This document shows, piece after piece, positions 1 through 64,000 of a stretch of 64,000 nt of DNA (the first letter of the stretch is position 1; the number at the start of each line of letters is the position of its first letter). Below the pieces are notes generated by a model. It worked only from the letters and a program-made list of their open reading frames with translations, ran no database searches and was not told where the DNA came from. The position numbers were made by a program, and so were the translations under genes. The stretch comes from Patescibacteria group bacterium (lineage in GTDB: Bacteria > Patescibacteriota > Minisyncoccia > UBA6257 > 2-01-FULL-56-20), in NCBI GenBank assembly GCA_024654525.1, contig JANLHI010000022.1, forward strand, positions 3,931 through 67,930. Direction: 5' to 3'.

Positions 1-1512
1 TTGAAAGGTGAGTCTAAATGCTGTGGTGCAGTGATCTGCGCATCTGCCATCATGCGCGCACGACACAGTTTTGTTTTCCAAGTCAGCAATCGCTTGATCA
101 GTTATTCTGTCGGGCAAGTCAATGTGGCTGATGTCCACCTTATAATCCCTATTGTCCGGGTCCCTCCATGCAAATCCTCTCTTTATAGCAACATCTTTAT
201 CCAGCGGGAAGAAATCCTGTGCAACTGTATCATTGTATGGATATGGTGAAAGTTCGGACGGAAAAAATTCGCCATATCCGTAAACGCGACCAATTTTATC
301 CGTGTAGGGCATGTCTTTCATGTGTTGAATTATCTGGGGCACCAAAATTTCATACTCTTCTTTCGTATATTGTTTGTTAAGGATGCAATACTCTTTGTGA
401 TGCATCCCCACGCAACCAAACATATGGGAAGAATTATTTACCACAAAACAGTATTGAGTATCGCTGCAATTTTGAAAGCTCTCAAAACAAAACTTTGATC
501 GGGATATGTGATTGCCACTTGCCGCACATTCATAGATAAGTTCGCTGTTCAGCCCATAGCGGAACTGATCATATGAGTCACGGGTTCCCGCAGAATAGAG
601 ACCTTGGCAATATCGAAGATTTTCGCCACTGTTTACGTAATAACTATCCTGGACGTTCTTGGAGTTAAAGATATATTCACCGGTGCAGTTCTCATTCTTG
701 AGTCCGCGCATGTAGCGTACCGGAAATTGTAACCAGAACTGTCTCGTCTTCTCTTTCATAGCAAGAAGAGAACTGTACGATGTTATATCCAGTTTTTTGA
801 TCTCGTGTCCGTACTCTTCCTTCGAGTAAGGCTTATTGAAGATATGGTAATTCTTGTTGCGGAGACCGACACATCCGAAAAGATTAGAACACCCGACGCA
901 GTCTCGGCTAAACGCGATATCATAGGAATCTTCGCAATACGAAGAGAAGAGTGACCGGGAGCACTTCTTGTTGAAAAATGATTCATAGCAAAGTTCGCTA
1001 TCGGTGATATATGAACTGTCGAATAGTTGTCGGCTACGTGTCGAATTATCTGAGTAAGCGCTATCTTCTATAAAAGTACATCCAAAGATCAGATAAGAAT
1101 TCTTGACATCGCTTGCGTTGTTGCAATAATCGCTGTTTACAAAATTAAGAAAGAATCTACTGGGGATTGGGGATTGCCGCAATAGCTCTCCGAATTGGGT
1201 AAAAAATGGCCTCTCCCAATCATAATCTCTGCCCGAGGCGTTTTGATCCCAGTTGTCCGAGAACCAGTAGTCCTTATCGACCACCTTCGCTCCAGAAAAA
1301 TCGTTGGTCCCTGATAGAATTTTCTCACCACTAATAACGTCTTTCGCGTGATATAGGTATCGTTCGTTCCACCATGCCATTCTCCGTTGCATCCGGCATG
1401 TAGAGCACCATGTCGGCGGTGGAACTTCTATTTTTTTGTAAAAATCAAAATCTTCCGGATCAATCGTGAACTGATTCTTGCAGTTTTGGCATGCCCGAGT
1501 TTCTGAGTCCAT
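1..1512 (-). CDS. Cys-rich repeat protein with N-terminal CxxC..CxxC zinc ribbon. Partial: C-terminus lies beyond the window start.
   Basis: Manual translation from ATG at 1512 reads more than 500 codons to the window edge without a stop. It is absent from the ORF track because no stop lies in the window. The N-terminus reads MDSETRACQNCKNQF..WCSTCRMQRRMAWWNERYLYH. The block FGCVG(L/M)..K.Y.I.NK.Y.KEEY occurs twice. Confidence 0.5.
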   Translation of the reverse strand, partial: MDSETRACQNCKNQFTIDPEDFDFYKKIEVPPPTWCSTCRMQRRMAWWNERYLYHAKDVISGEKILSGTNDFSGAKVVDKDYWFSDNWDQNASGRDYDWERPFFTQFGELLRQSPIPSRFFLNFVNSDYCNNASDVKNSYLIFGCTFIEDSAYSDNSTRSRQLFDSSYITDSELCYESFFNKKCSRSLFSSYCEDSYDIAFSRDCVGCSNLFGCVGLRNKNYHIFNKPYSKEEYGHEIKKLDITSYSSLLAMKEKTRQFWLQFPVRYMRGLKNENCTGEYIFNSKNVQDSYYVNSGENLRYCQGLYSAGTRDSYDQFRYGLNSELIYECAASGNHISRSKFCFESFQNCSDTQYCFVVNNSSHMFGCVGMHHKEYCILNKQYTKEEYEILVPQIIQHMKDMPYTDKIGRVYGYGEFFPSELSPYPYNDTVAQDFFPLDKDVAIKRGFAWRDPDNRDYKVDISHIDLPDRITDQAIADLENKTVSCAHDGRCADHCTTAFRLTFQ

Positions 1513-1765
1513 AGATTAATCGTACCAGAGAATATGGAAATCATTATATCTCAGCCGCGGACTTCCGCATCTCATTTGTCTCATTTTGAATGACAGGGAT
1601 GCCTAATCCTCCCATCTATCCCAGATCTCAGGAAAACTTTATACTGCTTGCATTGGCTGGGTTCCGAACCGAACCGGGCAGCAACTAAGCGAGAGCGAAG
1701 GAGTACTGAGGCCAATAGGCCGAATGTGCCAAATTTCAGAATTCGAATTTTTTACCAACAAAAAG

Positions 1766-2464
1766 TTATATTCCCTCGTACACTACGTCTTTTCTTTCCA
1801 CTACGATTTTCCAACCCTTACGTTTCGCGGTGCGGTAAAGCTTTTGATTCGGATTGAAACAAATCGGCTTCTCTACCAATTCAAGAAATCGAATATCGGA
1901 TTCCGTATCTCCCACTCCCACGGAACCGCGCAAGGTCAAATTTTCCTTCTCCACCGCTCTTTGGAGAACTTTTGATTTATCGAAAATAATATCCTCGTGC
2001 ATCATGGCACCCGTGAACCTTCCCTTTCCATCCACTTCATACATCAACCCATACACTTTCGTGAATCCGAGATTCTTGCAAAACATATCCACCGCCGTTT
2101 TAGGAGAGTGGGAAATCGCAAGCACATAATACTTTTTCTTTTTTAATTCCCGCACAAGGTTGCGGGTATAGTGATACACCCGATTTTTATGGAGTGCCAC
2201 TACCCTCTTTGCCACACGAAAAAAATCATCAAACCGCACTCCCTCCACATTGCGCCGGAATACCGTAACCACACTGGTAATATACGTTTCATAATCCCCC
2301 TTCCGATCAAGCCATTTCTGCTTATCCCGCGCATAGATATTCCGCACATCGGGAGTGAAAATCCCCTCGGCGATAAGCTCTTCGACAAGCTCAATCAAAA
2401 GACTTGAGCGAAAAATCGTCCCGTCGATATCAAATATGGCAACCTTTCTGCGCGGTGTATCCAT
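1766..2464 (-). CDS. HAD-superfamily hydrolase, subfamily IB (phosphoserine phosphatase-like)
   Basis: DIDGT motif near the N-terminus (VAIFDIDGTIF). GVGDTESD near the C-terminus. About 230 aa. Confidence 0.8.
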   Translation of the reverse strand: MDTPRRKVAIFDIDGTIFRSSLLIELVEELIAEGIFTPDVRNIYARDKQKWLDRKGDYETYITSVVTVFRRNVEGVRFDDFFRVAKRVVALHKNRVYHYTRNLVRELKKKKYYVLAISHSPKTAVDMFCKNLGFTKVYGLMYEVDGKGRFTGAMMHEDIIFDKSKVLQRAVEKENLTLRGSVGVGDTESDIRFLELVEKPICFNPNQKLYRTAKRKGWKIVVERKDVVYEGI

Positions 2465-2539
2465 AGCTCTATTTTACGTCATTCTCCACGCCACACCCAA
2501 CTTTACAAAAAGCGCATCCCAAACGCATTAATCGACTCA

Positions 2540-3898
2540 CTATTTTTCTTTTGTAGAATTTCCAAGAGACTGTTCAAGCGCTTCAAGGTTTCCGTCCACC
2601 ACATCGTAGGAATTTGCATAATCCTCTTTTGCACCATTTTTGTGAAACTTAATTCCCGAATCTGTAAATTTGATGCCGGATGCGGTTGAGATGGAAACCA
2701 CCACATCATCTTCTTTAATAGTATTTTCTGCACGCGCCTGCATCACGCAATTGAGCGCAACCGCGCTTTGCGGGCACACATTCGCACCCGCACGCATAAA
2801 TCGCGCCCACGTTTTGAGAATCGCCTCCTCCTCGACGCTGTAAAACTTGATATTAAATTTCTCATAGAGCTTTTTTACTCTCGGGAAACTTACAGGGTCG
2901 TTAATATTCATCGCGCTTGCAACCGTATCTTTGAATGTTCCGGGAGCGTATTCCGTGAATTCGCTCTTTGCCCAGCGCGCAAGCGTATTTGCCGATGCGG
3001 ACTGTGATCCGATTATTCCCGGAAGCTTATCAATCAACCCCAATTCTTTTGCGCGCAACAAACTATTAAGCAATGCCGCAAGATTCCCGCTATTGCCGAT
3101 AGGAATTGCAATCCAATCGGGCACTTTCCAAGAAAAGTCTTGCAAAATCTCGAGTGCGATGGTTTCCTGTCCCACCACGCGCATATCGTTCTTGCTGTTC
3201 ACTAATACATATTCCGGATGCGCCTTGGTAAATTCTTGGATGAGTTTCATACACCCATCGAATCCCTGCGGATGGCGAATCGCTTTTACGGTTGCACCGT
3301 GCGTCATCGCCTGAAAAAGTTGGGAATCGGAAACTTTTTCGTACGGCAAAAGCACCACGCAAGAAAGTCTGTCGCGCACATATGCCGCATACACCGCCGC
3401 GGATGCAGAAGTATCTCCCGTAGACGCACAGGAAATTCCTTTGATGCCAAGTTGGGGATATTCCTTTTGTAATCGCAACGCATCGGAAATCGCTACGGGC
3501 ATTCCACGATCTTTAAAACTCTCGGAAGGCGCCTGCCCCTCCATTTTGATATACAAATTATTCATTCCCAACTCTTTTTTGAGCCATGCGGGAACTTCGA
3601 ATAAATCCGTTTGTCCTTCGTTGAGGGATAAAATATATTCCTTGGGAAACCCGGGAAGAATAAAATCCCGCCATAACCATACTCCGGAATTATTGGGATA
3701 CATCCTTCGCGATGCACCAAAACGAAGATCATTGAAATATGCTTGCGCATGCGCCCCGTCTCCCACTCTCGATTTCACAAAGTCCTCATCCCGTACCACC
3801 ATCAGCAAATTGCCGCATTCGGGACATACGTATAAAAACCGGTCAGGGTCGAATTTTTTCTCGCATGCAATACATTGATGCCAGTAATGGAATTCCAT
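2540..3898 (-). CDS. thrC: Threonine synthase with N-terminal Cys4 zinc ribbon
   Basis: PLP fold-type II motifs SFKDRG and GNSGN. 452 aa. N-terminal CxxC..CxxC. Confidence 0.8.
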   Translation of the reverse strand: MEFHYWHQCIACEKKFDPDRFLYVCPECGNLLMVVRDEDFVKSRVGDGAHAQAYFNDLRFGASRRMYPNNSGVWLWRDFILPGFPKEYILSLNEGQTDLFEVPAWLKKELGMNNLYIKMEGQAPSESFKDRGMPVAISDALRLQKEYPQLGIKGISCASTGDTSASAAVYAAYVRDRLSCVVLLPYEKVSDSQLFQAMTHGATVKAIRHPQGFDGCMKLIQEFTKAHPEYVLVNSKNDMRVVGQETIALEILQDFSWKVPDWIAIPIGNSGNLAALLNSLLRAKELGLIDKLPGIIGSQSASANTLARWAKSEFTEYAPGTFKDTVASAMNINDPVSFPRVKKLYEKFNIKFYSVEEEAILKTWARFMRAGANVCPQSAVALNCVMQARAENTIKEDDVVVSISTASGIKFTDSGIKFHKNGAKEDYANSYDVVDGNLEALEQSLGNSTKEK

Positions 3899-3944
3899 AG
3901 CTCCCTAATCTAACCACAGAATGACAATTTGGAAAATCCGCTCA

Positions 3945-4571
3945 CTACTCTTCTATTTTTGCGAGAAATTGATCCACGCCAAATCCCGGCGTTCTTAATT
4001 CGCCATACTCAAGCACCACATCGGCATAACGCTTATACATTGCGTTTCTACTTCGAAGAAGCTCCAGATAACATCGAGCCAATGCTTCCTGCGGAGACTC
4101 GTGTGGATGTGGAATATATCTATCACCCCAAATCACCGGCTTTGGTTCGAGAAGGTAATCCCGATACAATTTTTCCCGTAGACTTTCCGGGGCATCCAAT
4201 GCTACCATCGTGCTCATACTCTTGAGTTTTTTAAAAATAACTTCTTCCGCATAAATACTGCTTCCGGTGGTATCGATGACAACATTTCCCCTACTATCCT
4301 GCAACATCAGAATCGCCTCGTTCATTGCCGAAGTTTCTTCTGCAAGATAGAGTGCCGCACATTCCTTGTACCGCGTTTCGTAGGGTTGACCCATCCAGCG
4401 GGCAACATCCTGAATACCTTTATACCCATTTGCTTGAAGATGAGGCGAAAGCCCCAACTCAATCCGATCATCACATGAAAAAGAAGTAAAACCGGCATTT
4501 TCAAACCTTTTTCTCCAAAAGGATTTCCCCACATTTGACATGCCCATAAGGGTAAGACTCATATTTTTCAT
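3945..4571 (-). CDS. P-loop NTPase kinase (shikimate/gluconate-kinase-like fold)
   Basis: Walker A GMSNVGKS at the N-terminus. 208 aa. Immediately upstream of thrC on the same strand. Confidence 0.55.
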   Translation of the reverse strand: MKNMSLTLMGMSNVGKSFWRKRFENAGFTSFSCDDRIELGLSPHLQANGYKGIQDVARWMGQPYETRYKECAALYLAEETSAMNEAILMLQDSRGNVVIDTTGSSIYAEEVIFKKLKSMSTMVALDAPESLREKLYRDYLLEPKPVIWGDRYIPHPHESPQEALARCYLELLRSRNAMYKRYADVVLEYGELRTPGFGVDQFLAKIEE

Positions 4572-4677
4572 ACCTCCAGTGTAATGGTTTTAATAAAACA
4601 CACAAAAAGCATACAGAAAAAAAATGTAACACCTCAAAAATTCTCCTTGCATATTCCCCAATTAGAGACTACGCTGT

Positions 4678-5199
4678 GTGCATATGAGCGACTTTAGAAA
4701 ACCGAGAGAGTTTGGCGGGAATCGAGGAGAGAATAGATTTGGAAGAAGGAATTCCGATCGTCCGAGTTTTGGCAATCGACCCACGGGACCCTCTCGCAAC
4801 GGAGGTGGAGATTTTCACCGTCCCGAGATGCACCGCGCGGTATGCAGTAAATGTGGAAACTCGTGTGAAGTGCCTTTTCGCCCCAATGGCAAAAAACCGG
4901 TGTATTGCAGTGAATGTTTCGGAAATACCACAAGGAGCACTCCTTCCGATAACTTTCAAAGAAGGGATTCAAACACTCCTTCTCCGGCACAGCCCCAGGC
5001 GAGAGACACAAGAATTGATGATTTAAAAGGACAGATGGACGCAGTGCAGTCAAAGCTTGATAAAATCCTCAAAATAATCGAGTCACACTCCCACTCTGTC
5101 GCTCCGATAATTGTTCCTGAAAAAGTTTCGGCTCCAAAAGAAGAAAAGAAGAAGGCAACCGCAGTCAAAAAATCTCCCGCAAAAAAGAAGAATTCATAG
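4678..5199 (+). CDS. RG-rich low-complexity protein with CxxC-x17-CxxC zinc ribbon (VPF..PVYC motif) and a lysine-rich tail
   Basis: CSKCGNSCEVPFRPNGKKPVYCSECF. The RG/RGG-rich N-terminus suggests RNA binding. The antisense ORFs are lower complexity. Confidence 0.5.
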   Translation: MHMSDFRKPREFGGNRGENRFGRRNSDRPSFGNRPTGPSRNGGGDFHRPEMHRAVCSKCGNSCEVPFRPNGKKPVYCSECFGNTTRSTPSDNFQRRDSNTPSPAQPQARDTRIDDLKGQMDAVQSKLDKILKIIESHSHSVAPIIVPEKVSAPKEEKKKATAVKKSPAKKKNS

Positions 5200-5220
5200 A
5201 TTGCATCCTCACGTAAGGAT

Positions 5221-5463
5221 ATGCCGTATTTTGTGTATCTTATGGAATGTACGGACGGAAGTCTTTATACCGGCATTACGACCAACCTTGAAAGAAGGTT
5301 TGAAGAACACGTATCGCGCCACGGTGGAAATTATACTCGCGCTCATAAAGCGCGGAGGATTGTTTATACTGAAGAATATCCCTCGCGATCGGAAGCGCTG
5401 AAGCGCGAAGCGGAAATAAAAAGCTGGCAACGAAAGAAAAAACTTATGTTAATTAAAAAATAG
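5221..5463 (+). CDS. GIY-YIG nuclease family protein
   Basis: N-terminal YFVYLMECTDGSLYTGITTNLERRFEEH, the GIY-YIG signature. 80 aa. Confidence 0.8.
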   Translation: MPYFVYLMECTDGSLYTGITTNLERRFEEHVSRHGGNYTRAHKARRIVYTEEYPSRSEALKREAEIKSWQRKKKLMLIKK

Positions 5464-5485
5464 TGCGGTGATATACTGAAAGGAA

Positions 5486-5953
5486 ATGGCTCATATCCAC
5501 GAAAAAATAGATTTCACCGCGAGCGCATACATCGTATACAAAAATACCGTGCTTCTCCGGAAACATGACAAATATGGCGCGTGGCTCGACGTCGGCGGGC
5601 ACATTGAACCCGATGAAGACCCCAATCAAGCCGTACTCCGAGAAGTAAAAGAGGAGGTGGGTCTCGATGTAATACTTGCGGGAAAAATTCGCACGTTCGA
5701 CAACGACTCCGAGACAGAACTCATACCCCCTCGCTTCCTCAATCGCCACCGCATCAACACCACGCATGAGCATATAGACCTCGTCTACTTTGCAACCAGC
5801 ACCACCAACATCATCAGAGAAACCGACGGGCGGGAAAAGAGCGAAGAAATAAGGTGGTTCACCAAAGAAGAACTTCTCGACCCCAAGCTCCAAATCTGGG
5901 AACGGGTACGGTACTATGCGCTCACGGCACTCGAGGAAATAGCCGGAAAATAA
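5486..5953 (+). CDS. NUDIX hydrolase
   Basis: Nudix box GGHIEPDEDPNQAVLREVKEEVGL. Confidence 0.85.
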   Translation: MAHIHEKIDFTASAYIVYKNTVLLRKHDKYGAWLDVGGHIEPDEDPNQAVLREVKEEVGLDVILAGKIRTFDNDSETELIPPRFLNRHRINTTHEHIDLVYFATSTTNIIRETDGREKSEEIRWFTKEELLDPKLQIWERVRYYALTALEEIAGK

Positions 5954-5954
5954 T

Positions 5955-6977
5955 ATGGTAAAACTTTTTCTTATCTCCGGAATAATTGCGCTTGCGATTG
6001 CAATAGGACTCGCCATTGAACCCCGGCAAGTGGTTATCGCGCCCCCTCAAACAAATACCCAAAATACGGAAGAACTTGCAATTATCGCGGAGCAAATCCC
6101 CGCAACAGGCACGCAAAATCCTCCCGTTGCACTCCCGCTCGAAACCCTGCCGGAACCGCTTCCGGAAACAAAAATTCCACTCGCCGCAACCAAAGCATCC
6201 CTCATAGCGCCGGAGGAAATTCTTCAGGGAAACGTTGGAAGGATTACCACCGATGATGCGCCATTTCTCAAAAAAGTGGTTTTTGACGGTGTGGAGATTC
6301 CGACATTCGTGTACGCCGGAAAACCCCGCACATTCATCGCAATAGACCTCGCCAAAAAACCGGGGACGTATGACTTGAAAACCACGCTTACGAACGGCGA
6401 AACCATTTCGAAAAAAATTGCGGTGATAGAACGAAAAAAACCACTCGTAGAAGAAGTTTCTATTCCAGAAAAGATTGGCGGGAATACTGAAGTAGGACAA
6501 AACAATTATTTAACCTCGATGAATGAGGCAAATACTGATATTAAAAACATCGTTACCGCACATGCAATCACTTGGACGCAAGAATTTATCCCTCCCCTTA
6601 CCAACATCACGATTACCAATCCTTATGGATATGGGGTAAGCACCGGCGCGTATGTTATTCCTCATAAAGGTACGGACTTTAAAGCGGCAGTGGGAACAAA
6701 ACTTGTCGCAATGAACAGTGGCGTGGTAAAAATTTCAAAAAACTACCCTTTCTCATACGGCAATATGGTAGTGATAGATCACGGACTGGGAATCGAGACA
6801 CTGTATCTCCACCTTTCGCGAATGGATGTAAAAGTTGGAGATGCTGTTGCGCGAGGACAAACTATCGGACTCTCGGGTGACACGGGCTACGTCTCGGGAC
6901 CTCATCTCCACTTGAGCATAAAAGTAGGCGGCATTTCGATTGACCCGATGCAGTTTTTAAAATTGTTTAACCCGTAG
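5955..6977 (+). CDS. M23 family metallopeptidase (LytM-like), membrane anchored
   Basis: N-terminal TM helix. C-terminal HKGTDF..NMVVIDHG..GDTGYVSGPHLHLS. Confidence 0.85.
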   Translation: MVKLFLISGIIALAIAIGLAIEPRQVVIAPPQTNTQNTEELAIIAEQIPATGTQNPPVALPLETLPEPLPETKIPLAATKASLIAPEEILQGNVGRITTDDAPFLKKVVFDGVEIPTFVYAGKPRTFIAIDLAKKPGTYDLKTTLTNGETISKKIAVIERKKPLVEEVSIPEKIGGNTEVGQNNYLTSMNEANTDIKNIVTAHAITWTQEFIPPLTNITITNPYGYGVSTGAYVIPHKGTDFKAAVGTKLVAMNSGVVKISKNYPFSYGNMVVIDHGLGIETLYLHLSRMDVKVGDAVARGQTIGLSGDTGYVSGPHLHLSIKVGGISIDPMQFLKLFNP

Positions 6978-6978
6978 A

Positions 6979-7033
6979 AATAAAAGAAGCCTCACTCATC
7001 GTTAGACAAGCAAGGCTTCCCATGTTTTTTTGC
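6979..7033. repeat. Copy 1 of a 55-bp direct repeat containing a hairpin (GAAGCCT-20 nt-AGGCTTC) flanked by A/T runs. Bidirectional terminator-like.
   Basis: Identical 55 nt at 8366..8420. Sits between convergent M23 peptidase and minus-strand genes. Confidence 0.7.
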
Positions 7034-7054
7034 CTCATTGCATCAGTGCGTGAT

Positions 7055-7432
7055 TCACTTCGCCTTAATGGTGCGAACTTTCACCTCTTGCGCCGCAATG
7101 ACGATGATAACAGGCTCCTCCCACGGATGATTAGGAACAATACCCTCGTTTATCACCCTTTCGAGAAGCTTCGCGTCTCCCGGAATGGAAAACTCCACCT
7201 TCACAGACTGGAAACTTGCAAGTTTCCTGATTTCACCAGAAGTGGGCGTAGAACCCTCAAGCGGGCGAAATTGCTCGACGCCGGGAGCGGACGACCATGC
7301 AACGGAGTCGTAATTTCCATGACGCAAGGCCGAGACCTTTATAACGCCTTCGATAAGCCGACTCGCATGTTCCGGCGATACAAATGTGGCGACACGATAT
7401 ACAGAAGAGAATCCGACCTTTTTAGTGCTCAT
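7055..7432 (-). CDS. Hypothetical protein, possibly CutA1/PII-like fold
   Basis: 125 aa. C-terminal HPWEEPVIIV resembles the CutA HPYEVPEII motif. Weak call. Confidence 0.35.
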   Translation of the reverse strand: MSTKKVGFSSVYRVATFVSPEHASRLIEGVIKVSALRHGNYDSVAWSSAPGVEQFRPLEGSTPTSGEIRKLASFQSVKVEFSIPGDAKLLERVINEGIVPNHPWEEPVIIVIAAQEVKVRTIKAK

Positions 7433-7542
7433 AACTTACTCCGATATGAATATACGGTTGGTTCCGTATTTATGTTGTTAATAGACCCGAAGCGGCAATA
7501 GTACTATTTGCGATTCATATTTGCAAGACCTTATATAATCAC

Positions 7543-7581
7543 AAATAAAAAAACCAGGGACGATTATGGTAATCGTCCCGG
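7543..7581 (-). terminator. Intrinsic terminator (10-bp stem GGGACGATTA/TAATCGTCCC followed by a U-run)
   Basis: Hairpin at 7554..7581 with a run of A at 7544..7553 on the plus strand. Lies after the stop of the 229-aa gene. Confidence 0.6.
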
Positions 7582-7601
7582 TTGGATTGATGGTTCTTTG
7601 T

Positions 7602-8291
7602 TTAAGTCTCACAACTAGGAAATCCCCCCCAACTTTTAGGTCTTTCTAAACTTTGAATCCCCACGCGCTTATCACACGAGGGTGTGCCATAGTATAAGCT
7701 TGCATGCCTATCCTTATAAGTACACAAAACAGGAAAACCGTTACGAAGACAAATTCGCGGGGAACGCCTTGAAAGTTTTGGCACCTTATGTCGTGAGGCA
7801 TTGGCAATTATATTATGATGTCGTAACACAGGAAAAACTGAAGCATGGACAATACATTCAAAAACAGTGTATGAAAACCTTCCCTCACACGCAAGCTCCC
7901 GTAGAGATTCAATATGTTTCATATCCATACAAGCTCTTCCATCTTCAACATTAGTCGCAATATAAGGACCATCGGGAACCTGTACAAGATTGCGAATCTT
8001 CCCCGCTTCAAGATCATTCCAACCTCTTACTCCATCATCCCACACCAAAAAAGACATAAGACGACTTAAATCGAGCGGGTCGGGTCGTCTCGGGACAAGG
8101 AGAGTGAGTCCTTTTTCGGGTACGAATTCAGCAAGGCGGCGGAGTTCATCTTCGTCACCTAATCCGATGTCAACCCAAAACGCAATTTGATGATAAAAAA
8201 GTTCGCGTGGGGTTGGGACGAACAAAGATGGTGAATGAGAAATTATTATCTCTTCATACTGCTCAACGGTAATTATGGGAAATGCTTTCAT
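7602..8291 (-). CDS. Hypothetical protein (229 aa), no recognizable domain
   Basis: ORF track. A C7 homopolymer near the 3' end means the C-terminus may be frameshifted. Confidence 0.45.
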   Translation of the reverse strand: MKAFPIITVEQYEEIIISHSPSLFVPTPRELFYHQIAFWVDIGLGDEDELRRLAEFVPEKGLTLLVPRRPDPLDLSRLMSFLVWDDGVRGWNDLEAGKIRNLVQVPDGPYIATNVEDGRACMDMKHIESLRELACEGRFSYTVFECIVHASVFPVLRHHNIIANASRHKVPKLSRRSPRICLRNGFPVLCTYKDRHASLYYGTPSCDKRVGIQSLERPKSWGGFPSCET

Positions 8292-8365
8292 ATCTAATCA
8301 TCTAAATTTTTCAAATCCATTAAACTGCGCTAAAACTAGCAAGAAAAAGGTTATGCTGTCAACAA

Positions 8366-8420
8366 AAATAAAAGAAGCCTCACTCATCGTTAGACAAGCA
8401 AGGCTTCCCATGTTTTTTTG
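8366..8420. repeat. Copy 2 of the 55-bp direct repeat / bidirectional terminator
   Basis: Identical to 6979..7033. Lies immediately downstream of the metG stop. Confidence 0.7.
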
Positions 8421-8434
8421 TGCCATCACAGAGG

Positions 8435-10105
8435 CTACTCCCCCGCTTCGGCAAGTTGAATTTCTCCGAGAATCAATTCGTGATCCACTTTTGGTATCAG
8501 CGGTGTCGGTTGCCCGATGGGGGTGTTGGCGGCAAGCGGCGAATATCTCCAACTCACATCGTCCGTGCCTAGATAGGCATTTAGCCTCTCTGTTACACCT
8601 GGGAAGAATGGTGCGGTAAGACGCCGTAAGGCGTCCGCCACCTCCATGCACACTTTGAGTGTTTCGGCGACGTGCGCCTTGTTGCTCTCGATGTTTCTCC
8701 ATGGCGCGCGGTGCTCGATATAGACGTTTGCCTTCCGTGAGAAGTTGAGAATACTCACCAGCGCTTGCCTCAATTCTCCCTTTTCGATGAACGCCCCCAC
8801 TTCTCTTAACGCAGTGGGTGATGCCATCCAAAGAACAACACTTTCATCGCTTACCGGCACACCACTATTGGGCACGGCACCGAAGTACCGATGCGTCATC
8901 GAAAACGTGCGGTTCCAGAAGTTCCCGAGATTTCCAACCAAGTCGGCATTCACCCGTGCTTCGAAGTCATCCCACCGAAATGTACTGTCTTTGCTTTCCG
9001 GCGAGTTGAGTGTGAGGTAGAACCGGATTGCGTCCGGATCGAATTTTGCAAGCGCATTCGGCAACCAAATGCCGATATTCTTGCTCTTCGAAAGCTTCAC
9101 GCCTCCGAAGTTCAAGAACTCGCTTGAGATGATTCTGTTCGGGAGGTGAAGCCCGAGCGCCATGAGCATCGCCGGCCAAATGATGGTGTGAAACGGAATA
9201 TTATCCTTCCCGTGCACGTAATAGTGCACCGCCTCCGGATTATCCCACCATTCGCGCCACGCTTCGGGAAGCCCTTCGGTTTGAAGGGACGCCCATTCGC
9301 GCGAACAAGACAGGTAGCCAATCACCGCTTCAAACCACACATACATCACCTTCTCGGTGAACCCTTCAACCGGCACCGGAATACCCCATGAGAGGTCCCG
9401 CGTAATGGGCCGGTCTTCGAGTCCCTTGGTAAGCCACGCCTCGGTAATTTTCACCGCGTTTTCCCGCCATCCTTCTTTTGACTTCTCCTTCCACTCCGCA
9501 AGATGTTTTTGAAACGCGGGCAGATGGAGATAAAGGTGTGTCGAAGGTTTCCAGACCGGTGTTGCGCCACACGTTCTGCAATGGGGCGCGATAAGATCAT
9601 GCGGGGTATGAAGATGCCCGCATGTATCACACTGATCACCACGCGCACCTTCCACCCCACACTTTGGATTCGGACATTTTCCTTCAATAAACCGATCAGG
9701 AAGCGTGCGATTACAGGTGTCGCACCGCGCCTGCTGTTCTTCACGCGTAACCATGTGGCCATCCGCATGAAGCTTCGCAAACACTTCTTGTGCTACTCCC
9801 TTGTGGAAGGCACCCATTGTCTTTGAGTACAACGAGTAGCTGAAACCGAGTTTCTTGACGAGCGTTTCCACAATCTCATCGTGGTACTGACCCGCCACTT
9901 CTTCCGGTGCTCTTCCTTCTTTGTCCGCGGTCACAAGAATCGGGGTGCCGTGGCAATCACTACCGGAGACAAAAAGCACATCGTCTCCATTTGCACGGTG
10001 ATACCGCGCGAGCACATCCGCCGGCAGTAATGCCGCGACGTGCCCCAAATGCAGCGAGCCATTGACGTATGGCCATGCCGCCGCAACCAATACCTTTTTT
10101 TTCAT
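8435..10105 (-). CDS. metG: Methionyl-tRNA synthetase
   Basis: HLGH (HIGH-class) and KLSKSK (KMSKS) motifs. Zn-knuckle cysteines. 556 aa. RBS GGAGGAA precedes the ATG. Confidence 0.9.
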   Translation of the reverse strand: MKKKVLVAAAWPYVNGSLHLGHVAALLPADVLARYHRANGDDVLFVSGSDCHGTPILVTADKEGRAPEEVAGQYHDEIVETLVKKLGFSYSLYSKTMGAFHKGVAQEVFAKLHADGHMVTREEQQARCDTCNRTLPDRFIEGKCPNPKCGVEGARGDQCDTCGHLHTPHDLIAPHCRTCGATPVWKPSTHLYLHLPAFQKHLAEWKEKSKEGWRENAVKITEAWLTKGLEDRPITRDLSWGIPVPVEGFTEKVMYVWFEAVIGYLSCSREWASLQTEGLPEAWREWWDNPEAVHYYVHGKDNIPFHTIIWPAMLMALGLHLPNRIISSEFLNFGGVKLSKSKNIGIWLPNALAKFDPDAIRFYLTLNSPESKDSTFRWDDFEARVNADLVGNLGNFWNRTFSMTHRYFGAVPNSGVPVSDESVVLWMASPTALREVGAFIEKGELRQALVSILNFSRKANVYIEHRAPWRNIESNKAHVAETLKVCMEVADALRRLTAPFFPGVTERLNAYLGTDDVSWRYSPLAANTPIGQPTPLIPKVDHELILGEIQLAEAGE

Positions 10106-10207
10106 ACTGATTCCTCCATATTAACTTGTTAAGGTCGTGCTGACGGCACGATTTTTCTTTTAAAGAACGCACACGCGTCCCCATTGAAAAACCGCCGAAG
10201 CAAGGAA

Positions 10208-10278
10208 TGACTGGGATGGGACTTGAACCCACAACCGGGTACTTATGAAGCACCTGCTCTACCTTGAGCTACCCAGTC
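10208..10278 (-). tRNA. tRNA-Met (anticodon CAT), elongator type. CCA not encoded.
   Basis: Manual cloverleaf: 7-bp acceptor with G1-C72, U8, D-stem GCTC/GAGC, anticodon loop TTCATAA, T-loop TTCAAGT, 71 nt. Not initiator-like: 1-72 are paired and there is no GGG/CCC run in the anticodon stem. Confidence 0.85.
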
Positions 10279-10388
10279 ATTGCGAAGCAAACGTATCACA
10301 AAATACCATCGCCAACAAGCGGAATGAGAGAACGCCCAACCCGAAGGTTGAGCGTTCAATGATTCTGAAATCCAAACAAACCACATGT

Positions 10389-11330
10389 CTAGACCGCGAC
10401 TAGATCGGCATTCCGCGTGACCCTTGATGCCCATGGCGCCGGAGCTTCCGGACGGTAGTGCCGGAACTGACCCATCCCGGCACCGATCTCTGTCCCGAGA
10501 CTGTGGAACTGGTACACATCCAATCCTCCTTGCGCGCAAATTTGCTCGAACGCATGGTGATTGGCGGATTCCGCGAAACCCGTCTCGGAGACAGGCGAGA
10601 ATCGTGACAGGCGTAGTCGGACAGGTAAACCGTTCAATAGTCCGACTAATTCTTCGGCATGCGCTTCCGCATCGTTGACGTCCTTGAGCAGGACATAATT
10701 TAGGACAACCCTCGTTCGGAGGGTGTCCGCGTATTCCACCGCGGCGGCGAGCACTTCGCCAATCGGGTATTGCCGTGTGATTGGCATCAGTTCCGTTCGC
10801 AGCTCATCGTTCGGCGCATGGAGCGACACCCGAAGCTGGAGGTTCGTCATGCGAAGACCCACGAGTTTGCGAATGCCGGGAGCAATCCCGACGGTCGAGA
10901 TGACAACCCGCATGTCGGGAGAAATGTGCTCCAACGCACTTTTCACCGCGCTGAAATTCAGCAACGGTTCTCCCATTCCGGTGAAAGAGACCTCGAGGCC
11001 TCGCGCCGGATATTGCGTATCGCCGAGCATCCCGTTGACTTGAAGGATAATCTCGTCGCCAGTCAGATTGCGTACGATTCCCTGCAAACCCGTGGCGCAA
11101 AACGCACACTTCATCGCGCAACCGATTTGGCTGGAGATGCACAGCGAATCGTACTCACGAGTTCTGAACTGGAGGTGAGCGCTTTCGACCGTATGTCCGT
11201 CACGGGTAGCCCAAACGTACTTTGTTACTACGCTACTTTCGGCTTTTGCCTGTAAGGACATTCGGCTCGCCGTATTGTTGATGTTATGCCCGCCGATGGT
11301 TTCCATCGAACGAGCGTTTCGCATGCCCAT
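10389..11330 (-). CDS. RlmN/Cfr-family radical SAM enzyme, N-terminally short. The ORF track start at 11429 is probably an over-extension.
   Basis: CISSQIGCAMKCAFCATG (CxxxCxxC), MGMGEPLLN and SLHAPNDELR match RlmN. GC about 62 %. A candidate start, MGMRNAR at 11330, lies inside inverted repeat A. An alternative start is at 11261. Confidence 0.75.
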   Translation of the reverse strand: MGMRNARSMETIGGHNINNTASRMSLQAKAESSVVTKYVWATRDGHTVESAHLQFRTREYDSLCISSQIGCAMKCAFCATGLQGIVRNLTGDEIILQVNGMLGDTQYPARGLEVSFTGMGEPLLNFSAVKSALEHISPDMRVVISTVGIAPGIRKLVGLRMTNLQLRVSLHAPNDELRTELMPITRQYPIGEVLAAAVEYADTLRTRVVLNYVLLKDVNDAEAHAEELVGLLNGLPVRLRLSRFSPVSETGFAESANHHAFEQICAQGGLDVYQFHSLGTEIGAGMGQFRHYRPEAPAPWASRVTRNADLVAV

Positions 11331-11343
11331 AGCATGCCCGTCT
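11310..11343. repeat. Inverted repeat A (34 bp), a perfect reverse complement of 12741..12774
   Basis: AGACGGGCATGCTATGGGCATGCGAAACGCTCGT on the minus strand. Covers -13 to +21 of the radical SAM start codon. Confidence 0.9.
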
Positions 11344-11674
11344 AGAATACATGTGGTATTCATAATTGTTAACGTACTGCGTACGACTCCCTTTATGAAG
11401 AATGATTTCCTATGGGGTCGCGCGTGCAACCCTCACAGCGTCTTACGACATTCATAATAAAGAGCCGTATAGAAATAATAGGAGTGCTTATAGAAAAGCG
11501 CAAACATGGAAACTGTGTGTATCTCGGATATCCTTTATAAATAGCTCATTACCGAACAAAAAAGCTATGTATAACAGCTGAAATGGCAAGCCGGCTAACC
11601 CATAAACATAGATTAGCCGACAAGGCATTATTTTCGAACATAATTCAGTTCTTCGACAGAGCGGTAACCGCTAT

Positions 11675-12457
11675 TCACAAATGATTTTTCATGCGCCCAA
11701 GCATAAATGCATGATCCCTCGGGTCGTACTTGCGCATGTAATATCGACATCTCAACTCTCTTCTCTCAATTACTCTGGGACGAGCGCATAAGCTGCAAAA
11801 CACGAATGGATACATCCTAAAAAAATCTGCAGATACGCGATCCCGAGAAAGGACTGCCGAATACTGGTGGCAACATTTACTTGCACACTCATCGCACACA
11901 GCTTCGTTTGGAGATAATTTATAGGAGTAATCCAACATTGCATCGCCACATTGTTTGCAACGAATTCCGCCCGTAACAACAACCGCCCGTTTTCCTTCAA
12001 AATCAGTTTCACCAAGAAAAACCAGCTTTCTACCACCATAGCGAGCAGTATTATTAAGATCATCAAGCACTTTTTCATCATCTCTCGTACTCCCGCACAG
12101 AAAGATAATGCGCCCTTGTTGCCTCAATTTCGAAAAAGCTTCTCTAAAAACCTCTTCATTATTGAATGTAGCAGTGGTAATTTTCTTACCATCAGTTATA
12201 ACAGTGCCAATTGAGTTCGAATTCAAACTGCAAAGCTCTAAACTGACTTCGTTAAAAGAACCGCCACAAGGATTCTGAAAAAGAACCCAGAGAGATTTCT
12301 CACTACCAGTTACATTGTTCACACACATCCATGAGATATGCTTAATCGAATCTCCCGGCTTGAGTACCTCAACAACAGCGATAATATCTTCAGCCTCACC
12401 CGTTTCAATCGGCACCAATGTATAAGTCGCCGTTTCTTCATCACAGATAATTTTCAT
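11675..12457 (-). CDS. Hypothetical 260-aa protein with C-terminal CxxC..CxxC zinc ribbon and an Arg/Cys-rich basic tail
   Basis: RBS AAGGA 8 nt before ATG 12457 (MKIICDEE). The ORF track version (start 12652) has an implausible N-terminus. About 40 % GC, unlike its flanks. Confidence 0.5.
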   Translation of the reverse strand: MKIICDEETATYTLVPIETGEAEDIIAVVEVLKPGDSIKHISWMCVNNVTGSEKSLWVLFQNPCGGSFNEVSLELCSLNSNSIGTVITDGKKITTATFNNEEVFREAFSKLRQQGRIIFLCGSTRDDEKVLDDLNNTARYGGRKLVFLGETDFEGKRAVVVTGGIRCKQCGDAMLDYSYKLSPNEAVCDECASKCCHQYSAVLSRDRVSADFFRMYPFVFCSLCARPRVIERRELRCRYYMRKYDPRDHAFMLGRMKNHL

Positions 12458-12576
12458 AACATAATTCCTTTTTGAAATTTTCAATTTGCGCAAACGGTGA
12501 AGAATTGAGTGTAGCAAGCAGAACATCAAATGACAACCAGCTACAAGAGAATAAAACGCCAGACTTAGCAACCCCG

Positions 12577-12604
12577 TTGACACACCAAAAAAAAGTACTA
12601 TTAT
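12577..12604 (+). promoter_or_regulatory. Sigma70-like promoter (TTGACA-16-TATTAT) about 150 nt upstream of metK
   Basis: Sequence match only. Confidence 0.45.
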
Positions 12605-12740
12605 CCCCTTACAATCCTTATTGTACGCACCGCAAGGTGCTGCGTGAATCAACTTTGTTGATTTCGTAGGAAATTATTTCTTTACAAGAAGAGTTGCAAC
12701 GTTTAGTTCATTCAAAACTTATGAGTACTCCAAGTACCCA

Positions 12741-12774
12741 AGACGGGCATGCTATGGGCATGCGAAACGCTCGT
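12741..12774. repeat. Inverted repeat B (34 bp)
   Basis: Identical to the reverse complement of 11310..11343. Covers -13 to +21 of the metK start (ATG 12754). Confidence 0.9.
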
Positions 12775-13860
12775 GTTGTGGCGGTTGAATTCGTCACGCC
12801 CGGGCATCCAGATAAGGTCTGCGATCAAATTGGAGACAGTATCCTTGACGCCGCAATCACTCAAGATCCACTTTCGCGAGTTGCCCTTGAGACAACCGGC
12901 GGACATGGTCTCGTGATGGTAAATGGCGAGATGACTACCAAAGCCGACCTCGATATTGTTAGCATCGTGCAAAGAAAGTATGCCGAAATTGGACATGACC
13001 GTTCCATCGAAGTACTCCTTCGCATCGTTCAGCAGTCTCCGGACATTGCACAGGGAGTTGACGACTGTGCTGCCGCTGGCAAAGACAGCGATGAACAAGG
13101 AGCGGGAGATCAGGGAGTCATGGTGGGTTACGCCATCGGTGGCGAGGCAAACTTCATGCCGCAGGCATATAACCTCGCAAAAGCGCTCACTGACCGACTA
13201 ACGGAAGTGAGAGTTCGAGGGATTCTCCCTCACGTAAAGGCTGACGGCAAAAGCCAGGTCACTTTGGTGAACGGCGTTGTCACTCGCGTGACCATCGCCG
13301 CACATCACAGCGACACAGTCGGGCTTGAACAACTGCGCGCAGATATTCTCAAAGATGTCGTGCAGGTGGTCATCCCCGGAATCAACGGCGACGCTGTCAC
13401 CATCAACGGCACCGGAAAGTTCGTGCAAGGCGGTTTCGAAGCTGACGCGGGAACTACCGGTCGCAAATTGGCAGTGGACAATTATGGTCCTCTGGTTGAA
13501 ATCGGCGGCGGATGCTATTCGGGAAAGGATCCTTCGAAAGTGGATCGGAGTGCGGCATATTTCTGCCGGATGGTGGCAAAGGCCATTGTTGCGGGAGGCC
13601 ACGCGAACGAAGCAGTCGTGAAGGTGGGCTACGCCATCGGCGTCGCAAAACCGACATTCCTGTCGGTGCTGACTCCTCTTGATGGAGAAGCGGCCGAAAA
13701 ATTCGAAGCGCATGTGCTGTCGAAGTTCGATTTTCGGCCCAAAGCCATCATCGAACGTCTCGGGCTCCGGAAACCCGACGGCTGGTGCTATGCCGACACT
13801 GCCGCAGCGGGTCACTACGGGGATGACCGGTTCCCGTGGGAAAAAGTGGTGGAGATCTAA
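12754..13860 (+). CDS. metK: S-adenosylmethionine synthetase
   Basis: GHPDKVCDQIGD, GGGCYSGKDPSKVDRSAAY. GC about 62 %. The ORF track start at 12694 is probably over-extended. MGMRNAR..VEFVTPGHPDK aligns with the MetK N-terminus. Confidence 0.9.
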   Translation: MGMRNARVVAVEFVTPGHPDKVCDQIGDSILDAAITQDPLSRVALETTGGHGLVMVNGEMTTKADLDIVSIVQRKYAEIGHDRSIEVLLRIVQQSPDIAQGVDDCAAAGKDSDEQGAGDQGVMVGYAIGGEANFMPQAYNLAKALTDRLTEVRVRGILPHVKADGKSQVTLVNGVVTRVTIAAHHSDTVGLEQLRADILKDVVQVVIPGINGDAVTINGTGKFVQGGFEADAGTTGRKLAVDNYGPLVEIGGGCYSGKDPSKVDRSAAYFCRMVAKAIVAGGHANEAVVKVGYAIGVAKPTFLSVLTPLDGEAAEKFEAHVLSKFDFRPKAIIERLGLRKPDGWCYADTAAAGHYGDDRFPWEKVVEI

Positions 13861-13900
13861 AGATCTCACAGGGTAGGAAGGGGTACCCAGTATGTTTTTA

Positions 13901-13941
13901 ACAAAAAAGTGCCTTCGCTCACGCGAAGGTACTTTAATTTT
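13901..13941. terminator. Bidirectional intrinsic terminator (CCTTCGC-tcac-GCGAAGG flanked by A- and T-runs)
   Basis: Lies between convergent metK (+) and the NUDIX gene (-). Confidence 0.55.
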
Positions 13942-13968
13942 CCCACTAATTTCTCACATGGGAATGCC

Positions 13969-14448
13969 TCAACTCCTTTTCAAAAATATCTTCAACATCT
14001 CAACCTCTATTCCAATCTGCGAATGAAGCGGGGAAGGAAGCTGGTCTAACGCGAACCATCCTATTTCGTCTATCTTCTCCGGGTCACCGTTCTTAACTTT
14101 TGCAGGGTCAACCAACACCCAATGCATGTTTTTTACCCAATGAGTAGACAATCCGTTGTGCGTGCGGAGTACATTTTTTGTAGTCACATATTCGATTTCA
14201 AGCGGTACCACGCCGTATTCCTCCAGAACCTCGCGTGCCACCGTGTCTTCAAACGTTTCGCCAAATTCCATCGCTCCTCCGCCACAATCCCATACATCCT
14301 GTTCATCGCGACACTTTTTGCTCCGCTTGTGCATAAGTATGCGCCCTTCCGTGTCATAGCACCAAAACACGCAGTTCACACCGATATAATCAACACCGCG
14401 CTTCATATCCCGCTTTTGATATTCCGGAGATTTCTGATCGGGAATCAT
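13969..14448 (-). CDS. NUDIX hydrolase
   Basis: Nudix box GGGAMEFGETFEDTVAREVLEEYG. Confidence 0.85.
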   Translation of the reverse strand: MIPDQKSPEYQKRDMKRGVDYIGVNCVFWCYDTEGRILMHKRSKKCRDEQDVWDCGGGAMEFGETFEDTVAREVLEEYGVVPLEIEYVTTKNVLRTHNGLSTHWVKNMHWVLVDPAKVKNGDPEKIDEIGWFALDQLPSPLHSQIGIEVEMLKIFLKRS

Positions 14449-14450
14449 GG

Positions 14451-15209
14451 CTATTCAACCCTCTTCGACTGATGCTCTTTCAAAAATCCTGAAAATCCCT
14501 TTATCATCTCCAACGGCACCGTGAATACTACTGTGTTTGACTGATCCGAAGAGATATCATTGATGGATTGCAATGTGCGAAGGTGAAGCGCTCCGTCCAC
14601 CGCAGAGAGTATCTTTGCCGCTTCCGCCATGTTTTGAGCCGCGGCAAGCTCCCCTTCTGAATTGATAATAACCGCGCGTTTTTCCCGTTCCGCTTCCGCT
14701 TGTTTCGCAATCGTTCGCTCCATGTCCGCCGGTAAACTTACATCTTTAAGCTCCACATTACTCACTTTAAGTCCCCATTCATCCGTCTCTTTGTCCACGA
14801 TTTCACGAATTCGGTCAGCAAGCTTTTCCCGATTTGCCAGAAGTTCATCTAAACTTACTTCCCCCACGATGTTCCGCATGGTAGTTTGTGCAAATTGAGA
14901 AATTGCATAGTAAAAATCCTGCACTTCAAGAATCGCTTTTTCCGCGGACTGCACACGATAATAAATCACCGCGTTTACCGTGACCGATACATTGTCGCGC
15001 GTGATTGCTTTTTGATCCGGCACATCCACGGCTTTGATACGCATATCCACCTTCTGATAGCTTTGAAACACGGGAATTACGATCCGCCATCCCGGCTCCA
15101 TTACATTACTGAAACGCCCCATCGTAAATTTCAAACCACGTTCATACTGATTCACCTGTCGCAAGCTTGCAATCAGAAGCACAACAATTATTGATATATA
15201 TATCTCCAT
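14451..15209 (-). CDS. SPFH/band-7 (stomatin/HflC-like) membrane protein
   Basis: N-terminal TM helix followed by an SPFH-like region. Start chosen at MEIYISII (15209). The ORF track extends it to 15278. Confidence 0.8.
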   Translation of the reverse strand: MEIYISIIVVLLIASLRQVNQYERGLKFTMGRFSNVMEPGWRIVIPVFQSYQKVDMRIKAVDVPDQKAITRDNVSVTVNAVIYYRVQSAEKAILEVQDFYYAISQFAQTTMRNIVGEVSLDELLANREKLADRIREIVDKETDEWGLKVSNVELKDVSLPADMERTIAKQAEAEREKRAVIINSEGELAAAQNMAEAAKILSAVDGALHLRTLQSINDISSDQSNTVVFTVPLEMIKGFSGFLKEHQSKRVE

Positions 15210-15243
15210 AAGTGTATTATACCATATATAATTCATCCTTATC

Positions 15244-15627
15244 ATGCAATTCCACCACACCTCCTTAAGCGTCAGCAATCTTGAAACAAGCCTTATATTT
15301 TATACAACCATGCTTGGTTTTAAAGAAATTAAGCGATTTGAGCGTCCCGACCTGGGAGGCAAAGCGACACTACTCGAACTTGGCGGATATCATCTTGAAC
15401 TTTGGCAATTTGACGCGACAAAACCAAACAAGGACGATTTTTCCGACCTCCACACGCGTGGCATTAAACACCTCGCGTTTCGCGTGGAAAATGTCGAGCA
15501 TGTCTATCACACACTTACCGCACAAGGCATTACCGCTACGGAACCAAAACAAGGCTCTATGGCAAAATATATTTTTATAAAAGATCCCGACGGTTTTCCC
15601 ATCGAAATTCTTGAAATGCTCAACTGA
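15244..15627 (+). CDS. VOC/glyoxalase I family protein
   Basis: HTSLSVSNLETSLIFYTTMLGF..HLAFRVENVE. Confidence 0.8.
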   Translation: MQFHHTSLSVSNLETSLIFYTTMLGFKEIKRFERPDLGGKATLLELGGYHLELWQFDATKPNKDDFSDLHTRGIKHLAFRVENVEHVYHTLTAQGITATEPKQGSMAKYIFIKDPDGFPIEILEMLN

Positions 15628-15639
15628 CAACTTTTATCT

Positions 15640-15987
15640 ATGCACCTTCTTCGCACCAATAAAATGTACGAAAAATATGTTCGTTTTATACATAAAGGCG
15701 GTCTTCGCGAAGAATGCGTGCTTTGCACAAAAAAACCGATTAAGTCCTTCCGTTATTGGCGCATTATTATGAATGATTTTCCTTATAACAGAATCACCAA
15801 CATTCATCATATGATAGTCCCGAAACGGCACACCGTAGAAGCAAAACTCACAAAGAAAGAGAGGGAAGAACTCCAAAAATTGAAAATGAGGTATGTGAGC
15901 CCGAATTATACTTTTATTATGGAGGCATCCCATAAAGACAAGTCCATCCCCTCACACTTCCATCTCCATCTTGTGGTGATTAAGTAA
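15640..15987 (+). CDS. HIT-family-like protein
   Basis: C-terminal HFHLHLVV (HxHxHxx). Confidence 0.55.
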   Translation: MHLLRTNKMYEKYVRFIHKGGLREECVLCTKKPIKSFRYWRIIMNDFPYNRITNIHHMIVPKRHTVEAKLTKKEREELQKLKMRYVSPNYTFIMEASHKDKSIPSHFHLHLVVIK

Positions 15988-16585
15988 GAGGAAATAAAAC
16001 TTCCTTAATCCCCGCCATCGCATCAATCACCAATTGAATATGCTCGGCGCGATTGACTCCTAACTCGGCAATTCCCTGCTCAATATCTTCACGGCTTACT
16101 TTCGCCGCGAATCTTTTTTCCTTAAGCCGTTTTTCAACCGATTGCACATTGAGACTTGCGAATTTATCCGGTTTCATATGCGCAATCGCCATCACAAACC
16201 CGCAAAGCTCATCCACCGCAAACAGGCATTTTGCGGCATTGGTATCACGTGGTACACCCGAATATAGTGCGTGCCCCAGAATAATCCGCATTACTTCTTC
16301 CGGATATTCCTTTTCACGTAGAATCTTCTCTCCTTCAAACGGATGTCCCGTTCTTGCATCCGCATCGGGCTTGCCCGCCATAGCTTCAGCGACGGCGGGA
16401 ACGGGGTACTTCTCATAATCAAAATCATGGAGTAGCCCGCAGATACCCCACAACTCCTCATCCTCGCTATATTTTTTCGCATATGCGCGCATGGCGGCTT
16501 CAACCGACAAACAATGTTTACGCAAACTCTCCGACTGAACATATTCGGCAAGAAGCTTCCATGCTTCATCGCGATTTGGAATCAT
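15980..16585 (-). CDS. HD-domain phosphohydrolase
   Basis: LLHDFDY, with His/Asp motifs. Confidence 0.8.
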   Translation of the reverse strand: MIPNRDEAWKLLAEYVQSESLRKHCLSVEAAMRAYAKKYSEDEELWGICGLLHDFDYEKYPVPAVAEAMAGKPDADARTGHPFEGEKILREKEYPEEVMRIILGHALYSGVPRDTNAAKCLFAVDELCGFVMAIAHMKPDKFASLNVQSVEKRLKEKRFAAKVSREDIEQGIAELGVNRAEHIQLVIDAMAGIKEVLFPLT

Positions 16586-16653
16586 ACAATCATTGTACCC
16601 ATAATAACCGTATTACGGCAATTTATTTAGCAATATCTAAGTAACGTATTACA

Positions 16654-17427
16654 ATGGTAAATATGAGATATGCGATAAAACTCGTCATAATTGTCATTGT
16701 TGCCGTCAGCGCATATTGGATATTCGGCAAAAGTTTTCATAGTGCAAAAAATACACTCGACTTCCGCAACGCAACATACGTCATAGACAATAATCCCCTG
16801 ACACTTACCAATGGAGTGTCGGAACAGGAAGCGGCGTCCGGCTCCGCAACAAAAGTCACCACTAAAATATTCGGTGAACCAGCATATGGGGACCTGAATA
16901 ACGACAGTATCAATGATGCCGCGCTGATAATGGTGCGTGATGCCGGCGGGAGCGGTACATTTTACTATGCAGTAGCACTTCTTGATGAGAGCGAAAATGC
17001 CGCACAAGGAACCAATGCCGTTCTTCTCGGAGATCGCATTGCACCGCAAAACATTGAAATTTCAAATGGGCAGATTATTGTACATTATGCCGTTCGTGCA
17101 CTCGACGAACCCATGAGTACACAACCTTCACTCGGCATTTCCAAACATCTTCTCATAGACGGAAACACGCTTGAAGAAGGGAAGCGAGTAGTATTCAACT
17201 GCGCCGATGAGAAATCGATAGTCGCGATATTTCATCCCGACAACGACACACAGGTGGAATTAAAGTTAAGTGATGGACGAGAATTAAACGTACCTCATGC
17301 TATTTCCACATCCGGAACACGCTATGCAAATAAAGATGGAAATTTTATATTCTGGAATAAAGGAAATGACGCCACAATACAGGAACATGGCAAAGAGACT
17401 TTCCGTAACTGCACTATTTCACAATAG
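16654..17427 (+). CDS. Membrane-anchored protein with C-terminal MliC-like (lysozyme inhibitor) domain
   Basis: TM helix. C-terminal C..SGTRY..FW.KG.DA..C pattern. Confidence 0.55.
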   Translation: MVNMRYAIKLVIIVIVAVSAYWIFGKSFHSAKNTLDFRNATYVIDNNPLTLTNGVSEQEAASGSATKVTTKIFGEPAYGDLNNDSINDAALIMVRDAGGSGTFYYAVALLDESENAAQGTNAVLLGDRIAPQNIEISNGQIIVHYAVRALDEPMSTQPSLGISKHLLIDGNTLEEGKRVVFNCADEKSIVAIFHPDNDTQVELKLSDGRELNVPHAISTSGTRYANKDGNFIFWNKGNDATIQEHGKETFRNCTISQ

Positions 17428-17460
17428 TTTCGGTACACCGCACGGGAAAAACCATTACCA

Positions 17461-17853
17461 ATGTTTCGTCCTATCACCACATATATTTCCCGCACGACAT
17501 ACACCGCATGCGTAATTTCCGGAAGTCAAAATGGGCAGAAAATAGGATTCCCCACGCTTAACCTTGTCATCCCGAAAAATTTTACCGAACCTCACGGTAT
17601 CTACGCAGGATGGGTATACATAAACACAGTGCGTTATCGGGGCGCATTCCACTACGGTCCCATTCCCGTATTTCAAAAAAAGGATTCGTCACTTGAAGTG
17701 TTTGTTCTTGACGCGAACCTTACATCGCCTCCCGCACAAATTTCATTTGAGCTCGTGGGAAAAATTCGCGCTATCGAGAATTTTACCGACACGGACGCAC
17801 TGAAAGAGCAGATAACACAAGACGTATCCGCGGTACGCATCATACTGCAATAA
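17461..17853 (+). CDS. Riboflavin kinase (monofunctional RibF C-domain-like)
   Basis: GFPTLNL, GIYAG, HYGPIPVF, EVFVLD. Confidence 0.65.
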   Translation: MFRPITTYISRTTYTACVISGSQNGQKIGFPTLNLVIPKNFTEPHGIYAGWVYINTVRYRGAFHYGPIPVFQKKDSSLEVFVLDANLTSPPAQISFELVGKIRAIENFTDTDALKEQITQDVSAVRIILQ

Positions 17854-17887
17854 CATCGCCTCTTCTCCGCATGATACAATACACATA

Positions 17888-19183
17888 TTGAATAATCCGA
17901 TATCGGACAAGGAAAAAAAGAAAAAAATATCCCGAATGTCGCGCATCTGGCGCATGCTCGGACCCGGATTCATAACAGGTGCCGCGGATGACGATCCCTC
18001 GGGAATTGCCACATATTCGCAAACCGGTGCACAGTTCGGATACGGACAACTCTGGATGATACCGCTTCTTTACCCGCTCATGACTGCGGTGCAAGAAGCA
18101 TGCGCCCGCATCGGCGCCGTAACAAAGAAAGGTATTGCCGCGGTAATACGAGAACATTACAGTCGACGCGTACTTGCGGTTGCGGTAACTCTTATTGCCG
18201 TTGCAAATACCGTAAATATCGGCGCAAATCTTGGGGCAATGGCAGAATCCACTCGGCTACTTCTTCCGATTCCGTTTACCGTTGTAATACTTTTCTATAC
18301 CGTAGTAATTCTTTTTCTTGAAATATTTTTGGCATATCCCATATATGCAAAAGTACTTAAATGGCTCGCATTCAGTCTGTTTGTCTATCCCGCCACTTTA
18401 TTTCTTATCCACGCGCCATGGGGAGAAATCATCCGCGCCACTTTTATTCCTCACTGGGAATTTGGATTTGGATTTATATTCATCCTTACCGGAATCATAG
18501 GCACCACCATCTCTCCATACATGTTTTTCTGGCAGGCATCGGAGGAAGTGGAAGAGATACAAGATACGCAACGAACGCGTCTTTCTCAAAAATTTTTCAA
18601 TACGCTCCGCATCGACAATGCCATCGGCATGTTTCTCTCACAACTCATCGCATGGTGCATCATCGTCGTTACCGGAACAGTACTTCATCAAAACGGGGTG
18701 ACTGACATTGCCACCGCCGCCGACGCCGCACGGGCACTTGAACCGCTTGTGCAGACATTCCCTCACTCGGGACTTATTGCACAGCTTATTTTTGCAATAG
18801 GTATCGTAGGACTCGGACTCCTTGCAATTCCTATTCTTGCCGGATCTGCCGCCTACGCCATGGCAGAAGCCTTCAACTGGCGAGAAGGACTTTCACAAAA
18901 ATTCCGCGATGCGCACGGGTTTTACGGAATAATTATAGTCGCAATGATTCTTGGTCTTTGCATTAACTTTATCGGCATCGACCCGATGAAAGCGCTTATT
19001 ATCACCTCCGTTATCAATGGAATATTCGCCATACCCCTTCTTCTCCTTATTGCTTTTATTGCTCGCAGTAAAAAAATAATGGGAGTACATCGAAGCGGTA
19101 TGCTCTCCAATGTATTGCTATGGATTACCATTCTATGCATTATTTTTGCGGCGATTACTATGGTCGTGATGTTCGGAACATAG
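17888..19183 (+). CDS. mntH: NRAMP family divalent metal transporter
   Basis: GPGFITGAADDDPSGIATYSQTGAQFGY signature. Multiple TM helices. Terminator hairpin at 19238..19272. Confidence 0.85.
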   Translation: MNNPISDKEKKKKISRMSRIWRMLGPGFITGAADDDPSGIATYSQTGAQFGYGQLWMIPLLYPLMTAVQEACARIGAVTKKGIAAVIREHYSRRVLAVAVTLIAVANTVNIGANLGAMAESTRLLLPIPFTVVILFYTVVILFLEIFLAYPIYAKVLKWLAFSLFVYPATLFLIHAPWGEIIRATFIPHWEFGFGFIFILTGIIGTTISPYMFFWQASEEVEEIQDTQRTRLSQKFFNTLRIDNAIGMFLSQLIAWCIIVVTGTVLHQNGVTDIATAADAARALEPLVQTFPHSGLIAQLIFAIGIVGLGLLAIPILAGSAAYAMAEAFNWREGLSQKFRDAHGFYGIIIVAMILGLCINFIGIDPMKALIITSVINGIFAIPLLLLIAFIARSKKIMGVHRSGMLSNVLLWITILCIIFAAITMVVMFGT

Positions 19184-19283
19184 TATGATGTGATTTGACG
19201 GATAGGAAACAATCTGATACAATTTTCGTACATATTTCATCGCATCCCGTTGCAGTCTCGTGGGGTGCGATGTCTGTTTTATT

Positions 19284-20414
19284 ATGAAAATACTTACCAA
19301 CGTACACCATCGAGTCTTGGCGGGTATCAATCAAGTGGTCTCTTCTTTTGCGTCATATACACAACGCCAATCCTCTCCCGTTGAACTCGTAGGTGTGGTG
19401 CTTGAATCGGATTCCCGCATATCATCGAAAAACTCGAAGAAATCTTCCATTCCTTGCATTACTCTGCGTACACCACAACCTGATTTCTCGGATCTTCTTG
19501 CGCGCAGTGAAAGCCTCGAGGACTTCGCGGAAGGGTTTCGTCCTATTATAGAAATGTATATGGATGTTATTCGCACCTCGCGTCCCGACGTAGTTCTCTT
19601 GAATGGAACATACTACCTTCCATGGTGTCTTATGACTGCGGCCGCGGCATCAAAAACGCCGATGATACTTCATTATCACGGATCCATCACTAAAGAAACC
19701 GAATATTGGAGGGAATCAGAAAGGCGCGAACTCATGCGGTCTATGGAACGTTCTTTCCTTCGTCCCGGTATGAGATATATTTTCCCTTCCGCGCACGCGA
19801 AGCAGGTAGTGGAAGAAGATGTTCACGGCACACCACTTCCCGACTCTATAATAATTCCCAATCCTATCCCAAAACAATTTTTTAAGGCAACATCCGTAAA
19901 AAGTAAGAAAAATGTGGGGGTGGTAAGCCGTTGGGCGCAAATAAAAAATATTGATTTTGTAAAAAAGTTTGCGAAGCTCAATGCTCGCCGGGGAGCTCCG
20001 CTTATTATCAGTGCGATCACCGACCTTGCCAATTCGGCCCCCATTCGGCAAGAGCTCGAAGGATTGGTGAAATTTCTCCGTCCGCGTACCAATGAAAGAC
20101 TTGCCGAATTTTATGCACGCATGGCAATTGTTCTTTGTCCTTCTCACTTTGAAACATATGGCAACGTAGCCCAGGAATCCGTAGCAACCGGAACTCCCGC
20201 GTTAGTAAATCGCAACATGGGAGTTGCGGAAATATTTCAACGCATCGGACTTGATCGTTTGGTAGTGGATTTTGCCTCCACCGCCACCATCCATGACACT
20301 GTTGAAGACGTTGCAAAACAAGCAATAAGCAACGAAGAACGCAGGAATCTTGAGAATGAAGCGGGAGCAGAAGCCATACACAAACGTCTCATGTCCTACT
20401 TTACATCAAGGTAA
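19284..20414 (+). CDS. Glycosyltransferase, GT-B fold (GT4-like)
   Basis: FETYGNVAQESVATGTPAL (EX7E). Start chosen at MKILTN, after the upstream terminator. The ORF track start is at 19260. Confidence 0.7.
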   Translation: MKILTNVHHRVLAGINQVVSSFASYTQRQSSPVELVGVVLESDSRISSKNSKKSSIPCITLRTPQPDFSDLLARSESLEDFAEGFRPIIEMYMDVIRTSRPDVVLLNGTYYLPWCLMTAAAASKTPMILHYHGSITKETEYWRESERRELMRSMERSFLRPGMRYIFPSAHAKQVVEEDVHGTPLPDSIIIPNPIPKQFFKATSVKSKKNVGVVSRWAQIKNIDFVKKFAKLNARRGAPLIISAITDLANSAPIRQELEGLVKFLRPRTNERLAEFYARMAIVLCPSHFETYGNVAQESVATGTPALVNRNMGVAEIFQRIGLDRLVVDFASTATIHDTVEDVAKQAISNEERRNLENEAGAEAIHKRLMSYFTSR

Positions 20415-23086
20415 GATTCCCTCCTCATAAATACAGATCTCACTATCCATTTTCTTCCCTCCTCGAACACAAGGAGTGTGCCCGCCATTATTACAATAAC
20501 CGTCCACTCTGTTGCGCCAAGTGGAACCGTGTGAAGTAATTTTTGAAACGTCGGATGATAAATGGCGACAAGCTGGAGCGCAATAGTGCTTACTGTAGCT
20601 CCCACGAGAAAACGATTTTCAAAAAAACCGGAGAACGCTGAACGATGCGTGCTTCTGCAATTCCATGCGTTAAACCACTGGAATACTGCAAGCGTAGTGA
20701 GCGACACGGTGAGCGCTTTTGCGGAATCGAACTTAAGATAACTCGAGAAAATAAGGAGTGTGCCTCCGGCGATAATCACTCCCATAAATACCATTCGCAA
20801 CGCCGCATGCTTATCAAGTATAAAACGCGATGGCTTACGGAAACCGCGCACAAGTAGATTTTTTTCTTTGGGTTCCATTGCAAGCGCGACATCAAGGAAT
20901 CCATCGGTAACAAGATTTAACCAAATAATCTGCGCGGGGAGAATCGGCAACGGTAATTGAAGTGCAAGCGATCCTATAATTACCAATACCTCCCCCGTGC
21001 TTGTAGAGAAAAGGTAGAGTACCACTTTCTGTATCGTTCGATATATGCTTCGTCCTTCTTCTACGGCTGAAATAATATTTCCAAAATTATCGTCCAGAAG
21101 CACAAGATCAGATGCCTCCTTCGCAACTTCCGTACCTATGATTCCCATTGCAACGCCAAGATCCGCAGCGGCAAGCGAAGGCGCGTCGTTTACCCCATCT
21201 CCGGTCATCGCTATAATTTCTCCTCTCTTTTTAAAAATTTCTATGATGCGCAATTTTTGCCCCGGCGTTACGCGCGCGAATACACTTACCGTATCAAAGC
21301 GCCGTAAAAGCTCCTCCTCGGGAAGTTCATCCAGTTCTTTTCCGGTAAGTACTTCTTCCCCAGACTTAAGTATCCCCGCTTCTTTTGCAATAGCATGTGC
21401 GGTTATTTTATGATCTCCCGTAATCATCACTACACGAATCCCCGCATGTTCGGCGCGAAGCACCGCATCTTTTACCGACTCCCGCAGTGGATCACGCATC
21501 GCGAAAAATCCCACGAACACAAGCGGAGGCACTACACCGTTTTCTATATTTAACATTGCACGTTCACGCATTGCGCACGCAAGTACTCGATATCCTTCTC
21601 CGGAAAGTTTTGCGAATGTATTTTCTATAGTTTCCCGTTCTTTTACGCCTATCTTTTTAGCCCCTTCCTCGGTCCATATCCGATTAGAAAGTTCCAATAC
21701 CTGCTCGGGAGCCCCTACTACCGTCAGTAAGTTTTTTTTGTTCCACTCGTGGATCGTAAGGTGATATTTGGTCGAATAATCGAAAGGTATCTCAAAACGA
21801 AGATGGGCCTCTTCTTCTATATCCTTGTACCCTATTTTTTTTCCGAACACTCCAAGCGCCGCTTCCGTAGGATCCCCGGATACTTTCCATAGTTTTTCCG
21901 ACTCGACATACATCGCCGTTGCATTTGTACAAAGTGAAGCGATACGCCCCATAAGCATCAACGAAGGATGGTTTAGCGGCTCAAGGATTTCTCCATCACG
22001 CGATACGTCTCCTTCGGGTTCATATCCGTTTCCCGTAATATGGTAGGTAATTCCGTCTATGTGAACTTTTTCAATCACCAATTCATTTTTCGTCAAAGTC
22101 CCCGTTTTATCGACTGCAATGATTTTTGCTTGCCCCAGTCCTTCTACCGCTTGAAGTTTCTTTACCAGTACCTGTCGCTTTGACATACGCCACACACCCG
22201 ACGCAAGCACTAATGTAAGCACGATGGGAAGTCCTTCGGGGATAACGGAAACCGCAAGCGATACCACCGTCGCAAGCATCTGCGCCGCGGATTCTCCCCT
22301 CCACACACCAAACCAAAACAGCGCGACACTGAGTACAAACACCGCAATAATAATAGAGTTGGAAAGTGATGCAACATTTCTCTTAAGAGGTACGTCGGTA
22401 TTGACAGAAACTATTTCTTTGGAAATCTTTCCTATTTCCGTGGAAATTCCTGTCGCCACCACTACCGCCTTCCCCATGCCCGCAACCACATTGGTGCCTC
22501 TCCATACCATGTTGCGGCGATCCGAAACAGACGCCGTTGAATTTGAGAGCGTATCCGAAACTTTACCGACAGGAACCGACTCCCCTGTAAGAGTAGATTC
22601 GTCTACGCGCAATGATTTCTCGAAAAAAATTCGAGCATCGGCAGGAACTTTTTCTCCTTCGTGAAGCACAATTACATCACCGGGAACTGTTTCGCTGTCC
22701 GAAATAATATATACCTTTCCCTCACGCACCACCGTTGCGGATCCGCGAATATATTGTCGCAATGCACGAAGCGTATTTTGCGCCTTTCCTTCCTGAATTG
22801 ACCCTACTACGGCATTGAAAACAAGCACTACGCCGATAATTATCGCGTCTGCCGTCTCTCCAATATATAAAACCACCAATGCCGCGGCTAAAAGAATATA
22901 GATGAGAGGACTTGCAAATTGAGCGAAGAAAATACTTACCAGCCCGCGCGCTCGCGGCTCGGGTAAGGCATTCGGTCCTACTTTTTTTATGCGTTCATCA
23001 ACTTCGCTCGCATCAAGCCCTGATTCGCGTGAATGCAATTCTTCAAATACTTTTTCAAACGAATAGGTATGCCATGAATCACTCAT
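20396..23086 (-). CDS. P-type ATPase, type IIA-like (Ca2+/cation)
   Basis: DKTGTLT, TGES, MTGDGVNDAPSL. 896 aa. Confidence 0.9.
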   Translation of the reverse strand: MSDSWHTYSFEKVFEELHSRESGLDASEVDERIKKVGPNALPEPRARGLVSIFFAQFASPLIYILLAAALVVLYIGETADAIIIGVVLVFNAVVGSIQEGKAQNTLRALRQYIRGSATVVREGKVYIISDSETVPGDVIVLHEGEKVPADARIFFEKSLRVDESTLTGESVPVGKVSDTLSNSTASVSDRRNMVWRGTNVVAGMGKAVVVATGISTEIGKISKEIVSVNTDVPLKRNVASLSNSIIIAVFVLSVALFWFGVWRGESAAQMLATVVSLAVSVIPEGLPIVLTLVLASGVWRMSKRQVLVKKLQAVEGLGQAKIIAVDKTGTLTKNELVIEKVHIDGITYHITGNGYEPEGDVSRDGEILEPLNHPSLMLMGRIASLCTNATAMYVESEKLWKVSGDPTEAALGVFGKKIGYKDIEEEAHLRFEIPFDYSTKYHLTIHEWNKKNLLTVVGAPEQVLELSNRIWTEEGAKKIGVKERETIENTFAKLSGEGYRVLACAMRERAMLNIENGVVPPLVFVGFFAMRDPLRESVKDAVLRAEHAGIRVVMITGDHKITAHAIAKEAGILKSGEEVLTGKELDELPEEELLRRFDTVSVFARVTPGQKLRIIEIFKKRGEIIAMTGDGVNDAPSLAAADLGVAMGIIGTEVAKEASDLVLLDDNFGNIISAVEEGRSIYRTIQKVVLYLFSTSTGEVLVIIGSLALQLPLPILPAQIIWLNLVTDGFLDVALAMEPKEKNLLVRGFRKPSRFILDKHAALRMVFMGVIIAGGTLLIFSSYLKFDSAKALTVSLTTLAVFQWFNAWNCRSTHRSAFSGFFENRFLVGATVSTIALQLVAIYHPTFQKLLHTVPLGATEWTVIVIMAGTLLVFEEGRKWIVRSVFMRRESYLDVK

Positions 23087-23096
23087 ATATCCGTAA

Positions 23097-23864
23097 TTAC
23101 CTTATAATAATAAGAAACAAGACCACGAGCGCGATACGATAGACACCGAACACTGCAAGTGAATGTTTCCGAATATATTCCAAAAGAAATCTAATACTTA
23201 TGATGGCAGTGACAAAGGACACTACGGATCCAATAGTAAGTATGTGCATATCCGAAAATGAAAAGGTGTGAATATTTTTTACCAAATCAAAACCTGTCGC
23301 CGCAAGCATAGTGGGAACCGCAAGAAGAAAGGAAAACTCCACTATCGCTTCGCGACGCACACCAAGAATCATCCCTCCTACAATCGTTGCCGCCGCACGG
23401 GAAACACCGGGGATCATTGCAATCGCCTGAAAAAACCCGATTCCTACTGCGGCACGATAGCTGATATCATTTATATTTTCTACCGTTTTCCTCCCTGCAA
23501 AAAAACGTTCAAACACAATAAGCAATACCCCTCCTATTGCAAGTGCCCAAAGCACCACCTCGGTATTTCCGATAAGATATGTTTTTACGATTTTATAAAA
23601 TATCAAACCGAGTACTCCGGTAGGAATAAATGCAATTATTATCTTTTTAAGCAATGCGCGATTACATAATTCTCGCCAAAACAATACAATAACCGCCGCG
23701 ATTGCTCCGCTTTGAATTGCAATTTCGAACGTTTTTGTAAAGTCAGACTGTACAATCCCCAATATATCGGAAACAAGTATCAAGTGAGCCGTGGATGAAA
23801 TCGGAAGAAATTCCGTAAACCCTTCCACAATTCCCAATAACAACGCCGAAAATCCTGAAATCAT
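23097..23864 (-). CDS. uppP: Undecaprenyl-diphosphatase
   Basis: N-terminal EGFTEFLPISSTAHL. 255 aa, polytopic. Confidence 0.9.
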   Translation of the reverse strand: MISGFSALLLGIVEGFTEFLPISSTAHLILVSDILGIVQSDFTKTFEIAIQSGAIAAVIVLFWRELCNRALLKKIIIAFIPTGVLGLIFYKIVKTYLIGNTEVVLWALAIGGVLLIVFERFFAGRKTVENINDISYRAAVGIGFFQAIAMIPGVSRAAATIVGGMILGVRREAIVEFSFLLAVPTMLAATGFDLVKNIHTFSFSDMHILTIGSVVSFVTAIISIRFLLEYIRKHSLAVFGVYRIALVVLFLIIIR

Positions 23865-23989
23865 ATTCTGATTCTACCATACGTTCCATTATTATTGATT
23901 TTATTCCGTCACTCTCAACGTAGTAGAAAAACCCTTCTTATAAAAAAGAAAGTTCTCGGAAACCACATTCACGCATATCGTATTAATCC

Positions 23990-25030
23990 TTATTTTTTAG
24001 TACTACTCGCCGTAGCGGATGTAGAAGTAGCAACATCAGGGACATTCTCGGAGGAAGTTTTTTGAAGAGTTTCCGCGATACCCATTTTCCATTTTCCATC
24101 CTCCTGTATAAATACCATCTTTGCGGTACTTGACGATCCATTTTCCTGTATGGATGCAATACTCAAAATCACGGTGTCGGCCTCTTTTTCGGCATCAATC
24201 ACTACAAGGTCTTTATACCACACTGGTTGCCACTCCGATGATGACGCGACGGTCGCAAGAGTTTGGGCGCTTAAATATTGACGCTCTGACGCAACATCTT
24301 TTGCAATATGCGCTTCTCTAATTAATTGAAACGCTTCTTTCGCGCCTGTAATATCCGAGTCTTCCACGGGAACTTGGACGACGTTATTACTTTCATTTTT
24401 AGTACTCGTTGTGGAAGCGGGCTGATTTTCTTGATTTTGCGTTTCGGAAGGTACAACTGCGGGTTCCTCGTTGCTTTTTATATACCAATACCCGGCCGCG
24501 ATAACCGCGATAATAAGCGCAATAAGCCCCGCGATAAGAGGAATATTATTATGAGAAACGGGAGCTTTTGCTTTTTGTTCAGATTCTTGATTATTTATGG
24601 AAACAATTTCAGGGGAAGAAGCTTCTGGCTCGGTTGGAATCTGGAGGGAGTCGTTGGAGGTAGCAGAAGAAACTGGAGAAGCGGAATCAACCGGTGAGGG
24701 TTTTGCCGAAATAGCCGGAAAATCAACCGATTTCTTCTGGCTTTCAGGAGAAACCGTGGGCTGAGAAGGCTGGGGAGAAGTAACTATTGCCGAAGGATCA
24801 GCCACTGCGGGAAGATTTACCGGTTCTGAAACAGGAGAAGTAGCAACAGCCGGAGCACTTTGCTCTTGTGGAACAGAAGGAATTTCTGCCGGTGTCGCAC
24901 TGCTCTGTATCGCTTCTTTCACATCCGCCTCCGGCCATCCAGCTTTAAGAAGCGCATCGGAGATATCCTCAATCTTCACACCCCTCTCTAACTGAGACTT
25001 AATATAAGAAAGTATTTGTTTGTCAGCCAT
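23990..25030 (-). CDS. Hypothetical single-pass membrane protein with P/S/T-rich linker
   Basis: ORF track. TM at IPLIAGLIALIIAVIAAGYWYI. Confidence 0.5.
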   Translation of the reverse strand: MADKQILSYIKSQLERGVKIEDISDALLKAGWPEADVKEAIQSSATPAEIPSVPQEQSAPAVATSPVSEPVNLPAVADPSAIVTSPQPSQPTVSPESQKKSVDFPAISAKPSPVDSASPVSSATSNDSLQIPTEPEASSPEIVSINNQESEQKAKAPVSHNNIPLIAGLIALIIAVIAAGYWYIKSNEEPAVVPSETQNQENQPASTTSTKNESNNVVQVPVEDSDITGAKEAFQLIREAHIAKDVASERQYLSAQTLATVASSSEWQPVWYKDLVVIDAEKEADTVILSIASIQENGSSSTAKMVFIQEDGKWKMGIAETLQKTSSENVPDVATSTSATASSTKK

Positions 25031-25112
25031 TGCAAATAATTATATCAATAATCACAGATGATGCTAGAATACTTATCAACATGGACATTGCGTCTTCAAA
25101 AGATATTTTTCT

Positions 25113-25331
25113 ATGAAAATAACTGTTCGCGCAAAGCCGAGTGCAAAAACCACTTTCGTTGAAAAGATAGACGAAAAAACTTTTATCATATCCGTCGTTG
25201 AACCCTCACGGGAAAATAAAGCCAACTTTGCGATAATAAAAGCTCTCGCGGAATACTTCAACACTTCCTTTTCTCGCATACGACTCGTGTCGGGGCGCAC
25301 CGCAAAACAGAAAACATTCGAAATTACTTAA
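25113..25331 (+). CDS. DUF167 (YggU-like) protein
   Basis: VRAKPSAK..VVEPSRENKAN..L..YF..SFSRIRLVSGRTAKQK pattern. Confidence 0.6.
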   Translation: MKITVRAKPSAKTTFVEKIDEKTFIISVVEPSRENKANFAIIKALAEYFNTSFSRIRLVSGRTAKQKTFEIT

Positions 25332-25357
25332 GTTATTTATTGCCATATTACTAAATC

Positions 25358-25690
25358 ATGTTTTCAGGACTCACCAATCTTCATAAAAAAAGGAGGGATT
25401 CCACCGCAAGCACTCGTTCGAAACTTCCTCTCGTATGGAAACTTATCATCGATGAACTGGCGATAGTGGTAGGCGTTGTGGTGGCGCTTTTCAATATTCC
25501 TCAACTTATTACCATTTGGGCAAACCACGATATCAGCGGCGTATCGCTTACTTCATGGACGGGATTTTTCTTCGGCTCTATATTTTGGCTTTATTACGCG
25601 ATTCTCCATAAGGAAAAAGTTCTTGTACTTACCTTTAGCATTAACCTTCTTGCCCATGCGTTCATCGTATTGGGCATCCTTGTACATTAA
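25358..25690 (+). CDS. PQ-loop / SemiSWEET-like small membrane protein
   Basis: Three predicted TM helices with a PQ motif (NIPQLITIW). About 100 aa. Confidence 0.5.
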   Translation: MFSGLTNLHKKRRDSTASTRSKLPLVWKLIIDELAIVVGVVVALFNIPQLITIWANHDISGVSLTSWTGFFFGSIFWLYYAILHKEKVLVLTFSINLLAHAFIVLGILVH

Positions 25691-25844
25691 ACATATCTCA
25701 TGGGAAGCACGACATACTGCCCTTCGCCAAAGCGCGAATGACCCGCAACTGCAAATAGCAAAAGATGCGGCGGCATTCCTTCAAATATGTACTCGCGTCG
25801 TGGATTCTCTCACGCTCCTCGGCACGTTTATCCTTGTACGACAC

Positions 25845-26951
25845 TCAATCAGATTGGAGAAGCGCGAGCATCACGCGGCTCACCTCACATAAATCCCGAA
25901 CAGTAATCGCTTCCTCTGCAGTATGGATGTTGACGGCTCCATACCCCAAATTCAGCACTTCAAGTCCGCGAGCGCGGAAAATACAATTGTCGGCGCATCC
26001 CCATGTTTTTTTGAAACACGGCACAATACCGATTCTCTGAATGCGTTCTTGCGTCGCATTCAGAAACGCATTATCCATGGTAAGCGAGTATCCGTCATTC
26101 TCCCTCACCGCCTCAACTGCCGCGCCACCTCCTGCGTGCGCCGCGGCATCCTGAAAAATATTCCGCACCGCCACAGTGTGCGTTTCAACTTTCTCTTCGG
26201 AATAGCTTCGCAATTCGCATTGCAGGTCGATTCGGTCGGGAACTGAATTTCGCGCTTCGCCTCCCCGTATCATGCCAATGTTAAAAATGGACTCGTCATC
26301 AAGACCTCCAAGCGTTATTTTTGAAAGTGCCGCGTTCAATATTCCTATGGGATTTATTCCTTCTTCCGGGCGCGATGCATGCGTCGCGCGCCCATGGAGC
26401 GCCACATCAATCCTGTTGTAAAACGGTGCGGCAATAATAATCGTTCCCACGGGCTGTCCGGAATCAAAACAAAATCCTTTCTTTGCATGTATCAGCGAGT
26501 ATTCAAGATTGAGTGCCCCATAATTTCCCGTTTCTTCGGAACGCGTGAATATTGCTTCGACCGGCGCGTGGGACACATCACGCTTGCAGAGTACCGTGAA
26601 TACCTCCAAAATTGCCGCGACTGCGGCTTTATTATCGGCTCCGAGAATCGTTTCGCCCGCGCTGCGAATAACGCCGTTCTCCACTACTGGTTGCACTCCT
26701 CTCCCCGGCTCCACCGTGTCGAGATGCGCGCAGAGCATGCGCGGTTCTCCTTTTCCTTCTATGCGCGCAATCACGTTGCCGTAATTATCCCGTTGGTGCG
26801 AAATTTTTAACGCATCCAACACACGCTCTATATGCGCGGCAATATTCCCTTCCTCGCCGGAAGGACTGTCAATCCGTACTAAATCCATAAATGTATTGGT
26901 AATCCGTTGTTCATTCATCATAGTTTTGAATATATTGTAATTGATAATCAA
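25845..26951 (-). CDS. M20 family metallopeptidase (peptidase T-like)
   Basis: AHLDTV, GADNKAA. 368 aa. Likely true start MMNEQ at 26921. Confidence 0.75.
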   Translation of the reverse strand: MIINYNIFKTMMNEQRITNTFMDLVRIDSPSGEEGNIAAHIERVLDALKISHQRDNYGNVIARIEGKGEPRMLCAHLDTVEPGRGVQPVVENGVIRSAGETILGADNKAAVAAILEVFTVLCKRDVSHAPVEAIFTRSEETGNYGALNLEYSLIHAKKGFCFDSGQPVGTIIIAAPFYNRIDVALHGRATHASRPEEGINPIGILNAALSKITLGGLDDESIFNIGMIRGGEARNSVPDRIDLQCELRSYSEEKVETHTVAVRNIFQDAAAHAGGGAAVEAVRENDGYSLTMDNAFLNATQERIQRIGIVPCFKKTWGCADNCIFRARGLEVLNLGYGAVNIHTAEEAITVRDLCEVSRVMLALLQSD

Positions 26952-27012
26952 TAATAATGGTGCGGGAAGTGGATTTAAACCACCTCCCGCCTATCGCGTT
27001 ATACACTTCACC

Positions 27013-27639
27013 TTATAGACCATGCCGCGCTGCTGTTTCGGGAGTGATTCTGAAATAACATATTCCCGAATCCCTTTTTGCTTCGCCGAATGCGAGAGAG
27101 CAGTATTCCGCATTGGGAGCGCCCATCTTTTTTACAGAACACGTACAGCTCGCACGCCATGCCTCGCTCGGAAGGCGCCTTCGCGGAACTTCCATAAAGT
27201 TGAGATCTTCCCCTACTCGTCGGGATATGGGATTAGTCGTGGTCGCCAGTATATCTTTCTCCGTATGTCTGGGAAGAAACACGGAGTACATTGCGTGATT
27301 CGCACCTTTCCCTCGATATTCCGGGAATACATAGGTACTTCCAAGCTCAAACCAATTTCCGGTCAGAGGTATCAGACGCGCATGACACACCACTTCTCCA
27401 ATCGCCGTAAATCCTATTACGGAAAGCCCCTTCATAAAACTGGCGCGCACGCTCTCGAACATGACACCGAGAAGATGCGGTTCTCGCGAGAATGCGTCAA
27501 CTATTTTTCTCAGTGCGCCATTCAGATCAAAACCGTACCGTTCAATACCTGACATATCGAGACACCAGCGTATTGCTATCGGGGGCTTATTCCCCTCTAT
27601 GCATTTTCTTTTCACATCACCGCCTTTGCTCTCTTTCAT
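27013..27639 (-). CDS. GNAT family N-acetyltransferase with C-terminal Cys cluster
   Basis: VFPEYRGKGANHAM acetyl-CoA motif. RBS AAAGGA 7 nt before ATG 27639. Confidence 0.5.
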   Translation of the reverse strand: MKESKGGDVKRKCIEGNKPPIAIRWCLDMSGIERYGFDLNGALRKIVDAFSREPHLLGVMFESVRASFMKGLSVIGFTAIGEVVCHARLIPLTGNWFELGSTYVFPEYRGKGANHAMYSVFLPRHTEKDILATTTNPISRRVGEDLNFMEVPRRRLPSEAWRASCTCSVKKMGAPNAEYCSLAFGEAKRDSGICYFRITPETAARHGL

Positions 27640-27868
27640 GAAAATCCTTTCAAGTTAAGGGTTAATTTAGTAAGGAACTGTTCTCTCCCCAAAAAAAATT
27701 CAGCCTCTTTCGGGAAGAGGCTGAATGTGAGTTGGTGTTGCGTTTTTTATCGAGACGCACAACCAACCTCTTCCCACAAGAGGTCATTGCGCTTCGACTT
27801 CGAAACAAATTGAAGATGTCTCACTGCCATAATATTCAAGAGTATACTCATCTTCGCAATAGTGTCAA
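27640..27868 (-). promoter_or_regulatory. Promoter (TTGACA-16-TATACT at 27868..27841) plus an about 190-nt structured leader ending in an intrinsic terminator (27723..27687) just upstream of the GNAT gene
   Basis: Hairpins at 27766..27784 and 27701..27723 share CCTCTT/AAGAGG arms and could form alternative pairings. No known riboswitch motif was recognized. Confidence 0.35.
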
Positions 27869-27917
27869 ATGAAATCGCCGCGCATAGTGTCATGCGCGGC
27901 GTTCGTACCCAACTTCA

Positions 27918-28256
27918 TTATTCCCGTTTTTTTATATTTCTTGATATTTTCACCTTCCGCTTCACAACTTCATACCATATATTTGAAGCAACTCCAAGAT
28001 ATCCGCTAAACTTTTTAAGTTTCACATCGTAATCTCTTCCGATATGTCGGCGGACAAGCACTCGAAGCTCTGCATCAATATCAACCTTAGCTTCTTCGCA
28101 AAGCGCCAACCAGTTCCAAAGAGACTTTTCACCTTCACCAAGGAGCCGATGGTTGGACTGGGTAAGTGTGAATGATTTCTGACCGGAACATATTTTTGCT
28201 TTCGCGGGAAATACTACTCCCAACTTAAGCTGTTCTCGTAATTGCCTTTTTGTCAT
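27918..28256 (-). CDS. Hypothetical 112-aa protein, the sole gene downstream of the SAM-I riboswitch
   Basis: ORF track. Followed by a 9-bp-stem hairpin at 27877..27900. Confidence 0.5.
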   Translation of the reverse strand: MTKRQLREQLKLGVVFPAKAKICSGQKSFTLTQSNHRLLGEGEKSLWNWLALCEEAKVDIDAELRVLVRRHIGRDYDVKLKKFSGYLGVASNIWYEVVKRKVKISRNIKKRE

Positions 28257-28287
28257 ATTTTTTCCTTTTCTCTTTTTGAATACCTTT

Positions 28288-28319
28288 CAAAGAACAAAAA
28301 CAACCGCCACACGCGGTTG
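28288..28319 (-). terminator. Riboswitch expression-platform terminator (CAACCGC-gugug-GCGGUUG followed by UUUUUGUUCUUU)
   Basis: Immediately 3' of the aptamer and 5' of the ATG at 28256. Confidence 0.75.
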
Positions 28320-28333
28320 ATCTGTTCTTAAAA

Positions 28334-28434
28334 CATCTCTCCCCGTGAAGGGCAGGTTCGCACGTTACCTGACGCAGGTACGTTGCGGGCGGATATCGGG
28401 CCAGTCCCTTGGCAATCCGCACTCTTGATGTGTA
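28334..28434 (-). ncRNA. SAM-I (S-box) riboswitch aptamer
   Basis: Minus-strand RNA reads ACACAUCAAGAG-UGCGGAUUGCCAAGGGACUGGCCCGAUAUCCGC-CCGCAAC..GAGAGAUGU. AUCAAGAG, GGGACUGGCCCGAU, GCAAC and the AGAUG P1 return match the S-box consensus. Promoter upstream and terminator downstream. Confidence 0.8.
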
Positions 28435-28449
28435 TTCGGTTGTAGATAT

Positions 28450-28477
28450 ACTATACTCTCCCCGAAACCGCTGTCAA
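28450..28477 (-). promoter_or_regulatory. Sigma70-like promoter (TTGACA-16-TATAGT) driving the riboswitch
   Basis: -35 at 28477..28472, -10 at 28455..28450. Confidence 0.55.
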
Positions 28478-28500
28478 ACCCTCAAACACTTTATCATTTT

Positions 28501-28534
28501 CTCATAGGACAATTCCATAGAATTGTCCTATGAG
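28501..28534. promoter_or_regulatory. Palindrome CTCATAGGACAATTC-CATA-GAATTGTCCTATGAG, a third copy of the ArsR-1 box family (core ACAATTCnATAGAATTGT)
   Basis: Shares half-sites and 4-nt spacing with the palindromes at 59467..59504 and 59815..59844. Confidence 0.5.
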
Positions 28535-28565
28535 AAAGCAAAACATATAATTACATCCCCCCTTC

Positions 28566-30224
28566 CTAATGCCCGAAAAATCCCCGTCCTTCTTTGTCGG
28601 GAATGAGATAGAGTGAAATTCCTTTTTGCTCGCAGAGTGCAATAGTTTCCTTATCGCGCACAGAGCCGCTTGTGGAAAATATCGCCCGCACTCCCGCATC
28701 AATCAGCACTCGTGGCGCATCGGGAAACGGAAAGAAACTGTCGCTATACGCAACCGCGCCGTTCGTGTCGTGTCCTCCGCGGCGCGCACGTTTGATCGCA
28801 AGCTCCGCCGCGCCCACCCTGTCCTGCTGTCCCACACCATCGCCGAGGAGCATTCCGTTTTTTACAATCGTGATTGTGTTGCTGTTTGAAGTAGAACCCA
28901 CTGCCCACGCAAACATCATATTGCGTTCCGCCACGACATCCGCCACAGGACCGTATTTTTTTATGGATTCGCTTTTCATATCCGGAACAAAAACATAATT
29001 TGGTTGCCGTAAAAATCCTCCACGCACATAACGAATTCTCGGATGTATATCGAGTAAACCGATTCCCACATGGGAAAGATTCTCGTTCGCCACAAAACGG
29101 CATTTGTCTTTTTTTCTGCGAAGAAGTTCAATCGCCGCCGCCTCGAACTCCGGCGCAACCACCGTATCGAGCAACCGCCGATTTCCCTCTTTCATGCCAA
29201 AATTTGCGAGTGTTTCCGCTTCCATAACACCCACAGGAAAATTCGTCATTACCACTCCTCCCATAATCGCGAGCGGATCTCCGGAAATCATATTTTCAAG
29301 AACTTTTTTAGAATCACTGCCATATGCCGCACCGCAAGGATTACCATGTTTTACCGCCACTGCTATTTTTGGCACTTCTCCAAAACCCTGTTCGAATCCC
29401 GCCACGATATGCGTCACGGTCTGGAGCAGACGATCCGTATCGCACCAATTGTTATAGCTCAACGGAGTTCCTTCTACGAGGGTGAAATTATCCAGTGAAA
29501 GCGGATCATTGGTATTATTCGTGTATAACGCCGCGGGTTTTTGCCACGCATTCTCGCCGTACAAACACTCTGCCGCGCGATGCCCGAGTACTCCCGCATA
29601 CGCACCGCCTCCGTGATACGACGCAGACATAAGGCAATACTGCGCGACCGTAAATTCCGCTTTCGCCGCCAACTCCCGCACAAGTCCTTCATCCTCATAC
29701 TTATTTTTTCTGAGCCATTCTATAACCTTCATCCGATCCGCAGGGTCGGAAACCACAATCCTCCCTCCCTTCGCCGCCGAACGAAGCATGGCAGGCCCGC
29801 CTATATCCGTCATCTCTACAATCGATTCTCGAGTAGCGTTCGGTTTTGCAATTTCTTCTTCAAGCGGATATAAGTCCACACACACAAGATCAATAAAAAT
29901 AATCCCACGCTTTTCGAGTTCTGCACGATCCTCCGGCATGTCGCGCGCAAGAAGTCCCGCATGTACTTCACGTGAAAGCGTTACTACGCGATGTCCCAAA
30001 ATCGGCTCTCCCACAAGGAACGCCGCATCACGCACTTTGATACCCGCATCCGTAAGATGCTTCGCCGTGCCACCCGATGCAAGAATATCCCACCCAAGCT
30101 TTTGAAGTTCCCCCGCAAACTCTGCAATACCTTCTTTGTGGTATACGGAAATGAGCGCGGTTTTTTTTCTTACGTCCATAGTAAATAATGTTTTAACCTT
30201 TAAACTTCGCAAGTTTTGCCGCAA
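28566..30224 (-). CDS. purH: Bifunctional AICAR transformylase / IMP cyclohydrolase
   Basis: ALISVYHKEGIAEFAGEL N-terminus. About 530 aa. Likely start MDVRKK at 30179. Confidence 0.9.
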   Translation of the reverse strand: MRQNLRSLKVKTLFTMDVRKKTALISVYHKEGIAEFAGELQKLGWDILASGGTAKHLTDAGIKVRDAAFLVGEPILGHRVVTLSREVHAGLLARDMPEDRAELEKRGIIFIDLVCVDLYPLEEEIAKPNATRESIVEMTDIGGPAMLRSAAKGGRIVVSDPADRMKVIEWLRKNKYEDEGLVRELAAKAEFTVAQYCLMSASYHGGGAYAGVLGHRAAECLYGENAWQKPAALYTNNTNDPLSLDNFTLVEGTPLSYNNWCDTDRLLQTVTHIVAGFEQGFGEVPKIAVAVKHGNPCGAAYGSDSKKVLENMISGDPLAIMGGVVMTNFPVGVMEAETLANFGMKEGNRRLLDTVVAPEFEAAAIELLRRKKDKCRFVANENLSHVGIGLLDIHPRIRYVRGGFLRQPNYVFVPDMKSESIKKYGPVADVVAERNMMFAWAVGSTSNSNTITIVKNGMLLGDGVGQQDRVGAAELAIKRARRGGHDTNGAVAYSDSFFPFPDAPRVLIDAGVRAIFSTSGSVRDKETIALCEQKGISLYLIPDKEGRGFFGH

Positions 30225-31587
30225 GCCCGATGTATGTTTTCGGTATAAATTTCTTCAACTCTTTTTTCAACTTCTGAGAAATATCGAGTTCATCGATAAA
30301 TCCGCGGATATCGTTAATCGTCACTTCCTTCCCGCGCGCAAGAGTTTTAAGTCTCTCATATGGCATCGGCACATTCTCGCGCCGCAAAATTGTCTGAATT
30401 GCTTCGGTGATGACTTCCGGATGACGCTCTAGTTCCGCAACGGCTTTTTCTTTGTGTACTGCGATGCGTCCAAGCTGATTAATAAGATATGCGAAGCCGA
30501 TGAGTGAATGACCAAACGCCACGCCAATAGTACGCATCACGGTGGAATCGGAAAGATCGCGTTGCAAACGGGAAATAGGAAGTTTCTGAGAAAAAAATCC
30601 AAGCATTGCATTCGCCATTCCAAAGTTCCCCTCGCTATTCTCCAAAAACCAGGGGTTTATTTTGTGGGGCATTGTGGAAGAACCCACCTCTCCCTCAACA
30701 GATTTTTGCGCAATCCATCCATCGCTTATATATCGCCACACATCCTGATTAAATCCTATGAGAATTGAATGAATCCTCTGCATATTCTGAAAAAGTTCTA
30801 CAAAACTGTCACGTGACTCAATTTGAGTAGTAAAAATGTTGGCTTCGATTTTTACCTTTCTTGTGTTCTTTAATGTTGCAATGAATTTCTTCGAAAACGT
30901 GATCCAATCTTTTTTTGGGTACGCCGCCACAAGCGCATTATAGTTCCCTGTCGCCCCATTGAGTTTTGCAAAAAGCGTATGATTCTTGATTTGTGCAAGT
31001 TGCTGCCGAAGCCTCATTTCGAACACTTTGAATTCTTTTCCAAACGTAGTGGGTGACGCCGGCTGCCCGTGCGTTCGAGCAAGCATGGGAACACTTGCAT
31101 TTCCTTTCGCAAAAGCTCCGATTTTTGCAATTACTGCTTCTACCGCAGGAATATATACCTCTTGAACACTTTCTCCAATCATAAGCGCATATGCAATATC
31201 CGATGCATCATATGAAGTAAGTCCGAAATGCACCCATTCTGCGCAATCTTTGAGCGACGTCTTCTGAAGTTTGTCCTTGATGAAATATTCAATCGCTTTG
31301 AAATCATGATTTGTGGGTTTGATTTTTTTATATCCCACAAACTCAATATCCTTGATAATCTTTGCATCCGCTTCTGTGAAATCATAAAGGCTCCGTATAA
31401 CCTTCTTCTCTTTTTTAGAAAACGCACGAAGCTTTGTAGCACGGGATTCGCTCAAAGCAATAAGGTATTCGCCTTCCATAATAATTTTATATTTCATGGA
31501 CGCGGCTTCACTGAAATACGCCGCAAGCGGTTCCGTATATTTTCTATAACGCCCATCAATCGGGCTGATTGCGTCAAGAGGATCCAT
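30193..31587 (-). CDS. purB: Adenylosuccinate lyase
   Basis: GSSTMPHKINP signature. 464 aa. Confidence 0.9.
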   Translation of the reverse strand: MDPLDAISPIDGRYRKYTEPLAAYFSEAASMKYKIIMEGEYLIALSESRATKLRAFSKKEKKVIRSLYDFTEADAKIIKDIEFVGYKKIKPTNHDFKAIEYFIKDKLQKTSLKDCAEWVHFGLTSYDASDIAYALMIGESVQEVYIPAVEAVIAKIGAFAKGNASVPMLARTHGQPASPTTFGKEFKVFEMRLRQQLAQIKNHTLFAKLNGATGNYNALVAAYPKKDWITFSKKFIATLKNTRKVKIEANIFTTQIESRDSFVELFQNMQRIHSILIGFNQDVWRYISDGWIAQKSVEGEVGSSTMPHKINPWFLENSEGNFGMANAMLGFFSQKLPISRLQRDLSDSTVMRTIGVAFGHSLIGFAYLINQLGRIAVHKEKAVAELERHPEVITEAIQTILRRENVPMPYERLKTLARGKEVTINDIRGFIDELDISQKLKKELKKFIPKTYIGLAAKLAKFKG

Positions 31588-31632
31588 TGTTGTAAGTTGC
31601 AGGTTATTTTTTATTGGTCATAGGTCAGTTTT

Positions 31633-33213
31633 CTACATATACCGTATTGTCCCCGGCGGTTTTTGCGTGATGTCATAAAGCACGCGTGTCACACCTTGAA
31701 CCTCATTTACAATACGATTTGCCACATGTCCCAAAAATTCCGGCGTGAAGGGATACCAGTCCGCAGTCATAAAATCAGTTGTGGTGATTGCGCGGAGAAG
31801 AATCATATAGCCATACTCCCGCTCATCCCCCTTCACCCCCACTGCGCGGCTTGTGTCGAGCGCCGCAAACGCCTCAGTCACTTTTCGATACAAATTCGCA
31901 GATTGTATCTCTTCTATGAAAATTTTGTCTGCGTCTCGGAGAATTTGAAGCCGTTCATCCGTGACTTCTCCCAAAATGCCAATAGCGAGTCCCGGTCCGG
32001 GAAACGGATGACGCCACACAATATCTTTCGGAACGCCAAGTTCTTTTCCGATTGCACGGACTTCATCTTTAAAAAGTTCTTTAAATGGCTCAATCACGCG
32101 ATTTTCTTTAATAAGTGCAAGTACTTCCGGCACACGGTTGTGATGTGTTTTTATCGTATCAGACGGACCACGCACGCTTACGCTCTCGATCACATCAGGA
32201 TACAGCGTCCCCTGACTTAACATATCCTTGGGAGACACATTGCGCATCAAGAAATCAATAAACTTTTTACCTATTATTTTTCTTTTCGTTTCAGGGTCAA
32301 CCACCCCATACAATGCCTTTATAAAATCCCGCGATGCATCGATACACGTTACACGAAGCCCAAGGTCTTTTAGATTTACACGTACCTGCGCTGCTTCGTC
32401 TCGACGGAGAAATCCATTGTCGATAAAAATATTTTTAGTCTGGCGCGCCGGAAGCGCTTTCTTTAAAAGCACGGCAAGCACCGTCGAATCCACGCCCCCG
32501 GAAATCGCATGCACCACTGATCGCGCTCCCACCGTTGCACGAATATCTCGAATGGTGTTGGTAATAAAATGTTTTGTCGTCCATTGCGCACGCGCACCAC
32601 AAATACTTTTCGAAAAATTCTCCAAAATCTTTGTACCATATTCGGTGTGCCACACTTCGGGATGAAATTGTACGCCATATATGCCGCGCGCGGTATCCGC
32701 AATCGCCGCAAAAGGAGAATGTGCGGACGATGCAAGTATCGAAAATCCTTTAGGAATTTTCTGTGCCGCATCACCATGACTCATCCATACTGTTTGTTTT
32801 GCGGGAGTTCCCTCAAACAATCCTCCGCGCCAACTTTTCATTGAAAGCAATGCTTTTCCGTATTCCCGATGCATCCCTCGCTCCACACTACCACCACGCA
32901 TATGCACAATCGATTGCAATCCATAACAAATTCCCAATATGGGTTTCCCTATATTTAAAATATCCCCGCTGATATGGGGAGCATTTTTTGCATATACGCT
33001 TGCGGGACCTCCTGAAAAAATAAACCCCTTTACCGACTCTCCGGTAAACTGGGATATATCCGCATGATACGGGACAATCTCCGCATGTACGTGCTTTGCG
33101 CGAATACGCCGTGCGATAAGTTGCGTTACTTGAGATCCAAAATCAAAGATAATAATGGTGTCGAGCGGTCGAGTCATTGAAAAACTTTGAGTAGTATTAT
33201 TTCCTACACCCAA
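31633..33213 (-). CDS. guaA: GMP synthase (glutamine-hydrolysing)
   Basis: GATase domain (GICYGLQ), ATP-PPase SGGVDSTV, C-terminal GTIRYM-type end. Confidence 0.9.
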   Translation of the reverse strand: MGVGNNTTQSFSMTRPLDTIIIFDFGSQVTQLIARRIRAKHVHAEIVPYHADISQFTGESVKGFIFSGGPASVYAKNAPHISGDILNIGKPILGICYGLQSIVHMRGGSVERGMHREYGKALLSMKSWRGGLFEGTPAKQTVWMSHGDAAQKIPKGFSILASSAHSPFAAIADTARGIYGVQFHPEVWHTEYGTKILENFSKSICGARAQWTTKHFITNTIRDIRATVGARSVVHAISGGVDSTVLAVLLKKALPARQTKNIFIDNGFLRRDEAAQVRVNLKDLGLRVTCIDASRDFIKALYGVVDPETKRKIIGKKFIDFLMRNVSPKDMLSQGTLYPDVIESVSVRGPSDTIKTHHNRVPEVLALIKENRVIEPFKELFKDEVRAIGKELGVPKDIVWRHPFPGPGLAIGILGEVTDERLQILRDADKIFIEEIQSANLYRKVTEAFAALDTSRAVGVKGDEREYGYMILLRAITTTDFMTADWYPFTPEFLGHVANRIVNEVQGVTRVLYDITQKPPGTIRYM

Positions 33214-34670
33214 TAATTAGGCGATTGTTCGGTAATGGAAACATTGTGAGGATGGCTCTCCGTTACTCCCGCGGAAGTCACCTGAACAAACCGGGCTTTC
33301 TCCCTGAATTCTTCGATATTTTTTGCACCACAATATCCCATTGCGGCACGCAACCCTCCCGCGATTTGATGTGCGGCTTCACGAAGGTATCCGCGATATG
33401 AAACTCTTCCCTCTATACCTTCCGGTATTAATTTGGAAATCTCTTCTTCGGGATCTTGGAAATAACGGTCGCGTGTCCCTTCGGACATCGCACCGAGAGA
33501 ACCCATACCGCGATATGATTTGTATTTTCTTCCCTCGTACAACACCGTTTTTCCCGGAGATTCTTCGAGTCCCGCGAGCATATTACCAAGCATCACGCTA
33601 TGTGCACCCGCACCGATGGCTTTTGCAATATCACCGGTAAATCGTATTCCTCCGTCTGCAATTACCGGAATACCATGCTTCTCACATACCTCCACGCATT
33701 GCATCACCGCAGTAAGTTGAGGCACTCCAACTCCCGCCACCACGCGCGTGGTGCATATCGAGCCCGGTCCCACTCCTACTTTAACCGCATTTACTCCCGC
33801 CTTAATTGAGGCCTCTGCCGCTTCCGGGGTTACAAGGTTCCCACTGATAATTTGCAAATCAGGAAATGCGTTTCTTACTTCGCGAACCCTATCAAGCACC
33901 TTTTGCGAATGTCCGTGCGCGGTATCCGTTACAATCACATCCACTCCTTTTTTTACAAGCGCCTCAACTCTTGAAAGCGTGTCTGCGGAAATCCCCACCG
34001 CGGCGCCCACGCGCAATCTTCCTTGTTCATCTTTACACGCATTTGGGAAACTCTTCCTTTTTTCTATATCTCTAAACGTCGCGAGTCCCTTGAGTGCAAA
34101 GTTTTCATCCACAATAAGCAACTTCTCTATTTTATTATGTTGGAGGATTTCTTGCGCCTTCTCAAGACTTGTACCCAAAGGTGCCGTTATCAAATTTTCC
34201 TTCGTCATCACTTCAGAAAGTTTCGTGGTAGGGCTCGAAGTAAGACGTAAGTCGCGGTTTGTGACGATTCCTAAAAGTTTCATGTTATCCCCCACGATCG
34301 GAATCCCGCTTATCCGATATTTTTTAGTGAGCTCAACTGCATCTTTCACTGTGTTTTCAGGGCGAAGCGTAAATGGCTCAAGAATAATTCCGGACTCTGA
34401 ACGCTTCACACTGTCTACCATTTCCTCCTGTCTTTCGATTGAGAGATTTTTATGGAGAATGCCAATTCCTCCTTCGCGCGCGAGCGCAATCGCCATCTCC
34501 GACTCGGTAATCGTATCCATCGCGGCGCTTATCGCCGGAAGATTAAGCGTAATGCGTTCGGTAAGCTTTGTCGTAAGATCTACATCACGGGGGGATACTT
34601 CCGAATGCCCGGGAACAAGGAGTACGTCGTCGTAGGTAAGTGCGGTTCCAATAATTTTTTTATTATTCAT
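33204..34670 (-). CDS. guaB: IMP dehydrogenase
   Basis: GVGPGSICTTR catalytic loop, CBS pair. 488 aa. Confidence 0.9.
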   Translation of the reverse strand: MNNKKIIGTALTYDDVLLVPGHSEVSPRDVDLTTKLTERITLNLPAISAAMDTITESEMAIALAREGGIGILHKNLSIERQEEMVDSVKRSESGIILEPFTLRPENTVKDAVELTKKYRISGIPIVGDNMKLLGIVTNRDLRLTSSPTTKLSEVMTKENLITAPLGTSLEKAQEILQHNKIEKLLIVDENFALKGLATFRDIEKRKSFPNACKDEQGRLRVGAAVGISADTLSRVEALVKKGVDVIVTDTAHGHSQKVLDRVREVRNAFPDLQIISGNLVTPEAAEASIKAGVNAVKVGVGPGSICTTRVVAGVGVPQLTAVMQCVEVCEKHGIPVIADGGIRFTGDIAKAIGAGAHSVMLGNMLAGLEESPGKTVLYEGRKYKSYRGMGSLGAMSEGTRDRYFQDPEEEISKLIPEGIEGRVSYRGYLREAAHQIAGGLRAAMGYCGAKNIEEFREKARFVQVTSAGVTESHPHNVSITEQSPNYWV

Positions 34671-34691
34671 GGGTAGTTATTCTTTCTCGCA

Positions 34692-35672
34692 TTACGATAA
34701 TGAAACGCTTCTTGAATATTTTTTGAGATTGTTGCGTATTCTCTCTTTAATAGGCAAGGAAAAATCAACCGCACACGTTGCGCCGGTAAGTTGTTCGTAA
34801 ATCCTCATATACCGATGCGCAAGTTCCACCACCTTGTCTTTTGGAGCTTCGGGCAATGTGTTGTCGCCATATGGATCCGAATTCTCCTTAAACCATAAAC
34901 GAAGAAACTCTTTATCGAAATACTCGGGCTCTTCCCCTTTTGAAAATCGCTCATCATAGCTCCCTAATTGCCAATACCGCGAAGAATCGGGGGTGTGGAT
35001 TTCATCAATAAGTGTCACCTGTCCTCTTTCATCAACCCCAAATTCATACTTTGTATCCACAAGAATCAATCCGCGCTCACGAGAAACCTCGGTACCATGA
35101 ATAAAAAGCGCAAGTGCCGCCCGCTCGATTTCCCTCCAACGATCTTCCGGCACGATACCGCGCTCTATAATTTGTTGCGGTGTTATCGCCTCGTCATGCA
35201 CATCGGATTTTATAGTCGGCGTAATAACCGGAGCATCAAGCTTTTGATTCTTCTTTAACCCTTCGGGAAGCGTGAAACTGCCAAAATCACGTTCACCCGC
35301 TTGGTACTTCGTCCATAACGATGTACTCGTGACACCGGTAATATATCCGCGTACCACGACTTCAATCGGCACCACTTCATATTTTCTTACTACAATAACG
35401 TTCGGGTCCGGCGTGTCTATCATATGATTCGCGATAATGCCTTTTGTTTTCTCAAACCAAAAAGAGGCGATCGCTACGAGCGATTGCCCCTTGAACGGTA
35501 TGAGCGCAAGATTTCTATCAAACGCGGAATACCGATCGGTGGTAATAATAATCAATGTATCCCCCTGATCATAAATATCGCGTACCTTACCCGCACGTCG
35601 CACACCAAGTTCTGAAAAATCCGTACTCTCAATCACATAGTCCGCATGCGCGGTGATTGTATCGTAGTCCAT
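34692..35672 (-). CDS. purC: SAICAR synthetase (long form)
   Basis: GKVRDIYD..LIIITTDRYSAFD. 326 aa. Confidence 0.85.
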   Translation of the reverse strand: MDYDTITAHADYVIESTDFSELGVRRAGKVRDIYDQGDTLIIITTDRYSAFDRNLALIPFKGQSLVAIASFWFEKTKGIIANHMIDTPDPNVIVVRKYEVVPIEVVVRGYITGVTSTSLWTKYQAGERDFGSFTLPEGLKKNQKLDAPVITPTIKSDVHDEAITPQQIIERGIVPEDRWREIERAALALFIHGTEVSRERGLILVDTKYEFGVDERGQVTLIDEIHTPDSSRYWQLGSYDERFSKGEEPEYFDKEFLRLWFKENSDPYGDNTLPEAPKDKVVELAHRYMRIYEQLTGATCAVDFSLPIKERIRNNLKKYSRSVSLS

Positions 35673-35724
35673 GCCTTATTATACACCCTTCTCATTACTG
35701 TCAAACATAGAGTATTATTACTGT

Positions 35725-36720
35725 ATGAACATCCAAAAACTTGAAGCCACTGCACGGCAAATGGTAGCGCCGGGAAAAGGCATTCTCGCGACCGACGAAA
35801 GCTCAAAAACGGCAAACAAACGACTTGCCATGCGAAACATTCCGCAAACGGAAGACATGCGCCGCGCATGGCGGGAAATACTCTTTACTGCGCCGGGCAT
35901 CGAAAATAACTCAAGCGGCGTCATTCTTCTTGATGAAACTATCCGCCAAAACACGAAAGACGGGATACCATTCCGTGAGCTCCTCTCAAAACGCGGTATC
36001 ATCCCGGGTATTAAAGTAGACAAAGGATTAGCAAACCTCCCTAACTTCCCCGGAGAAAAAATTACCGAAGGATTGGATGGTCTGTCCGCACGCCTCGAAG
36101 AATATGCAACGCTCGGAGCACAATTCTCCAAGTGGCGTTCAGTCATAAGTATCGGACAAGGACTCCCCACTACCCCTTGTCTTGAGGCGAATGCATTTAT
36201 CCTCGCACAATACGCCGCGCGTTCGCAATCCGCGGGACTTGTTCCCATCATCGAACCAGAAGTGTTGATTGAGGGCACGCACACGCTTATACAATCCGAA
36301 GTGACTATACGTCACGCACTCGAAATTGTATTCTCGGCAATCGCAAAATATCGCATATATCTCCCGGGACTTATTCTCAAAACCAGCATGGCGCTCCCCG
36401 GTAAACAATCCGGTATCAAATCCACACCCGTGGAAGTCGCGGAATCCACACTTCGCGCGCTCACCACCACAGTTCCAAAAGAAATTGCGGGAGTGGTGTT
36501 TCTCTCCGGGGGCCAAACACCGCAGGAAGCAACAGAAAATCTGAATGCAATGGCAAATATACCCCACCCGTGGCCGCTCACTTTCTCCTACTCGCGCGCG
36601 TTCCAAGATCCGGCAATGGATATTTGGATGGGACAAGACGCAAATATACAAAAAGCACAAGAAACTTTCGCCGTACGCGTGAGCGAAACCGCACTTGCCT
36701 CCGAGGGAAAATATAAATAG
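35725..36720 (+). CDS. fba: Fructose-bisphosphate aldolase, class I
   Basis: GKGILATDES..TANKRL. Start chosen at MNIQKLE. The ORF track start is at 35671. Confidence 0.8.
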   Translation: MNIQKLEATARQMVAPGKGILATDESSKTANKRLAMRNIPQTEDMRRAWREILFTAPGIENNSSGVILLDETIRQNTKDGIPFRELLSKRGIIPGIKVDKGLANLPNFPGEKITEGLDGLSARLEEYATLGAQFSKWRSVISIGQGLPTTPCLEANAFILAQYAARSQSAGLVPIIEPEVLIEGTHTLIQSEVTIRHALEIVFSAIAKYRIYLPGLILKTSMALPGKQSGIKSTPVEVAESTLRALTTTVPKEIAGVVFLSGGQTPQEATENLNAMANIPHPWPLTFSYSRAFQDPAMDIWMGQDANIQKAQETFAVRVSETALASEGKYK

Positions 36721-36728
36721 CCAAAGCT

Positions 36729-37493
36729 ATGATTGATGTTGCAATCGAAGCCGCAAAAAAAGGCGGTGAAGTACTCCTTCGTTACTTCGAAACCGAACTG
36801 GCGCATGAAGTGAAAGACGATGCAACATTTGTAACCAAAGCGGACTGCGAATCGGAAGCGGCAATTCTCGGAATTCTTCAACCCCGCTTTCCCGACCACT
36901 CTTTTCTCGCGGAAGAAACCGGGGAATCCAAAAAAGATTCTCCGTATAAGTGGATAATCGACCCCTTGGACGGTACCGCAAATTTTATTAACGGCTTGCC
37001 CCTGTGGGCAATCTCCATTGCACTCTTAAAAAACAACGAAGTAATCGGTGCGGTAGTATATAACCCTCTTATCAACTTTCTTGTTCATGCGGAACGCGGA
37101 AATGGATTGTGGTGCAACGGCATGCACACGCATGTCTCATCTCAAAATAAGGATACCGCGATGATAAGCGCGGGAGTGGGAAAGGAAAAAGGCACCAAAG
37201 AAAAACTTTCCGCGCTGTTACGCGAGGCCCCCAAGCACATAAAAACATATCGCTATATCGGCACTGCGGCGCTTGAGCTTGCAACGCTTGCCCGGGGAGG
37301 AACCGAGGGATATATCAGTTTGGGAAACTCACCCTGGGATTATGCGGCGGGAACACTACTCGTGCAGGAAGGCGGCGGCACCATTACCGATTTTCACGGA
37401 AATCCGTGGAGCTTTGAAGAGAATTATTTTGTAGCCTCAAACGGTACAACTCACCACGATATTCTGGAACTGATAAAGTCAGCGGGAATGTAA
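36729..37493 (+). CDS. Inositol monophosphatase / FBPase family (SuhB-like)
   Basis: DPLDGTANFINGLPLWAISIAL. Confidence 0.8.
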   Translation: MIDVAIEAAKKGGEVLLRYFETELAHEVKDDATFVTKADCESEAAILGILQPRFPDHSFLAEETGESKKDSPYKWIIDPLDGTANFINGLPLWAISIALLKNNEVIGAVVYNPLINFLVHAERGNGLWCNGMHTHVSSQNKDTAMISAGVGKEKGTKEKLSALLREAPKHIKTYRYIGTAALELATLARGGTEGYISLGNSPWDYAAGTLLVQEGGGTITDFHGNPWSFEENYFVASNGTTHHDILELIKSAGM

Positions 37494-37505
37494 CCGCCTA
37501 CCCCT

Positions 37506-38237
37506 TTAATCCATAAACTTATATTCCATTCTCGGCTCCTCTGGCGCATCGTAGAGAGGAATAATTTCGATTTCTCCTTTTGCTTGCATACGAATCACAT
37601 CAATTACTTTTCCGAAAAGACGGAAGTTTTTATTTACAATAATAGGCTTGTATTTCGGATCGGAAGACACGGGCGAAAGAATCACTGCATTGTTCGCAAT
37701 CTCAAGTTTTTTGATTACTGCGAATCCATCGATGATAGCAACCACTAAATCTCCCGCCTCCGCAATCTCCGTCACCTCCACAAGTACATAGTCTTTTTCT
37801 TTAATACCCGCATCACACATCGAATCTCCGATGGCTTTTACGCATACCACATTATCCACTTTCTTACCTTGGAGAAGCTCTGTCGCGACACATACATAAT
37901 CATCAAAATTCCGTTCTGCGAAAATACTCATTTGATCACATCCGGCGGACGCAATTACGGGAATTTGTATTGTCATGGGTTCATCTTTCTTGGGCATCAC
38001 AAGCCGGATTCCTCGCCTTACATACCGACTCCGCTCGATAAGTCCTTTTTGTTGAAGCGCTTCCAAATATTGCGTTACTGCACGTGGCGAAGAGAACTTC
38101 ATGAGCGTTACGAGTTCCGTGACCGTAGGCGATTCTCCTTTTTTCTCCATAAGCTTTCGCAACGATTCGTAAAAACGTCCTTGTTTCGCGGTAAGTTGAA
38201 TAATTTTGTTATTCAACGGTTTTTTGTTGATAGTCAT
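37506..38237 (-). CDS. lexA: LexA-like repressor (wHTH + S24 peptidase)
   Basis: N-terminal wHTH. AIGDSM (Ser) and VIKKL (Lys) dyad. Confidence 0.8.
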   Translation of the reverse strand: MTINKKPLNNKIIQLTAKQGRFYESLRKLMEKKGESPTVTELVTLMKFSSPRAVTQYLEALQQKGLIERSRYVRRGIRLVMPKKDEPMTIQIPVIASAGCDQMSIFAERNFDDYVCVATELLQGKKVDNVVCVKAIGDSMCDAGIKEKDYVLVEVTEIAEAGDLVVAIIDGFAVIKKLEIANNAVILSPVSSDPKYKPIIVNKNFRLFGKVIDVIRMQAKGEIEIIPLYDAPEEPRMEYKFMD

Positions 38238-38261
38238 AATGTATATATTATAACTGTCTAT

Positions 38262-38280
38262 AGTATATACAATATATACT
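38262..38280. promoter_or_regulatory. Candidate SOS box: 8-3-8 palindrome AGTATATA-caa-TATATACT, 25 nt upstream of the lexA ATG
   Basis: AT-core palindrome reminiscent of the E. coli CTGT-(AT)4-ACAG box, but with AGT/ACT ends. Confidence 0.3.
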
Positions 38281-38299
38281 TATCCACAGGGTATAGAGA

Positions 38300-39070
38300 C
38301 TACACTCCTCCAAGTTTTTTGATAGTTCTTTTCACGCGCATAATACACTTTTCAGTGTTCGAAATAATTTCCTGTTCCGTACAACGAATCACTGTCCATC
38401 CGTAGCGCCGAAGCACTGCATCTTTTTCTTTATCTCTCTCGCGCTGACGCACACTGGAATGCGCTTTCGTATTATCACACTCGATTGCAATCATCCCTCG
38501 CCGACACTTGATTGCAAAATCAATACGGAATCTCTTTTTCTCGCCTTTCTTTCCACATAAAACATTCCATTGCGGATCAACGCGAATATCCGCACGCCGG
38601 AATGCATCGCGCATTATCGCCTCCGTATCCGCTACACCGTAGAGACTTATTATATTTTTTGCAGTTCGAAGTTTCTGCAATGTCGTAAACCCAAATGAAA
38701 CCCTTCGCGGCAACACATTCCACACCGGATGCGGAAGTTCCCGAATCGCCCCCACACGAATCCTTACATAATCGTCTTGTGCTCGAAGATGGCGCTCTTC
38801 TAAGGGTAGGAGCGCCACACGCTTTACCGTACGGCACTCCGCTACGCGAGCATAATAACGAATGCATTTCCCTCCCCACTTGAACGATGACACCGGCTCA
38901 TAAAATGCCAAATACTCAAATGCACGTTTCGGCATATATCGTACCGGAATCCTATACCATCGTTCATTGAAAAGAATACCGAGATCTCTCCGGTTTTTAA
39001 TCACCCCCACAAGCACCGAGCAATCTTTCTTCCTCTCACGATTGACCTTGTTCCGTATTCTTCTGTTCAT
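38300..39070 (-). CDS. DUF559 (Vsr-like PD-(D/E)XK endonuclease domain) protein with an unknown N-terminal domain
   Basis: C-terminal RIDFAIKCRRGMIAIECDNTKAHSSVRQRERDKEKDAVLRRYGWTVIR. Start chosen at M20 of the ORF track protein. Confidence 0.55.
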   Translation of the reverse strand: MNRRIRNKVNRERKKDCSVLVGVIKNRRDLGILFNERWYRIPVRYMPKRAFEYLAFYEPVSSFKWGGKCIRYYARVAECRTVKRVALLPLEERHLRAQDDYVRIRVGAIRELPHPVWNVLPRRVSFGFTTLQKLRTAKNIISLYGVADTEAIMRDAFRRADIRVDPQWNVLCGKKGEKKRFRIDFAIKCRRGMIAIECDNTKAHSSVRQRERDKEKDAVLRRYGWTVIRCTEQEIISNTEKCIMRVKRTIKKLGGV

Positions 39071-39200
39071 TCCGACGCAACGCTTCCACCTTCTCTTGTA
39101 TTTTACTCCCTCCCCGCATCGCTTCAATAATTTTTCTCACTTCTTCCGAACCCGTATTACTCGGCATCGCGCTAAACGCCCTCTTAAGATTATCTGCCAT
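39036..39200 (-). CDS. Small hypothetical protein (about 54 aa). Weak.
   Basis: ORF trimmed to MADNLKRAF.. from the ORF track entry 39036..39338. Confidence 0.25.
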   Translation of the reverse strand: MADNLKRAFSAMPSNTGSEEVRKIIEAMRGGSKIQEKVEALRRNEQKNTEQGQS

Positions 39201-39358
39201 TTTTTGTGCACTTTCCTGAAGAGCGCTAAACACCACGTCGGGAGGAATGTTTTTCTTTCCGCGATATTTAATAATCCACCACCAATACCGAAAACGAACT
39301 TTTATTATCGGCCATATGCTATACCGTAAAAATCTCATGCTTTTTAGAAGCGCTTATA

Positions 39359-39733
39359 TTATTTCCACGCACTTACCAATACCCATATCGCAAGCGCAAA
39401 CCACACAAGGACTGAAAACCATGCCTTTCCTATTCCTTTTGCTATCACCTCATCTCTTAATTTTAAAATGACATTCGCATAAGGAATAAACCCAAGCCCA
39501 ACAATGAGCATTACAATAAGTGCTATTGCGCCAAATTGTACTGCGGTCACAAGCGGAAGAACATAATATCCCGCCACGGCAAGCAACACCACATACACGA
39601 TTGTAGTCACCGTAGTATGACGATATATCGGATCCACAAGCTTCATCCAAATTCCCGGATTAATAATAACCACGGCAAGCTTTACTAACACTATCACTGA
39701 AAAAACTACGGCAAGTATATCGATTGGAGTCAT
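39359..39733 (-). CDS. Hypothetical polytopic membrane protein
   Basis: 4 predicted TM helices. Confidence 0.5.
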   Translation of the reverse strand: MTPIDILAVVFSVIVLVKLAVVIINPGIWMKLVDPIYRHTTVTTIVYVVLLAVAGYYVLPLVTAVQFGAIALIVMLIVGLGFIPYANVILKLRDEVIAKGIGKAWFSVLVWFALAIWVLVSAWK

Positions 39734-39796
39734 ATATATACGATAAGATTGATTATTTTCAACTTTCCTTGATTATACCAAAGCAAGAAATCTAAA

Positions 39797-41155
39797 TCAG
39801 TGCAACAATATTTCCTCCTTCTTCAAAGTTCTGCGCAGATATAACCACGAAAACCCTGACGCGGTCCACGTTATCACGAATAATCCCCACCACACTCCGC
39901 CAAGTCCCCAGTGAAACGCGTATACAAACACACTAAAAATCAGCACGGGCGCAACAACCTGCCGTACCATTCCCATCCAAAGGGAAAACATGGGGCGCTT
40001 TAATCCTCTCAAAATAGAATCCACCGCCATAAGTATTCCGTAGGGCCACATCATAAACGCAGCAATACCCAAAAATACCACTCCTATACTCACCACATGC
40101 GTATCGCGAACAAAAAGCCCCATGAGTGGTTGTGCAAAGAAAAAGAGAAAAACCGCTCCTACGGTAGATATCATCAATGCATAACGAAATACGGTATGCA
40201 CAATTTCGTTTACTCGTTCCAGTTTTTTTGCTCCTCGGTTTTGCCCCACTAGTGTTATTGCTGCAATATTGATACCGATAAGTGGGAGAAGCGCAATCTG
40301 CTGTACGCGCGTTCCCACACCATATGCCGCAACGGCACCCTCTCCAAACTTTCCCACAAAATATGTGGAAATAAAGAACCCGATAGCAACACTCATCATA
40401 CTAATACTCGCGGGGAACCCTTGGCGCGCAATTTCTCTATACGTTTTCAGATCCGGCGCAAGTTCGCGATAAAACCTTTTATGAAGAAGCTTTGTGTGGA
40501 GTACTTTCGGAAAAAGGTAAAACACACCTATGAACTCGATGAGGATGGTAGCAAGTGCAATTCCTGCAATGCCCATTGCGGGAACACCAAACCCGCCGAA
40601 CATGAACCAGTAATTGAAAAGGAAATTCATAAAGAACCCCGCGACAAGAAAGTTGCGGAATGATTTTGTATCCCCCACGGAGTTCAATATCGCGTTGAAG
40701 GAAAAAACGAGGATAAACGAAATTGTACCGAGAAATATTACCGACACGTACGATACCGCAAACGCAAGGTATATTCCGGACGCGCCCAATGCGCGGAATA
40801 TGGGCGGCGCGACTGCGAGACCCAGTCCGGTAATAAACACCGAAAGTATGAGTGAAAACGAGATTCCCTGCACCGCATACCGCTTCGCGTCTTCCCGATT
40901 CCCCTCTCCCACCGCGTGCGCAATAAGCGCGGTCACACCGGAGTTTACTCCGGAACCGAGCGCAAGAACAATGAAAAACACCGGGAACGAAAGCGACAGC
41001 GCCGCAACCGCTTCGGTACCCGCAAACCCGCTGAAGTATGCATCCACGATGTTGTACATCGTGTTAAAGAAAAAACCGACACTTGCCGGTATTGCAATCT
41101 TTTTGATGAGGGATGGAATATGTCCCTCGGTTATTTCATTGTGTGATTCGTCCAT
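39797..41155 (-). CDS. MATE family efflux transporter
   Basis: 12-TM architecture. N-terminal KKIAIPASVGFFFNTMYNIVDAYF. Confidence 0.85.
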   Translation of the reverse strand: MDESHNEITEGHIPSLIKKIAIPASVGFFFNTMYNIVDAYFSGFAGTEAVAALSLSFPVFFIVLALGSGVNSGVTALIAHAVGEGNREDAKRYAVQGISFSLILSVFITGLGLAVAPPIFRALGASGIYLAFAVSYVSVIFLGTISFILVFSFNAILNSVGDTKSFRNFLVAGFFMNFLFNYWFMFGGFGVPAMGIAGIALATILIEFIGVFYLFPKVLHTKLLHKRFYRELAPDLKTYREIARQGFPASISMMSVAIGFFISTYFVGKFGEGAVAAYGVGTRVQQIALLPLIGINIAAITLVGQNRGAKKLERVNEIVHTVFRYALMISTVGAVFLFFFAQPLMGLFVRDTHVVSIGVVFLGIAAFMMWPYGILMAVDSILRGLKRPMFSLWMGMVRQVVAPVLIFSVFVYAFHWGLGGVWWGLFVITWTASGFSWLYLRRTLKKEEILLH

Positions 41156-41200
41156 AGAGTCGGAACATCATATCATGAGAGCCTCTTTTTTCGTAAGACA

Positions 41201-41599
41201 CTACCTTTTCCATTCATCAATTTCCGGATGAAAATCTACCTGGTATTCCGGTATACCAAGAGAAACACCATATTGTTTTGCTGCATCATATTGATCCTTG
41301 CTATGTCGGTCTATGGTAAATATCTTGTTGCGAAAAATAATGTAATGCGTGGTCTCGTTTTTAAAATCCGCGTACCAGTTATGTTTTGCATCAAGCGTGC
41401 GCGATAATGACTCGGCAACTTCTTCTGCTTTTTCTGGAGAGATTTCCACCGTGTGCATTGTCCACGCTTCAACCCACGGCGTTTTATGTTTTTCCACCAC
41501 CCGCTCTATTTTGGTACTCAAAATTACAACGTCTTTTAAAACATCTTTATTCTCCAGACTCTCTTCAATGATTACCCCTTTATAATCCATATTGTTCAT
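41201..41599 (-). CDS. Hypothetical protein (132 aa)
   Basis: ORF track. Confidence 0.4.
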   Translation of the reverse strand: MNNMDYKGVIIEESLENKDVLKDVVILSTKIERVVEKHKTPWVEAWTMHTVEISPEKAEEVAESLSRTLDAKHNWYADFKNETTHYIIFRNKIFTIDRHSKDQYDAAKQYGVSLGIPEYQVDFHPEIDEWKR

Positions 41600-41659
41600 T
41601 GATTTAAATATTTAAGAATTCCGATTTAAAACTATCATATCATGAATTTAATTGTGTAT

Positions 41660-41700
41660 TGGTAAAAATAAAACAACCAATGGGCAAAACCACGGGTTGT
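41660..41700 (-). terminator. Intrinsic terminator (AACAACC..GGUUGUU followed by UUUAUUUUU)
   Basis: Downstream of the stop of the 103-aa gene. Confidence 0.5.
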
Positions 41701-41734
41701 TCTACTGTTTCCGCCCTTCAGGCGGGTAATGTTG

Positions 41735-42046
41735 TCACGCTGGCTGGAGCGCGCAAACCCCTGCGAGATCGCTCTCTTCAACCTCTCCTGCTTTCAGAAG
41801 GAGTTCGAATACTCTCTTGATATCCCCGTCACTCAGTTCGGCGCTAACAGAGTGCACTTCCACTCTTTGAATAGCGTTGTCGAATTCCACCACGGCAATC
41901 ACTATTTTTTCACCTACGAAAATCGATGGGGGGAATTGCCTCACCTTTATTCCCGAAGATGCCCCGCAAGTGAGGCGATCTCTCCATTCAATCGAATGTC
42001 GGGGATGAAACTCTCTTAACTTTTCCATAAACTCGTCGGAGTTCAT
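41735..42046 (-). CDS. Hypothetical protein (103 aa)
   Basis: ORF track. Confidence 0.4.
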   Translation of the reverse strand: MNSDEFMEKLREFHPRHSIEWRDRLTCGASSGIKVRQFPPSIFVGEKIVIAVVEFDNAIQRVEVHSVSAELSDGDIKRVFELLLKAGEVEESDLAGVCALQPA

Positions 42047-42141
42047 ATTTATCTCGCTTTCTTATATTAAATTTTCAGCCCTTCTTCCCTATTTTAAATT
42101 CTACGCCAACCCTTCTTCCCCGCAAATCGGGATATCCACCG

Positions 42142-43497
42142 TTACCGACTCCGTCGAGAGTGACCACTGAATCCGGGACGAGGAGAAGAATTGCCGAAGC
42201 CACCTCGTGAGGGCGGGCGACGTCCGAAACTCGGACGAGGATATGGTGAAGAAGAAGTGGAGGAATAAGGACGAGCGCTGGTGCGACCATAGTTACTGCG
42301 TGGCGCAGAAGAAGAAAACCGCGGACTGCGATTTCCAAATCTTTGAAACGGTTCGCGTTCCGGCATCGTTTCTGCACGTGCGGGAGGAAGATCTTCGGGA
42401 AGTTTTGAAAGCGGGAGCGTCGAACGAATAAGACGCTCAATACTTCGCACACCTCCTTTTTCATTCGGCGTTGCAAATGATACTGCGTGTCCCACACCAC
42501 CCATGCGTCCCGTGCGCCCGATGCGATGCACATAATCCTCCGCACTTGCGGGTAAATCATAGTTCACCACAAGCGCGATTCCCTTTACATCAATACCGCG
42601 TGCAGCGATATCCGTTGCTACAAGTATTCGATATCTCCCATTTTTAAATCCTTCAAGCGCTTCCTTCCGTTGCATAAGCGAACGATTCGAATGAATCTCG
42701 GCGGCACTATGCCCCAACACGCGCAACCCCGCCGCAATCCGTTTTGCGCTATATTTCATTCTCGCAAAAATCAAAGTTGAACCCTTTCCTTCCGCAAGAA
42801 TTTTCTCAAGAAGGCGCGATTTATCCTGTCGTTGCACAAAGAAAACTTCCTGCGTCACTTTTTCTGCCGCAGTACCTTGCGGTGCGATCTCCACGCGCAC
42901 GGGTAACTTCATATGCGCACGTGCAATACGCACTATGTCTTCCGGCATCGTTGCGGAAAAAAGCAATGTCTGTCGTGCATCGGGCGGGGGCAATACCGAA
43001 AGAATACGTTTCAATTGCGGAGCAAATCCCATGTCAAACATCCTATCCGCCTCGTCGAGTGTAAGAATCTTCACTCCGCTCAACGATACTGTTTTTTGCT
43101 CCAAGTGATCAATAATTCTCCCCGGCGTACCGATAACCACATGCGGGTTTCGGCGAAGCTGTTGTAATTGCCTTCCAATCGCTTCCCCCCCGATAAGCAC
43201 CACAGATTTTATACCCAAAGGAACACCCACTTTCCCAAATGTTTCTTGTACTTGCAACGCCAATTCGCGCGTAGGTACCACAATAAGCCCCTTATCACCG
43301 CGAAGCGCCGCTTGTATCATTGGAATCGCAAATGCCAAGGTTTTTCCTGTTCCCGTTTGTGCAATACCCACCAAATCCTTTCCTTCGATCGAAGAAGGAA
43401 TGGATCGTTCTTGAATAGGCGTAGGTGTAGTAAACCCCGATTTCTCAAGTATATCTAAAATATTCGGCGCAATGCCAAGACTCTGAAAGTTACTCAT
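42142..43497 (-). CDS. DEAD-box ATP-dependent RNA helicase with C-terminal RG/S-rich tail
   Basis: Q-motif/GKT (AQTGTGKTLAF), DEAD (LDEADRM), SAT, HRIGRTGR. Confidence 0.9.
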   Translation of the reverse strand: MSNFQSLGIAPNILDILEKSGFTTPTPIQERSIPSSIEGKDLVGIAQTGTGKTLAFAIPMIQAALRGDKGLIVVPTRELALQVQETFGKVGVPLGIKSVVLIGGEAIGRQLQQLRRNPHVVIGTPGRIIDHLEQKTVSLSGVKILTLDEADRMFDMGFAPQLKRILSVLPPPDARQTLLFSATMPEDIVRIARAHMKLPVRVEIAPQGTAAEKVTQEVFFVQRQDKSRLLEKILAEGKGSTLIFARMKYSAKRIAAGLRVLGHSAAEIHSNRSLMQRKEALEGFKNGRYRILVATDIAARGIDVKGIALVVNYDLPASAEDYVHRIGRTGRMGGVGHAVSFATPNEKGGVRSIERLIRSTLPLSKLPEDLPPARAETMPEREPFQRFGNRSPRFSSSAPRSNYGRTSARPYSSTSSSPYPRPSFGRRPPSRGGFGNSSPRPGFSGHSRRSR

Positions 43498-43629
43498 GTG
43501 GGTACCCTACCACAGAAATGATGAAATACCTAATTTTTGTCAAAGTTTTTCTAAACTACGCATTGTAAAATAAGAACAACCACCGCGCGTACGCAACTGC
43601 GATTGTCGTGAATATTTATAGAAACTGTC

Positions 43630-43667
43630 TTCATATTCAAGTATTTTGCAAAATACTTGAATATGAA
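43630..43667. promoter_or_regulatory. 38-bp perfect palindrome TTCATATTCAAGTATTTTGCAAAATACTTGAATATGAA (ArsR-2 box, downstream copy)
   Basis: Shares a 28-bp core with 44020..44057. Lies upstream of the DEAD-box helicase. Confidence 0.6.
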
Positions 43668-43717
43668 ATATACCCCAATGTTGATCCTTAAAACTCCTAC
43701 AGGGGATCACACAATAG

Positions 43718-43990
43718 TTATGTAAGCGAACGGCAAAAAGAGAACACCGCCTCCGCTCGAAGAGTAAGTTTGTGGCGCACGGTCGTACCTTCGTACCGCT
43801 TTATCACCAACCCCGCAATTGCAAGTTTTCGAATATGATCGGATGCATTCTGATAATTCATACGAAGCTCATCGGCAATCTCCTCCACGGAAAGCTCCGG
43901 CTTTTTCTTCAAAAGTTCGAATATTTCCAATCGTCGATGATTCGCAAATCCTTTAATAATTCGCTCAAGTCTTCGTGAAGTATTATTCAT
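43718..43990 (-). CDS. ArsR/SmtB-family transcriptional regulator (paralog 2)
   Basis: HTH LSVEEIADELRMNYQNASDHIRKLAIAGLV. RBS AAGGGAG before ATG 43990. Confidence 0.8.
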   Translation of the reverse strand: MNNTSRRLERIIKGFANHRRLEIFELLKKKPELSVEEIADELRMNYQNASDHIRKLAIAGLVIKRYEGTTVRHKLTLRAEAVFSFCRSLT

Positions 43991-44019
43991 ATCTCCCTTG
44001 CTATTATTACACACTGACT

Positions 44020-44057
44020 CCACTATTCAAGTATTTTGCAAAATACTTGAATAGTGG
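44020..44057. promoter_or_regulatory. 38-bp perfect palindrome CCACTATTCAAGTATTTTGCAAAATACTTGAATAGTGG (ArsR-2 box, promoter copy)
   Basis: Lies 30 bp upstream of the arsR-2 start, between divergent genes. Confidence 0.6.
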
Positions 44058-44115
44058 GATGCGATTTCTTTTTTATTTTTTGAGAAAACAATGAAGTTTG
44101 GTGTATAGTAAGACC

Positions 44116-44382
44116 ATGCAAAAAGAAAAAATATTAGAGGAGCTAAACGAGGCAAAACAAAGCATTTTAAAACGCATGACTACCTATATCGGGGCGGGAT
44201 TCGGACTCGTTGTCGGTCTTGCGTGGAACGATGCGATTGCAGTCCTTATCCGTACAATTTTTCCCGATGCAACCGGCACAATTATCGCAAAGTTTATTTA
44301 TGCGTTTCTTCTTACCGTCATTGTCGGTATGGTACTGTATTCCATGGAAAAGATTTTAAACAAAACCGACGGTAAAAAATAA
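44116..44382 (+). CDS. Small membrane protein (about 89 aa), divergent from arsR-2
   Basis: Two TM helices. TTGAGA-18-TATAGT promoter. ATG at 44116. Confidence 0.5.
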   Translation: MQKEKILEELNEAKQSILKRMTTYIGAGFGLVVGLAWNDAIAVLIRTIFPDATGTIIAKFIYAFLLTVIVGMVLYSMEKILNKTDGKK

Positions 44383-44392
44383 TATATTCTTT

Positions 44393-45088
44393 ATGAAACA
44401 TAATCTGCTTTTTCTCGACACGGAAACCACCGGCATGGAAAACGGAAGGGTGGTACAGCTTGCGTATAAAAAAGAGGGTGATGCGGATACATTTGTAGCA
44501 TACTACAAACCGCCAATACCGATTGAAATTGAAGCAATGGTGGTGCACCACATCACCGAAAAGCATGTTGCGGATAAACCGGCATTCGCAACGTCGGAAA
44601 CACGCGCCACTCTCTCCGAACTGCTTACGGATTCCATCTTGGTCGCGCACAATGCCAAATTCGATATCGGAATACTCGCGAACGAAGGAGTTTCTACGCA
44701 ACATTCCATTTGTACATTGAAGGTCGCGCAAACAATGTATGACTATCCTATGTATAAACTGCAATACCTGCGTTACCTGTGGGGAATCGATATCGCTGAA
44801 GCGCTTGCCCACGATGCACGGGGAGATGTTGCCGTTCTTGAAAAAGCATTTGAACACATGGCAACCGAGTACGCCGCATCGCACAACCTTACCGCCGAAG
44901 AAACCATAGAGGCGTTTGTGGAGATAACACGGAATCCGATACTCCTTAGACGGGCGAGCTTCGGAAAATATGTCGGAAAAACATTTGAGGAAATAAAAAA
45001 AATTGATCGGGACTATCTCCGATGGATGGGAACGCTCAAAGACAAAGATGAGGATTTTCTCTATACCGTACAACACCACCTCTCCTGA
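44393..45088 (+). CDS. DEDDh 3'-5' exonuclease (DnaQ/epsilon-like) with a C-terminal extension
   Basis: LFLDTETTG, VAHNAKFD, HDARGD motifs. Confidence 0.8.
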   Translation: MKHNLLFLDTETTGMENGRVVQLAYKKEGDADTFVAYYKPPIPIEIEAMVVHHITEKHVADKPAFATSETRATLSELLTDSILVAHNAKFDIGILANEGVSTQHSICTLKVAQTMYDYPMYKLQYLRYLWGIDIAEALAHDARGDVAVLEKAFEHMATEYAASHNLTAEETIEAFVEITRNPILLRRASFGKYVGKTFEEIKKIDRDYLRWMGTLKDKDEDFLYTVQHHLS

Positions 45089-45089
45089 A

Positions 45090-48071
45090 TCATTGCATTC
45101 CCCTTCTCAATTCACAATATTTACACTTCGCATCGTCGCAACAACGATCCCAAAACGAAAGACTTCGTATCTCGTTCGCCACGGAAACAATCAACGCCTC
45201 CAGCTCCTTCACTTCTCCGGAAACGACAGTAAATTCTTCCTGATGGAATTTTCCGCGTTCGTCGGGCTCTATAAATTGAATAACGCCGGACGTCATATCG
45301 TATTTCCCCTCTTTTTCCAAAAGAAGCTTATAGAACACAAGCTGACGTTTATAGTCACCGGTGCTTGATTTGGTATTTCCTTCAATCTCGTTTCTGGTCT
45401 TCGGTTTTCCGGTTTTATAATCGATAATGCGTGCGTGCGCATCTCCCGAAAATTCAATCCGGTCAATTTTTCCGTTTACAGGGATGACATCCCCAACAGT
45501 AACACCGCTTATTTTCACTTCGTTCGCGGCATGCGGAGACCACTCCGCATGATATTCGTCATAATATGCGGCAAGCGCTTTCTTTCCTTTCTCGCAAGCT
45601 TCCTTGTATTCGCTCTCCTCAATCGGCTCGCGCGCCATAGCTTCTTCAAAACGCGCAATAAGATATGCCTTCCCTTTATTTTCTTTCGCTGTCAATGCAT
45701 CAAAATAATTTTTGAGCGCCGCGTGAATCGCGTTACCGAATGAGAGGTGTTTATTGGGAGATTCCGGAATACGTATCAAATTTCGATAAAAATATTTCCA
45801 CGGACATGAAAGGTAATTGTTAAGCGCAGTAACCGATACTCCTTTTTCCTCAAAAAGTGCGCTTAAAAAATCTTTATCTTTCAATTCCGGCGTTTTTGCG
45901 GATATGGGCGCAAACATCATTTCGCGATGCGCGGAAAATTTCCGCTCGTACAAATCCGCGTCGTAGGGTACTAACACATCTTCTTTCAATTCCGCGATGA
46001 ATTTTGAAGGTAATTGCTCTTTTCCGTCATGGTCCGTTTTCGCAAGCGTTACAAAAAGTTCTTTCTTCGCACGCGTAAGCGCGACGTAAAATACATTCCG
46101 CTCATCTTCATCATCTTCTTCAAGAATATTTTCCACGGATTCAAGTACGCGATAAATCTTCCTCGGTAACTTGATATGCTCGCGGTGGAATCGCGAACCC
46201 CATTTGCGGTCAATCGCATTCATAACAAACACTCGATCAAACTCCTGTCCTTTTGCACGATGCGCGGTCATAAGCCGAACTCTCCCCACAAGCCGTAATG
46301 TCTCCGCGCTTTTTACCGCAATGCCATGGTTGCTCATTATATCAAGATACTCAAAGAAATCGTTCAACGTATAGCTCTTCTGCCGTGCAATAAATGATTT
46401 AAGAATATCAAAAAGGGCATGGAGTTTTGCGATTTTCTCCGTCGTGGACGGGTGATTCACTATCGCGTTCAAAAACCCCGAATCATGCACAATCATCTCG
46501 AATGATTCTCCCGCACCTTTATTCTTCGAAACCTTTTTCCATGCGGAAAGTTTCTCAAACAGAGTAAGACATGCGTCTTTCGACTCTATATTCGCCAAAC
46601 CCAGCATCTCCGCCGAACGCAACACATCATATACCTTCTTTCGATTCTTCCCCGCAAAAGAAAATAATTTATACACATCAAGTGGCGGAATACCCAAAAA
46701 ATCAACGTGAAGCATTTCTACAAGCGCAACATCGTTTCCAAAGTGTTGTACGGCGCGTAATATGCGGATAAGTTTTTTTATCTCTTCGTCTCCCAACACA
46801 TCCTGATCGGATTCGATATTGAAAGGAACTTTTTCTCTCTCTAACATACGTACAAGCGGAATAACATCTTTATTATCCCGATAGATCACCGCAATATCCT
46901 TTGGATCCTCTTTCTCGTCAATTAATTCCTTTATTGTTCGGGCAATAAAATAGTATTCAACGTCGGGAGAAGATAACGCAACCACATGCGCGGGTACTTC
47001 GGGATGTCCCGCATTTGCAGTAAGTGCCACTTCACGCGGAGAAACCATGTGCGCCGCATTCAAGATCGCCTGCGTGGAGCGGTAATTATTACGAAGAGAA
47101 ATAAGCGCCACGTCGCGATATTTCTTTTTGAAATAATGAAAGTTTTCCAAAGACGCCCCCTGAAAACGAAAAATCGCCTGCTTTTCGTCCCCCACTACAA
47201 ATAAATTGGGACGGTCGCTCCCGCCTGCCATAAGCTCAATTATTTTATTCTGCCCGTCATTCGTATCCTGATGCTCGTCCACAAGGAAAAAATCATACGT
47301 ATCGCGAAGAACTCGGAGCATGTCTTCGTTTTCTTCAAGCGCGTGCGACACGAACATAATCATGTCGCTATAGTCGTACTGTTTTGCACTGCGAAGTGCC
47401 TGCTGATATTTCTCATACATTGTCGCCAACTCTTCATTTCGCTCGACGTGTTTTGCAGGCGACAAATATTTCGTTTTCATTTTCCCCTCGTATTTTCCAG
47501 ATTGATTGATCAAATCCGGATTCGCATAAAAACTCTTCTTCTCATCGGCGGCTATTTTTTTAAAACCATCCGGGTCTATTCCCTGACGCTTCAGCTCGCT
47601 GATAGCGCTCATGATGTTGCGAAGATAATAATAACGATCCCCAAACGGACGCAGCTCCTTAAGTGGCAACGTGTCGATAAGGTGGCGAAGAATAGTTATC
47701 TGATCAATCTCCGTAATATTCGAAGCCCCGATGATGTGCGGAAAGTAATCGGGATAATCACGGATAATACGGTTTGCAAAACCGTGGAACGTTGAAATCT
47801 CAACACGATACGAGTTCTTCCCAACAAGCTCCGAAAGTCTTCTGCGCATCGAAATCGCGCCGGACTCCGTAAAAGTAAGCGCCAAAATTTTCTCCGGAGG
47901 CGTTTCCGTTTTCTCCAAGATATTCGCGATACGCATGGTAAGTACCTCGGTCTTTCCGGTACCCGGCCCCGCGATTACCATCACCGGCCCCTCAATACTA
48001 TCAACCGCTTCCCGCTGTTCTTTATTCAGCTCCTTATAACGGTCGATAAAGTTTTCTGTTACATATGTCAT
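45090..48071 (-). CDS. UvrD/PcrA-like helicase fused to a C-terminal PD-(D/E)XK (RecB/Cas4-like) nuclease with an Fe-S cysteine cluster (AddA-like)
   Basis: GPGTGKT Walker A and UvrD motifs. C-terminal IIDYKTGKPK plus CPWKYF..CDDAKCKYCE. 993 aa. Confidence 0.85.
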   Translation of the reverse strand: MTYVTENFIDRYKELNKEQREAVDSIEGPVMVIAGPGTGKTEVLTMRIANILEKTETPPEKILALTFTESGAISMRRRLSELVGKNSYRVEISTFHGFANRIIRDYPDYFPHIIGASNITEIDQITILRHLIDTLPLKELRPFGDRYYYLRNIMSAISELKRQGIDPDGFKKIAADEKKSFYANPDLINQSGKYEGKMKTKYLSPAKHVERNEELATMYEKYQQALRSAKQYDYSDMIMFVSHALEENEDMLRVLRDTYDFFLVDEHQDTNDGQNKIIELMAGGSDRPNLFVVGDEKQAIFRFQGASLENFHYFKKKYRDVALISLRNNYRSTQAILNAAHMVSPREVALTANAGHPEVPAHVVALSSPDVEYYFIARTIKELIDEKEDPKDIAVIYRDNKDVIPLVRMLEREKVPFNIESDQDVLGDEEIKKLIRILRAVQHFGNDVALVEMLHVDFLGIPPLDVYKLFSFAGKNRKKVYDVLRSAEMLGLANIESKDACLTLFEKLSAWKKVSKNKGAGESFEMIVHDSGFLNAIVNHPSTTEKIAKLHALFDILKSFIARQKSYTLNDFFEYLDIMSNHGIAVKSAETLRLVGRVRLMTAHRAKGQEFDRVFVMNAIDRKWGSRFHREHIKLPRKIYRVLESVENILEEDDEDERNVFYVALTRAKKELFVTLAKTDHDGKEQLPSKFIAELKEDVLVPYDADLYERKFSAHREMMFAPISAKTPELKDKDFLSALFEEKGVSVTALNNYLSCPWKYFYRNLIRIPESPNKHLSFGNAIHAALKNYFDALTAKENKGKAYLIARFEEAMAREPIEESEYKEACEKGKKALAAYYDEYHAEWSPHAANEVKISGVTVGDVIPVNGKIDRIEFSGDAHARIIDYKTGKPKTRNEIEGNTKSSTGDYKRQLVFYKLLLEKEGKYDMTSGVIQFIEPDERGKFHQEEFTVVSGEVKELEALIVSVANEIRSLSFWDRCCDDAKCKYCELRRGMQ

Positions 48072-48194
48072 ATAAAATATATCCCTGTCGCCTGCGGTTA
48101 CTTTCGCCTTTTCCCCCAGTATACCACTATGACACGTGATGCCGATGTTCTCTCATACTCCAATGAAACCGACATTATTTTGAAATATTTTTCT

Positions 48195-48224
48195 TATTCT
48201 CCTATTCGCGCGAATCAGAGAATA
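48195..48224. repeat. Palindrome TATTCTCCTATTCGCGCGAATCAGAGAATA (15-bp arms, 2 central mismatches)
   Basis: Same family as 54896..54927. Confidence 0.5.
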
Positions 48225-48264
48225 CACACAACAAAGCTATGAAGATGACTAGCGTATAAAAAAA

Positions 48265-48831
48265 TCAACCGCCGGATTGCCAACGGTAAATGAATTCTGG
48301 CTGATAGATAAAGTTTGTGATGTTGAGTGTCAGGTTGTCATGAATCACATATCCGGTAAACACTTCAAACGCCAGTGCGAGAGTAACGGTGAACCATATC
48401 GGCACACGGAATGCCATGAAAAATCCAAGCATCATGGAAAATGTGTCGAGTACCGAGTTGATAATGCTGTCTCCCGAATACCCTTGTGCTAACGCCTGTT
48501 CGCGATACGCGTTGATTACCCATGGCGTGTTTTCCGCAATCTCCCATCCGATTTCGATTCCCATCGCGACAAGAAGGCGTGTCGCCATCGGCATTCGTGG
48601 AAAAAGCCAACGAAGTAATGCATAGAAAAGGAATCCGTGAATGATATGCGAAAACGTGTACCAGTCAAAAAGTTGCTGGGACATCTCCGATGACAACGCT
48701 TCGCTTACCCAAAATTGTATATTTCCGCTCGCAGAGATGAGCGGCTGTCCGAGGAGTGTCAACACCCCCGCCTGCAGGGTTACCAGTCCGAGAGCGATAA
48801 TAGCGACGTGTAGTACGGTGACTTTTTTCAT
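48265..48831 (-). CDS. DUF2585-like membrane protein
   Basis: Polytopic. YSGDSI motif. Assignment from memory. Confidence 0.4.
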   Translation of the reverse strand: MKKVTVLHVAIIALGLVTLQAGVLTLLGQPLISASGNIQFWVSEALSSEMSQQLFDWYTFSHIIHGFLFYALLRWLFPRMPMATRLLVAMGIEIGWEIAENTPWVINAYREQALAQGYSGDSIINSVLDTFSMMLGFFMAFRVPIWFTVTLALAFEVFTGYVIHDNLTLNITNFIYQPEFIYRWQSGG

Positions 48832-48846
48832 ACTGAATTCAGTATA

Positions 48847-49575
48847 TCAGATATCTTTCCTATCCTCGGAAATACAAATTTTTGTTCGCTTGAGTTTTAA
48901 AAGTATCGCCGGAAAATCGAATTGCTCCGTAAACGCACGGATATAGGCGCCAGAGGAAACGCGAAAGCGGACTGTGAATATCTGCATGTTTGCGGTATGT
49001 TTCTCGAAATATGTTTTCCAACCAGCAAGGATTTTTTCCTGCCGAAAATCTCCATGTATCTTCCCAATCGAATCTTTTATGTATTCTACCACCTCTTTCG
49101 CCTGCACCGTTTCTCTACCAATAAGAATCGCTTCTTTTATTTCCACCGGAAGCATCGGTCGGACAATGCCCATGTTTCCATTCTTGTAATGATCAAAAAG
49201 TTTAACGCCATCAACCGTGTGTCCCGAAAACCACGGATATGTTTGTTCGCGAAGCGCACGGATTTTTTCGAGTGATGCAGTAATGCGTTCCTTGGAAACG
49301 GCACTCTCGCCTTCGTGATCGATAATTCCAAGCGCGTCGTATGTGTCTGTCGCCACACCTATCAGAAATGTGGCGACGTATTCCTTATCGCACGAAAGAA
49401 AATCCTCGCGATGATTATTCTCGTCCCCCACCAGCACCAGCATTTCTCCCTCCGCCATCGGATCAAGCCGCCCGGCGTATGAGAGTACCTCATCTTTCAT
49501 CTCCGGTTTTTCGATACGCACGCGCTCAAGTGTTTCAAGAGGCGTTTCCCCAACGCGTTTTGAGATGAGAATCAT
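48847..49575 (-). CDS. TruB-family pseudouridine synthase (no PUA domain)
   Basis: GRLDPMAEG (catalytic Asp), DKEY, TDTYD. Confidence 0.65.
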   Translation of the reverse strand: MILISKRVGETPLETLERVRIEKPEMKDEVLSYAGRLDPMAEGEMLVLVGDENNHREDFLSCDKEYVATFLIGVATDTYDALGIIDHEGESAVSKERITASLEKIRALREQTYPWFSGHTVDGVKLFDHYKNGNMGIVRPMLPVEIKEAILIGRETVQAKEVVEYIKDSIGKIHGDFRQEKILAGWKTYFEKHTANMQIFTVRFRVSSGAYIRAFTEQFDFPAILLKLKRTKICISEDRKDI

Positions 49576-49690
49576 GTGCGTATTCTATCCTCTTTATCTT
49601 CCTTATTCAAAATTTATCCTTCACTACTATTTATAAAAAATCAGCCGAGGTGCGTTTTAAAGCACTCGGCGATTTTTAGATTTGGAGGAT

Positions 49691-49942
49691 TTACCCCCTT
49701 GTTATCTCTTTGATAGCCCCTTCTCTGTGAGCAGAAAGGAACTCTTTGAATGAAATGTACTCCTTTTTCGGAATATTTCCTCCACCACGACTCACCATTG
49801 TTTTGATGGAGCCCCCTCCCTCAAGTTCGGGGTGCACATTCATTTCTATGACCCTTCTTTGTGTCCCACTACGGGAGATAATAACATCCCCCCTTCTGAG
49901 AAGTCGCAAAACTTCATCCACCATATCTTCTCTGTTTTTCAT
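49691..49942 (-). CDS. Hypothetical protein (83 aa)
   Basis: ORF track. Strong promoter upstream. Confidence 0.4.
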   Translation of the reverse strand: MKNREDMVDEVLRLLRRGDVIISRSGTQRRVIEMNVHPELEGGGSIKTMVSRGGGNIPKKEYISFKEFLSAHREGAIKEITRG

Positions 49943-49998
49943 ATCATTTCTTTCTTATTTTGATTTTTCAATACCGTATAAAACACATCCGGTGATTT

Positions 49999-50027
49999 AT
50001 TATAGCATTAAAATGCTATAATGTCAA
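49999..50027 (-). promoter_or_regulatory. Consensus sigma70 promoter TTGACA-17-TATAAT. The spacer contains a TATAGCATT..AATGCTATA palindrome.
   Basis: Exact -35 and -10 hexamers. Lies 50 nt upstream of ATG 49942. Confidence 0.5.
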
Positions 50028-50153
50028 TCCCCGCAATGGTTCAATAGCTGGAATGCCCCACGCGATGCATATTGCATATTCAGACAACCCGAGTCTCCCT
50101 CAAGTCCCCATGTGGACGCGGTGCATTTGGTGCCTATTTTACCATCTCCCGCA

Positions 50154-50720
50154 CTAGAAATTAGGAATAATTAAATCGGCCGCATCTTTCGGCTTGTACT
50201 CGTTAACGTATTCATCATCATTCCTTTTCCACGGTCCATCCCATTTTTCATCTTGAGAATTTTTATAAACCTCACGATCGCGTTTTTTCCCTCGTTCACT
50301 CGCGATTGTTTGGTCGCAATCAATCCAAATTTTATATGCAAAATAGCGCAGTAATTCCGGACGAAAAAGACCGACTCCTTCAACAATGAGAATTCCGGAA
50401 TGGGAAACCGTTATGCTTTTAATAATTTTATTTTCCGCGTGATCCCAATGACCATATGCCACGGAGTTTTCTCCCTTTAAAAAAGGAGTGAGTACTTCCC
50501 TTTCGAGTCTCTCAAAATCCATTCCTTTCCAGTGCGTGTAATTCTCAATCGTCCTGTCTATTCCAAAATAATCTACGCAAATCACAGGAGCGTTCATTGC
50601 AATTCCTAATAAATCCGCAAAAGTTGACTTACCCGCGCCTCCAAAACCTGAAATAGCGATAACCGCCGGAGTTTTTAGCGATATGATTTTCTCGATAAGA
50701 TTTGGATTGATTTCTTTCAT
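50154..50720 (-). CDS. P-loop kinase (uridine kinase / NRK-like)
   Basis: ISGFGGAGKSTFA Walker A. Confidence 0.55.
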   Translation of the reverse strand: MKEINPNLIEKIISLKTPAVIAISGFGGAGKSTFADLLGIAMNAPVICVDYFGIDRTIENYTHWKGMDFERLEREVLTPFLKGENSVAYGHWDHAENKIIKSITVSHSGILIVEGVGLFRPELLRYFAYKIWIDCDQTIASERGKKRDREVYKNSQDEKWDGPWKRNDDEYVNEYKPKDAADLIIPNF

Positions 50721-50812
50721 AATTTTTGGTGAAATTCATTGTATCATTTCTCCATTGCATTTTTCTAAAAAAGAAACTCAAACTAATATATGATCAATCA
50801 TCATTCTATACC

Positions 50813-51382
50813 CTACTTTTTCCTCCTAAAGCACCCCACCATATGATCATTTACCATTCCCGTTGCTTGCATGTGGGCGTAAAGTGTCGTGGGTCCCAAA
50901 AATTTAAATCCCCGCTTCTTTAAGTCCTTTGCCCATACAACCGCCTCGTCGTTGAACGGTGCGATGTCCTTCATCGTGCGGATTTTGTTTTTTATCGGTT
51001 TTCCACCTACAAAACTCCACATATATTTCGAAAAAGTCCCGAACTCTTTCTTGACTTCGAGAAATTTCCCTGCGTTGTGCAGTGTCGCCTCAATTTTCAA
51101 TCTATTTCTCACAATTCCCGCGTCCTTCATTAAACGTTCGGAATCTTTCTTCCCGAACTTTGAAATCTTCACGGGATCAAAACCCGCAAACGCTTTCTTA
51201 AAGTTTTTCCGCTTGTACAAAATAGTGCGCCAACTAAGCCCCGCTTGAAACGCCTCAAGACACAAAAATTCAAAAATTTTCTTATCGTCGCGAAGTACCG
51301 CTCCCCATTCCGTATCGTGATACTCTCGCATCAAACCATCATCCCCGTCTGCCCATACGCACCGTTTTTGCGGTATTGCCAT
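50813..51382 (-). CDS. tag: DNA-3-methyladenine glycosylase I
   Basis: YHDTEWG, EAFQAGLSW. Zn-ligand residues present. Confidence 0.85.
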   Translation of the reverse strand: MAIPQKRCVWADGDDGLMREYHDTEWGAVLRDDKKIFEFLCLEAFQAGLSWRTILYKRKNFKKAFAGFDPVKISKFGKKDSERLMKDAGIVRNRLKIEATLHNAGKFLEVKKEFGTFSKYMWSFVGGKPIKNKIRTMKDIAPFNDEAVVWAKDLKKRGFKFLGPTTLYAHMQATGMVNDHMVGCFRRKK

Positions 51383-51435
51383 ACTTTAATTTTACCGTAT
51401 CAAACCGTTTCTTCAAGCCTTTTCAAAAAGAGTTA

Positions 51436-52062
51436 TCATTTCACAATCTTTACCAACCGAATTCCTCCATACCCGATAAGCAATAGGGCGACAATAGCGT
51501 TTGATACCTGAACAAAAGAAATTGGCACTGTATTTTTTATCAGCGACATCACAATGGCGGAACTCCCCATAAAGAGAAATGTGGACAATCCCATCGCTAC
51601 ACCAAAAATGACAAGATCGTGTTTTGTGTAGTTGTATTCAAGCGCCTTTACAGTAAACAAACTTGTTACCGTCACGATGGTCAAAGGACTCGATATGGTG
51701 AGCAATAATGCAGCCGTAAAACTCGAAAGGATGCCCACCGGACTTGCAATCGCATCGGTAGAAATATTCTCGCCTGTTATGCTTTTGATAATCATTACTC
51801 CAAAGAGTATCAATACCACGGAACTAATGACTCCAAAAGTCTTTCTGACTTTCTTATGCGTCAGTAATTTCCCAACCCCCACAATCGCAAGGGTAATATA
51901 AAAATAATCAGCAAACGCCACGCCACCCGCACCGGCAATACCATCAAAGACTGTCTTCTGTAGCGACAGGCTGATAACAAAAAAGAAGGCCGGTCCGACA
52001 GCAAACTGAAGGATAAATCCGGTTATTAGACCATTTAAAAAAACACTTCTTTTTTCCATCAA
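51436..52062 (-). CDS. LysE/RhtB-type exporter
   Basis: 6 TM helices. N-terminal LNGLITGF..GPA. Confidence 0.55.
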   Translation of the reverse strand: MMEKRSVFLNGLITGFILQFAVGPAFFFVISLSLQKTVFDGIAGAGGVAFADYFYITLAIVGVGKLLTHKKVRKTFGVISSVVLILFGVMIIKSITGENISTDAIASPVGILSSFTAALLLTISSPLTIVTVTSLFTVKALEYNYTKHDLVIFGVAMGLSTFLFMGSSAIVMSLIKNTVPISFVQVSNAIVALLLIGYGGIRLVKIVK

Positions 52063-52068
52063 ATTATT

Positions 52069-52332
52069 TTACCCTTTTAACTTCTTTACCTTACTAATCC
52101 CGTGAGAGGCGGTGCACTTCGGGCGCACGCAGACTCTACTTCTCGTCATAATCATAGAAAGCGCAAACGCGAGAAATCCCAGACCAAGACCAATAAAAAG
52201 CCCGGCGAGTAGCTCATTAAAAAGAAATCCAAATCCGATACCCAGCAACACGCCGGAGGGTACAAATAAACCCGATGGGCGTCTCTTGCCGTCATGGCAA
52301 CACTCTTTCCCTTCGCATTTTTCGTGTTTCAT
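52069..52332 (-). CDS. Small membrane protein with an N-terminal Cys-rich (CEGKECCH) metal-binding-like motif
   Basis: ORF track. Two TM helices. Confidence 0.4.
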   Translation of the reverse strand: MKHEKCEGKECCHDGKRRPSGLFVPSGVLLGIGFGFLFNELLAGLFIGLGLGFLAFALSMIMTRSRVCVRPKCTASHGISKVKKLKG

Positions 52333-52362
52333 ATATTTAAATGATAACTCGACGCGGTGATT

Positions 52363-52953
52363 CTATCTGATTCCCGTGTCGCAAGAAAGATCTGCCTTCA
52401 CCATTTCGTCGGGACCTATACTTATCTTTTTCATCTCGCAATACGGGAATGGCTGACCACCAATCGCCTGCACACTGAATTCGCCCGGGGGAAGCATTGC
52501 TCTATACCCTCCTTCTTTGCCCGTCTCCACGCTGGAGAAAAGCGAACTTTTCGAGCTATTTTTTTCAATGATTTGCACCGTAGTCTCATACCCTTTATCC
52601 GCGCAATTCGGATCGGGCGGATTTCTCATCACGGGACACATGGGCCCAAGAAGCACCCGCCCTTCCACGCCGGATTTAAACGGGAGAATTCCCATGTCTC
52701 CACCGGCGTTCTCTTCGCCGATCCCTTGTCGCTCGGGAATATGAAACGTTTCTATAATAACCTCTGCAAATGTCCGATCTCCATGCCTGCACTGACGCGG
52801 ATAACTTTCCATCACGGGATTCCCCACTGCTACACACTCGTCAAAATTGGAAACCATCTTCACCGAATATTCTTCGGTTGTCATTTTCCACATCACACCA
52901 AACCCCAATATCACAAGCACCACTATTATTACGATTGTCTTTTCCTTTTTCAT
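52363..52953 (-). CDS. Hypothetical secreted/membrane-anchored protein
   Basis: N-terminal signal-anchor. Confidence 0.45.
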   Translation of the reverse strand: MKKEKTIVIIVVLVILGFGVMWKMTTEEYSVKMVSNFDECVAVGNPVMESYPRQCRHGDRTFAEVIIETFHIPERQGIGEENAGGDMGILPFKSGVEGRVLLGPMCPVMRNPPDPNCADKGYETTVQIIEKNSSKSSLFSSVETGKEGGYRAMLPPGEFSVQAIGGQPFPYCEMKKISIGPDEMVKADLSCDTGIR

Positions 52954-52985
52954 AAATCTTTTTTATACCCAATGACGAGGATTAC

Positions 52986-54134
52986 TTATCCCTCCCCCGG
53001 ACCGCCAAGCGTAATTTTTTCCGGTTCGAAAAATACTCTCCTGTCGCCCTCTTCCACCACACCCACTTCGGCAAGGTCGTAGCCCGATTTTTTTCCGAGC
53101 GCAAGCGTACGTGCCACTTCTTCCTTTGGTACAAACACATAATACCCCCCGCCCCAGTTGAATGTTTTGAGACAATCTTTCATTTCAATTCCTAGTCCGC
53201 GCACAAATTGCATTACCGGCGGTACGGGAACCCATGAGTGAATACGATAACTATATTGCCGCTTATCGAATGCGAGCTTTCCCACGCCATCACCCGTACC
53301 GGGAAGGAGCGCGTGAATATTCACCTTCTCCGTAAGAAGCGTTTCGATGAGCGCCACGTACGAACGCGTGGGGATAAGAATTTCTTCGCCAAGAGTCTTC
53401 CCATTCGGAAGCTTGGTTAAAAACTGATCCGGCAACTCGAGCGCTTTTTTAATAAGGAGTGAGATGCCGTTTGAGTGTACGCCGGATGATGTTGCGGCAA
53501 TAATCCGGTCTCCGGGCGCGAGCTTCTTCCCGGTCACAAGATTTTCCTTCGGCGCAATAATTCCTGTGGTACACCCCGAAAGAGTTGCCACCATTTTCAC
53601 GGGAGGTTTTGGATTCACAATGTATTTCACCGAGGCGGACTCCCCCGCAGGCATTGCCATCCCGACTTCTTCACAAATTTTCAAAAATCCCGCCGCCAGA
53701 TCACGCGCACGATTTTCATCTGAGTACCACGCACTGTCAGACGCTTCAATCTGATCGGTAAACACCACAGGAAGCGCACCCTGCGCAATCACATCGTTTA
53801 CCGTCATCATGGCGGTATCTATCGCAATACTGTCGTAATAAGTTCGAGCACCAGCTCGCCCTGAGCCTGTCGAAGGGTTGCCCCCAAACTGATACATCCA
53901 TTCTGCAATCCAGTTTTTGTTTCCCAAATCTTCCTGCGTCTGACACCAGCGATGCGATTCGTTTCCGCGATATTCAAACACTGCGCCGTGTGCACCAGTC
54001 GCTTCTTCGGTAATAAACACTCCTCGCTTTTCAGGAAATTTCAGCGTCTTCCGACCCGCAGAAACCATATACTGCTTGAAGGGCTCCATTTGAACATAAT
54101 CAACGCCCGCTTTGGCATATTCGCTTTGAGACAT
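52986..54134 (-). CDS. purM: PurM-like protein (probable AIR synthetase, atypical, with an about 60-aa insertion)
   Basis: YAKAGVD, VNDV, GESAS, SSGVHSNGISL, ALLPGTGDG, FNWGGG. Confidence 0.65.
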   Translation of the reverse strand: MSQSEYAKAGVDYVQMEPFKQYMVSAGRKTLKFPEKRGVFITEEATGAHGAVFEYRGNESHRWCQTQEDLGNKNWIAEWMYQFGGNPSTGSGRAGARTYYDSIAIDTAMMTVNDVIAQGALPVVFTDQIEASDSAWYSDENRARDLAAGFLKICEEVGMAMPAGESASVKYIVNPKPPVKMVATLSGCTTGIIAPKENLVTGKKLAPGDRIIAATSSGVHSNGISLLIKKALELPDQFLTKLPNGKTLGEEILIPTRSYVALIETLLTEKVNIHALLPGTGDGVGKLAFDKRQYSYRIHSWVPVPPVMQFVRGLGIEMKDCLKTFNWGGGYYVFVPKEEVARTLALGKKSGYDLAEVGVVEEGDRRVFFEPEKITLGGPGEG

Positions 54135-54152
54135 CTAATTATGAATAATAAA

Positions 54153-54734
54153 TTACACTTTAGAAAAATCCGATAATAACTTTCGTAATTCCTGCTCGGC
54201 TGTCGCGGAATCCTTAAACGTCTTATAACCATACCGCTCTGCTTCTTTTTTGTACATTACCCTTTCGCAATAATAAAACAACTCCGCCTCCTTACGTTGT
54301 AATGCTTCCGTTTTTCCCCAACGAGGACGCTCTCTATTTCTCCGAAAAACCTCTTCAACAGAGTTACCAAGAAGAAACGCTCCTCCAAAGTCAAAATTGC
54401 GTTTTGCAAACTCGGGAATGATATTTACACCTTCAACGATCGCGCCCTTTCCCGATTGGCGCACACTTTGAATTTTTTGCAGTACGGTAGGTAAAAATGC
54501 CTCCGATTGGCGTTTAATATTTTTCCAATTCTCCTCACATGAAACCGTGCGTAAATATTCTTCTTCGTCTTTATCCCAAAAAAAATTAGCCCACGGTTTA
54601 AGCTTTTCATCTTTCTTCATATCTCCGCGAAACGCGTCTATATCAATATGCACAAGCCCGAATTCCGCCGCAAGCTTTGCCGCGAGGAAACTTTTTCCCG
54701 CCGTTGGAATACCACCGATAAATGCGAAAGGCAT
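54153..54734 (-). CDS. P-loop NTPase / kinase embedded in the pur cluster
   Basis: GIPTAGKSFLA Walker A. Confidence 0.5.
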   Translation of the reverse strand: MPFAFIGGIPTAGKSFLAAKLAAEFGLVHIDIDAFRGDMKKDEKLKPWANFFWDKDEEEYLRTVSCEENWKNIKRQSEAFLPTVLQKIQSVRQSGKGAIVEGVNIIPEFAKRNFDFGGAFLLGNSVEEVFRRNRERPRWGKTEALQRKEAELFYYCERVMYKKEAERYGYKTFKDSATAEQELRKLLSDFSKV

Positions 54735-54803
54735 AAGAAAATAGAAAGTAGAAAGATGGAAAATAGAATCGATATGCTACTGGGTCATTGTACATCCGTG
54801 TTT

Positions 54804-54843
54804 AAAAAAACGGAAAGCGACGCGAGGAATCCCCTTGCGCCGC
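54804..54843 (-). terminator. Intrinsic terminator after purE (GC-rich hairpin followed by U7)
   Basis: GCGGCGCAAGG..CCUCGCGUCGC then UUUCCGUUUUUUU. Confidence 0.45.
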
Positions 54844-54895
54844 TACTTATATGGAGAAAAAAACAAATAGTCAACTTACTTATTGAATCTTCTCT

Positions 54896-54927
54896 CTATT
54901 CTCTTATTCGCGCAAATAAGAGAATAG
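54896..54927. repeat. Palindrome CTATTCTCTTATT-cgcgc-AAATAAGAGAATAG (13-5-13)
   Basis: Same family as 48195..48224. Lies just 3' of purE. Confidence 0.5.
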
Positions 54928-54936
54928 TTCTTAAAT

Positions 54937-55458
54937 TTATTTTTCTCTCAAATACTTTTCGAATCCGATTTTCTCCAGTTTCTGGGCTTTCGCAATGAGC
55001 GACTTCTCTAATCCTTTCTTGTAGTCCAAAAATTTCTTTTGTAATTTTTTGTCGCTTATCGCAAGCATCTGTATTGCAAGAAGTCCCGCATTCTTCGCGC
55101 CATCAATCGCAACAGTGGCGACGGGAACTCCGGGAGGCATTTGCACTGTGGCATAGAGCGCATCAACACCATGTAAAGCGCCAGACCGAATAGGCACTCC
55201 AATAATTGGTAGCGTGGTGTGTGCCGCCATTGCCCCCGCAAGATGCGCCGCACTTCCCGCGCCCGCGATGATAACTTTCAAACCACGCGCAACGGCGGTC
55301 TGCGCATACTCTGCCGCCCGCGCAGGAAAACGATGGGCGGAAACAACCGTAATTTCATATATCACACCGAATTCTTCCAAAACTTTCGCCCCGTCTTGCA
55401 TCACGGGCAAATCCGAGTCACTTCCCATAATTATTCCAACTTGTGGATTGTGAGTCAT
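54937..55458 (-). CDS. purE: N5-CAIR mutase / AIR carboxylase
   Basis: VGIIMGSDSDLPVM, AGSAAHLAG. 173 aa. No purK in the window. Confidence 0.9.
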   Translation of the reverse strand: MTHNPQVGIIMGSDSDLPVMQDGAKVLEEFGVIYEITVVSAHRFPARAAEYAQTAVARGLKVIIAGAGSAAHLAGAMAAHTTLPIIGVPIRSGALHGVDALYATVQMPPGVPVATVAIDGAKNAGLLAIQMLAISDKKLQKKFLDYKKGLEKSLIAKAQKLEKIGFEKYLREK

Positions 55459-55479
55459 ACGTTATTGATCATAAGTTAA

Positions 55480-56322
55480 TCAATACTTACCCATAAGATA
55501 ATCCATTTTCATTACTTTGAATATAGCATCAAAATTCCCAAGAATCTTCTTTTCTCCTTGGGAAAACGTCACAATAAAATGCACTTGCACATTCGGAAGA
55601 TCTGAATCTTCAATATCTACAAGTCGAGCTTCCACGGTAAATGCGCACGTTTCAGGAATTACGAAACCTTCTGTTGCATTGATATAAAGACGCTGAAGCC
55701 TAATCGACTCTCGCACTTCTTCAAACGAATCACCGGGAAAATAATTATTTCCGTATGAGCCGGGGATGGTATGCCCCAAATTGATTTTTAAGGAGTCGTG
55801 CGTCGTGGTCATCCAACGTATTTTCTTCCCATGATCTGCAAAAAGTTTTATTGCTGTTTCATACAGCGTAGAAAAGCTCATCCCCACCTGCGCATGTTCC
55901 GCCGCCTTGTATACCACGTTATATATGTCAGTGAGATGTTGTCGCACCTGTCTGTCACCTCCCCCATACACAGTACACCCCACATCGCCAATCATCCCGG
56001 TGGCTCGGTCTATCGGTGAGGCATAGAGAATCCCAACCGTATCACCATTGAAACGATTATTTTCTGTCGGAAAAAATTGCGGACTTCGCAGTGTTTCAAA
56101 TTGAAGTCTTGTATATGGTTTTTTCTCCCCAAAGAGCACTGCCACTCCTCCCGGCGGAGGGTCGTACCAACCCATAGGATAAAATTCTTTGTGCGCTGAA
56201 AGATTAGCGAGGATTCTATCACAGACTTCCGCTTCCGAAATTCCTTCATGATTTTCAAGTGCCTTGGCAATAATTATTCCCGCAGCTTCCCGAGATTTAA
56301 CAATGGTTCCTATGCAATTCAT
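55480..56322 (-). CDS. Pita-bread-fold (M24-like) metallopeptidase-like protein
   Basis: Putative metal ligands: D..D 11 aa apart, then H (GHTIPG), E (FTVE), E. 280 aa. Weak. Confidence 0.35.
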   Translation of the reverse strand: MNCIGTIVKSREAAGIIIAKALENHEGISEAEVCDRILANLSAHKEFYPMGWYDPPPGGVAVLFGEKKPYTRLQFETLRSPQFFPTENNRFNGDTVGILYASPIDRATGMIGDVGCTVYGGGDRQVRQHLTDIYNVVYKAAEHAQVGMSFSTLYETAIKLFADHGKKIRWMTTTHDSLKINLGHTIPGSYGNNYFPGDSFEEVRESIRLQRLYINATEGFVIPETCAFTVEARLVDIEDSDLPNVQVHFIVTFSQGEKKILGNFDAIFKVMKMDYLMGKY

Positions 56323-56766
56323 TTTTCCAAAAAATACTTCTTTATTTTATTATAGTGCACCGAACTCCTTAAAAGTACAAGAGACCTGCGGATTAATCCG
56401 AAAGGTCTCTTATGCTGAAATTTCGGGGCTAAGCCCCGTGAATCTTGCCACCGTCTCAATGAGACGGGTGGTAACGACCTCCATTCTTCCCACATCATTG
56501 AAAACAATGATGTCGAATATTGGTCGCCGTAATCGGGGCGGAAAATCGGGTATCGGATCACTCCGAAGAATAGAGTTGATCACCACCGCGTAGCGATACG
56601 CGATCCGCAGTCTCCTCTGTCGCTCTTTCTTCGGCGCACGAATGAAGATGCGAAGCATCATTCCTCTCTTTGTTAAATGTGCGTTGTTTACTAACGCCTC
56701 TAGCGTAACGCCGTTATACACCATTTGTCAATCTCACCGCGCACCCAATGACTGACAATCAATAGA

Positions 56767-58092
56767 TTACGGTCTGTAACGCAATGATTTTGCACCAATA
56801 TCTTTTCGGTAATACATTCCCTCAAAATGAATCTTCCCCACTGCCTGATATGCCTTGTCGAGTGCTTCTTTCAAAGTCTTGCCTATGGCAGTAACACCCA
56901 ATACTCGCCCACCAGACGTAACTAATTTTTCACCCTCTAGTTTCGTTCCCGCGTGAAAGACCACTACACCTGGTATTTTCTCAGCTTCTTCGATACCAGT
57001 GATTTCTTTTCCTTTTTCATAACTACCTGGATACCCTTTACTGCAAAGAATAACACAGCACGCAAACCCAGGGTTCCACTCTATATTCACATTCTCAAGT
57101 GTCCCTTCAATGCACGCCTCGACGATATCCAATAAATCGGTTTTAAGGAGTCGCATATAACTCTGCGTTTCCGGGTCTCCAAAACGAGCATTAAACTCGA
57201 GCGTCTTTACACCACCCGAACTCATCTTGAGACCCGGATACAAACACCCTGCGAACGGATATCCCTTCGCTTTCATTCCTATGAGCGCAGGCGCGACGAT
57301 TCGCTTTTCAAATTCGACGAGCATCTCCGCCGTCACCCACGGCAAAGGCGCGATGGTACCCATGCCTCCCGTGTTCGATCCCGTATCATTCTCGCCTATG
57401 GGCTTATGATCCTGTGCCGTCGGGAAAAGCGAATACGAAACACCATCCGAAAACACATGAAGTGAAATTTCCTGCCCATCCAAATACTCCTCAATTACCA
57501 CTTCCGCTCCCGCCGCACCAAACATTTTCTCCGCCATTATTCTTTGTAAAGCTTCTTCCGCCTCGCTCATCGTTTCACACACAAAAACACCTTTTCCTAA
57601 CGCGAGTCCGCTCGCCTTCACCACAATCGGCGCGCTCCGCGATGCGAGATATTTTTTTGCGGCTTCATAATCGGAAAAAGTTTTAAACTCCGCCGTAGGA
57701 ATCCCCGCCTCTGCCATAAATTGCTTCGAAAATACTTTTGACGCCTCGATTTCCGCCGCGGCTTTTGTGGGACCAAAGGCGGGAATGCCTTTTGCCCGAA
57801 GCACGTCTATAAGCCCCAGCGCAAGCGCATCGTCGGGACCCACCACCACGCAATCCACTCTTCTCTCCACCGCAAACGCGGTGAGTTTCTCGATATACGT
57901 CGCAACAATAGGCACATTCTCGCCCAACAATTTCGTGCCGCCGTTCCCCGGCGCAATATAAAGCTTCTCCACGCGCAACGATTGCGCAAGTTTCCACGCA
58001 AGCGCGTGTTCGCGCCCGCCAGAACCAACAACTAATATTGTTTTTCCACTACTCATTATTTTGGTTGTATCCCCAACTTTCCGGCAACCCAC
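56767..58092 (-). CDS. purD: Phosphoribosylamine-glycine ligase
   Basis: ATP-grasp GARS. Probable start MSSGKTILVVGSGGREHA at 58056. Confidence 0.9.
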   Translation of the reverse strand: MGCRKVGDTTKIMSSGKTILVVGSGGREHALAWKLAQSLRVEKLYIAPGNGGTKLLGENVPIVATYIEKLTAFAVERRVDCVVVGPDDALALGLIDVLRAKGIPAFGPTKAAAEIEASKVFSKQFMAEAGIPTAEFKTFSDYEAAKKYLASRSAPIVVKASGLALGKGVFVCETMSEAEEALQRIMAEKMFGAAGAEVVIEEYLDGQEISLHVFSDGVSYSLFPTAQDHKPIGENDTGSNTGGMGTIAPLPWVTAEMLVEFEKRIVAPALIGMKAKGYPFAGCLYPGLKMSSGGVKTLEFNARFGDPETQSYMRLLKTDLLDIVEACIEGTLENVNIEWNPGFACCVILCSKGYPGSYEKGKEITGIEEAEKIPGVVVFHAGTKLEGEKLVTSGGRVLGVTAIGKTLKEALDKAYQAVGKIHFEGMYYRKDIGAKSLRYRP

Positions 58093-58691
58093 AATATAAA
58101 ATCCAATTTTTTAGAATCAGGAATTGGACAATCACTAAACTTTTTATTGAAAACCAATAACATATTTTTACATCTCCCATCAATCCGCATCTGCTTATAA
58201 AAATCTTTGAGTGTTGTGTAATAACTCAAGTACTTTTCAATCCTCTTATATTTTGACGGATAACCGAAACCAAATATATGAGATATCTTTGAATCATAAA
58301 TGGGATATTCTGGATTTATCATATTTAGTAGTTTTGTAGTAAATGAGAACTGGACAGCATTACGTCCTTGCACATCTTCAAAACTCTGTAATTCTAGCAA
58401 TATTTTTGCTACATCTTTATCGGTAAAAGATTCTTTTTTCCGAAAATACTGCATCAACTCAAAATACTCATGTTTGAATTCAGGTGATAACCCAGCTCTA
58501 TCTAATCCATAATATGAACGAAATACAAATTGAAAAACAAAATTATTTCTTACATCTCCCTTTTTGAACTCCGCCGTTAAGAATTTATACACATGCACAT
58601 CTTCGCACTCAATCAATGCAACAATTCTATGAATATTATTACTTATAAACAAAATTATTTCCTCTAGACTTCGCATATAAGTTTTCTTCAT
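58056..58691 (-). CDS. Hypothetical 211-aa protein translationally coupled between purN and purD
   Basis: ATG at 58691 lies 1 nt after the purN stop. Its stop overlaps the purD ATG as TAATG. Confidence 0.5.
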   Translation of the reverse strand: MKKTYMRSLEEIILFISNNIHRIVALIECEDVHVYKFLTAEFKKGDVRNNFVFQFVFRSYYGLDRAGLSPEFKHEYFELMQYFRKKESFTDKDVAKILLELQSFEDVQGRNAVQFSFTTKLLNMINPEYPIYDSKISHIFGFGYPSKYKRIEKYLSYYTTLKDFYKQMRIDGRCKNMLLVFNKKFSDCPIPDSKKLDFILWVAGKLGIQPK

Positions 58692-58692
58692 A

Positions 58693-59466
58693 TTACCCGT
58701 TCGGAAACATCTCGACTGCCCTTCGCTTTGCTTCTTCAAGAATCTGCTCCTCGCCGGGGAGAATGAGCGGCTTTCCTCTCACAATTTCTTTTACCGCGCC
58801 TTTCGCAAACATTTCAATCGTTTCAATCTGCACCTTATGCTCTACCGGCAATGCGCGGGCGGCAAGCGTTTCTGGCGTATCATCTTCTAAAATAGAAACT
58901 TGCTTTGCGTGTAATACTGCGCCTTTGTCATATTCGGTAGTCACGCGATGCGCCGTCATCTCTGTCCAAAAGTCCCGCTGCACCGCACGAACAAAAAATA
59001 ATCGTGCCGCATGCACACGCTTCCCATACATTCCTTTTCCACCGAAATCCGGCCGCCCCGGGTCAAGCGGGCCCGGATGTTGGTTTACAATCCTTCCCTC
59101 AAACGCCGCGATTACATTTTCCGGAGTTTTCACAAGCCAACCATATTGCCCCACAAAATCTACTCCACGCGCACGACATTCTTTGATAATCGACTCACCA
59201 AACTCATCACGCGAAGGAAACGCTTTTGGTGAAAGCACTATCACATCTTTTTTTGGCACGCCTGCGCGTTTCACGCGTTCGATACCGCCCGCCTCGGGTT
59301 TGCTCGCAATCACACACGCCACTTCCACGCCCGAAAGCCGTCCCATCTGTGTCGCGCGAATAATCGCCTCCGCAGTAGTCCCCCCGCCGGAAAGTAAAAT
59401 CGCAATTCTCATTATATTAAAATTCATTCTACCTTTTCTCATCCAAAAACTCGACAAGCACGCCAT
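58693..59466 (-). CDS. purN: Phosphoribosylglycinamide formyltransferase
   Basis: MRIAILLSGGGTTAEAII, NQHPGPL. Probable start at 59412 or 59427. Confidence 0.85.
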   Translation of the reverse strand: MACLSSFWMRKGRMNFNIMRIAILLSGGGTTAEAIIRATQMGRLSGVEVACVIASKPEAGGIERVKRAGVPKKDVIVLSPKAFPSRDEFGESIIKECRARGVDFVGQYGWLVKTPENVIAAFEGRIVNQHPGPLDPGRPDFGGKGMYGKRVHAARLFFVRAVQRDFWTEMTAHRVTTEYDKGAVLHAKQVSILEDDTPETLAARALPVEHKVQIETIEMFAKGAVKEIVRGKPLILPGEEQILEEAKRRAVEMFPNG

Positions 59467-59504
59467 CCTCTATGGAACAATTCTATAGAATTGTTCCATA
59501 GAGG
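59467..59504. promoter_or_regulatory. 38-bp perfect palindrome CCTCTATGGAACAATTC-TATA-GAATTGTTCCATAGAGG (ArsR-1 box), immediately upstream of purN
   Basis: Perfect reverse-complement symmetry. Confidence 0.6.
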
Positions 59505-59509
59505 AAACC

Positions 59510-59797
59510 CTATACCAGTTTGATTAAAATTCTGAAATCTTCGGGCATGTTGGCGCCCAGAGAATAAAAAACGTGTCCGTTCATTCCTTTTGCATCCACT
59601 ACATCAAGTCGTTTAAGAATAGCGAGATGGTTTGAGGTCGCTTTAAGCGAAATTTCCAACTCATCCGCAATCTGTCCCACGTGCATCGCCGGCCCTTCCG
59701 AAAGCATCACTATAATTTTTAAGCGATTCACGTTCGCCAGCGCCCGAAACACCGTAGTCCAACGTTTATGATTCCGATTTCCTTTCGCCATGCCCAT
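59510..59797 (-). CDS. ArsR/SmtB-family transcriptional regulator (paralog 1) inside the pur operon
   Basis: HTH VGQIADELEISLKATSNHLAILKRLDVV. A TATAAT at 59810..59805 sits 7 nt before ATG 59797, so the transcript may be leaderless. Confidence 0.8.
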   Translation of the reverse strand: MGMAKGNRNHKRWTTVFRALANVNRLKIIVMLSEGPAMHVGQIADELEISLKATSNHLAILKRLDVVDAKGMNGHVFYSLGANMPEDFRILIKLV

Positions 59798-59814
59798 TCC
59801 ATATATTATATCGC

Positions 59815-59844
59815 ATTGGAACAATTCTATAGAATTGTTCCAAT
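59815..59844. promoter_or_regulatory. 30-bp perfect palindrome ATTGGAACAATTC-TATA-GAATTGTTCCAAT (ArsR-1 box) overlapping the arsR-1 promoter
   Basis: Abuts the -10 element. Confidence 0.6.
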
Positions 59845-59954
59845 AAAAAAATATTACCAGCCGTTATAGCCCTTGTGTTCTTTTTTTATAATTATTTTTG
59901 CTTTCGATTCCGACCTTTATTTTTTCAATACAGGAACCGGCATTTTCAACGTTC

Positions 59955-61382
59955 TCAACTCGCAAACAAGCTTCCCTGACGTTCATGCATCACTTCCATA
60001 ATACGGACTTCGCGAATACGTTCGCGGATATCTATCGAATATCCGCCCGTGAAGCACGAAAGATTGAACATGGTACGCGGAAGACGTGTTGCGCCCACCA
60101 ATCCACTAAGAGAAAGATAATACAGAGATGTTGCACCAAGATACCTTCCGATTTCTTCAACCGATTTATCCGTCGCGATTAAATCTTTTTGAGCCGGCGT
60201 ATCTATTCCATAAAAGTCAGGGAATAAAATCGGCGGAGAACTTATCAAGAAATGCACTTCACTCGCACCCGCCTCAAAAAGCGTTTTGATAATCCTACGC
60301 GATGTGGTGCCTCTCACAATCGAATCATCAATTAACACTACGCGCTTTCCCTTCAATACTTCCGGTAACGGCACCAATTTCATTTTCACGCCTAAATCGC
60401 GCGTATGCGAATCCGGTTCAATAAACGTGCGGTGAATATAGCGGTTTTTAAGGAGTGCGAGCTCAAGAGGAATTCCACTTTCCTGCGCATACCCAACCGC
60501 GACGTGAATCGCAGTCTCCGGAACCGGTACCACAATATCCGCGTCCGGATGATATTCTTTTGCAAGCTGAACACCGCAATTGCGACGCACTTCATAAACC
60601 GAACGTCCAAGAAACGTGCTGTCGGGACGGGCAAAATACACAAATTCAAAAATATCAAATTTTTGATCGGGCGGTACGATTTGCTCCGTTTGAATTCCCG
60701 ACTTATCCACGGTCACCATCTCACCGGGATTCACCTCACGCACAAATTCAGCTCCTATTGCGTGGAGTGCGCATGTCTCCGACGCAAATACTGTCCCGTT
60801 ACTATTAATCTTTCCCATCACAAGCGGACGAATACCGCACCCGTCACGCACCGCAACAAGGGAATCCCTTGTCATCGCCACCACCGAAAACGCACCGGTA
60901 AAAAGCGGGAACGCCTGACGCACCGCTTCACGCAACGTGCTTCCTTTTTTGAGATAATACCCCACCGCCTCCGCCATCAATTCTGAATCGTTTTTCCCTT
61001 CGACAGAGACTCCATTTGCACTTAAAAATTCTTCAAGTGCAACGGTACTCGGAAGATTCCCGTTATGCGCGAACGCAAGCGTATCGTCATACGCTTTTAC
61101 CGGCTGATTATGAAATGCATCGGTACCCTTCGAAGTCGAATAGCGAACATGTCCTATTGCACAATATCCTACAAGCGCACGAATATCTTCTTCGGCAAAC
61201 GCTTGTGCAACAAGTCCTCTCTTTCTGCAAAATCGGATTTGAGACCCGTCACTCGCCGCAATGCCCGCCCCCTCCTGTCCGCGATGCTGTAAAGAAAAAA
61301 GCCCATAGAATGCAAGTCGGCTTACGTCGAGTCCTTCGCCGAAAACACCAAACACACCGCATTTCTCATTCAACTCACGCAT
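59955..61382 (-). CDS. purF: Amidophosphoribosyltransferase with short propeptide
   Basis: MRELNEKCGVFGVFG: catalytic Cys after a propeptide, as in B. subtilis PurF. PRTase motifs. Confidence 0.9.
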   Translation of the reverse strand: MRELNEKCGVFGVFGEGLDVSRLAFYGLFSLQHRGQEGAGIAASDGSQIRFCRKRGLVAQAFAEEDIRALVGYCAIGHVRYSTSKGTDAFHNQPVKAYDDTLAFAHNGNLPSTVALEEFLSANGVSVEGKNDSELMAEAVGYYLKKGSTLREAVRQAFPLFTGAFSVVAMTRDSLVAVRDGCGIRPLVMGKINSNGTVFASETCALHAIGAEFVREVNPGEMVTVDKSGIQTEQIVPPDQKFDIFEFVYFARPDSTFLGRSVYEVRRNCGVQLAKEYHPDADIVVPVPETAIHVAVGYAQESGIPLELALLKNRYIHRTFIEPDSHTRDLGVKMKLVPLPEVLKGKRVVLIDDSIVRGTTSRRIIKTLFEAGASEVHFLISSPPILFPDFYGIDTPAQKDLIATDKSVEEIGRYLGATSLYYLSLSGLVGATRLPRTMFNLSCFTGGYSIDIRERIREVRIMEVMHERQGSLFAS

Positions 61383-61387
61383 GATTG

Positions 61388-62158
61388 TTATTTAAAATAA
61401 GAAACTGCATTTTTGAAAAGTTTGAGGCCGGGACCGTCCGTAGGAATTCTTTTTTTATTTCTTGACGATTGCTCCTTAAGATATGGCCAATGTGGTAACT
61501 GTGTAAAAAACTGTGCGCGTTCTGGATGAGGCATCATTCCCAATATTCTACCATTGCGTGCGAGAACACCCGCGATGTTTTTAACCGATCCGTTTGGATT
61601 TGCGGGTAAATTCTCGTGCTCACATATTTCCCCCTTTATATAGGTAAATGCGATTGCGTGATTCTTCTCAAGATACGCAAGTGTTTCTGCATCCGCGACA
61701 AATTTTCCTTCGCCATGAGCAATCGGGAGCATTGCGTGTTGTACACCGCGAAGCCAAGGGCTCTCTCCCCGCACTTCGACATCCACCCATCTCACTATAT
61801 ACCGCGCGGAATCGTTATAGGTGAGTGCCCCCGGAAGAAGTCCTGTATTCGTCAAAATTTGAAACCCGTTGCAAATCCCTATTCCCAACTTATCCGCAGA
61901 AAAGAAATTTTCGATTTCCTGTGCAAAATGATTTTTTATTTTGTGTGCATATGCCTTTCCCGAACCTGTGTCGTCTCCGTAAGAAAATCCTCCCGGCATC
62001 GCGAGAATTTTATATGCTTTAAGCGAAATAAGTCCGTCCACAATATCATTGATATGCACGATATCCGCTTTCGCACCGGCCCGCTCGAACGCGACTTTTG
62101 TTTCTTCTTCGCAATTCAAGCCATATCCGGAAAAAATTATAACTTTTGGTTTTTGCAT
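61388..62158 (-). CDS. purQ: FGAM synthase, glutaminase subunit
   Basis: GICNGFQ, HGEGKF, MPHPER. Confidence 0.9.
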   Translation of the reverse strand: MQKPKVIIFSGYGLNCEEETKVAFERAGAKADIVHINDIVDGLISLKAYKILAMPGGFSYGDDTGSGKAYAHKIKNHFAQEIENFFSADKLGIGICNGFQILTNTGLLPGALTYNDSARYIVRWVDVEVRGESPWLRGVQHAMLPIAHGEGKFVADAETLAYLEKNHAIAFTYIKGEICEHENLPANPNGSVKNIAGVLARNGRILGMMPHPERAQFFTQLPHWPYLKEQSSRNKKRIPTDGPGLKLFKNAVSYFK

Positions 62159-62191
62159 ATAGGTTATTGACTACCGTTCATATGGCATAAA

Positions 62192-64000
62192 TTAATAATT
62201 TTTAAATGTCCCTCGATATGCTTCAAGCGCACTCTTTATATTAATCCGTACCGCACGCGCACCATCCCATCCTTTAATATGCACGACTCCATCATGTGCT
62301 ACCGTGCCAATGCGCATACATGCATTTCCCCGCATAAGCGCTTCAAACTCCTTGCATTTTTTCGGATCCACACTTACCACTATCCGTCCCTGCGATTCAG
62401 AAAAAAGCGCGAGATCATCACGAGTATGATTTCCCGGAACATTCCTTAAATCTATATCCGCGCCAAGCATTCCTCCCATCGCGCTTTTCATAAGTGCGAC
62501 CGCAAACCCCCCGCGCCCCACACTTACCGCCGATGCCACAAATCCTCGCGCAAGCGCACGCGCCATTGCGCGATATAATTTCCCGTTTTTCTTCGCATCA
62601 ACGCGTGGCACACTATTCCCCATACAATCCTTTCCTATGCGCTCGGACTGCATAACCGCATATTCCGTTCCGCCGATTTCATCATTCGTTTCTCCTAAAA
62701 TATAAATCGCATCTCCGGATATTTTAAAGTCAGAGGTAATGCATTTTGTGCTATCAGACACAATACCGATTGCCGAAATAAGAAGCGTGGGAGGAACCGA
62801 AATAGAAACAGGTTTTCCTTCGGCATCAAACCCTTTGAAATCATTAAACATACTGTCCTTTCCCGAAATGAACGGGGTGCCGTACGCAACCGCATAGTCA
62901 TAACATGCATGTACGGCATCTTTCAGTTGCGCAAGACGCACCGGATTATGCGAGTCGCACCAGCAAAAATTATCCAAAATTGCAATCCTGTCGGGATCGG
63001 CTCCACCCACCACCGCGGTGCGCACCGCCGTATCAATCGCACATGCCGCCATGTCGTATGCATTAATTTCCGAATACGTGGGATACAATCCCTGCGAAAG
63101 CACCACTGCCTGTTTTGAATCAAGTCTTGGACGCGTCACAGTCGCATCCACATTCACACGCCCGCGTCCCGCGAATGGTTTTATCACCGATCCTCCCTGC
63201 ACCTCGTGGTCGTACTGGCTCGAGATATGCGCAAAACTCGCGATATTCGGACGCGCAAGCATTTCGAGAATCGTTGCATTAAATGCACCGGAAGATTCTT
63301 TTGGAGGCTCACTACGACGAATATGCGCCACACTCGACATCATGTCGCGCCGCACCCATCCTTCATGGAGAAAATCCATACTAATATCCATTATTTTTTT
63401 TCCATCATGCTCCACCACGCACCGCCCCGAATCCGTAAACTCGCCAACAATCGTCGCCTCCACGCCGCGCCTTCGAAACAACGTCACAAGCTCTTTTAAT
63501 TTTTCCTTCGGTACCGCAAGCGTCATTCTTTCCTGCGACTCTGAAATCCAAATTTCCCACGGCGCAAGTCCGGGATATTTCAGAGGCACCTTATCAAGAG
63601 CCACTTTACATCCGCCCGACTCTTTCGCCATCTCAGCAATTGAGCATGAGATCCCTCCCGCGCCGTTATCAGTAATACTCGAATATAATCCTTTATCGCG
63701 CGCTTCCTTCACCAATACATCGGAAAGTTTTTTCTGCGTAATAGGGTCGCCAATTTGCACCGCCATCGCGGGACTCCCCGCGTCGAGCGCGACGGACGAG
63801 AACGTCGCGCCATGAATTCCATCGAGTCCCACACGATTCCCCGCAATTACAATATAATCCCCCGACCGCGCCCGCTTCTCATATAATTTGCGGGATATCC
63901 CCCGTGAACCCGAATGGCTTTTACGGGGAATCAATCCCACGGTTCCCACAAATACTCCCGGCTTCGCACGATACCGCGGGTCAAAGAACACAAATCCCTG
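62192..64000 (-). CDS. purL: FGAM synthase II (PurM-like domains). N-terminus beyond the window end.
   Basis: Runs off the window edge. Paired with purQ. Confidence 0.85.
   Translation of the reverse strand, partial: QGFVFFDPRYRAKPGVFVGTVGLIPRKSHSGSRGISRKLYEKRARSGDYIVIAGNRVGLDGIHGATFSSVALDAGSPAMAVQIGDPITQKKLSDVLVKEARDKGLYSSITDNGAGGISCSIAEMAKESGGCKVALDKVPLKYPGLAPWEIWISESQERMTLAVPKEKLKELVTLFRRRGVEATIVGEFTDSGRCVVEHDGKKIMDISMDFLHEGWVRRDMMSSVAHIRRSEPPKESSGAFNATILEMLARPNIASFAHISSQYDHEVQGGSVIKPFAGRGRVNVDATVTRPRLDSKQAVVLSQGLYPTYSEINAYDMAACAIDTAVRTAVVGGADPDRIAILDNFCWCDSHNPVRLAQLKDAVHACYDYAVAYGTPFISGKDSMFNDFKGFDAEGKPVSISVPPTLLISAIGIVSDSTKCITSDFKISGDAIYILGETNDEIGGTEYAVMQSERIGKDCMGNSVPRVDAKKNGKLYRAMARALARGFVASAVSVGRGGFAVALMKSAMGGMLGADIDLRNVPGNHTRDDLALFSESQGRIVVSVDPKKCKEFEALMRGNACMRIGTVAHDGVVHIKGWDGARAVRINIKSALEAYRGTFKNY

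What the first reader, a model, noticed from the sequence alone, without database searches (positions are those of the whole stretch)
10389..11330. RlmN/Cfr-family radical SAM protein that lacks the N-terminal domain and appears to lack the methyl-carrying C-terminal cysteine
The CxxxCxxC cluster motif and the MGMGEPLLN, SLHAPNDE and other motifs align well with RlmN. Only about 60 residues precede the cluster cysteines, whereas E. coli RlmN has about 120. The C-terminal AACGQL motif, which carries the mechanistically essential Cys355, appears here as GAGMGQF. That is a Cys to Met change, which needs at least two nucleotide substitutions. If the alignment holds, this is not a canonical rRNA/tRNA m2A methyl synthase and may catalyse different radical chemistry. 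The alignment was done from memory of RlmN.
Basis: partly seen in the sequence, partly recalled or inferred. Interest (0 to 1): 0.55.

Follow-up and report, generated by a model that had tools for sequence, protein, structure and literature searches.

The report
RlmN-like enzyme with methionine for cysteine
This gene encodes an intact radical SAM enzyme of the RlmN/Cfr RNA-methylase fold that has lost the RNA-binding front domain and carries a methionine where all 363 other relatives examined have the cysteine that carries the methyl group, so it probably does not work like the textbook enzyme.

Summary
ORF 10389-11330 (-) is an RlmN/Cfr-fold radical SAM protein: phmmer E 6e-46 to PDB 6fz6, and an AF2 model with TM 0.85. 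The CX3CX2C cluster motif, the SAM motifs and the C118-equivalent cysteine are intact. It has no HhH2 N-terminal domain. HMMER and MAFFT both place Met (ATG, 10473-10475) at the RlmN C355 / Cfr C338 position.

Cys to Met needs three nucleotide changes, not two. Of 368 family members collected, 363 have Cys and only five have Met: this protein plus four metagenomic relatives at about 50-55% identity. The five fall in two lineages, so Met was probably gained twice.

They belong to a rare, uncharacterised short branch of the family. That branch also replaces canonical residues that hold the target adenosine's ribose and phosphate, and its core is more acidic.

Neighbours differ from canonical rlmN. 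Met-type genes sit beside an orthologous PfkB kinase in three of four loci, and beside MetK and MetRS in two. In the window the gene shares a duplicated metK 5' region. With MetRS and MetK it has the three highest GC3 values of 48 genes.

Best reading: a repurposed class-A-type radical SAM enzyme that cannot run the Cys-methyl ping-pong, with Met possibly mimicking S-methylcysteine. Substrate and chemistry are unproven.

The parts
10389..11330 (-). RlmN/Cfr-fold radical SAM gene (313 aa from this ATG). Alternative starts are 11306 (NCBI, 305 aa) and 11261 (MSLQAK, which matches the usual N-terminus of the short clade).
10473..10475 (-). ATG codon (Met) at the position of RlmN C355 / Cfr C338, the methyl-carrying cysteine
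11139..11141 (-). Retained cysteine equivalent to RlmN C118 / Cfr C105, the residue that resolves the crosslink
11097..11120 (-). CX3CX2C motif (CAMKCAFC) that ligates the 4Fe-4S cluster
10980..10982 (-). Thr in place of the Met of F-M-GMGEP. That Met is 100% conserved in the 297 long RlmN forms and the 12 closest Cys-type short relatives (84% across the 57 other short forms). The change is specific to P0001-P0004.
10596..10598 (-). Ser in place of the Asn of the 'NP' motif (about 99% conserved). The change is specific to P0001-P0004.
10611..10613 (-). Arg at the position of canonical Asn (E. coli N307 / Cfr N288, which contacts the phosphate of A2503). Lys or Arg in most of the short clade.
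10506..10508 (-). Phe at the position of the invariant canonical Arg (E. coli R344 / Cfr R327, which contacts ribose O4' of A2503). Phe or Trp in most of the short clade.
10536..10538 (-). Cysteine conserved in most of the short clade (69% of 35). It is Leu in 91% of canonical RlmN. Its role is unknown.
11310..11370 (-). Copy of the metK 5' region in front of and over the start of the rSAM gene. A 34-nt core (11310-11343) is 100% identical to the metK copy.
12714..12774 (+). The matching metK 5' region, with the identical core at 12741-12774. It lies downstream of a strong promoter-like site at 12577-12604.
12754..13860 (+). metK (SAM synthetase), divergent from the rSAM gene. GC3 is 0.575.
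10207..10279 (-). tRNA-Met (anticodon CAT) between the rSAM gene and MetRS. It has a G1-C72 pair, so it is not an initiator.
8435..10105 (-). Methionyl-tRNA synthetase on the same strand, downstream of the rSAM gene. GC3 is 0.596.
11675..12469 (-). Cys-rich 'Zn-ribbon' ORF between the rSAM gene and metK. It is an orphan: AT-rich (GC3 0.37), with no family hit and no homologue in any related locus. It is probably not part of the system.
13969..14448 (-). NUDIX hydrolase next to metK. An unrelated NUDIX also sits next to the Met-type gene in L001.

Best explanation
SHOWN. The gene encodes an intact radical SAM enzyme of the RlmN/Cfr (class A methylase) fold.
- It keeps the 4Fe-4S motif, the SAM-binding motifs, the three-strand beta extension and the C118-type cysteine.
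- It belongs to a rare short branch of the family that has no HhH2 RNA-binding domain.
- That branch has replaced, clade-wide, canonical residues that in Cfr hold the ribose and phosphate of the target adenosine.
- In this protein and four relatives the methyl-carrying cysteine is methionine.

INFERRED, step 1. It cannot run the canonical cycle, in which SAM methylates Cys, the 5'-dA radical abstracts H from Cys-S-CH3, and the methylene adds to adenine C2.

INFERRED, step 2. It still binds and reductively cleaves SAM. The thioether side chain of Met occupies the place of S-methylcysteine. This keeps the active site permanently in the 'methylated', radical-generating state. The 5'-dA radical then acts either on the Met methyl group or directly on the substrate.

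INFERRED, step 3. The substrate is more likely an adenine nucleoside or nucleotide-type small molecule, or an aminoacyl-adenylate or tRNA-linked species, than 23S rRNA A2503.

INFERRED, step 4. In this genome the enzyme is expressed together with SAM synthesis. Its 5' end is a diverged copy of the metK promoter, leader and start region. With MetRS and MetK it forms a compositionally distinct trio.
For: Fold and motifs.

Met at the C355 column:
- It occurs in 5 of 368 family members; the other 363 have Cys and no other residue is seen.
- The codon is ATG, against TGT/TGC in Cys-type relatives, so three substitutions are needed.
- P0001-4 are monophyletic in 90.5% of NJ bootstraps. All five Met proteins group together in only 1%. 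P0005 groups with Cys-type proteins in 83% and is 67% identical to Cys-type P0006. This suggests two gains and selection for Met specifically.

Remodelled active site:
- Two further positions that are near-invariant in canonical RlmN change in P0001-4: M to T in xGMGEP and N to S in 'NP'.
- P0005 also loses C118.

Published biochemistry:
- The methyl group on Cfr Cys338 switches the enzyme to reductive SAM cleavage. C338A binds SAM but forms no 5'-dA (PMC3702613).
- RlmN C355A is inactive (PMC11194073).

Against an RNA substrate:
- The HhH2 domain is absent. That domain is needed for rRNA binding (PMC13001441).
- Median core pI is 6.7 (Met type) and 6.35 (57 other short forms), against 8.6 for 297 long forms.
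- The equivalents of Cfr R327 and N288 are replaced by F/W and K/R.

Genomic context:
- Orthologous PfkB kinases (47-53% identity) lie next to 3 of 4 Met-type genes and 0 of 9 Cys-type loci (Fisher p about 0.014 by my calculation).
- MetK and MetRS lie in the window and in L003.
- NUDIX genes lie in the window and in L001.
- Cys-type relatives sit in NRPS/B12-rSAM clusters, LeuRS-linked sugar-nucleotide cassettes, or an A_deaminase-STAND operon.

Window-specific:
- The shared metK leader has a 34-nt identical core.
- MetRS, the rSAM gene and MetK have the three highest GC3 values of 48 genes.
Against: - No activity, substrate or product is known for any member of the short branch.
- P0005 lacks both cysteines. 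A Met-based methylene transfer resolved by C118 therefore cannot be general.
- Four of the five Met proteins keep C118, which would be unnecessary if no crosslink is ever formed.
- The PfkB family is widespread, with hundreds of hits at about 45% identity in genomes without this rSAM gene. Adjacency may be inherited synteny rather than function, and the window has no PfkB.
- MetRS and MetK of the window and of L003 are only 27% and 40% identical. In L003 the rSAM gene looks compositionally native.
- High GC3 of MetRS and MetK could reflect expression level rather than origin.
- The two-gain inference rests on NJ bootstraps, not on maximum likelihood.
- PADLOC shows no match to a known defence system.
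Confidence: 0.45

Rival explanations
1. Renewable Met/homocysteine methyl carrier. The 5'-dA radical abstracts H from the S-methyl of Met, and the thiomethylene radical adds to adenine C2 or C8. The C118-type cysteine resolves the adduct, leaving a homocysteine residue. SAM re-methylates that residue back to Met. The enzyme would then still be a methylase whose first turnover is pre-charged by translation.
For: - Met is S-methyl-homocysteine and carries the same CH3-S group as mCys.
- Only Met is ever seen at this column, and it was probably gained twice.
- C118 is retained in 4 of 5 Met proteins.
- The methyl on Cys338 gates radical generation in Cfr.
- The gene is linked to metK.
- The M-to-T change in xGMGEP might make room for the longer side chain. 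This is inference only.
Against: - There is no precedent for this chemistry.
- P0005 lacks C118.
- The side chain is one methylene longer, and the geometry was not checked.
- The route from Cys to Met must pass through non-Cys, non-Met intermediates, which implies the Cys function was dispensable at some stage.
Confidence: 0.12
2. It is still an RNA (tRNA or rRNA) m2A-type methyltransferase. Another cysteine, such as the short-clade-specific Cys at 10536-10538, or a partner protein, would replace C355. RNA recognition would be supplied in trans or by the beta-extension alone.
For: - The fold, the beta'1-3 extension and C118 are retained.
- The gene lies beside tRNA-Met and MetRS on the same strand.
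- Cys-type relatives lie beside LeuRS or MetRS in L007, L094 and L095.
- A new conserved Cys exists in the short clade.
Against: - The HhH2 domain is missing, and no separate copy is present in the window.
- The core is acidic or neutral, against basic in canonical forms.
- Canonical residues that contact ribose and phosphate are replaced.
- The new Cys is also present in Cys-type members, so it did not arise to replace C355.
- The protein scores below all RlmN and Cfr equivalog cutoffs.
Confidence: 0.15
3. It is a catalytically dead or decaying RlmN remnant, or a SAM-binding protein with a regulatory or scaffolding role.
For: - The essential Cys is lost, and C355A is inactive in RlmN.
- Cfr C338A does not cleave SAM.
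- The group is rare: five single-member clusters.
Against: - The ORFs are intact in five independent assemblies.
- At about 50% pairwise identity, all cluster cysteines and the family-invariant SAM-motif residues are kept: 31 invariant columns shared with canonical forms.
- Met itself is invariant.
- The gene is placed under a copy of the metK 5' region.
Confidence: 0.1
4. It is an artefact: misalignment, a sequencing or assembly error at the codon, or a wrong ORF call.
For: None found.
Against: - Three independent alignment methods agree.
- All three codon positions differ from any Cys codon.
- The same Met occurs in five proteins from different samples.
- No alternative Cys lies in the C-terminal 48 residues.
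Confidence: 0.01

Closest known systems
E. coli RlmN (PDB 3RFA, 5HR7), dual-specificity m2A2503/m2A37 class A radical SAM methylase
   Same: - Partial TIM-barrel radical SAM fold (Foldseek E 1e-26 to 1e-27, TM 0.81-0.84).
- CX3CX2C motif, GMGEP, SLHAPND and the C118-type cysteine.
- A C-terminal loop with the G-x-G-Q motif.
   Different: - About 30% identity.
- No HhH2 N-terminal domain.
- C355 is Met.
- The invariant Arg of the C-terminal loop (R344) is Phe, N307 is Arg and E278 is Asn.
- 217.6 bits against the 290 cutoff of TIGR00048.
Cfr (PDB 9P0P; cryo-EM complex in PMC13001441), m8A2503 methylase
   Same: - Same fold and mechanism class.
- Ser at the Cfr S153 position, as in the short clade.
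   Different: - The C338 equivalent is Met.
- The R327 and N288 equivalents, which contact the A2503 ribose and phosphate, are replaced.
- There is no N-terminal domain.
- Scores are far below the Cfr cutoffs: 159-165 bits against 530-550.
Sphaerobacter thermophilus radical SAM methyltransferase (PDB 6FZ6)
   Same: It is the best match among solved structures: phmmer E 6.4e-46, Foldseek TM 0.85, 32% identity.
   Different: It is full length (366 aa) with the N-terminal domain and the AACGQL cysteine.
Uncharacterised Cys-type short RlmN-like proteins (P0006-P0016, P0121-P0135 and others; IMG labels them '23S rRNA (adenine2503-C2)-methyltransferase')
   Same: - Same short architecture, at 41-51% identity.
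- Same clade-wide substitutions: F/W for R344, K/R for N307, N for E278, and the extra Cys.
   Different: - They keep the methyl-carrying Cys.
- None of nine loci has the PfkB kinase.
- Their neighbours are NRPS/B12-rSAM clusters, LeuRS-linked sugar-nucleotide cassettes, or A_deaminase-STAND genes.

Membership tests
Radical SAM superfamily (PF04055) | CX3CX2C motif in a partial TIM barrel, scoring above the Pfam gathering threshold | tested here: met
   44.5 bits against a cutoff of 29.5. CAMKCAFC lies at 11097-11120. The fold is confirmed.
RlmN/Cfr class A radical SAM methylases | Methyl-carrying cysteine in the C-terminal loop (RlmN C355 / Cfr C338) | tested here: not met
   Met at this column by phmmer against three PDB sequences, by MAFFT and in the 368-sequence census. 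The codon is ATG at 10473-10475.
RlmN/Cfr class A radical SAM methylases | Second conserved cysteine that resolves the crosslink (RlmN C118 / Cfr C105) | tested here: met
   SLCISSQ aligns to TLCVSSQ, codon 11139-11141. The relative P0005 has Gly here.
RlmN/Cfr class A radical SAM methylases | N-terminal HhH2 RNA-binding domain (PF21016) | tested here: not met
   No PF21016 hit. The alignment starts at about RlmN residue 79-95. No such domain is found anywhere in the window. The short homologues also lack it.
RlmN/Cfr class A radical SAM methylases | Score above the curated NCBIfam equivalog cutoffs (TIGR00048 RlmN, TIGR04432/NF000424 Cfr) | tested here: not met
   217.6 bits against 290, 158.8 against 550, and 165.2 against 530.
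RlmN/Cfr class A radical SAM methylases | Overall fold including the beta'1-3 extension and the C-terminal loop | tested here: met
   The AF2 model has pLDDT 89.6 with three strands before the RS core. Foldseek top hits are 6fz6, 5hr7, 3rfa and 9p0p.
RlmN/Cfr class A radical SAM methylases | Canonical residues contacting the ribose and phosphate of the target adenosine (Cfr R327, N288; E. coli R344, N307) | tested here: not met
   Phe and Arg in this protein. Across the 35 short-clade members the commonest residues are Phe (69%, plus some Trp) and Lys/Arg (80%). Arg and Asn are 100% conserved in 297 long forms.
RlmN/Cfr class A radical SAM methylases | m2A or m8A formation on 23S rRNA A2503 or tRNA A37 | not testable with these tools
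   This needs biochemistry or RNA mass spectrometry.
Known anti-phage defence systems (PADLOC-DB v2) | Match of the rSAM protein or its immediate neighbours to a defence-system model | tested here: not met
   There is no hit for P0001 or P0013. Neighbours give only generic domain hits (ADA, TIR, NUDIX, TPR).
Known riboswitch or leader RNA families (Rfam 15), for the shared rSAM/metK leader | Covariance-model match in the 5' regions | tested here: not met
   Only the tRNA and weak chance hits were found in 9500-14500 at E up to 1. Nothing was found in 11 related loci.

The most novel reading that the evidence does not exclude
A protein methionine acts as a genetically encoded S-methyl-thioether cofactor in a radical SAM enzyme. 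In one version it is a built-in mimic of S-methylcysteine that switches the enzyme permanently to radical generation. In the stronger version it is the actual H-atom source and methylene donor, cycling between Met and homocysteine with re-methylation by SAM. The enzyme would act on an adenine nucleoside or nucleotide-type substrate rather than on rRNA, and it would have evolved twice from Cys-type ancestors.
Probability: 0.12. Interest if true: 0.9.

Novelty: new variant of a known kind. Interest (0 to 1): 0.62.

Why it matters
RlmN and Cfr are the only characterised class A radical SAM methylases. Their mechanism rests on one cysteine that is first methylated and then turned into a radical.

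A natural lineage that keeps everything else but replaces that cysteine with methionine bears on two questions:
- how the methyl-thioether group gates SAM cleavage;
- whether the fold can support other chemistry or other substrates.

Methionine is the one amino acid that already carries an S-methyl group. It is the only replacement seen, and it was probably selected twice.

The wider short branch has no RNA-binding domain. It sits in NRPS clusters, beside tRNA synthetase genes, or in STAND-type contexts. This suggests an unexplored use of adenine C-H functionalisation outside ribosome modification.

It also matters for annotation. IMG labels these proteins '23S rRNA (adenine2503-C2)-methyltransferase', which is probably wrong.

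Tried and rejected
1. GTDB genome scan with the Met-subclade alignment. The degenerate patterns (MGE[PA]LLNF, [RQ][IV]SLHAPN[DN]) were swamped by canonical gammaproteobacterial RlmN at 35-43% identity.
2. Metagenome scan with a codon-level pattern for YQFxxLGx[DE]IxxGMG. It returned three high-GC contigs in which the match lies in an ABC-transporter region, so these are chance hits. The same pattern in viral contigs gave none.
3. Viral contigs with the short-clade alignment. Only relatives at 38% identity or less were found, with no close relative of the short clade.
4. PADLOC, PHROGs and NCBIfam on the rSAM protein and its neighbours. Nothing specific emerged. The Zn-ribbon ORF and the ORFs at 7602-8291 and 7055-7432 have no family.
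5. Rfam on the shared leader and on related loci. No riboswitch was found. The leader core motif is absent from all 128 fetched loci. Fold z-scores are weak, at -2.7 and -0.4.
6. A recently co-transferred MetRS-MetK-rSAM module shared between the window and L003 is rejected. Their MetRS and MetK are only 27% and 40% identical.
7. Zn-ribbon co-occurrence is rejected. The gene has no homologue in any related locus.
8. The Foldseek afdb50 library was unavailable.
9. My recalled E. coli RlmN sequence proved one residue short before C118. Residue numbers are therefore taken from the PDB alignment.
10. Literature searches for a short RlmN-like family, C355M, DUF6687 or a class A RS methylase in biosynthetic clusters found nothing relevant.
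Full report
**1. The observation**

- Pfam finds only the Radical_SAM domain (44.5 bits, cutoff 29.5). There is no RlmN N-terminal domain PF21016.
- NCBIfam ranks RlmN TIGR00048 first, but at 217.6 bits against a cutoff of 290. The Cfr models score about 160 bits against cutoffs of 530-550.
- phmmer against all PDB sequences aligns residues 33-291 to the Sphaerobacter RlmN-like protein 6fz6 (E 6.4e-46), to Cfr 9p0p (5e-37) and to E. coli RlmN 3rf9 (3.5e-36).
- In all three printed alignments 'SLCISSQIGCAMKCAFC' pairs with 'TLCVSSQVGCALECKFC'. C118 and the three cluster cysteines are therefore kept.
- In the same alignments 'EIGAGMGQF' pairs with 'DIDAACGQL', which puts Met on C355.
- Direct translation gives CISSQIGCAMKCAFC at 11097-11141 and GAGMGQF at 10464-10484. 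The ATG lies at 10473-10475.
- There is no other cysteine in the last 48 residues.
- An AlphaFold2 model built on a 32-sequence alignment is confident: pLDDT 89.6, and about 90 around the Met. Its best PDB matches are 6fz6 (TM 0.85), RlmN (5hr7, 3rfa) and Cfr.
- tblastn with 150 canonical N-terminal domains finds nothing in the 64-kb window. This is the window's only RlmN-like gene.

The motif reads TGMGEPLLN. Cys (TGY) to Met (ATG) differs at all three codon positions, so three substitutions are needed.

**2. Is it an isolated oddity?**

- A search of 5.8 billion proteins finds the identical protein in NCBI as 'MAG: radical SAM protein [Patescibacteria group bacterium]' (MCR4328347.1, on a 75-kb contig).
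- It also finds a small group of short relatives, 277-321 aa, with no PF21016.
- A second search, using a profile of the closest five, added more short forms.
- An exhaustive HMM search of 1.84 billion cluster representatives shows how isolated the group is. The query's immediate group collapses into one representative (442 bits). The next hit scores 345 bits, and canonical RlmN starts at about 265 bits.
- In a MAFFT alignment of all 368 family members gathered, the C355 column is Cys in 363 and Met in 5 (P0001-P0005). No other residue occurs.
- The C118 column is Cys in 366, Gly in P0005, and a gap in one fragment.
- The Met codon is ATG in all four loci for which DNA is held. Cys-type relatives use TGT or TGC.
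- The five Met proteins come from different samples and are single-member clusters.
- They are only 49-61% identical to each other. They still share all cluster and SAM-motif residues, including the 31 columns invariant across 32 short and canonical forms. That argues against decay.

**3. One origin or two?**

- In 200 NJ bootstraps, P0001-P0004 are monophyletic in 90.5%.
- All five Met proteins group together in only 1%.
- P0005 groups with the Cys-type proteins P0006, P0121, P0013 and P0010 in 83%. It is 67% identical to P0006 but only 49-61% identical to the other Met proteins.
- P0005 also lacks every other signature of P0001-4.

The simplest reading is two independent Cys-to-Met replacements, each needing three nucleotide changes. 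This rests on NJ only. Together with the absence of any other residue at this column, it points to selection for methionine itself rather than mere loss of cysteine.

**4. What else changed?**

Changes specific to P0001-4:
- Thr replaces the Met of F-M-GMGEP. That Met is 100% conserved in the 297 long forms and the 12 closest Cys-type short relatives.
- Ser replaces the Asn of the 'NP' motif, which is about 99% conserved.
- P0005 keeps both of these residues but has lost C118.

Changes across the short clade (35 members at 38.5% identity or more to the query), at positions nearly invariant in 297 long forms:
- the Arg of the C-terminal loop (E. coli R344, 100% conserved) becomes Phe or Trp;
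- N307 (100%) becomes Lys or Arg;
- E278 (97%) becomes Asn;
- V174 becomes Ser;
- I309 becomes Ser;
- L334 becomes a new conserved Cys.

The E. coli numbers here are corrected by +1, because my recalled sequence was one residue short. The anchor is the PDB alignment.

In the Cfr-rRNA cryo-EM structure, the equivalents R327 and N288 contact ribose O4' and the phosphate of A2503. The HhH2 N-terminal domain provides the positively charged rRNA-binding surface (PMC13001441).

The median pI of the aligned core is 6.7 for Met types, 6.35 for the 57 other short forms, and 8.6 for 297 long forms.

Taken together, the short branch has lost much of what makes RlmN and Cfr RNA binders. It has also changed the pocket around the sugar and phosphate of the target nucleotide.

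**5. Genomic context**

The window is ordinary cellular DNA. It encodes a P-type ATPase, Nramp, BacA, glycosyltransferases and similar genes. Around the gene lie:
- MetRS (8435-10105, -);
- tRNA-Met CAT (10207-10279, -);
- the rSAM gene;
- an orphan Cys-rich ORF (11675-12469, -);
- divergent metK (12754-13860, +);
- a NUDIX gene (13969-14448, -).

Met-type relatives:
- P0003 (L003) lies in the order MetK - MetRS - CbiT - rSAM - PfkB, flanked by NB-ARC/STAND genes.
- P0004 (L091) lies as rSAM - PfkB.
- P0005 (L001) lies as rSAM - NUDIX - 188-aa ORF - PfkB, with a TIR_2 gene nearby.
- The three PfkB kinases are mutual orthologues at 47-53% identity. The window has none.
- None of nine Cys-type loci has a PfkB. 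That makes 3 of 4 against 0 of 9, Fisher p about 0.014 by my calculation. The loci are not phylogenetically independent.
- This PfkB family is widespread in genomes that lack the rSAM gene. The link is therefore suggestive, not proven.

Cys-type short relatives sit in quite different settings:
- next to a B12-rSAM and giant NRPS genes (L004, L093);
- next to LeuRS with Methyltransf_21, NTP_transferase, epimerase, PIG-L, DUF6687 and Rieske genes (L007, L094, L095). L007 also carries MetRS and a sulfotransferase;
- behind an adenosine-deaminase gene and an NB-ARC/TPR STAND gene (L097), or behind a TPR protein (the P0006 locus).

None of these resembles the housekeeping setting of rlmN. Many of the partners handle adenine nucleotides or aminoacyl-adenylates: kinase, NUDIX, adenosine deaminase, MetK and aminoacyl-tRNA synthetases. 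PADLOC recognises no known defence system.

**6. Window-specific links to methionine and SAM**

- The rSAM gene and metK share a 61-nt inverted repeat at 11310-11370 and 12714-12774. Its 34-nt core is 100% identical and covers the start codons. Both ORFs begin MGMRNAR.
- Similarity extends over roughly 130 nt upstream. It reaches a TATTAT box that in metK is the -10 element of an 11/12 promoter match.
- Downstream, the rSAM N-terminus (..SMETIGGH) reads like an in-frame, diverged copy of the MetK N-terminus (..VVAVEFVTPGH). This is inference.
- I read this as a duplication of the metK promoter, leader and start region in front of the rSAM gene, which implies co-expression.
- No Rfam family matches, and the folding signal is weak.
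- MetRS, the rSAM gene and MetK have GC3 values of 0.596, 0.640 and 0.575. These are the three highest among 48 genes (mean 0.458, sd 0.062).
- The orphan ORF between them is AT-rich, with GC3 0.370.
- The trio is therefore compositionally coherent and unlike its surroundings. This fits joint acquisition, although high expression could contribute.
- The MetRS and MetK of L003 are only distantly related to those of the window. There is thus no shared mobile module. The association would be convergent or ancient.

**7. How it most likely works**

In RlmN and Cfr the cycle runs as follows (PMC13001441):
- SAM first methylates the C-terminal Cys.
- A second SAM is cleaved to the 5'-dA radical, which abstracts H from Cys-S-CH3.
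- The methylene radical adds to adenine C2 or C8.
- The second Cys deprotonates the adduct so that the C-S bond fragments.

RlmN C355A is inactive (PMC11194073). Challand et al. showed that the methyl group on Cfr Cys338 is what switches the enzyme to reductive SAM cleavage. C338A binds SAM equally well but does not oxidise the cluster or form 5'-dA (PMC3702613).

Methionine is the one proteinogenic residue with a CH3-S group. My preferred model is that Met here stands in for S-methylcysteine. The enzyme skips self-methylation and is permanently competent for radical generation. The radical then acts on the Met methyl or directly on a substrate.

These points are shown:
- the fold and the retained cluster and SAM motifs;
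- Met at the site and its exclusive occurrence there;
- the accompanying substitutions.

These points are inferred:
- SAM cleavage;
- the role of Met;
- a non-rRNA, adenine-nucleotide-like substrate.

Confidence in the package is about 0.45. The stronger version, a Met/homocysteine methyl carrier, gets about 0.12. It fits the retention of C118 in four of the five proteins, but not P0005, which lacks C118.

**8. Comparison and novelty**

By fold and ancestry this is an RlmN/Cfr-family protein. By the family's defining features it fails three tests: the methyl-carrying Cys, the N-terminal domain, and the curated score cutoffs. It also fails a fourth, the residues that contact the substrate's ribose and phosphate. 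It should therefore not be annotated as a 23S rRNA m2A2503 methyltransferase.

I found no paper describing a short RlmN-like branch, a natural C355M variant, or a class A methylase in a biosynthetic or defence context. That library is incomplete, because subscription journals are missing.

I rate it a new variant of a known kind. It would surprise a radical SAM enzymologist, and it offers a direct experimental handle on the gating role of the methyl-thioether. Its function remains unproven.

Noticed in passing
window 11262-11480 (-) and 12604-12822 (+): The rSAM gene and metK share about 130 nt of alignable 5' region. A 34-nt core is 100% identical (AGACGGGCATGCTATGGGCATGCGAAACGCTCGT; 11310-11343 and 12741-12774). 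It forms a GCAUGCU/GGCAUGC hairpin around the start codons. A third GGGCAU lies downstream, and a TATTAT box lies at the same relative position upstream. No Rfam family matches. This could be a new Met- or SAM-responsive leader or operator, or simply a duplicated promoter and start region.
   Followed up: partly
window 8435-13860: MetRS, the rSAM gene and MetK have the three highest GC3 values of 48 genes in the window (0.596, 0.640 and 0.575; mean 0.458). The orphan ORF between them (11675-12469) and ORF 7602-8291 are among the lowest (0.370 and 0.322). This suggests a compositionally foreign trio with a later AT-rich insertion.
   Followed up: partly
L007 8001-14685; L094 2174-8849; L095 2000-10078: Cys-type short RlmN-like genes lie next to LeuRS in three unrelated loci. 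A recurring set accompanies them: Methyltransf_21, NTP_transferase, epimerase, PIG-L, DUF6687 and Rieske. L007 also has MetRS and a sulfotransferase. In L094 the cassette is inserted between leuS and lptE-holA. This may be an aminoacyl-adenylate-mimic or tRNA-linked pathway.
   Followed up: partly
L097 190-4799; P0006 locus (no DNA held): An adenosine-deaminase-family gene, an NB-ARC/TPR STAND gene and a Cys-type short rSAM gene lie on one strand with gaps of about 55-60 nt. The closest Cys-type relative, P0006, has a TPR protein directly upstream. The arrangement looks like a conflict system, but PADLOC has no matching system.
   Followed up: partly
L004 2698-11591; L093 8001-16915: Other Cys-type short members sit beside a B12-binding radical SAM gene and very large NRPS genes. 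One locus also has PhyH and MFS genes; the other has citrate synthase, Ldh, a UbiE-type methyltransferase and an aminotransferase. These look like biosynthetic gene clusters.
   Followed up: no
L001 1176-2069 (protein P0005): This Met-type protein has also lost the C118-equivalent cysteine (Gly, in 'DSLGISSQ'). It carries neither of the two mechanistic cysteines of RlmN, yet it keeps the cluster and SAM motifs.
   Followed up: partly
window 10536-10538 (-): A cysteine is conserved in about 70% of the short clade, in both Met and Cys types. At this position 91% of canonical RlmN have Leu (E. coli L334). Its location relative to the active site was not determined.
   Followed up: no
window 10207-10279 (-): The tRNA with anticodon CAT between the rSAM gene and MetRS has a G1-C72 pair and no GGG/CCC anticodon stem. 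It is therefore not an initiator. It could be elongator tRNA-Met or tRNA-Ile2.
   Followed up: no
window 11675-12652 (-): This Cys-rich ORF (several CxxC pairs) has no hit in Pfam, NCBIfam, PADLOC or PHROGs and no homologue in any related locus. It is AT-rich relative to its neighbours. Whether it is a real gene is untested.
   Followed up: partly
window 7022-7501 (+) and 7055-7432 (-): Two long ORFs overlap almost completely on opposite strands. The minus-strand ORF has no family hit; the plus-strand ORF was not scanned. Which one is real, if either, was not examined.
   Followed up: no

What the first reader, a model, noticed from the sequence alone, without database searches (positions are those of the whole stretch)
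28288..28534. SAM-I riboswitch with promoter, aptamer and terminator controlling a single orphan 112-aa gene
On the minus strand, in order: a TTGACA-16-TATAGT promoter, an S-box aptamer carrying the hallmarks AUCAAGAG, GGGACUGGCCCGAU, GCAAC and an AGAUG P1 return, and a CAACCGC/GCGGUUG terminator with a U-tract. The gene at 27918..28256 follows and is monocistronic, with its own downstream hairpin. SAM-I normally controls met and cys biosynthesis, SAM synthetase or methionine transporters. A lone unknown small protein under SAM control is unusual and may be a new SAM-homeostasis factor. A third copy of the ArsR-1 palindrome lies just upstream of the -35 element.
Basis: partly seen in the sequence, partly recalled or inferred. 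Interest (0 to 1): 0.7.

Follow-up and report, generated by a model that had tools for sequence, protein, structure and literature searches.

The report
Variant SAM riboswitch controlling small protein
A divergent but genuine SAM-sensing riboswitch in a Patescibacteria genome switches off a small conserved protein of unknown function, and every relative of that protein we could check sits behind the same kind of riboswitch, so the protein is very likely a new, uncharacterised part of the response to SAM shortage.

The parts
28499..28536 (.). Inverted repeat TCTCATAGGACAATTC-TATG-GAATTGTCCTATGAGA. It lies 28 nt after the purH stop and 21 nt upstream of the -35 box. It is related to the palindromes flanking the ArsR-family gene at 59510..59824. 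It is a candidate operator and/or the purH 3' hairpin.
28450..28477 (-). Sigma-70-type promoter TTGACA (28477-28472), 16-nt spacer, TATAGT (28455-28450). The inferred transcription start is near A28443.
   Evidence: Similar TTGACA promoters sit at the same position in L004, L009, L011 and L013. The start site is inferred, not measured.
28430..28443 (-). 5'-terminal leader ACAACCGAAUACAC, the proposed 5' strand of the antiterminator. Its last 2 nt (AC) overlap the P1 5' strand ACAUC (28431-28427).
   Evidence: The leader is conserved in L004, L010, L018, L022 and L009.
28330..28434 (-). SAM-I (S-box) class aptamer. P1 is ACAUC/GAUGU (28431-28427 / 28337-28333). P2a is GCGGA/UCCGC. P2b is GGG/CCC with loop ACUGG. 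P3 is CGCA-A-CG.../...CGUGCG. P4 is CCC/GGG. The pseudoknot pairs CUGG (28404-28401) with CCUG (28355-28352).
   Evidence: RF00162 38.2 bits. Independent clade model R1 73.5 bits, E 4.5e-22. The MFE fold is a four-way junction. Covariation.
28394..28415 (-). Variant P2 internal loop that replaces the canonical K-turn. The 5' strand is UUGCCAA (28415-28409) and the 3' strand is GAUA (28397-28394). The class consensus is RUGYNAA / RAUR.
28288..28329 (-). Intrinsic terminator. The upper stem is CAACCGC-GUGUG-GCGGUUG (28319-28301). The U-tract is UUUUUGUUCUUUG. The lower stem is AAGAACAGA/UUUUUGUUCUU. The loop plus 3' strand (28312-28300) is complementary to the 5' leader.
   Evidence: The same sequence is present in L004, L008, L010, L018 and L022.
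28263..28267 (-). Shine-Dalgarno AAGGA, 6 nt before the ATG.
   Evidence: read directly from the sequence
27918..28256 (-). 112-aa protein, listed by NCBI as MAG hypothetical protein NUV53_02500 from a Patescibacteria group bacterium. It is a member of an unannotated conserved family with motifs PAK, SN(Y/H)R(F/L)LG, W, and SGYLGV. The model is an N-terminal helix plus a beta-alpha-alpha-beta-beta core.
27876..27901 (-). GC-rich hairpin after the stop codon (11 bp, tail AUUUCAUUUG), the likely end of the monocistronic transcript.

Best explanation
This is a functional SAM-I (S-box) class riboswitch that works by transcription attenuation as an OFF switch. It is dedicated to a monocistronic gene for a conserved 112-aa protein. 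Transcription starts near 28443. When SAM is plentiful it binds the four-way-junction aptamer and locks P1 (ACAUC/GAUGU). The terminator then forms 2-4 nt downstream and transcription stops before the ORF. When SAM is scarce P1 is open. The extreme 5' end of the transcript (ACAACCG-AA-UACAC) can then pair with the terminator loop and 3' strand (GUGUG-G-CGGUUGU), which prevents the terminator hairpin and lets RNA polymerase read into the gene. The aptamer belongs to a sub-class found on Patescibacteria-type contigs in which the P2 K-turn is replaced by a conserved asymmetric 7x4 internal loop. The protein is a SAM-starvation-induced factor. The best guess is a small nucleic-acid-binding (R3H-like) protein rather than a metabolic enzyme. 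What is shown here: the sequence elements, aptamer class membership by comparative analysis, and the gene-riboswitch association. What is inferred: SAM binding, the antiterminator pairing and the protein's role.
Against: The Rfam score is below the curated gathering threshold. Compared with its closest relative L004, the window copy has lost 2 nt in J3/4 and 3 nt in the P4 loop. It has a U-U mismatch in the pseudoknot. It has A instead of G at the loop position corresponding to the K-turn 1b G. It could therefore bind SAM weakly or be decaying. Engineered replacement of the SAM-I K-turn lowers affinity about 1000-fold (PMC3672288). In the thermodynamic model the terminator state (-59.0 kcal/mol) is more stable than the antiterminated state (-50.3) even without ligand. 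The antiterminator pairing is nearly invariant across related leaders, so there is no compensatory covariation to prove it, and those loci are not independent. The fold similarity to R3H is weak: Foldseek finds nothing with E <= 0.001, the R-x3-H motif is absent, and some family members are acidic. Nothing here is experimental.
Confidence: 0.8

Rival explanations
1. The window copy is a decaying or non-responsive S-box relic. The aptamer no longer binds SAM usefully, and the leader acts as a constitutive attenuator or is simply read through.
For: It has the lowest score among its close relatives in both models: 38.2 bits in Rfam and 73.5 in R1, against 79-114 for the other P2-insertion members. 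It carries deletions in J3/4 and the P4 loop, a U-U in the pseudoknot, and GAUA instead of GAUG in the P2 loop. The terminator state is 8.7 kcal/mol more stable than the alternative.
Against: All helices, the pseudoknot partner CCUG and all near-invariant core segments are retained. A near-consensus promoter, an intact terminator and the 5' leader element are all kept. The gene is intact and conserved. L006 also has a short J3/4 and still scores 55.4 bits. From memory, CUGG/CCUG with a U-U is also the pseudoknot of the crystallised T. tengcongensis aptamer.
Confidence: 0.12
2. The variant aptamer class senses something other than SAM, for example SAH or another adenosyl-sulfur compound. This would make it a specificity variant rather than a true SAM-I.
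For: P2 differs systematically from the canonical architecture. Most target genes are unknown small proteins rather than met/cys genes.
Against: The changes lie in the peripheral kink element, not in the J1/2, P3 or P1 segments that form the pocket, and those segments are invariant in the 16-sequence alignment. One member controls metA, a classic SAM-I target. RF00162 is the best-scoring clan member.
Confidence: 0.05
3. Expression of the 112-aa gene is mainly set by a DNA-binding protein (the ArsR-family regulator encoded at 59510..59824) acting on the palindrome at 28499..28536. The riboswitch would be secondary. Alternatively, the palindrome is only the 3' hairpin of the purH transcript and is irrelevant to this gene.
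For: The palindrome core matches 17 of 18 positions of two palindromes flanking the ArsR-family gene. It lies 21 nt upstream of the -35 box.
Against: The palindrome is absent from the equivalent position in homolog loci, which have different neighbours. What is conserved with the gene is the riboswitch. The palindrome does not overlap the promoter hexamers. All three palindromes adjoin purine genes, which suggests a purine regulon rather than this gene.
Confidence: 0.15
4. The prematurely terminated leader RNA (about 150 nt) itself acts in trans as a small regulatory RNA, as reported for some Listeria SAM riboswitches. The downstream ORF would be incidental.
For: A strong promoter and efficient-looking terminator would produce an abundant short transcript.
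Against: The ORF is conserved at the protein level across 29 clusters and is always coupled to the riboswitch. No target complementarity was sought or found.
Confidence: 0.05

Closest known systems
SAM-I / S-box riboswitch (Rfam RF00162; e.g. B. subtilis yitJ, T. tengcongensis metF leaders)
   Same: It has a four-way junction P1-P4. J1/2 AUCAAGAG, the P3 GCAAC...GUGC core and the AGAUG P1 return are conserved. The P2-loop/J3-4 pseudoknot is present. An intrinsic terminator immediately downstream gives OFF-switch logic.
   Different: The score is below the Rfam gathering cut-off. The K-turn (5' GGA / 3' GAUGAA, a 3x6 loop) is replaced by a conserved 7x4 loop (RUGYNAA / RAUR). P4 is 3 bp and J3/4 is 2 nt. 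The antiterminator appears to use the transcript's 5' end and the terminator loop plus 3' strand, instead of the P1 3' strand and the terminator 5' strand. The target gene is an unannotated small protein rather than a met/cys/SAM gene.
SAM-IV (RF00634) and SAM-I/IV variant (RF01725), same Rfam clan CL00012
   Same: The ligand-pocket consensus is similar, and the peripheral architecture differs from canonical SAM-I.
   Different: Here P4 is in the SAM-I position and the SAM-I-type P2-loop/J3-4 pseudoknot covaries. RF00162 is the clan member retained as best hit. The element is therefore a SAM-I variant, not SAM-IV or SAM-I/IV.
Engineered SAM-I with the K-turn replaced by the RNase P pk-turn (Daldrop, Masquida & Lilley 2013, PMC3672288)
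   Same: It shows that a non-K-turn asymmetric loop in P2 can still support the kink, the pseudoknot and SAM binding.
   Different: That construct is artificial, is a U-rich HS3HS2 loop, and binds about 1000-fold more weakly. Here the replacement is natural, has a different sequence (RUGYNAA/RAUR) and is conserved across many loci.
R3H domain / Jag-KhpB-type small single-stranded nucleic-acid-binding domains (PDB 1ug8, 2cpm, 9lrg, 3gku)
   Different: Sequence identity is 7-12%. There is no R-x3-H signature and no Pfam/NCBIfam hit. The protein has an extra N-terminal helix. Foldseek finds no significant match. The resemblance is of fold only.

Membership tests
SAM-I riboswitch (RF00162) | Covariance-model score at or above Rfam's gathering score (44.4 bits) | tested here: not met
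   The score is 38.2 bits. E is 4.5e-5 for the window. Orthologous leaders of the same gene family score 47.9-60.5 bits, above the cut-off.
SAM-I riboswitch (RF00162) | Four-way junction with helices P1, P2, P3 and P4 in the canonical order | tested here: met
   The MFE of the 109-nt aptamer is the four-way junction. The alignment to model positions 1-108 is full length. P1, P2a, P2b and lower P3 are 90-99% paired with compensatory changes in 16 related aptamers.
SAM-I riboswitch (RF00162) | Conserved pocket/core nucleotides (J1/2 AUCAAGAG, P3 GCAAC...GUGC, P1 return AGAUG) | tested here: met
   All are present in the window and are invariant or nearly so in alignment A2. Which of them contact SAM is taken from my recollection of the crystal structures.
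SAM-I riboswitch (RF00162) | Pseudoknot between the P2 terminal loop and J3/4 | tested here: met
   The pairing is CUGG with CCNG. Across the set 95% of cells are paired, and column pair 33-95 is CG in 7 sequences and UA in 7. The window has C-G, U-U, G-C and G-C. The role of the pseudoknot is described in PMC5602112.
SAM-I riboswitch (RF00162) | Canonical K-turn in P2 (3-nt bulge followed by tandem sheared G-A / A-G pairs) | tested here: not met
   The 3' strand reads CCC-GAUA-UCCGC and the 5' strand GCGGA-UUGCCAA-GGG. There is no A-G 2b-2n pair and there are 6 extra nucleotides on the 5' strand. The same non-canonical loop is conserved in the sub-class. Whether it still kinks cannot be tested here.
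SAM-I riboswitch (RF00162) | Expression platform with mutually exclusive terminator and antiterminator coupled to P1 | tested here: inconclusive
   The terminator is confirmed. The classical antiterminator is not feasible because the terminator starts 2-4 nt after P1. An alternative pairing of the 5' leader with the terminator loop and 3' strand is significant against shuffles and is recovered by constrained folding, but it has no compensatory covariation.
SAM-I riboswitch (RF00162) | Specific binding of S-adenosylmethionine | not testable with these tools
   This needs in-line probing, ITC or in vitro transcription.
R3H domain (protein) | R-x-x-x-H signature and a sequence-profile match | tested here: not met
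   No Pfam or NCBIfam hit for the window protein, and nothing significant (best E 0.033) for any of the 28 members scanned against Pfam. No R-x3-H appears in the alignment.
R3H domain (protein) | Beta-alpha-alpha-beta-beta fold | tested here: inconclusive

The most novel reading that the evidence does not exclude
Patescibacteria of this lineage carry a SAM-starvation regulon built from copies of one variant riboswitch module (5' leader, K-turn-less aptamer, terminator). The copies sit in front of several unrelated, lineage-specific small proteins: the 112-aa R3H-like family, Zn-ribbon-like proteins, a Bro-N protein and others. In organisms that must obtain methionine or SAM from a host, the riboswitch would then read host-derived SAM as a supply signal. 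The 112-aa protein would be a dedicated nucleic-acid-binding effector that reprograms gene expression, or protects unmethylated DNA or RNA, when methyl-donor supply fails. That would be a new kind of SAM-I output with no counterpart in the Firmicute S-box regulon.
Probability: 0.2. Interest if true: 0.75.

Novelty: new variant of a known kind. Interest (0 to 1): 0.5.

Why it matters
Genes of unknown function that sit exclusively behind a riboswitch of known ligand are among the most reliable leads to new biology of that ligand. Here a conserved, confidently folded, completely unannotated small protein is tied to SAM sensing in every locus that could be tested. It occurs in ultra-small, host-dependent Patescibacteria, whose regulation is almost unexplored and for which I found no published account of SAM riboswitches. 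The aptamer sub-class is also a natural experiment in RNA architecture. The K-turn, which is thought to be needed for the P2 pseudoknot and for SAM binding, is replaced by a different conserved loop. In addition, the expression platform seems to use the transcript's 5' end as the antiterminator. Both points can be tested directly in vitro. The class model R1 also explains why standard Rfam annotation at the gathering cut-off does not report this window's copy or two of its relatives.

Tried and rejected
The word-indexed protein search found only the query itself, and the profile version found only 5 proteins. The exhaustive HMMER search was needed to reveal the family. The search for related loci with alignment A1 failed because no stretch was conserved enough. 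The exact-sequence contig look-up of the window protein and of P0014 found nothing. A narrow DNA pattern for the leader found nothing in the reference genomes. The broader P2-insertion pattern gave 12 loci, of which L012 and L016 are false positives inside coding sequence. None of those 12 loci encodes a member of the 112-aa family. hhalign shows no relationship between the family and three of the other riboswitch-controlled small proteins. Pfam, NCBIfam, PHROGs, PADLOC and a PDB sequence profile gave no significant match. Foldseek against PDB and BFVD gave nothing with E <= 0.001, and afdb50 was unavailable. There was no phage hit by tblastn and no viral-contig hit for the aptamer pattern. 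There is no conserved downstream partner gene. A classical antiterminator (P1 3' strand pairing with the terminator 5' strand) was examined and rejected for the window type, because only 2-4 nt separate P1 from the terminator. It does exist in L003, L020 and L021 by my reading of the leader sequences. A standard or reversed K-turn reading of the variant P2 loop was considered, and no assignment satisfies the G-A/A-G rule. The MAFFT alignment of all aptamers misaligned P4, so the clade model was built from a consistent subset. Literature searches for SAM riboswitches in Patescibacteria/CPR/Parcubacteria found nothing relevant.

Full report
**Observation.**

- The promoter TTGACA-16-TATAGT lies at 28477..28450.
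- An S-box-like aptamer carries AUCAAGAG, GGGACUGGCCCGAU, GCAAC and AGAUG.
- The hairpin CAACCGC-GUGUG-GCGGUUG at 28319..28301 is followed by UUUUUGUUCU.
- An AAGGA Shine-Dalgarno sits 6 nt before the ATG of a 112-aa ORF at 27918..28256.
- An 11-bp GC-rich hairpin follows the stop codon at 27901..27876.
- The next gene, a GNAT-like ORF of 208 aa, has its own promoter at 27868..27841. The 112-aa gene is therefore monocistronic.
- The flanking genes upstream are purH, purB, guaA, guaB and purC (only purH was scanned against Pfam, the others are my reading of the translations).

**Is the aptamer a SAM-I riboswitch?**

At Rfam's gathering thresholds the window yields only a tRNA. With E-value reporting, RF00162 aligns full length (model positions 1-108) to 28330..28434. 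The score is 38.2 bits against a gathering score of 44.4. E is 3.5e-7 in the local search and 4.5e-5 for the whole window against all 4227 families, where it is the only non-tRNA hit.

The score is lost in four places:
- a 6-nt insertion in the 5' strand of P2;
- a non-consensus 3' strand where the K-turn should be;
- a J3/4 that is 2 nt shorter;
- a 3-bp P4.

The MFE fold of the isolated aptamer is the canonical four-way junction.

**The comparative test.**

The 112-aa protein has no Pfam or NCBIfam match. The word-indexed search found only itself, annotated by NCBI as a hypothetical protein of a Patescibacteria group MAG. An exhaustive phmmer search of 1.84 billion cluster representatives found 29 proteins with E <= 1e-3, the query among them, and 15 with E <= 1e-10. 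Most are about 100-130 aa. They align along their whole length and share the motifs PAK, SN(Y/H)R(F/L)LG, an invariant-like W, and SGYLGV. The gene is real and is not an orphan.

I traced eleven homologs to contigs; one (P0014) was not on record, which left ten homolog loci. Scanning the upstream DNA gave the following.

| Locus | Protein | RF00162 bits | R1 bits | Note |
|---|---|---|---|---|
| window | P0001 | 38.2 | 73.5 | |
| L003 | P0018 | 60.5 | 60.1 | |
| L006 | P0003 | 55.4 | 40.5 | |
| L010 | P0007 | 50.7 | 92.6 | |
| L004 | P0002 | 47.9 | 79.0 | |
| L009 | P0005 | 38.8 | 89.9 | |
| L002 | P0028 | 32.7 | 64.5 | |
| L023 | P0010 | not scanned | 43.6 | |
| L024 | P0016 | not scanned | 25.0 | aptamer cut by the contig end |
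| L008 | P0004 | no hit | no hit | the 80-nt stub is the window-type P1 3' strand plus terminator, almost base for base |
| L001 | P0024 | no hit | no hit | only 130 nt upstream: a hairpin plus U-tract and no room for the aptamer, so undeterminable |

In every case the aptamer lies directly upstream of the gene on the same strand. There is no clear negative. The neighbouring genes differ in every locus and no downstream partner is conserved. What travels together is the riboswitch and this gene.

**An independent model and covariation.**

A pattern built on the P2 insertion retrieved twelve further loci from reference genomes and metagenomes, two of them false positives. I built covariance model R1 from seven of these aptamers. 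None comes from the window or from a locus encoding the 112-aa family. In the 64-kb window R1 hits only 28330..28433, with 73.5 bits and E about 4.5e-22.

On a 16-sequence alignment the helices P1, P2a, P2b and lower P3 and the P2-loop/J3-4 pseudoknot are 96% paired. Thirteen of 24 pairs change on both sides, 0 of 500 shuffles reach the observed values, and slid controls collapse to 32-48% paired. The pseudoknot pair at columns 33-95 is CG in seven sequences and UA in seven. The importance of this pseudoknot and of the kink in P2 for SAM-I folding is documented in PMC5602112 and PMC3672288. One member of the sub-class precedes metA, homoserine O-succinyltransferase (PF04204, E 2.6e-129). That is a classical SAM-I target and supports SAM as the ligand. 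I conclude that the element is a genuine but divergent SAM-I-class aptamer.

**What is different about the RNA.**

*The P2 loop.* The canonical P2 K-turn has 5' GGA opposite 3' GAUGAA (the T. tengcongensis sequence, recalled from memory). In this sub-class it is replaced by a 7x4 internal loop with consensus 5'-RUGYNAA / 5'-RAUR. The window has UUGCCAA / GAUA. P2a on one side covaries freely: GCGGAG/CUCCGC, GCAAAG/CUUUGC, GUAGAG/CUCUAC, GUGAAG/CUUCAC. No assignment of these nucleotides satisfies the tandem G-A/A-G rule of a K-turn in either orientation. Lilley's group showed that disrupting the K-turn abolishes SAM binding, and that an engineered pk-turn substitute still binds SAM about 1000-fold more weakly. 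A natural, conserved substitute is therefore plausible and of structural interest. How it kinks cannot be determined here.

*The expression platform.* In the window and its closest relatives (L004, L008, L010, L018, L022, L009) the terminator begins only 2-4 nt after P1. The classical antiterminator, which pairs the P1 3' strand with the terminator 5' strand, cannot form. By my reading of the leader sequences it does exist in L003, L020 and L021. Instead, the first 14 nt of the predicted transcript, ACAACCG-AA-UACAC (28443-28430), are complementary to the terminator loop and 3' strand, GUGUG-G-CGGUUGU (28312-28300). The last two of those 14 nt overlap the P1 5' strand.
- When the terminator 5' strand is blocked, this long-range helix is the best fold in the window, L004, L022 and L018, and partly in L010. 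In L018 it is the unconstrained MFE.
- The duplex energy is -15.8 kcal/mol in the window against a mean of -8.3 for shuffled leaders (10 of 2000 shuffles as good). It is -9.0 to -18.5 kcal/mol in the relatives.
- My inference is that the loop nucleotides serve as a toehold. The free 5' end captures them before the terminator 3' strand emerges, and SAM-stabilised P1 withholds that toehold.

The caveats are these. The leaders are related and nearly invariant, so there is no compensatory covariation. The terminator state is also thermodynamically favoured in the window, at -59.0 against -50.3 kcal/mol, so control would have to be kinetic.

**The protein.**

There is no R-x3-H motif. No Pfam, PHROGs or PADLOC profile gives a significant match for any member, and the PDB sequence profile gives none either. 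The family is mostly basic (median pI 9.3; the window protein has pI 10.1 and net charge +13), but a few members are acidic. No phage homolog was found.

The most likely reading is a small nucleic-acid-binding protein made when SAM is low. This is an inference from a weak fold resemblance and from charge, not a demonstrated function.

**Wider pattern.**

The same riboswitch module, sometimes with the identical 5' leader and terminator as in L018 and L022, precedes other unrelated small proteins on similar contigs:
- a Zn-ribbon-like protein (L011/L019);
- a Cys-rich protein of about 130 aa (L013/L014);
- a 102-aa protein (L015);
- a Bro-N domain protein (L018);
- a 204-aa protein (L020);
- a 114-aa protein (L022).

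L017 carries two copies 1.1 kb apart. This suggests a lineage-specific SAM-responsive regulon made mostly of uncharacterised small proteins. I found no literature on SAM riboswitches in Patescibacteria.

**The palindrome.**

The inverted repeat at 28499..28536 is real. Its core ACAATTC-TATG-GAATTGT differs at one position from the palindromes at 59466-59505 and 59815-59844, which flank an ArsR/SmtB-family HTH gene at 59510..59824. All three sit beside purine-biosynthesis genes. It may be an operator of a purine-linked regulon, the 3' hairpin of the purH transcript, or both. It is not conserved with the riboswitch-gene cassette in other loci, so I do not consider it part of the switch.

**Verdict.**

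This is a real SAM-I-class transcriptional OFF switch, a structural variant of a known kind. It is coupled to a conserved, previously unannotated small protein family in every locus that could be tested. The riboswitch assignment is well supported (confidence about 0.8). The antiterminator model is moderately supported and the protein's role is inferred. Interest is moderate (0.5). The mechanism class is known. The new points are the target family, the natural K-turn replacement and the Patescibacteria context, and all three can be tested directly.

Noticed in passing
window 27640..27868 (minus strand): A second near-consensus promoter (TTGACA-16-TATACT, 27868..27841) drives a structured leader of about 200 nt (z = -2.95). 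The leader ends in a 12-bp terminator plus U8 (27726..27698), just upstream of a GNAT-like 208-aa ORF (27013..27639). The segment GGGAAGAGG is perfectly complementary to the terminator 5' strand CCUCUUCCC, as in an attenuator or an unknown riboswitch. There is no Rfam hit at E <= 0.05.
   Followed up: partly
window 59466-59505, 59815-59844 and 28499-28536: Three related palindromes (core ACAATTC-TAT[A/G]-GAATTGT). Two flank an ArsR/SmtB-family HTH gene (59510..59824). All three lie next to purine-biosynthesis genes: purN 58693..59466, purF 59955..61382 and purH 28566..30224 (the purN and purF names are my reading of the translations). This suggests an ArsR-family regulator of a purine regulon.
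   Followed up: partly
L017 (1479-nt metagenome contig), 17-125 and 1123-1231 (minus strand): Two near-identical copies of the variant SAM-I aptamer lie 1.1 kb apart on one short contig. This implies that adjacent genes are each under their own copy of the module.
   Followed up: no
L018 695-802 and L022 7268-7383: These leaders share the window's 5' leader (ACAACCGAAUAC / ACAACUAAAUAC) and its terminator sequence almost exactly, but they precede unrelated genes (a Bro-N domain protein and a 114-aa hypothetical). The whole leader-aptamer-terminator unit therefore behaves as a reusable module.
   Followed up: partly
L013 and L014 (contigs CAZHYG010000004.1 and CAZLNR010000035.1): MAGs labelled 'uncultured Gammaproteobacteria' carry the same K-turn-less aptamer variant with a TTGACA/TATAAT promoter in front of a Cys-rich small protein. 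Either the variant is not confined to Patescibacteria or these bins are mislabelled.
   Followed up: no
L012 5677-5712 and L016 5394-5429: These matches to the P2-insertion DNA pattern fall inside a coding region upstream of a glycerol-kinase-like gene and lack the rest of the aptamer (R1 score 11.1 bits at the L012 site). They are false positives of the pattern search.
   Followed up: yes

What the first reader, a model, noticed from the sequence alone, without database searches (positions are those of the whole stretch)
59467..59844. ArsR-family regulator embedded in the pur operon, flanked on both sides by perfect palindromes, with a third box at the SAM-riboswitch locus
A 95-aa ArsR/SmtB protein sits between purF and purN. 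A 30-bp perfect palindrome overlaps its own -10, which suggests autoregulation and a leaderless start. A 38-bp perfect palindrome with the same core, GGAACAATTC-TATA-GAATTGTTCC, lies between its stop and purN. A variant (ACAATTC-CATA-GAATTGT) lies 25 bp upstream of the -35 of the SAM-I riboswitch promoter at 28501..28534. This suggests a small regulon linking purine and one-carbon steps (purN, purD, downstream genes) with a SAM-sensing locus. Perfect palindromes of this length are unusually long for operators.
Basis: partly seen in the sequence, partly recalled or inferred. Interest (0 to 1): 0.6.

Follow-up and report, generated by a model that had tools for sequence, protein, structure and literature searches.

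The report
Palindrome-bracketed ArsR regulator cassette in CPR bacteria
A tiny DNA-binding regulator gene sits between two copies of its own 30-base palindromic binding site, a gene-plus-sites unit found throughout the ultra-small Patescibacteria (CPR) that looks self-regulating rather than a purine-pathway switch.

Summary
On the minus strand the order is purF, a 30-bp perfect palindrome (P1), a 93-95-aa ArsR/SmtB gene, a 40-bp perfect palindrome (P2), then purN. A third 18-4-18 copy (P3) lies between the purH stop and the promoter of a sub-threshold SAM-I aptamer. The purine/one-carbon/SAM regulon reading is not supported. The protein and its operator (CATWGR-ACAATTC-YATR-GAATTGT-YCWATG) form a Patescibacteria-wide unit. 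In 80 protein-anchored metagenome loci, 75/78 have the site upstream, 70/77 downstream and 67/75 both. Upstream sites are asymmetric, with the core lying between a -35 and a -10, which fits autorepression. Downstream sites are symmetric, abut the stop codon and are often extended into longer hairpins. A second, paralogous ArsR gene in the same window (43630-44057) is bracketed by a different 38-bp palindrome, so the pairs are cognate. Neighbouring genes are heterogeneous, and only a close relative keeps the purF-arsR-purN position. Nucleotide similarity between cassettes stops at the palindromes, and I found one clean presence/absence case, which hints at cassette-like mobility. The protein has no Cys or His sensor ligands and is closest to HlyU. 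I found no publication on it. The role of the 3' site (insulator, loop or cruciform) is unresolved.

The parts
59815..59844 (.). P1: 30-bp perfect palindrome, the upstream operator of the ArsR-like gene
   Evidence: It is conserved as a 34-bp palindrome at the same place in the relative L118. Family-wide, an upstream site is present in 75/78 loci.
59805..59810 (-). Putative -10 box (TATAAT) of the arsR promoter, 4 nt downstream of P1. No good -35 is present, because P1 occupies that region.
   Evidence: Read from the sequence. The same TATAAT lies at the same distance from the palindrome in L118. The strict two-hexamer scan finds no promoter here, so this is an inferred -10-only promoter.
59510..59797 (-). 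ArsR/SmtB-family winged-helix gene. The start is ATG 59797 (95 aa) or ATG 59791 (93 aa, as in the identical database protein P0001). It has no Cys and no His-rich alpha-5 site.
   Evidence: Pfam HTH_5 at E 1e-11. PDB sequence hits are HlyU, CzrA and SmtB. The AlphaFold model has pLDDT 87 with topology H-H-H-H-E-E-H. The top Foldseek hits are HlyU 4ooi/4k2e. The recognition helix S-x-K-A-T-S-N-H-L is invariant or nearly invariant across homologues.
59466..59505 (.). P2: 40-bp perfect palindrome starting 4 nt after the arsR stop codon, the conserved 3' operator of the cassette
   Evidence: The RNA hairpin is -33 kcal/mol with no U tract. A downstream site is present in 70/77 family loci, with its modal centre 16.5 nt after the stop. 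The relative L118 has it with different but still complementary outer arms.
59426..59431 (-). Putative purN -10 box (TAGAAT), conserved in the relative. P2 ends 34 nt upstream of it.
   Evidence: Sequence comparison of the window and L118. Inferred, not tested.
28498..28537 (.). P3: solitary 18-4-18 inverted repeat (centre CATA) that matches the 30-bp consensus perfectly. It lies between the purH stop (28566) and the SAM-aptamer promoter.
   Evidence: The RNA hairpin is -26.5 kcal/mol.
28450..28477 (-). Sigma-70-like promoter TTGACA-16-TATAGT in front of the SAM-I-like aptamer
   Evidence: 11 of 12 matches.
28330..28434 (-). Probable SAM-I riboswitch aptamer, below Rfam's gathering score. A terminator hairpin at 28319-28301 and a 112-aa ORF with no Pfam hit follow it.
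   Evidence: 38.2 bits against 44.4; E 3.2e-7. (terminator). (no Pfam hit for the ORF).
43630..44057 (-). Second cassette of the same design. It holds a paralogous ArsR-like gene (43718-43990) between two 38-bp perfect palindromes, 44020-44057 upstream and 43630-43667 downstream, with a different core (AGTATTTTGCAAAATACT).
   Evidence: Homologues keep an upstream site plus a second site after the stop or inside the last codons. Their recognition helix differs from that of family 1.

Best explanation
Positions 59466-59844 form a self-contained cassette of operator, regulator gene and operator.

The gene encodes a minimal ArsR/SmtB-type winged-helix protein that is closest to HlyU and has no recognisable metal or thiol sensor residues. 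It most likely binds, as a dimer or a pair of dimers, the 30-bp 13-4-13 palindrome CATWGR-ACAATTC-YATR-GAATTGT-YCWATG.

P1 covers the -35 and spacer region of the gene's own promoter, which has only a -10 and a leaderless or at most 7-nt leader. Binding there would give negative autoregulation. This step is inferred and strongly supported by comparison.

P2 abuts the stop codon. It is the cassette's own second operator, not a purN operator. I think it most likely acts as a protein-reinforced transcription stop or insulator. The DNA-bound regulator, together with a stable hairpin or cruciform-prone palindrome, would uncouple the cassette from the operon it sits in. P2 may also cooperate with P1. 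This step is inferred and weakly supported.

P3 is a solitary copy of the symmetric, 3'-end type. It sits at the end of the purC-guaB-guaA-purB-purH gene run, upstream of the next transcription unit.

The cassette family is Patescibacteria-wide. Its place inside the pur operon is a lineage-specific location rather than evidence of a purine regulon.
For: 1. Motif enrichment. The bases outside the searched core are also conserved (A/T at +-13 in 90% of sites, G/C at +-10 in 84%), so the conservation is not forced by the search.

2. Linkage of protein and site. Twenty of those motif-anchored loci carry a close homologue at E 1e-28 to 1e-35. In 80 protein-anchored metagenome loci the site is upstream in 75/78, downstream in 70/77 and on both sides in 67/75.

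3. Two kinds of site. Upstream sites are asymmetric (cATTGAAC ... GTCCTATAAT or TATGAT), so the invariant core lies between a -35-like and a -10-like element. Downstream sites are symmetric (GTCATTGAAC ... GTTCAATGAC), with a median arm extension of 6 against 0 for upstream sites (Mann-Whitney p = 3e-7).

4. Cognate pairs. A paralogue in the same window is bracketed by a different palindrome. Three helix types go with three operator types.

5. P2 tracks the stop codon, not purN. In the relative L118 both palindromes are kept while the distance to the purN -10 changes from 34 to 57 nt.

6. Fold. The protein is ArsR/SmtB by Pfam, by PDB sequence search and by fold search.

7. Constraint. Amino-acid identity stays at 60-80% while 4-fold degenerate sites are saturated (0.26-0.34), which indicates strong purifying selection.
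Against: - No binding or expression data exist. Every functional step is inferred.
- In the window P1 is symmetric and lies upstream of the -10, not around it as in most relatives. The strict promoter scan finds nothing in 59380-59980.
- The spacing of the two operators (308-410 bp) shows no helical phasing (vector strength 0.015 at 10.5 bp), which argues against a rigid loop.
- The hairpins lack U tracts, so they are not canonical intrinsic terminators.
- Solitary sites show no preference for promoter-bearing intergenic regions. Of 51 symmetric solitary sites, 8 are in convergent and 3 in divergent regions. Their median distance is 63 nt to a gene end and 103 nt to a gene start. This fits a repeat or 3'-end element as well as an operator.
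- No effector can be proposed, because the protein has no Cys and no His cluster.
Confidence: 0.55

Rival explanations
1. The ArsR protein is a dedicated repressor of a small purine, one-carbon and SAM regulon. P2 would be the operator of purN-purD, and P3 would regulate the SAM-riboswitch transcription unit.
For: - All three sites in the window lie in or beside pur gene clusters.
- A relative has an additional site right after purN (L120 position 1639).
- In other lineages a related site lies just upstream of purQ (L058) and another upstream of folD (L069).
- A P-loop kinase-like gene found in the window's pur cluster is flanked by sites in L017.
Against: - The regulator and its sites occur in many loci with no pur genes nearby, and the flanking genes share no functional theme.
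- P2 is positioned relative to the arsR stop, not the purN promoter.
- P2 and P3 are centred about 66 and 75 bp upstream of the inferred transcription starts, outside the core promoters.
- The purQ site in L058 has the arm type that goes with a different, family-2-like regulator.
- Only three sites occur in 64 kb, although the window holds about 12 pur and gua genes.
Confidence: 0.12
2. The unit is primarily a small mobile, or at least recombinationally portable, cassette. Its ends are the palindromes, and solitary palindromes are gene-less derivatives comparable to solo or MITE-like copies. The regulator would mainly serve the element, for example by silencing or insulating itself. This overlaps with the best explanation and does not exclude it.
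For: - Among 118 cassette pairs that have at least 80% nucleotide identity and at least 300 nt of flank, similarity ends 5-11 nt past the downstream core in 74 pairs. It rarely extends beyond either palindrome.
- Some pairs labelled as different CPR classes share 0.75-0.88 identity at 4-fold sites.
- One clean presence/absence case exists. A unit of about 423 bp is present in L130 and absent in L002, between flanks that are 92% identical. An approximately 85-bp version with one palindrome and the same ends occurs at L002 5680-5765.
- Copies occur in tandem and in arrays between small accessory genes (L152, L190).
- An 80-bp operator-promoter block is duplicated upstream of another gene.
- Seven of 15 indels between related loci start at a site.
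Against: - No transposase or recombinase is consistently linked to the cassette.
- No homologue occurs in viral contigs, and only 4 motif hits were found there.
- No target-site duplication is evident in the single insertion case.
- Most pairs are anciently diverged, with saturated synonymous sites. The window's cassette has stayed between purF and purN since it split from a relative whose 4-fold identity is 0.39.
- Taxon labels of short MAG contigs may be wrong.
- The indel analysis is biased, because the loci were chosen around sites.
Confidence: 0.2
3. The palindromes work mainly through nucleic-acid structure. They could be RNA 3' hairpins (terminators or stabilisers), or DNA cruciforms that the HlyU-like protein suppresses or exploits, as reported for Vibrio HlyU. 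On this reading they are not simple steric operators.
For: - Palindromy extends beyond the conserved 30 bp far more often than chance allows. Of 123 sites, 21 have perfect arms extending at least 9 bp beyond the 18-bp core (a palindrome of 36 bp or more), against about 3 expected.
- The outer arms of P2 differ between the window and its relative but remain complementary.
- The predicted hairpins are -17 to -33 kcal/mol with z-scores of -4 to -7.5.
- Symmetric sites cluster just after stop codons.
- The closest solved relative, HlyU, binds a palindrome that overlaps a cruciform-forming locus and attenuates the cruciform (PMC10325908).
Against: - Structure alone cannot explain an 18-bp core that is invariant across deep lineages, nor its co-variation with regulator paralogues.
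- The hairpins have no U tracts.
- Upstream sites are mostly not palindromic in their arms.
- Perfect extensions could also arise mutationally, through template-switch correction of quasi-palindromes. That mechanism is established knowledge and was not tested here.
Confidence: 0.1

Closest known systems
Autoregulated ArsR/SmtB-family repressors (SmtB, CzrA, CadC)
   Same: - The same winged-helix fold and size.
- An imperfect or perfect palindromic operator of 26-30 bp (12-2-12 in SmtB and CzrA, from my own knowledge) placed over the regulator's own promoter.
- TGAAC/GTTCA-like half-site elements.
   Different: - None of the metal-binding ligand sets is present. The protein has no Cys, and its alpha-5 helix has no His.
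- A second operator is obligatorily placed at the 3' end of the gene.
- The layout is 13-4-13.
- The operator sequence is essentially invariant across Saccharibacteria and Parcubacteria lineages.
- No linked efflux or resistance gene is present.
HlyU (Vibrio), a non-metal-sensing ArsR/SmtB member
   Same: - It is the best sequence hit (E 3e-8) and the best structural hit (TM 0.75, 32% identity).
- It has no metal site.
- It binds a palindrome flanked by inverted repeats that overlaps a cruciform-forming locus (PMC10325908).
   Different: - HlyU activates transcription by relieving a cruciform and H-NS silencing at virulence loci.
- It is not reported to be bracketed by its own sites.
- HlyU has redox-relevant Cys residues (my own knowledge), whereas this protein has none.
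- H-NS-type silencing in Patescibacteria is unknown.
NolR (Sinorhizobium), an effector-less ArsR-type global regulator
   Same: - A small ArsR-fold dimer without a known ligand that binds palindromic operators at several promoters. It is a structural hit (4omy, 4omz). The regulon description comes from my own knowledge.
   Different: - The NolR operator is short and degenerate.
- It has no 3' operator and no cassette-like conservation.
Two-operator (looping or roadblock) autoregulation: lac O1/O2, gal OE/OI, E. coli purR intragenic operators, lambda OL-OR (my own knowledge)
   Same: - A regulator binds a promoter-proximal site and a second site a few hundred bp away, within or beyond the transcribed region.
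   Different: - Here the second site is pinned to the stop codon of the regulator's own gene. In the paralogous family it can lie inside the last codons.
- The two sites show no helical phasing.
REP/BIME elements with their RAYT gene (REPtrons) and Xer-dependent pdif modules (my own knowledge)
   Same: - A gene is flanked by copies of a short palindromic repeat that also occurs alone in intergenic regions.
- The modules are discrete, and their homology stops at the sites.
   Different: - The enclosed gene is a plain winged-helix DNA binder, not a HUH transposase.
- The site layout of 13-4-13 with a 4-bp centre does not fit the 11-6-11 of Xer sites.
- There are only a few copies per 10 kb near the gene, not hundreds per genome.

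Membership tests
ArsR/SmtB family of transcription regulators | Winged helix-turn-helix domain matching Pfam HTH_5, with topology a1-a2-a3-aR-b1-b2-a5 | tested here: met
   HTH_5 at E 1e-11, above the cut-off. The AlphaFold model has pLDDT 87 and topology H-H-H-H-E-E-H. The top 50 Foldseek hits are all ArsR/SmtB proteins.
ArsR/SmtB family of transcription regulators | Homodimer formed through the a1 and a5 helices | not tested
   Only a monomer was modelled. The dyad-symmetric operator is consistent with a dimer.
ArsR/SmtB family of transcription regulators | Palindromic operator overlapping the regulator's own promoter (autoregulation) | tested here: met
   For position only. An upstream site is present in 75/78 homologous loci, with its core between -35-like and -10-like arms. 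In the window P1 ends 4 nt before TATAAT. Binding itself is not testable with these tools.
Metal- or thiol-sensing ArsR/SmtB subgroups (a3, a3N and a5 sites; BigR/SqrR/HlyU Cys pairs) | Ligand residues: the CXC motif in a3, N-terminal Cys, the Asp/His/His/Glu(His) set in a5, or a redox Cys pair | tested here: not met
   The 95-aa sequence has no Cys. Its only His residues are H10, H39, H57 (recognition helix) and H75 (wing). The a5 segment MPEDFRILIKLV has none.
HlyU-type cruciform-attenuating regulators | Binds a palindrome that overlaps a locus extruding a cruciform, and relieves repression | tested here: inconclusive
   HlyU is the closest solved relative. The sites are 30-40-bp perfect palindromes with AT-rich centres. 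The mechanism is taken from PMC10325908.
SAM-I riboswitch (Rfam RF00162), for the element next to P3 | Score at or above the family gathering threshold | tested here: not met
   38.2 bits against 44.4. There is no hit in the gathering-mode scan. E is 3.2e-7 in the local scan, with a full-length match to positions 1-108. A promoter and a terminator flank it. It is probably a divergent member.
Rho-independent (intrinsic) terminator, for P2 and P3 | G+C-rich hairpin followed by a U tract | tested here: not met
   Stable hairpins are predicted, but the scan finds no terminator at either site. Only 12 of 123 sites across genomes have a T-rich tail.
Transposase-linked palindromic repeats (REP/RAYT) or MITEs | Associated transposase, terminal inverted repeats with a target-site duplication, and many dispersed copies | tested here: inconclusive
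   No transposase is linked. There is one insertion/empty-site pair with no evident duplication. Solitary copies exist, at about 35 extra sites in 427 kb of flanking DNA.

The most novel reading that the evidence does not exclude
Patescibacteria carry families of portable regulator cassettes. Each is a sensor-less HlyU-like ArsR gene bracketed by its own palindromic site, and gene-less solo copies are scattered between genes. In these reduced genomes the protein-bound, cruciform- or hairpin-prone palindromes would act as movable transcriptional insulators or terminators and as boundaries for gene-cassette gain and loss. That would be a combined regulatory and recombinational punctuation system not described in other bacteria.
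Probability: 0.2. Interest if true: 0.85.

Novelty: new variant of a known kind. Interest (0 to 1): 0.62.

Why it matters
Patescibacteria (CPR) have very few regulators, and almost nothing is known about how they control transcription.

This finding gives a defined, highly conserved pair of protein and 30-bp operator, plus at least two paralogous pairs of the same design. The pair can be tested directly by EMSA or DAP-seq, and it could be used to read regulons from the thousands of available MAGs.

The obligatory second operator at the 3' end of the regulator's own gene is an unusual design. Conservation that stops exactly at the palindromes is also unusual. Together they bear on how operons are insulated and rearranged in minimal genomes.

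For this window, the practical message is that the ArsR gene inside the pur operon should not be annotated as a purine or metal regulator.

Tried and rejected
- **Metal or arsenic sensor.** Rejected. No Cys or His ligand set is present.
- **Canonical intrinsic terminators at P2 and P3.** Rejected. There are no U tracts.
- **Rigid DNA loop between P1 and P2.** Not supported. The spacing of 308-410 bp shows no 10-11-bp periodicity.
- **P2 as the purN operator.** Rejected. Its distance to the conserved purN -10 is not conserved, while its distance to the arsR stop is.
- **Rfam hits on the palindromes** (mir-1684, mir-2355 and similar). Spurious hairpin matches far below threshold.
- **Phage origin or vehicle.** There is no homologue in IMG/VR and only 4 motif hits.
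- **DNA-uptake sequence, dif, attC, lox or hix-type recombination sites.** Considered from memory only. Copy number per genome, the 4-bp centre and the arm sequences do not fit. Not formally tested.
- **A coherent regulon from genes next to solitary sites.** None emerged from clustering and Pfam scans.
- **Weaker sites in the window.** None with up to 9 mismatches to the 30-mer, apart from P1-P3.
- **Retrieving the source contig by exact-protein look-up.** Failed for P0001.
- **Literature.** None returned a description of this system.
Full report
**1. What is in the window**

All relevant genes are on the minus strand. In transcription order they are:
- purL and purQ
- purF (61382-59955)
- a 130-bp spacer
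- the ArsR-like ORF (59797 or 59791 to 59510)
- purN (about 59412-58693)
- an unannotated 227-aa ORF
- purD

P1 (59815-59844) is a 30-bp perfect palindrome. P2 (59466-59505) is a 40-bp perfect palindrome that starts 4 nt after the ArsR stop codon. They share the 24-mer GGAACAATTCTATAGAATTGTTCC, which occurs exactly twice in the window and never in 100 shuffles.

The core ACAATTC-N4-GAATTGT has a third exact copy at 28509-28526. That copy belongs to an 18-4-18 inverted repeat, P3 (28498-28537). P3 lies 28 nt after the purH stop and 23 bp before the -35 of a TTGACA-16-TATAGT promoter. That promoter precedes a SAM-I-like aptamer, which scores 38.2 bits. This is below Rfam's threshold of 44.4, although E is 3e-7 locally, and a terminator follows the aptamer.

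A census of all palindromes with arms of at least 11 nt gives eight in the window and none in shuffles. No further, weaker copies of the motif exist in the 64 kb.

**2. The protein**

The ORF matches Pfam HTH_5. Its nearest solved relatives by sequence are HlyU, CzrA and SmtB. An AlphaFold model built on 25 homologues (pLDDT 87) has the ArsR/SmtB topology, and its best Foldseek hits are V. cholerae HlyU, then CzrA, SmtB, CadC and NolR.

The protein has no cysteine and no histidine-rich alpha-5 helix, so none of the known metal or thiol sensor sites is present. An identical protein is on record as 'ArsR family transcriptional regulator [Patescibacteria group bacterium]' on a 75-kb contig. The window is therefore from a CPR bacterium. 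A paralogue's best hit suggests a position near Liptonbacteria.

**3. The motif is not local**

I scanned one genome per species with ACAATTCYATAGAATTGT. Several genomes contributed 4-6 loci each.

The bases outside the searched 18-mer are conserved as well. This gives a 30-bp consensus, CAT-WGR-ACAATTC-YATR-GAATTGT-YCW-ATG. The few hits in other phyla mostly lie inside long ORFs and look like chance.

Twenty motif-anchored loci carry a close homologue of the window protein right beside a site, and thirteen of them have exact sites on both sides of the gene.

**4. An independent, protein-anchored test**

I searched metagenome contigs with an alignment of the family and obtained 80 loci.
- A site with at most 2 core mismatches lies upstream of the gene in 75 of 78 assessable loci.
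- A site lies downstream in 70 of 77.
- Sites lie on both sides in 67 of 75.
- The downstream site's centre is most often 16.5 nt past the stop codon, which means the 30-bp site begins 1-2 nt after the stop.

The two sites differ in kind.
- Upstream sites are asymmetric. The left arm is cATTGAAC and the right arm is GTCCTATAAT, TATGAT or similar. The invariant core therefore occupies the spacer between a -35-like and a -10-like hexamer. In a subset the ATG follows the -10 by 7-9 nt, which suggests a leaderless mRNA.
- Downstream sites are symmetric (GTCATTGAAC ... GTTCAATGAC) and are often extended. The median arm extension is 6 against 0 for upstream sites (p = 3e-7).

This is the expected signature of a repressor that occludes its own promoter, plus a second site with a different role.

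**5. Cognate pairs**

The window holds a second ArsR-like gene (43718-43990, minus strand). It is only 26% identical to the first. It too is bracketed by perfect 38-bp palindromes (44020-44057 and 43630-43667), with a different core, AGTATTTTGCAAAATACT.

Its family is large, with 1848 hits. Four homologous loci keep the upstream site and a second site. The second site lies either after the stop (L123) or inside the last eight or so codons (L124-L126, and also L090).

A third group (L048, L090) pairs a different recognition helix with sites of the form TATTCT-AYAATTC-TATA-GAATTRT-AGAATA. Recognition helix and operator therefore co-vary. This is the best computational evidence available here that these proteins bind these palindromes.

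**6. Is it a purine, one-carbon and SAM regulon?**

A relative whose protein is 75% identical keeps the order purL-purQ-purF-arsR-purN and both palindromes, and has an extra site just after purN. Homologues at 59-67% identity sit next to VanY, an integrase, a metallo-beta-lactamase and an adenylate kinase, and they are still bracketed.

Genes next to solitary sites are heterogeneous. They include SecD, a PhoU-like protein, GNAT, DUF5671, HhH-GPD, FolD, a staphylococcal-type nuclease, TrmO, MazG, DUF559, LepA, rpsO and a cysteine-rich, CxxC-motif-bearing family of about 565 aa. The purQ site, however, has the arm type that goes with the other regulator group.

P2 keeps its distance to the arsR stop but not to the conserved purN -10 (34 nt here, 57 nt in the relative). 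P2 and P3 are centred about 66 and 75 bp upstream of the inferred transcription starts, outside the core promoters. I therefore regard the cassette's place in the pur operon as a lineage-specific location and not as a sign of a purine regulon.

**7. What the 3' and solitary sites might do**

Several simple models fail.
- The two operators are 308-410 bp apart with no helical periodicity.
- The hairpins are stable, at -17 to -33 kcal/mol, but they lack U tracts.
- In several loci the next gene is convergent, so the downstream site cannot be that gene's operator.

Among 69 solitary sites, 51 are symmetric. These lie somewhat closer to gene ends (median 63 nt) than to gene starts (median 103 nt), and 8 of them lie between convergent genes against 3 between divergent ones.

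Palindromy extends beyond the conserved 30 bp much more often than chance allows. Of 123 sites, 21 are perfect palindromes of at least 36 bp, against about 3 expected. The outer arms of P2 differ between the window and its relative yet remain complementary. This points either to selection on a hairpin or cruciform, or to mutational correction of quasi-palindromes.

The nearest characterised relative, HlyU, binds a palindrome overlapping a cruciform-forming locus and attenuates the cruciform (PMC10325908). My preferred reading is that the 3'-type sites are protein-reinforced stops or insulators. I hold this with low confidence. Cooperative binding with the promoter site and a cruciform-based mechanism both remain open.

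**8. Cassette-like behaviour**

Between loci with unrelated flanks, nucleotide similarity of 80-95% is confined to the unit of palindrome, gene and palindrome. In 74 of 118 qualifying pairs the alignment ends 5-11 nt past the downstream core.

Most family pairs are ancient, with 4-fold-site identity of 0.26-0.34 at 60-80% amino-acid identity. This indicates very strong purifying selection. Some pairs from differently labelled CPR classes nevertheless share 0.75-0.88 identity at 4-fold sites.

Further observations point the same way.
- One clean presence/absence polymorphism of a unit of about 423 bp was found, between flanks 92% identical (L130 against L002).
- An approximately 85-bp 'solo' version with the same ends occurs elsewhere in the same genome.
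- Tandem regulators and arrays of sites between small accessory genes occur.

Against a true mobile element:
- no recombinase is linked to the cassette;
- no homologue occurs in viral contigs;
- no target duplication is evident;
- the window's cassette has stayed in place since it split from its relative (4-fold identity 0.39).

I therefore treat mobility as a supported hint and not as a conclusion.

**9. Novelty**

They covered the motif strings and combinations of CPR, Patescibacteria, Saccharibacteria and Parcubacteria with ArsR and related terms, and none returned a description of this system. The protein is a member of a known family. The new elements are:
- the CPR-wide invariant operator;
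- the obligatory bracketing of the regulator gene by its own operator, seen in at least two paralogous families;
- the conservation pattern bounded by the palindromes.

I file it as a new variant of a known kind.

**10. Verdict**

The regulator-operator pairing and the autoregulation are well supported by comparative evidence. I put protein-site binding at about 0.85 and the full best explanation at about 0.55. The specific purine, one-carbon and SAM regulon is unlikely, at about 0.12. Interest is 0.62. The system is directly testable, widespread and architecturally unusual, in a lineage where regulation is essentially unexplored, but every functional step is still inferred.

Noticed in passing
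window 43630-44057: A second ArsR-like gene (43718-43990, minus strand) is bracketed by its own pair of 38-bp perfect palindromes, 44020-44057 and 43630-43667, with core AGTATTTTGCAAAATACT. It has the same design as the finding but a different specificity. Its family has more than 1800 homologues in Parcubacteria-type MAGs.
   Followed up: yes
window 54896-54927: A 13-6-13 palindrome, CTATTCTCTTATTCGCGCAAATAAGAGAATAG, lies between purE and a P-loop kinase-like gene. It has the same length and outer arms (CTATTC ... GAATAG) as the family-2 operator, and by eye about 21 of 32 positions are identical. It may be another operator inside the pur cluster.
   Followed up: partly
window 11310-11370 and 12714-12774: A 61-nt inverted repeat (85% identical) places the same upstream region and the same first codons (..DGHAMGMRNAR..) in front of metK and of the divergent gene 11429->10389. 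It has no Rfam match. It may be a shared leader or regulatory element.
   Followed up: partly
window 28330-28434 (minus): A SAM-I-like aptamer scores below Rfam's gathering score (38.2 against 44.4 bits). It has its own consensus promoter and terminator and precedes a 112-aa ORF with no Pfam hit. That is an unusual downstream gene for a SAM riboswitch.
   Followed up: partly
window 28566-35672 and 52986-64000: A Patescibacteria contig carries a nearly complete de novo purine set plus guaA and guaB (purC, guaB, guaA, purB, purH; purM, purE, purD, purN, purF, purQ, purL). From my own knowledge this is uncommon for the group. The clusters are interrupted by non-pur ORFs: a 227-aa ORF at 58056-58739, an M24-like ORF at 55480-56322 and a kinase-like ORF at 54153-54734.
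   Followed up: no
window 49999-50022: A 24-bp perfect-arm palindrome, ATTATAGCATTAAAATGCTATAAT, lies in an intergenic gap. Its function is unknown.
   Followed up: no
L130 1006-1431 vs L002 6117; L002 5680-5765: A unit of about 423 bp (cassette plus ends containing AAAAAAT(T)AGGCG) is present in L130 and absent at L002 6117, between flanks 92% identical. An approximately 85-bp gene-less version with one palindrome and the same ends occurs elsewhere in the L002 genome (5680-5765).
   Followed up: partly
L174 9809-9832; L101 448-465: Two further, different perfect palindromes occur in CPR loci. CCAGGTTAACACGTGTTAACCTGG lies upstream of a gene of the cysteine-rich, CxxC-motif-bearing family of about 565 aa. 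CTAATTCGCGCGAATTAG lies upstream of a third ArsR-like paralogue. This suggests a wider set of such regulator-palindrome pairs.
   Followed up: no
L003, L065, L089 (Anaerolineales MAG JASEHI01): Three copies of the same core lie within a longer shared repeat (..TTTGGCGTAGGACAATTCTATAGAATTGTCCCACAAGATACCGC..) in a Chloroflexota MAG. This is possibly an unrelated repeat family or contamination.
   Followed up: no
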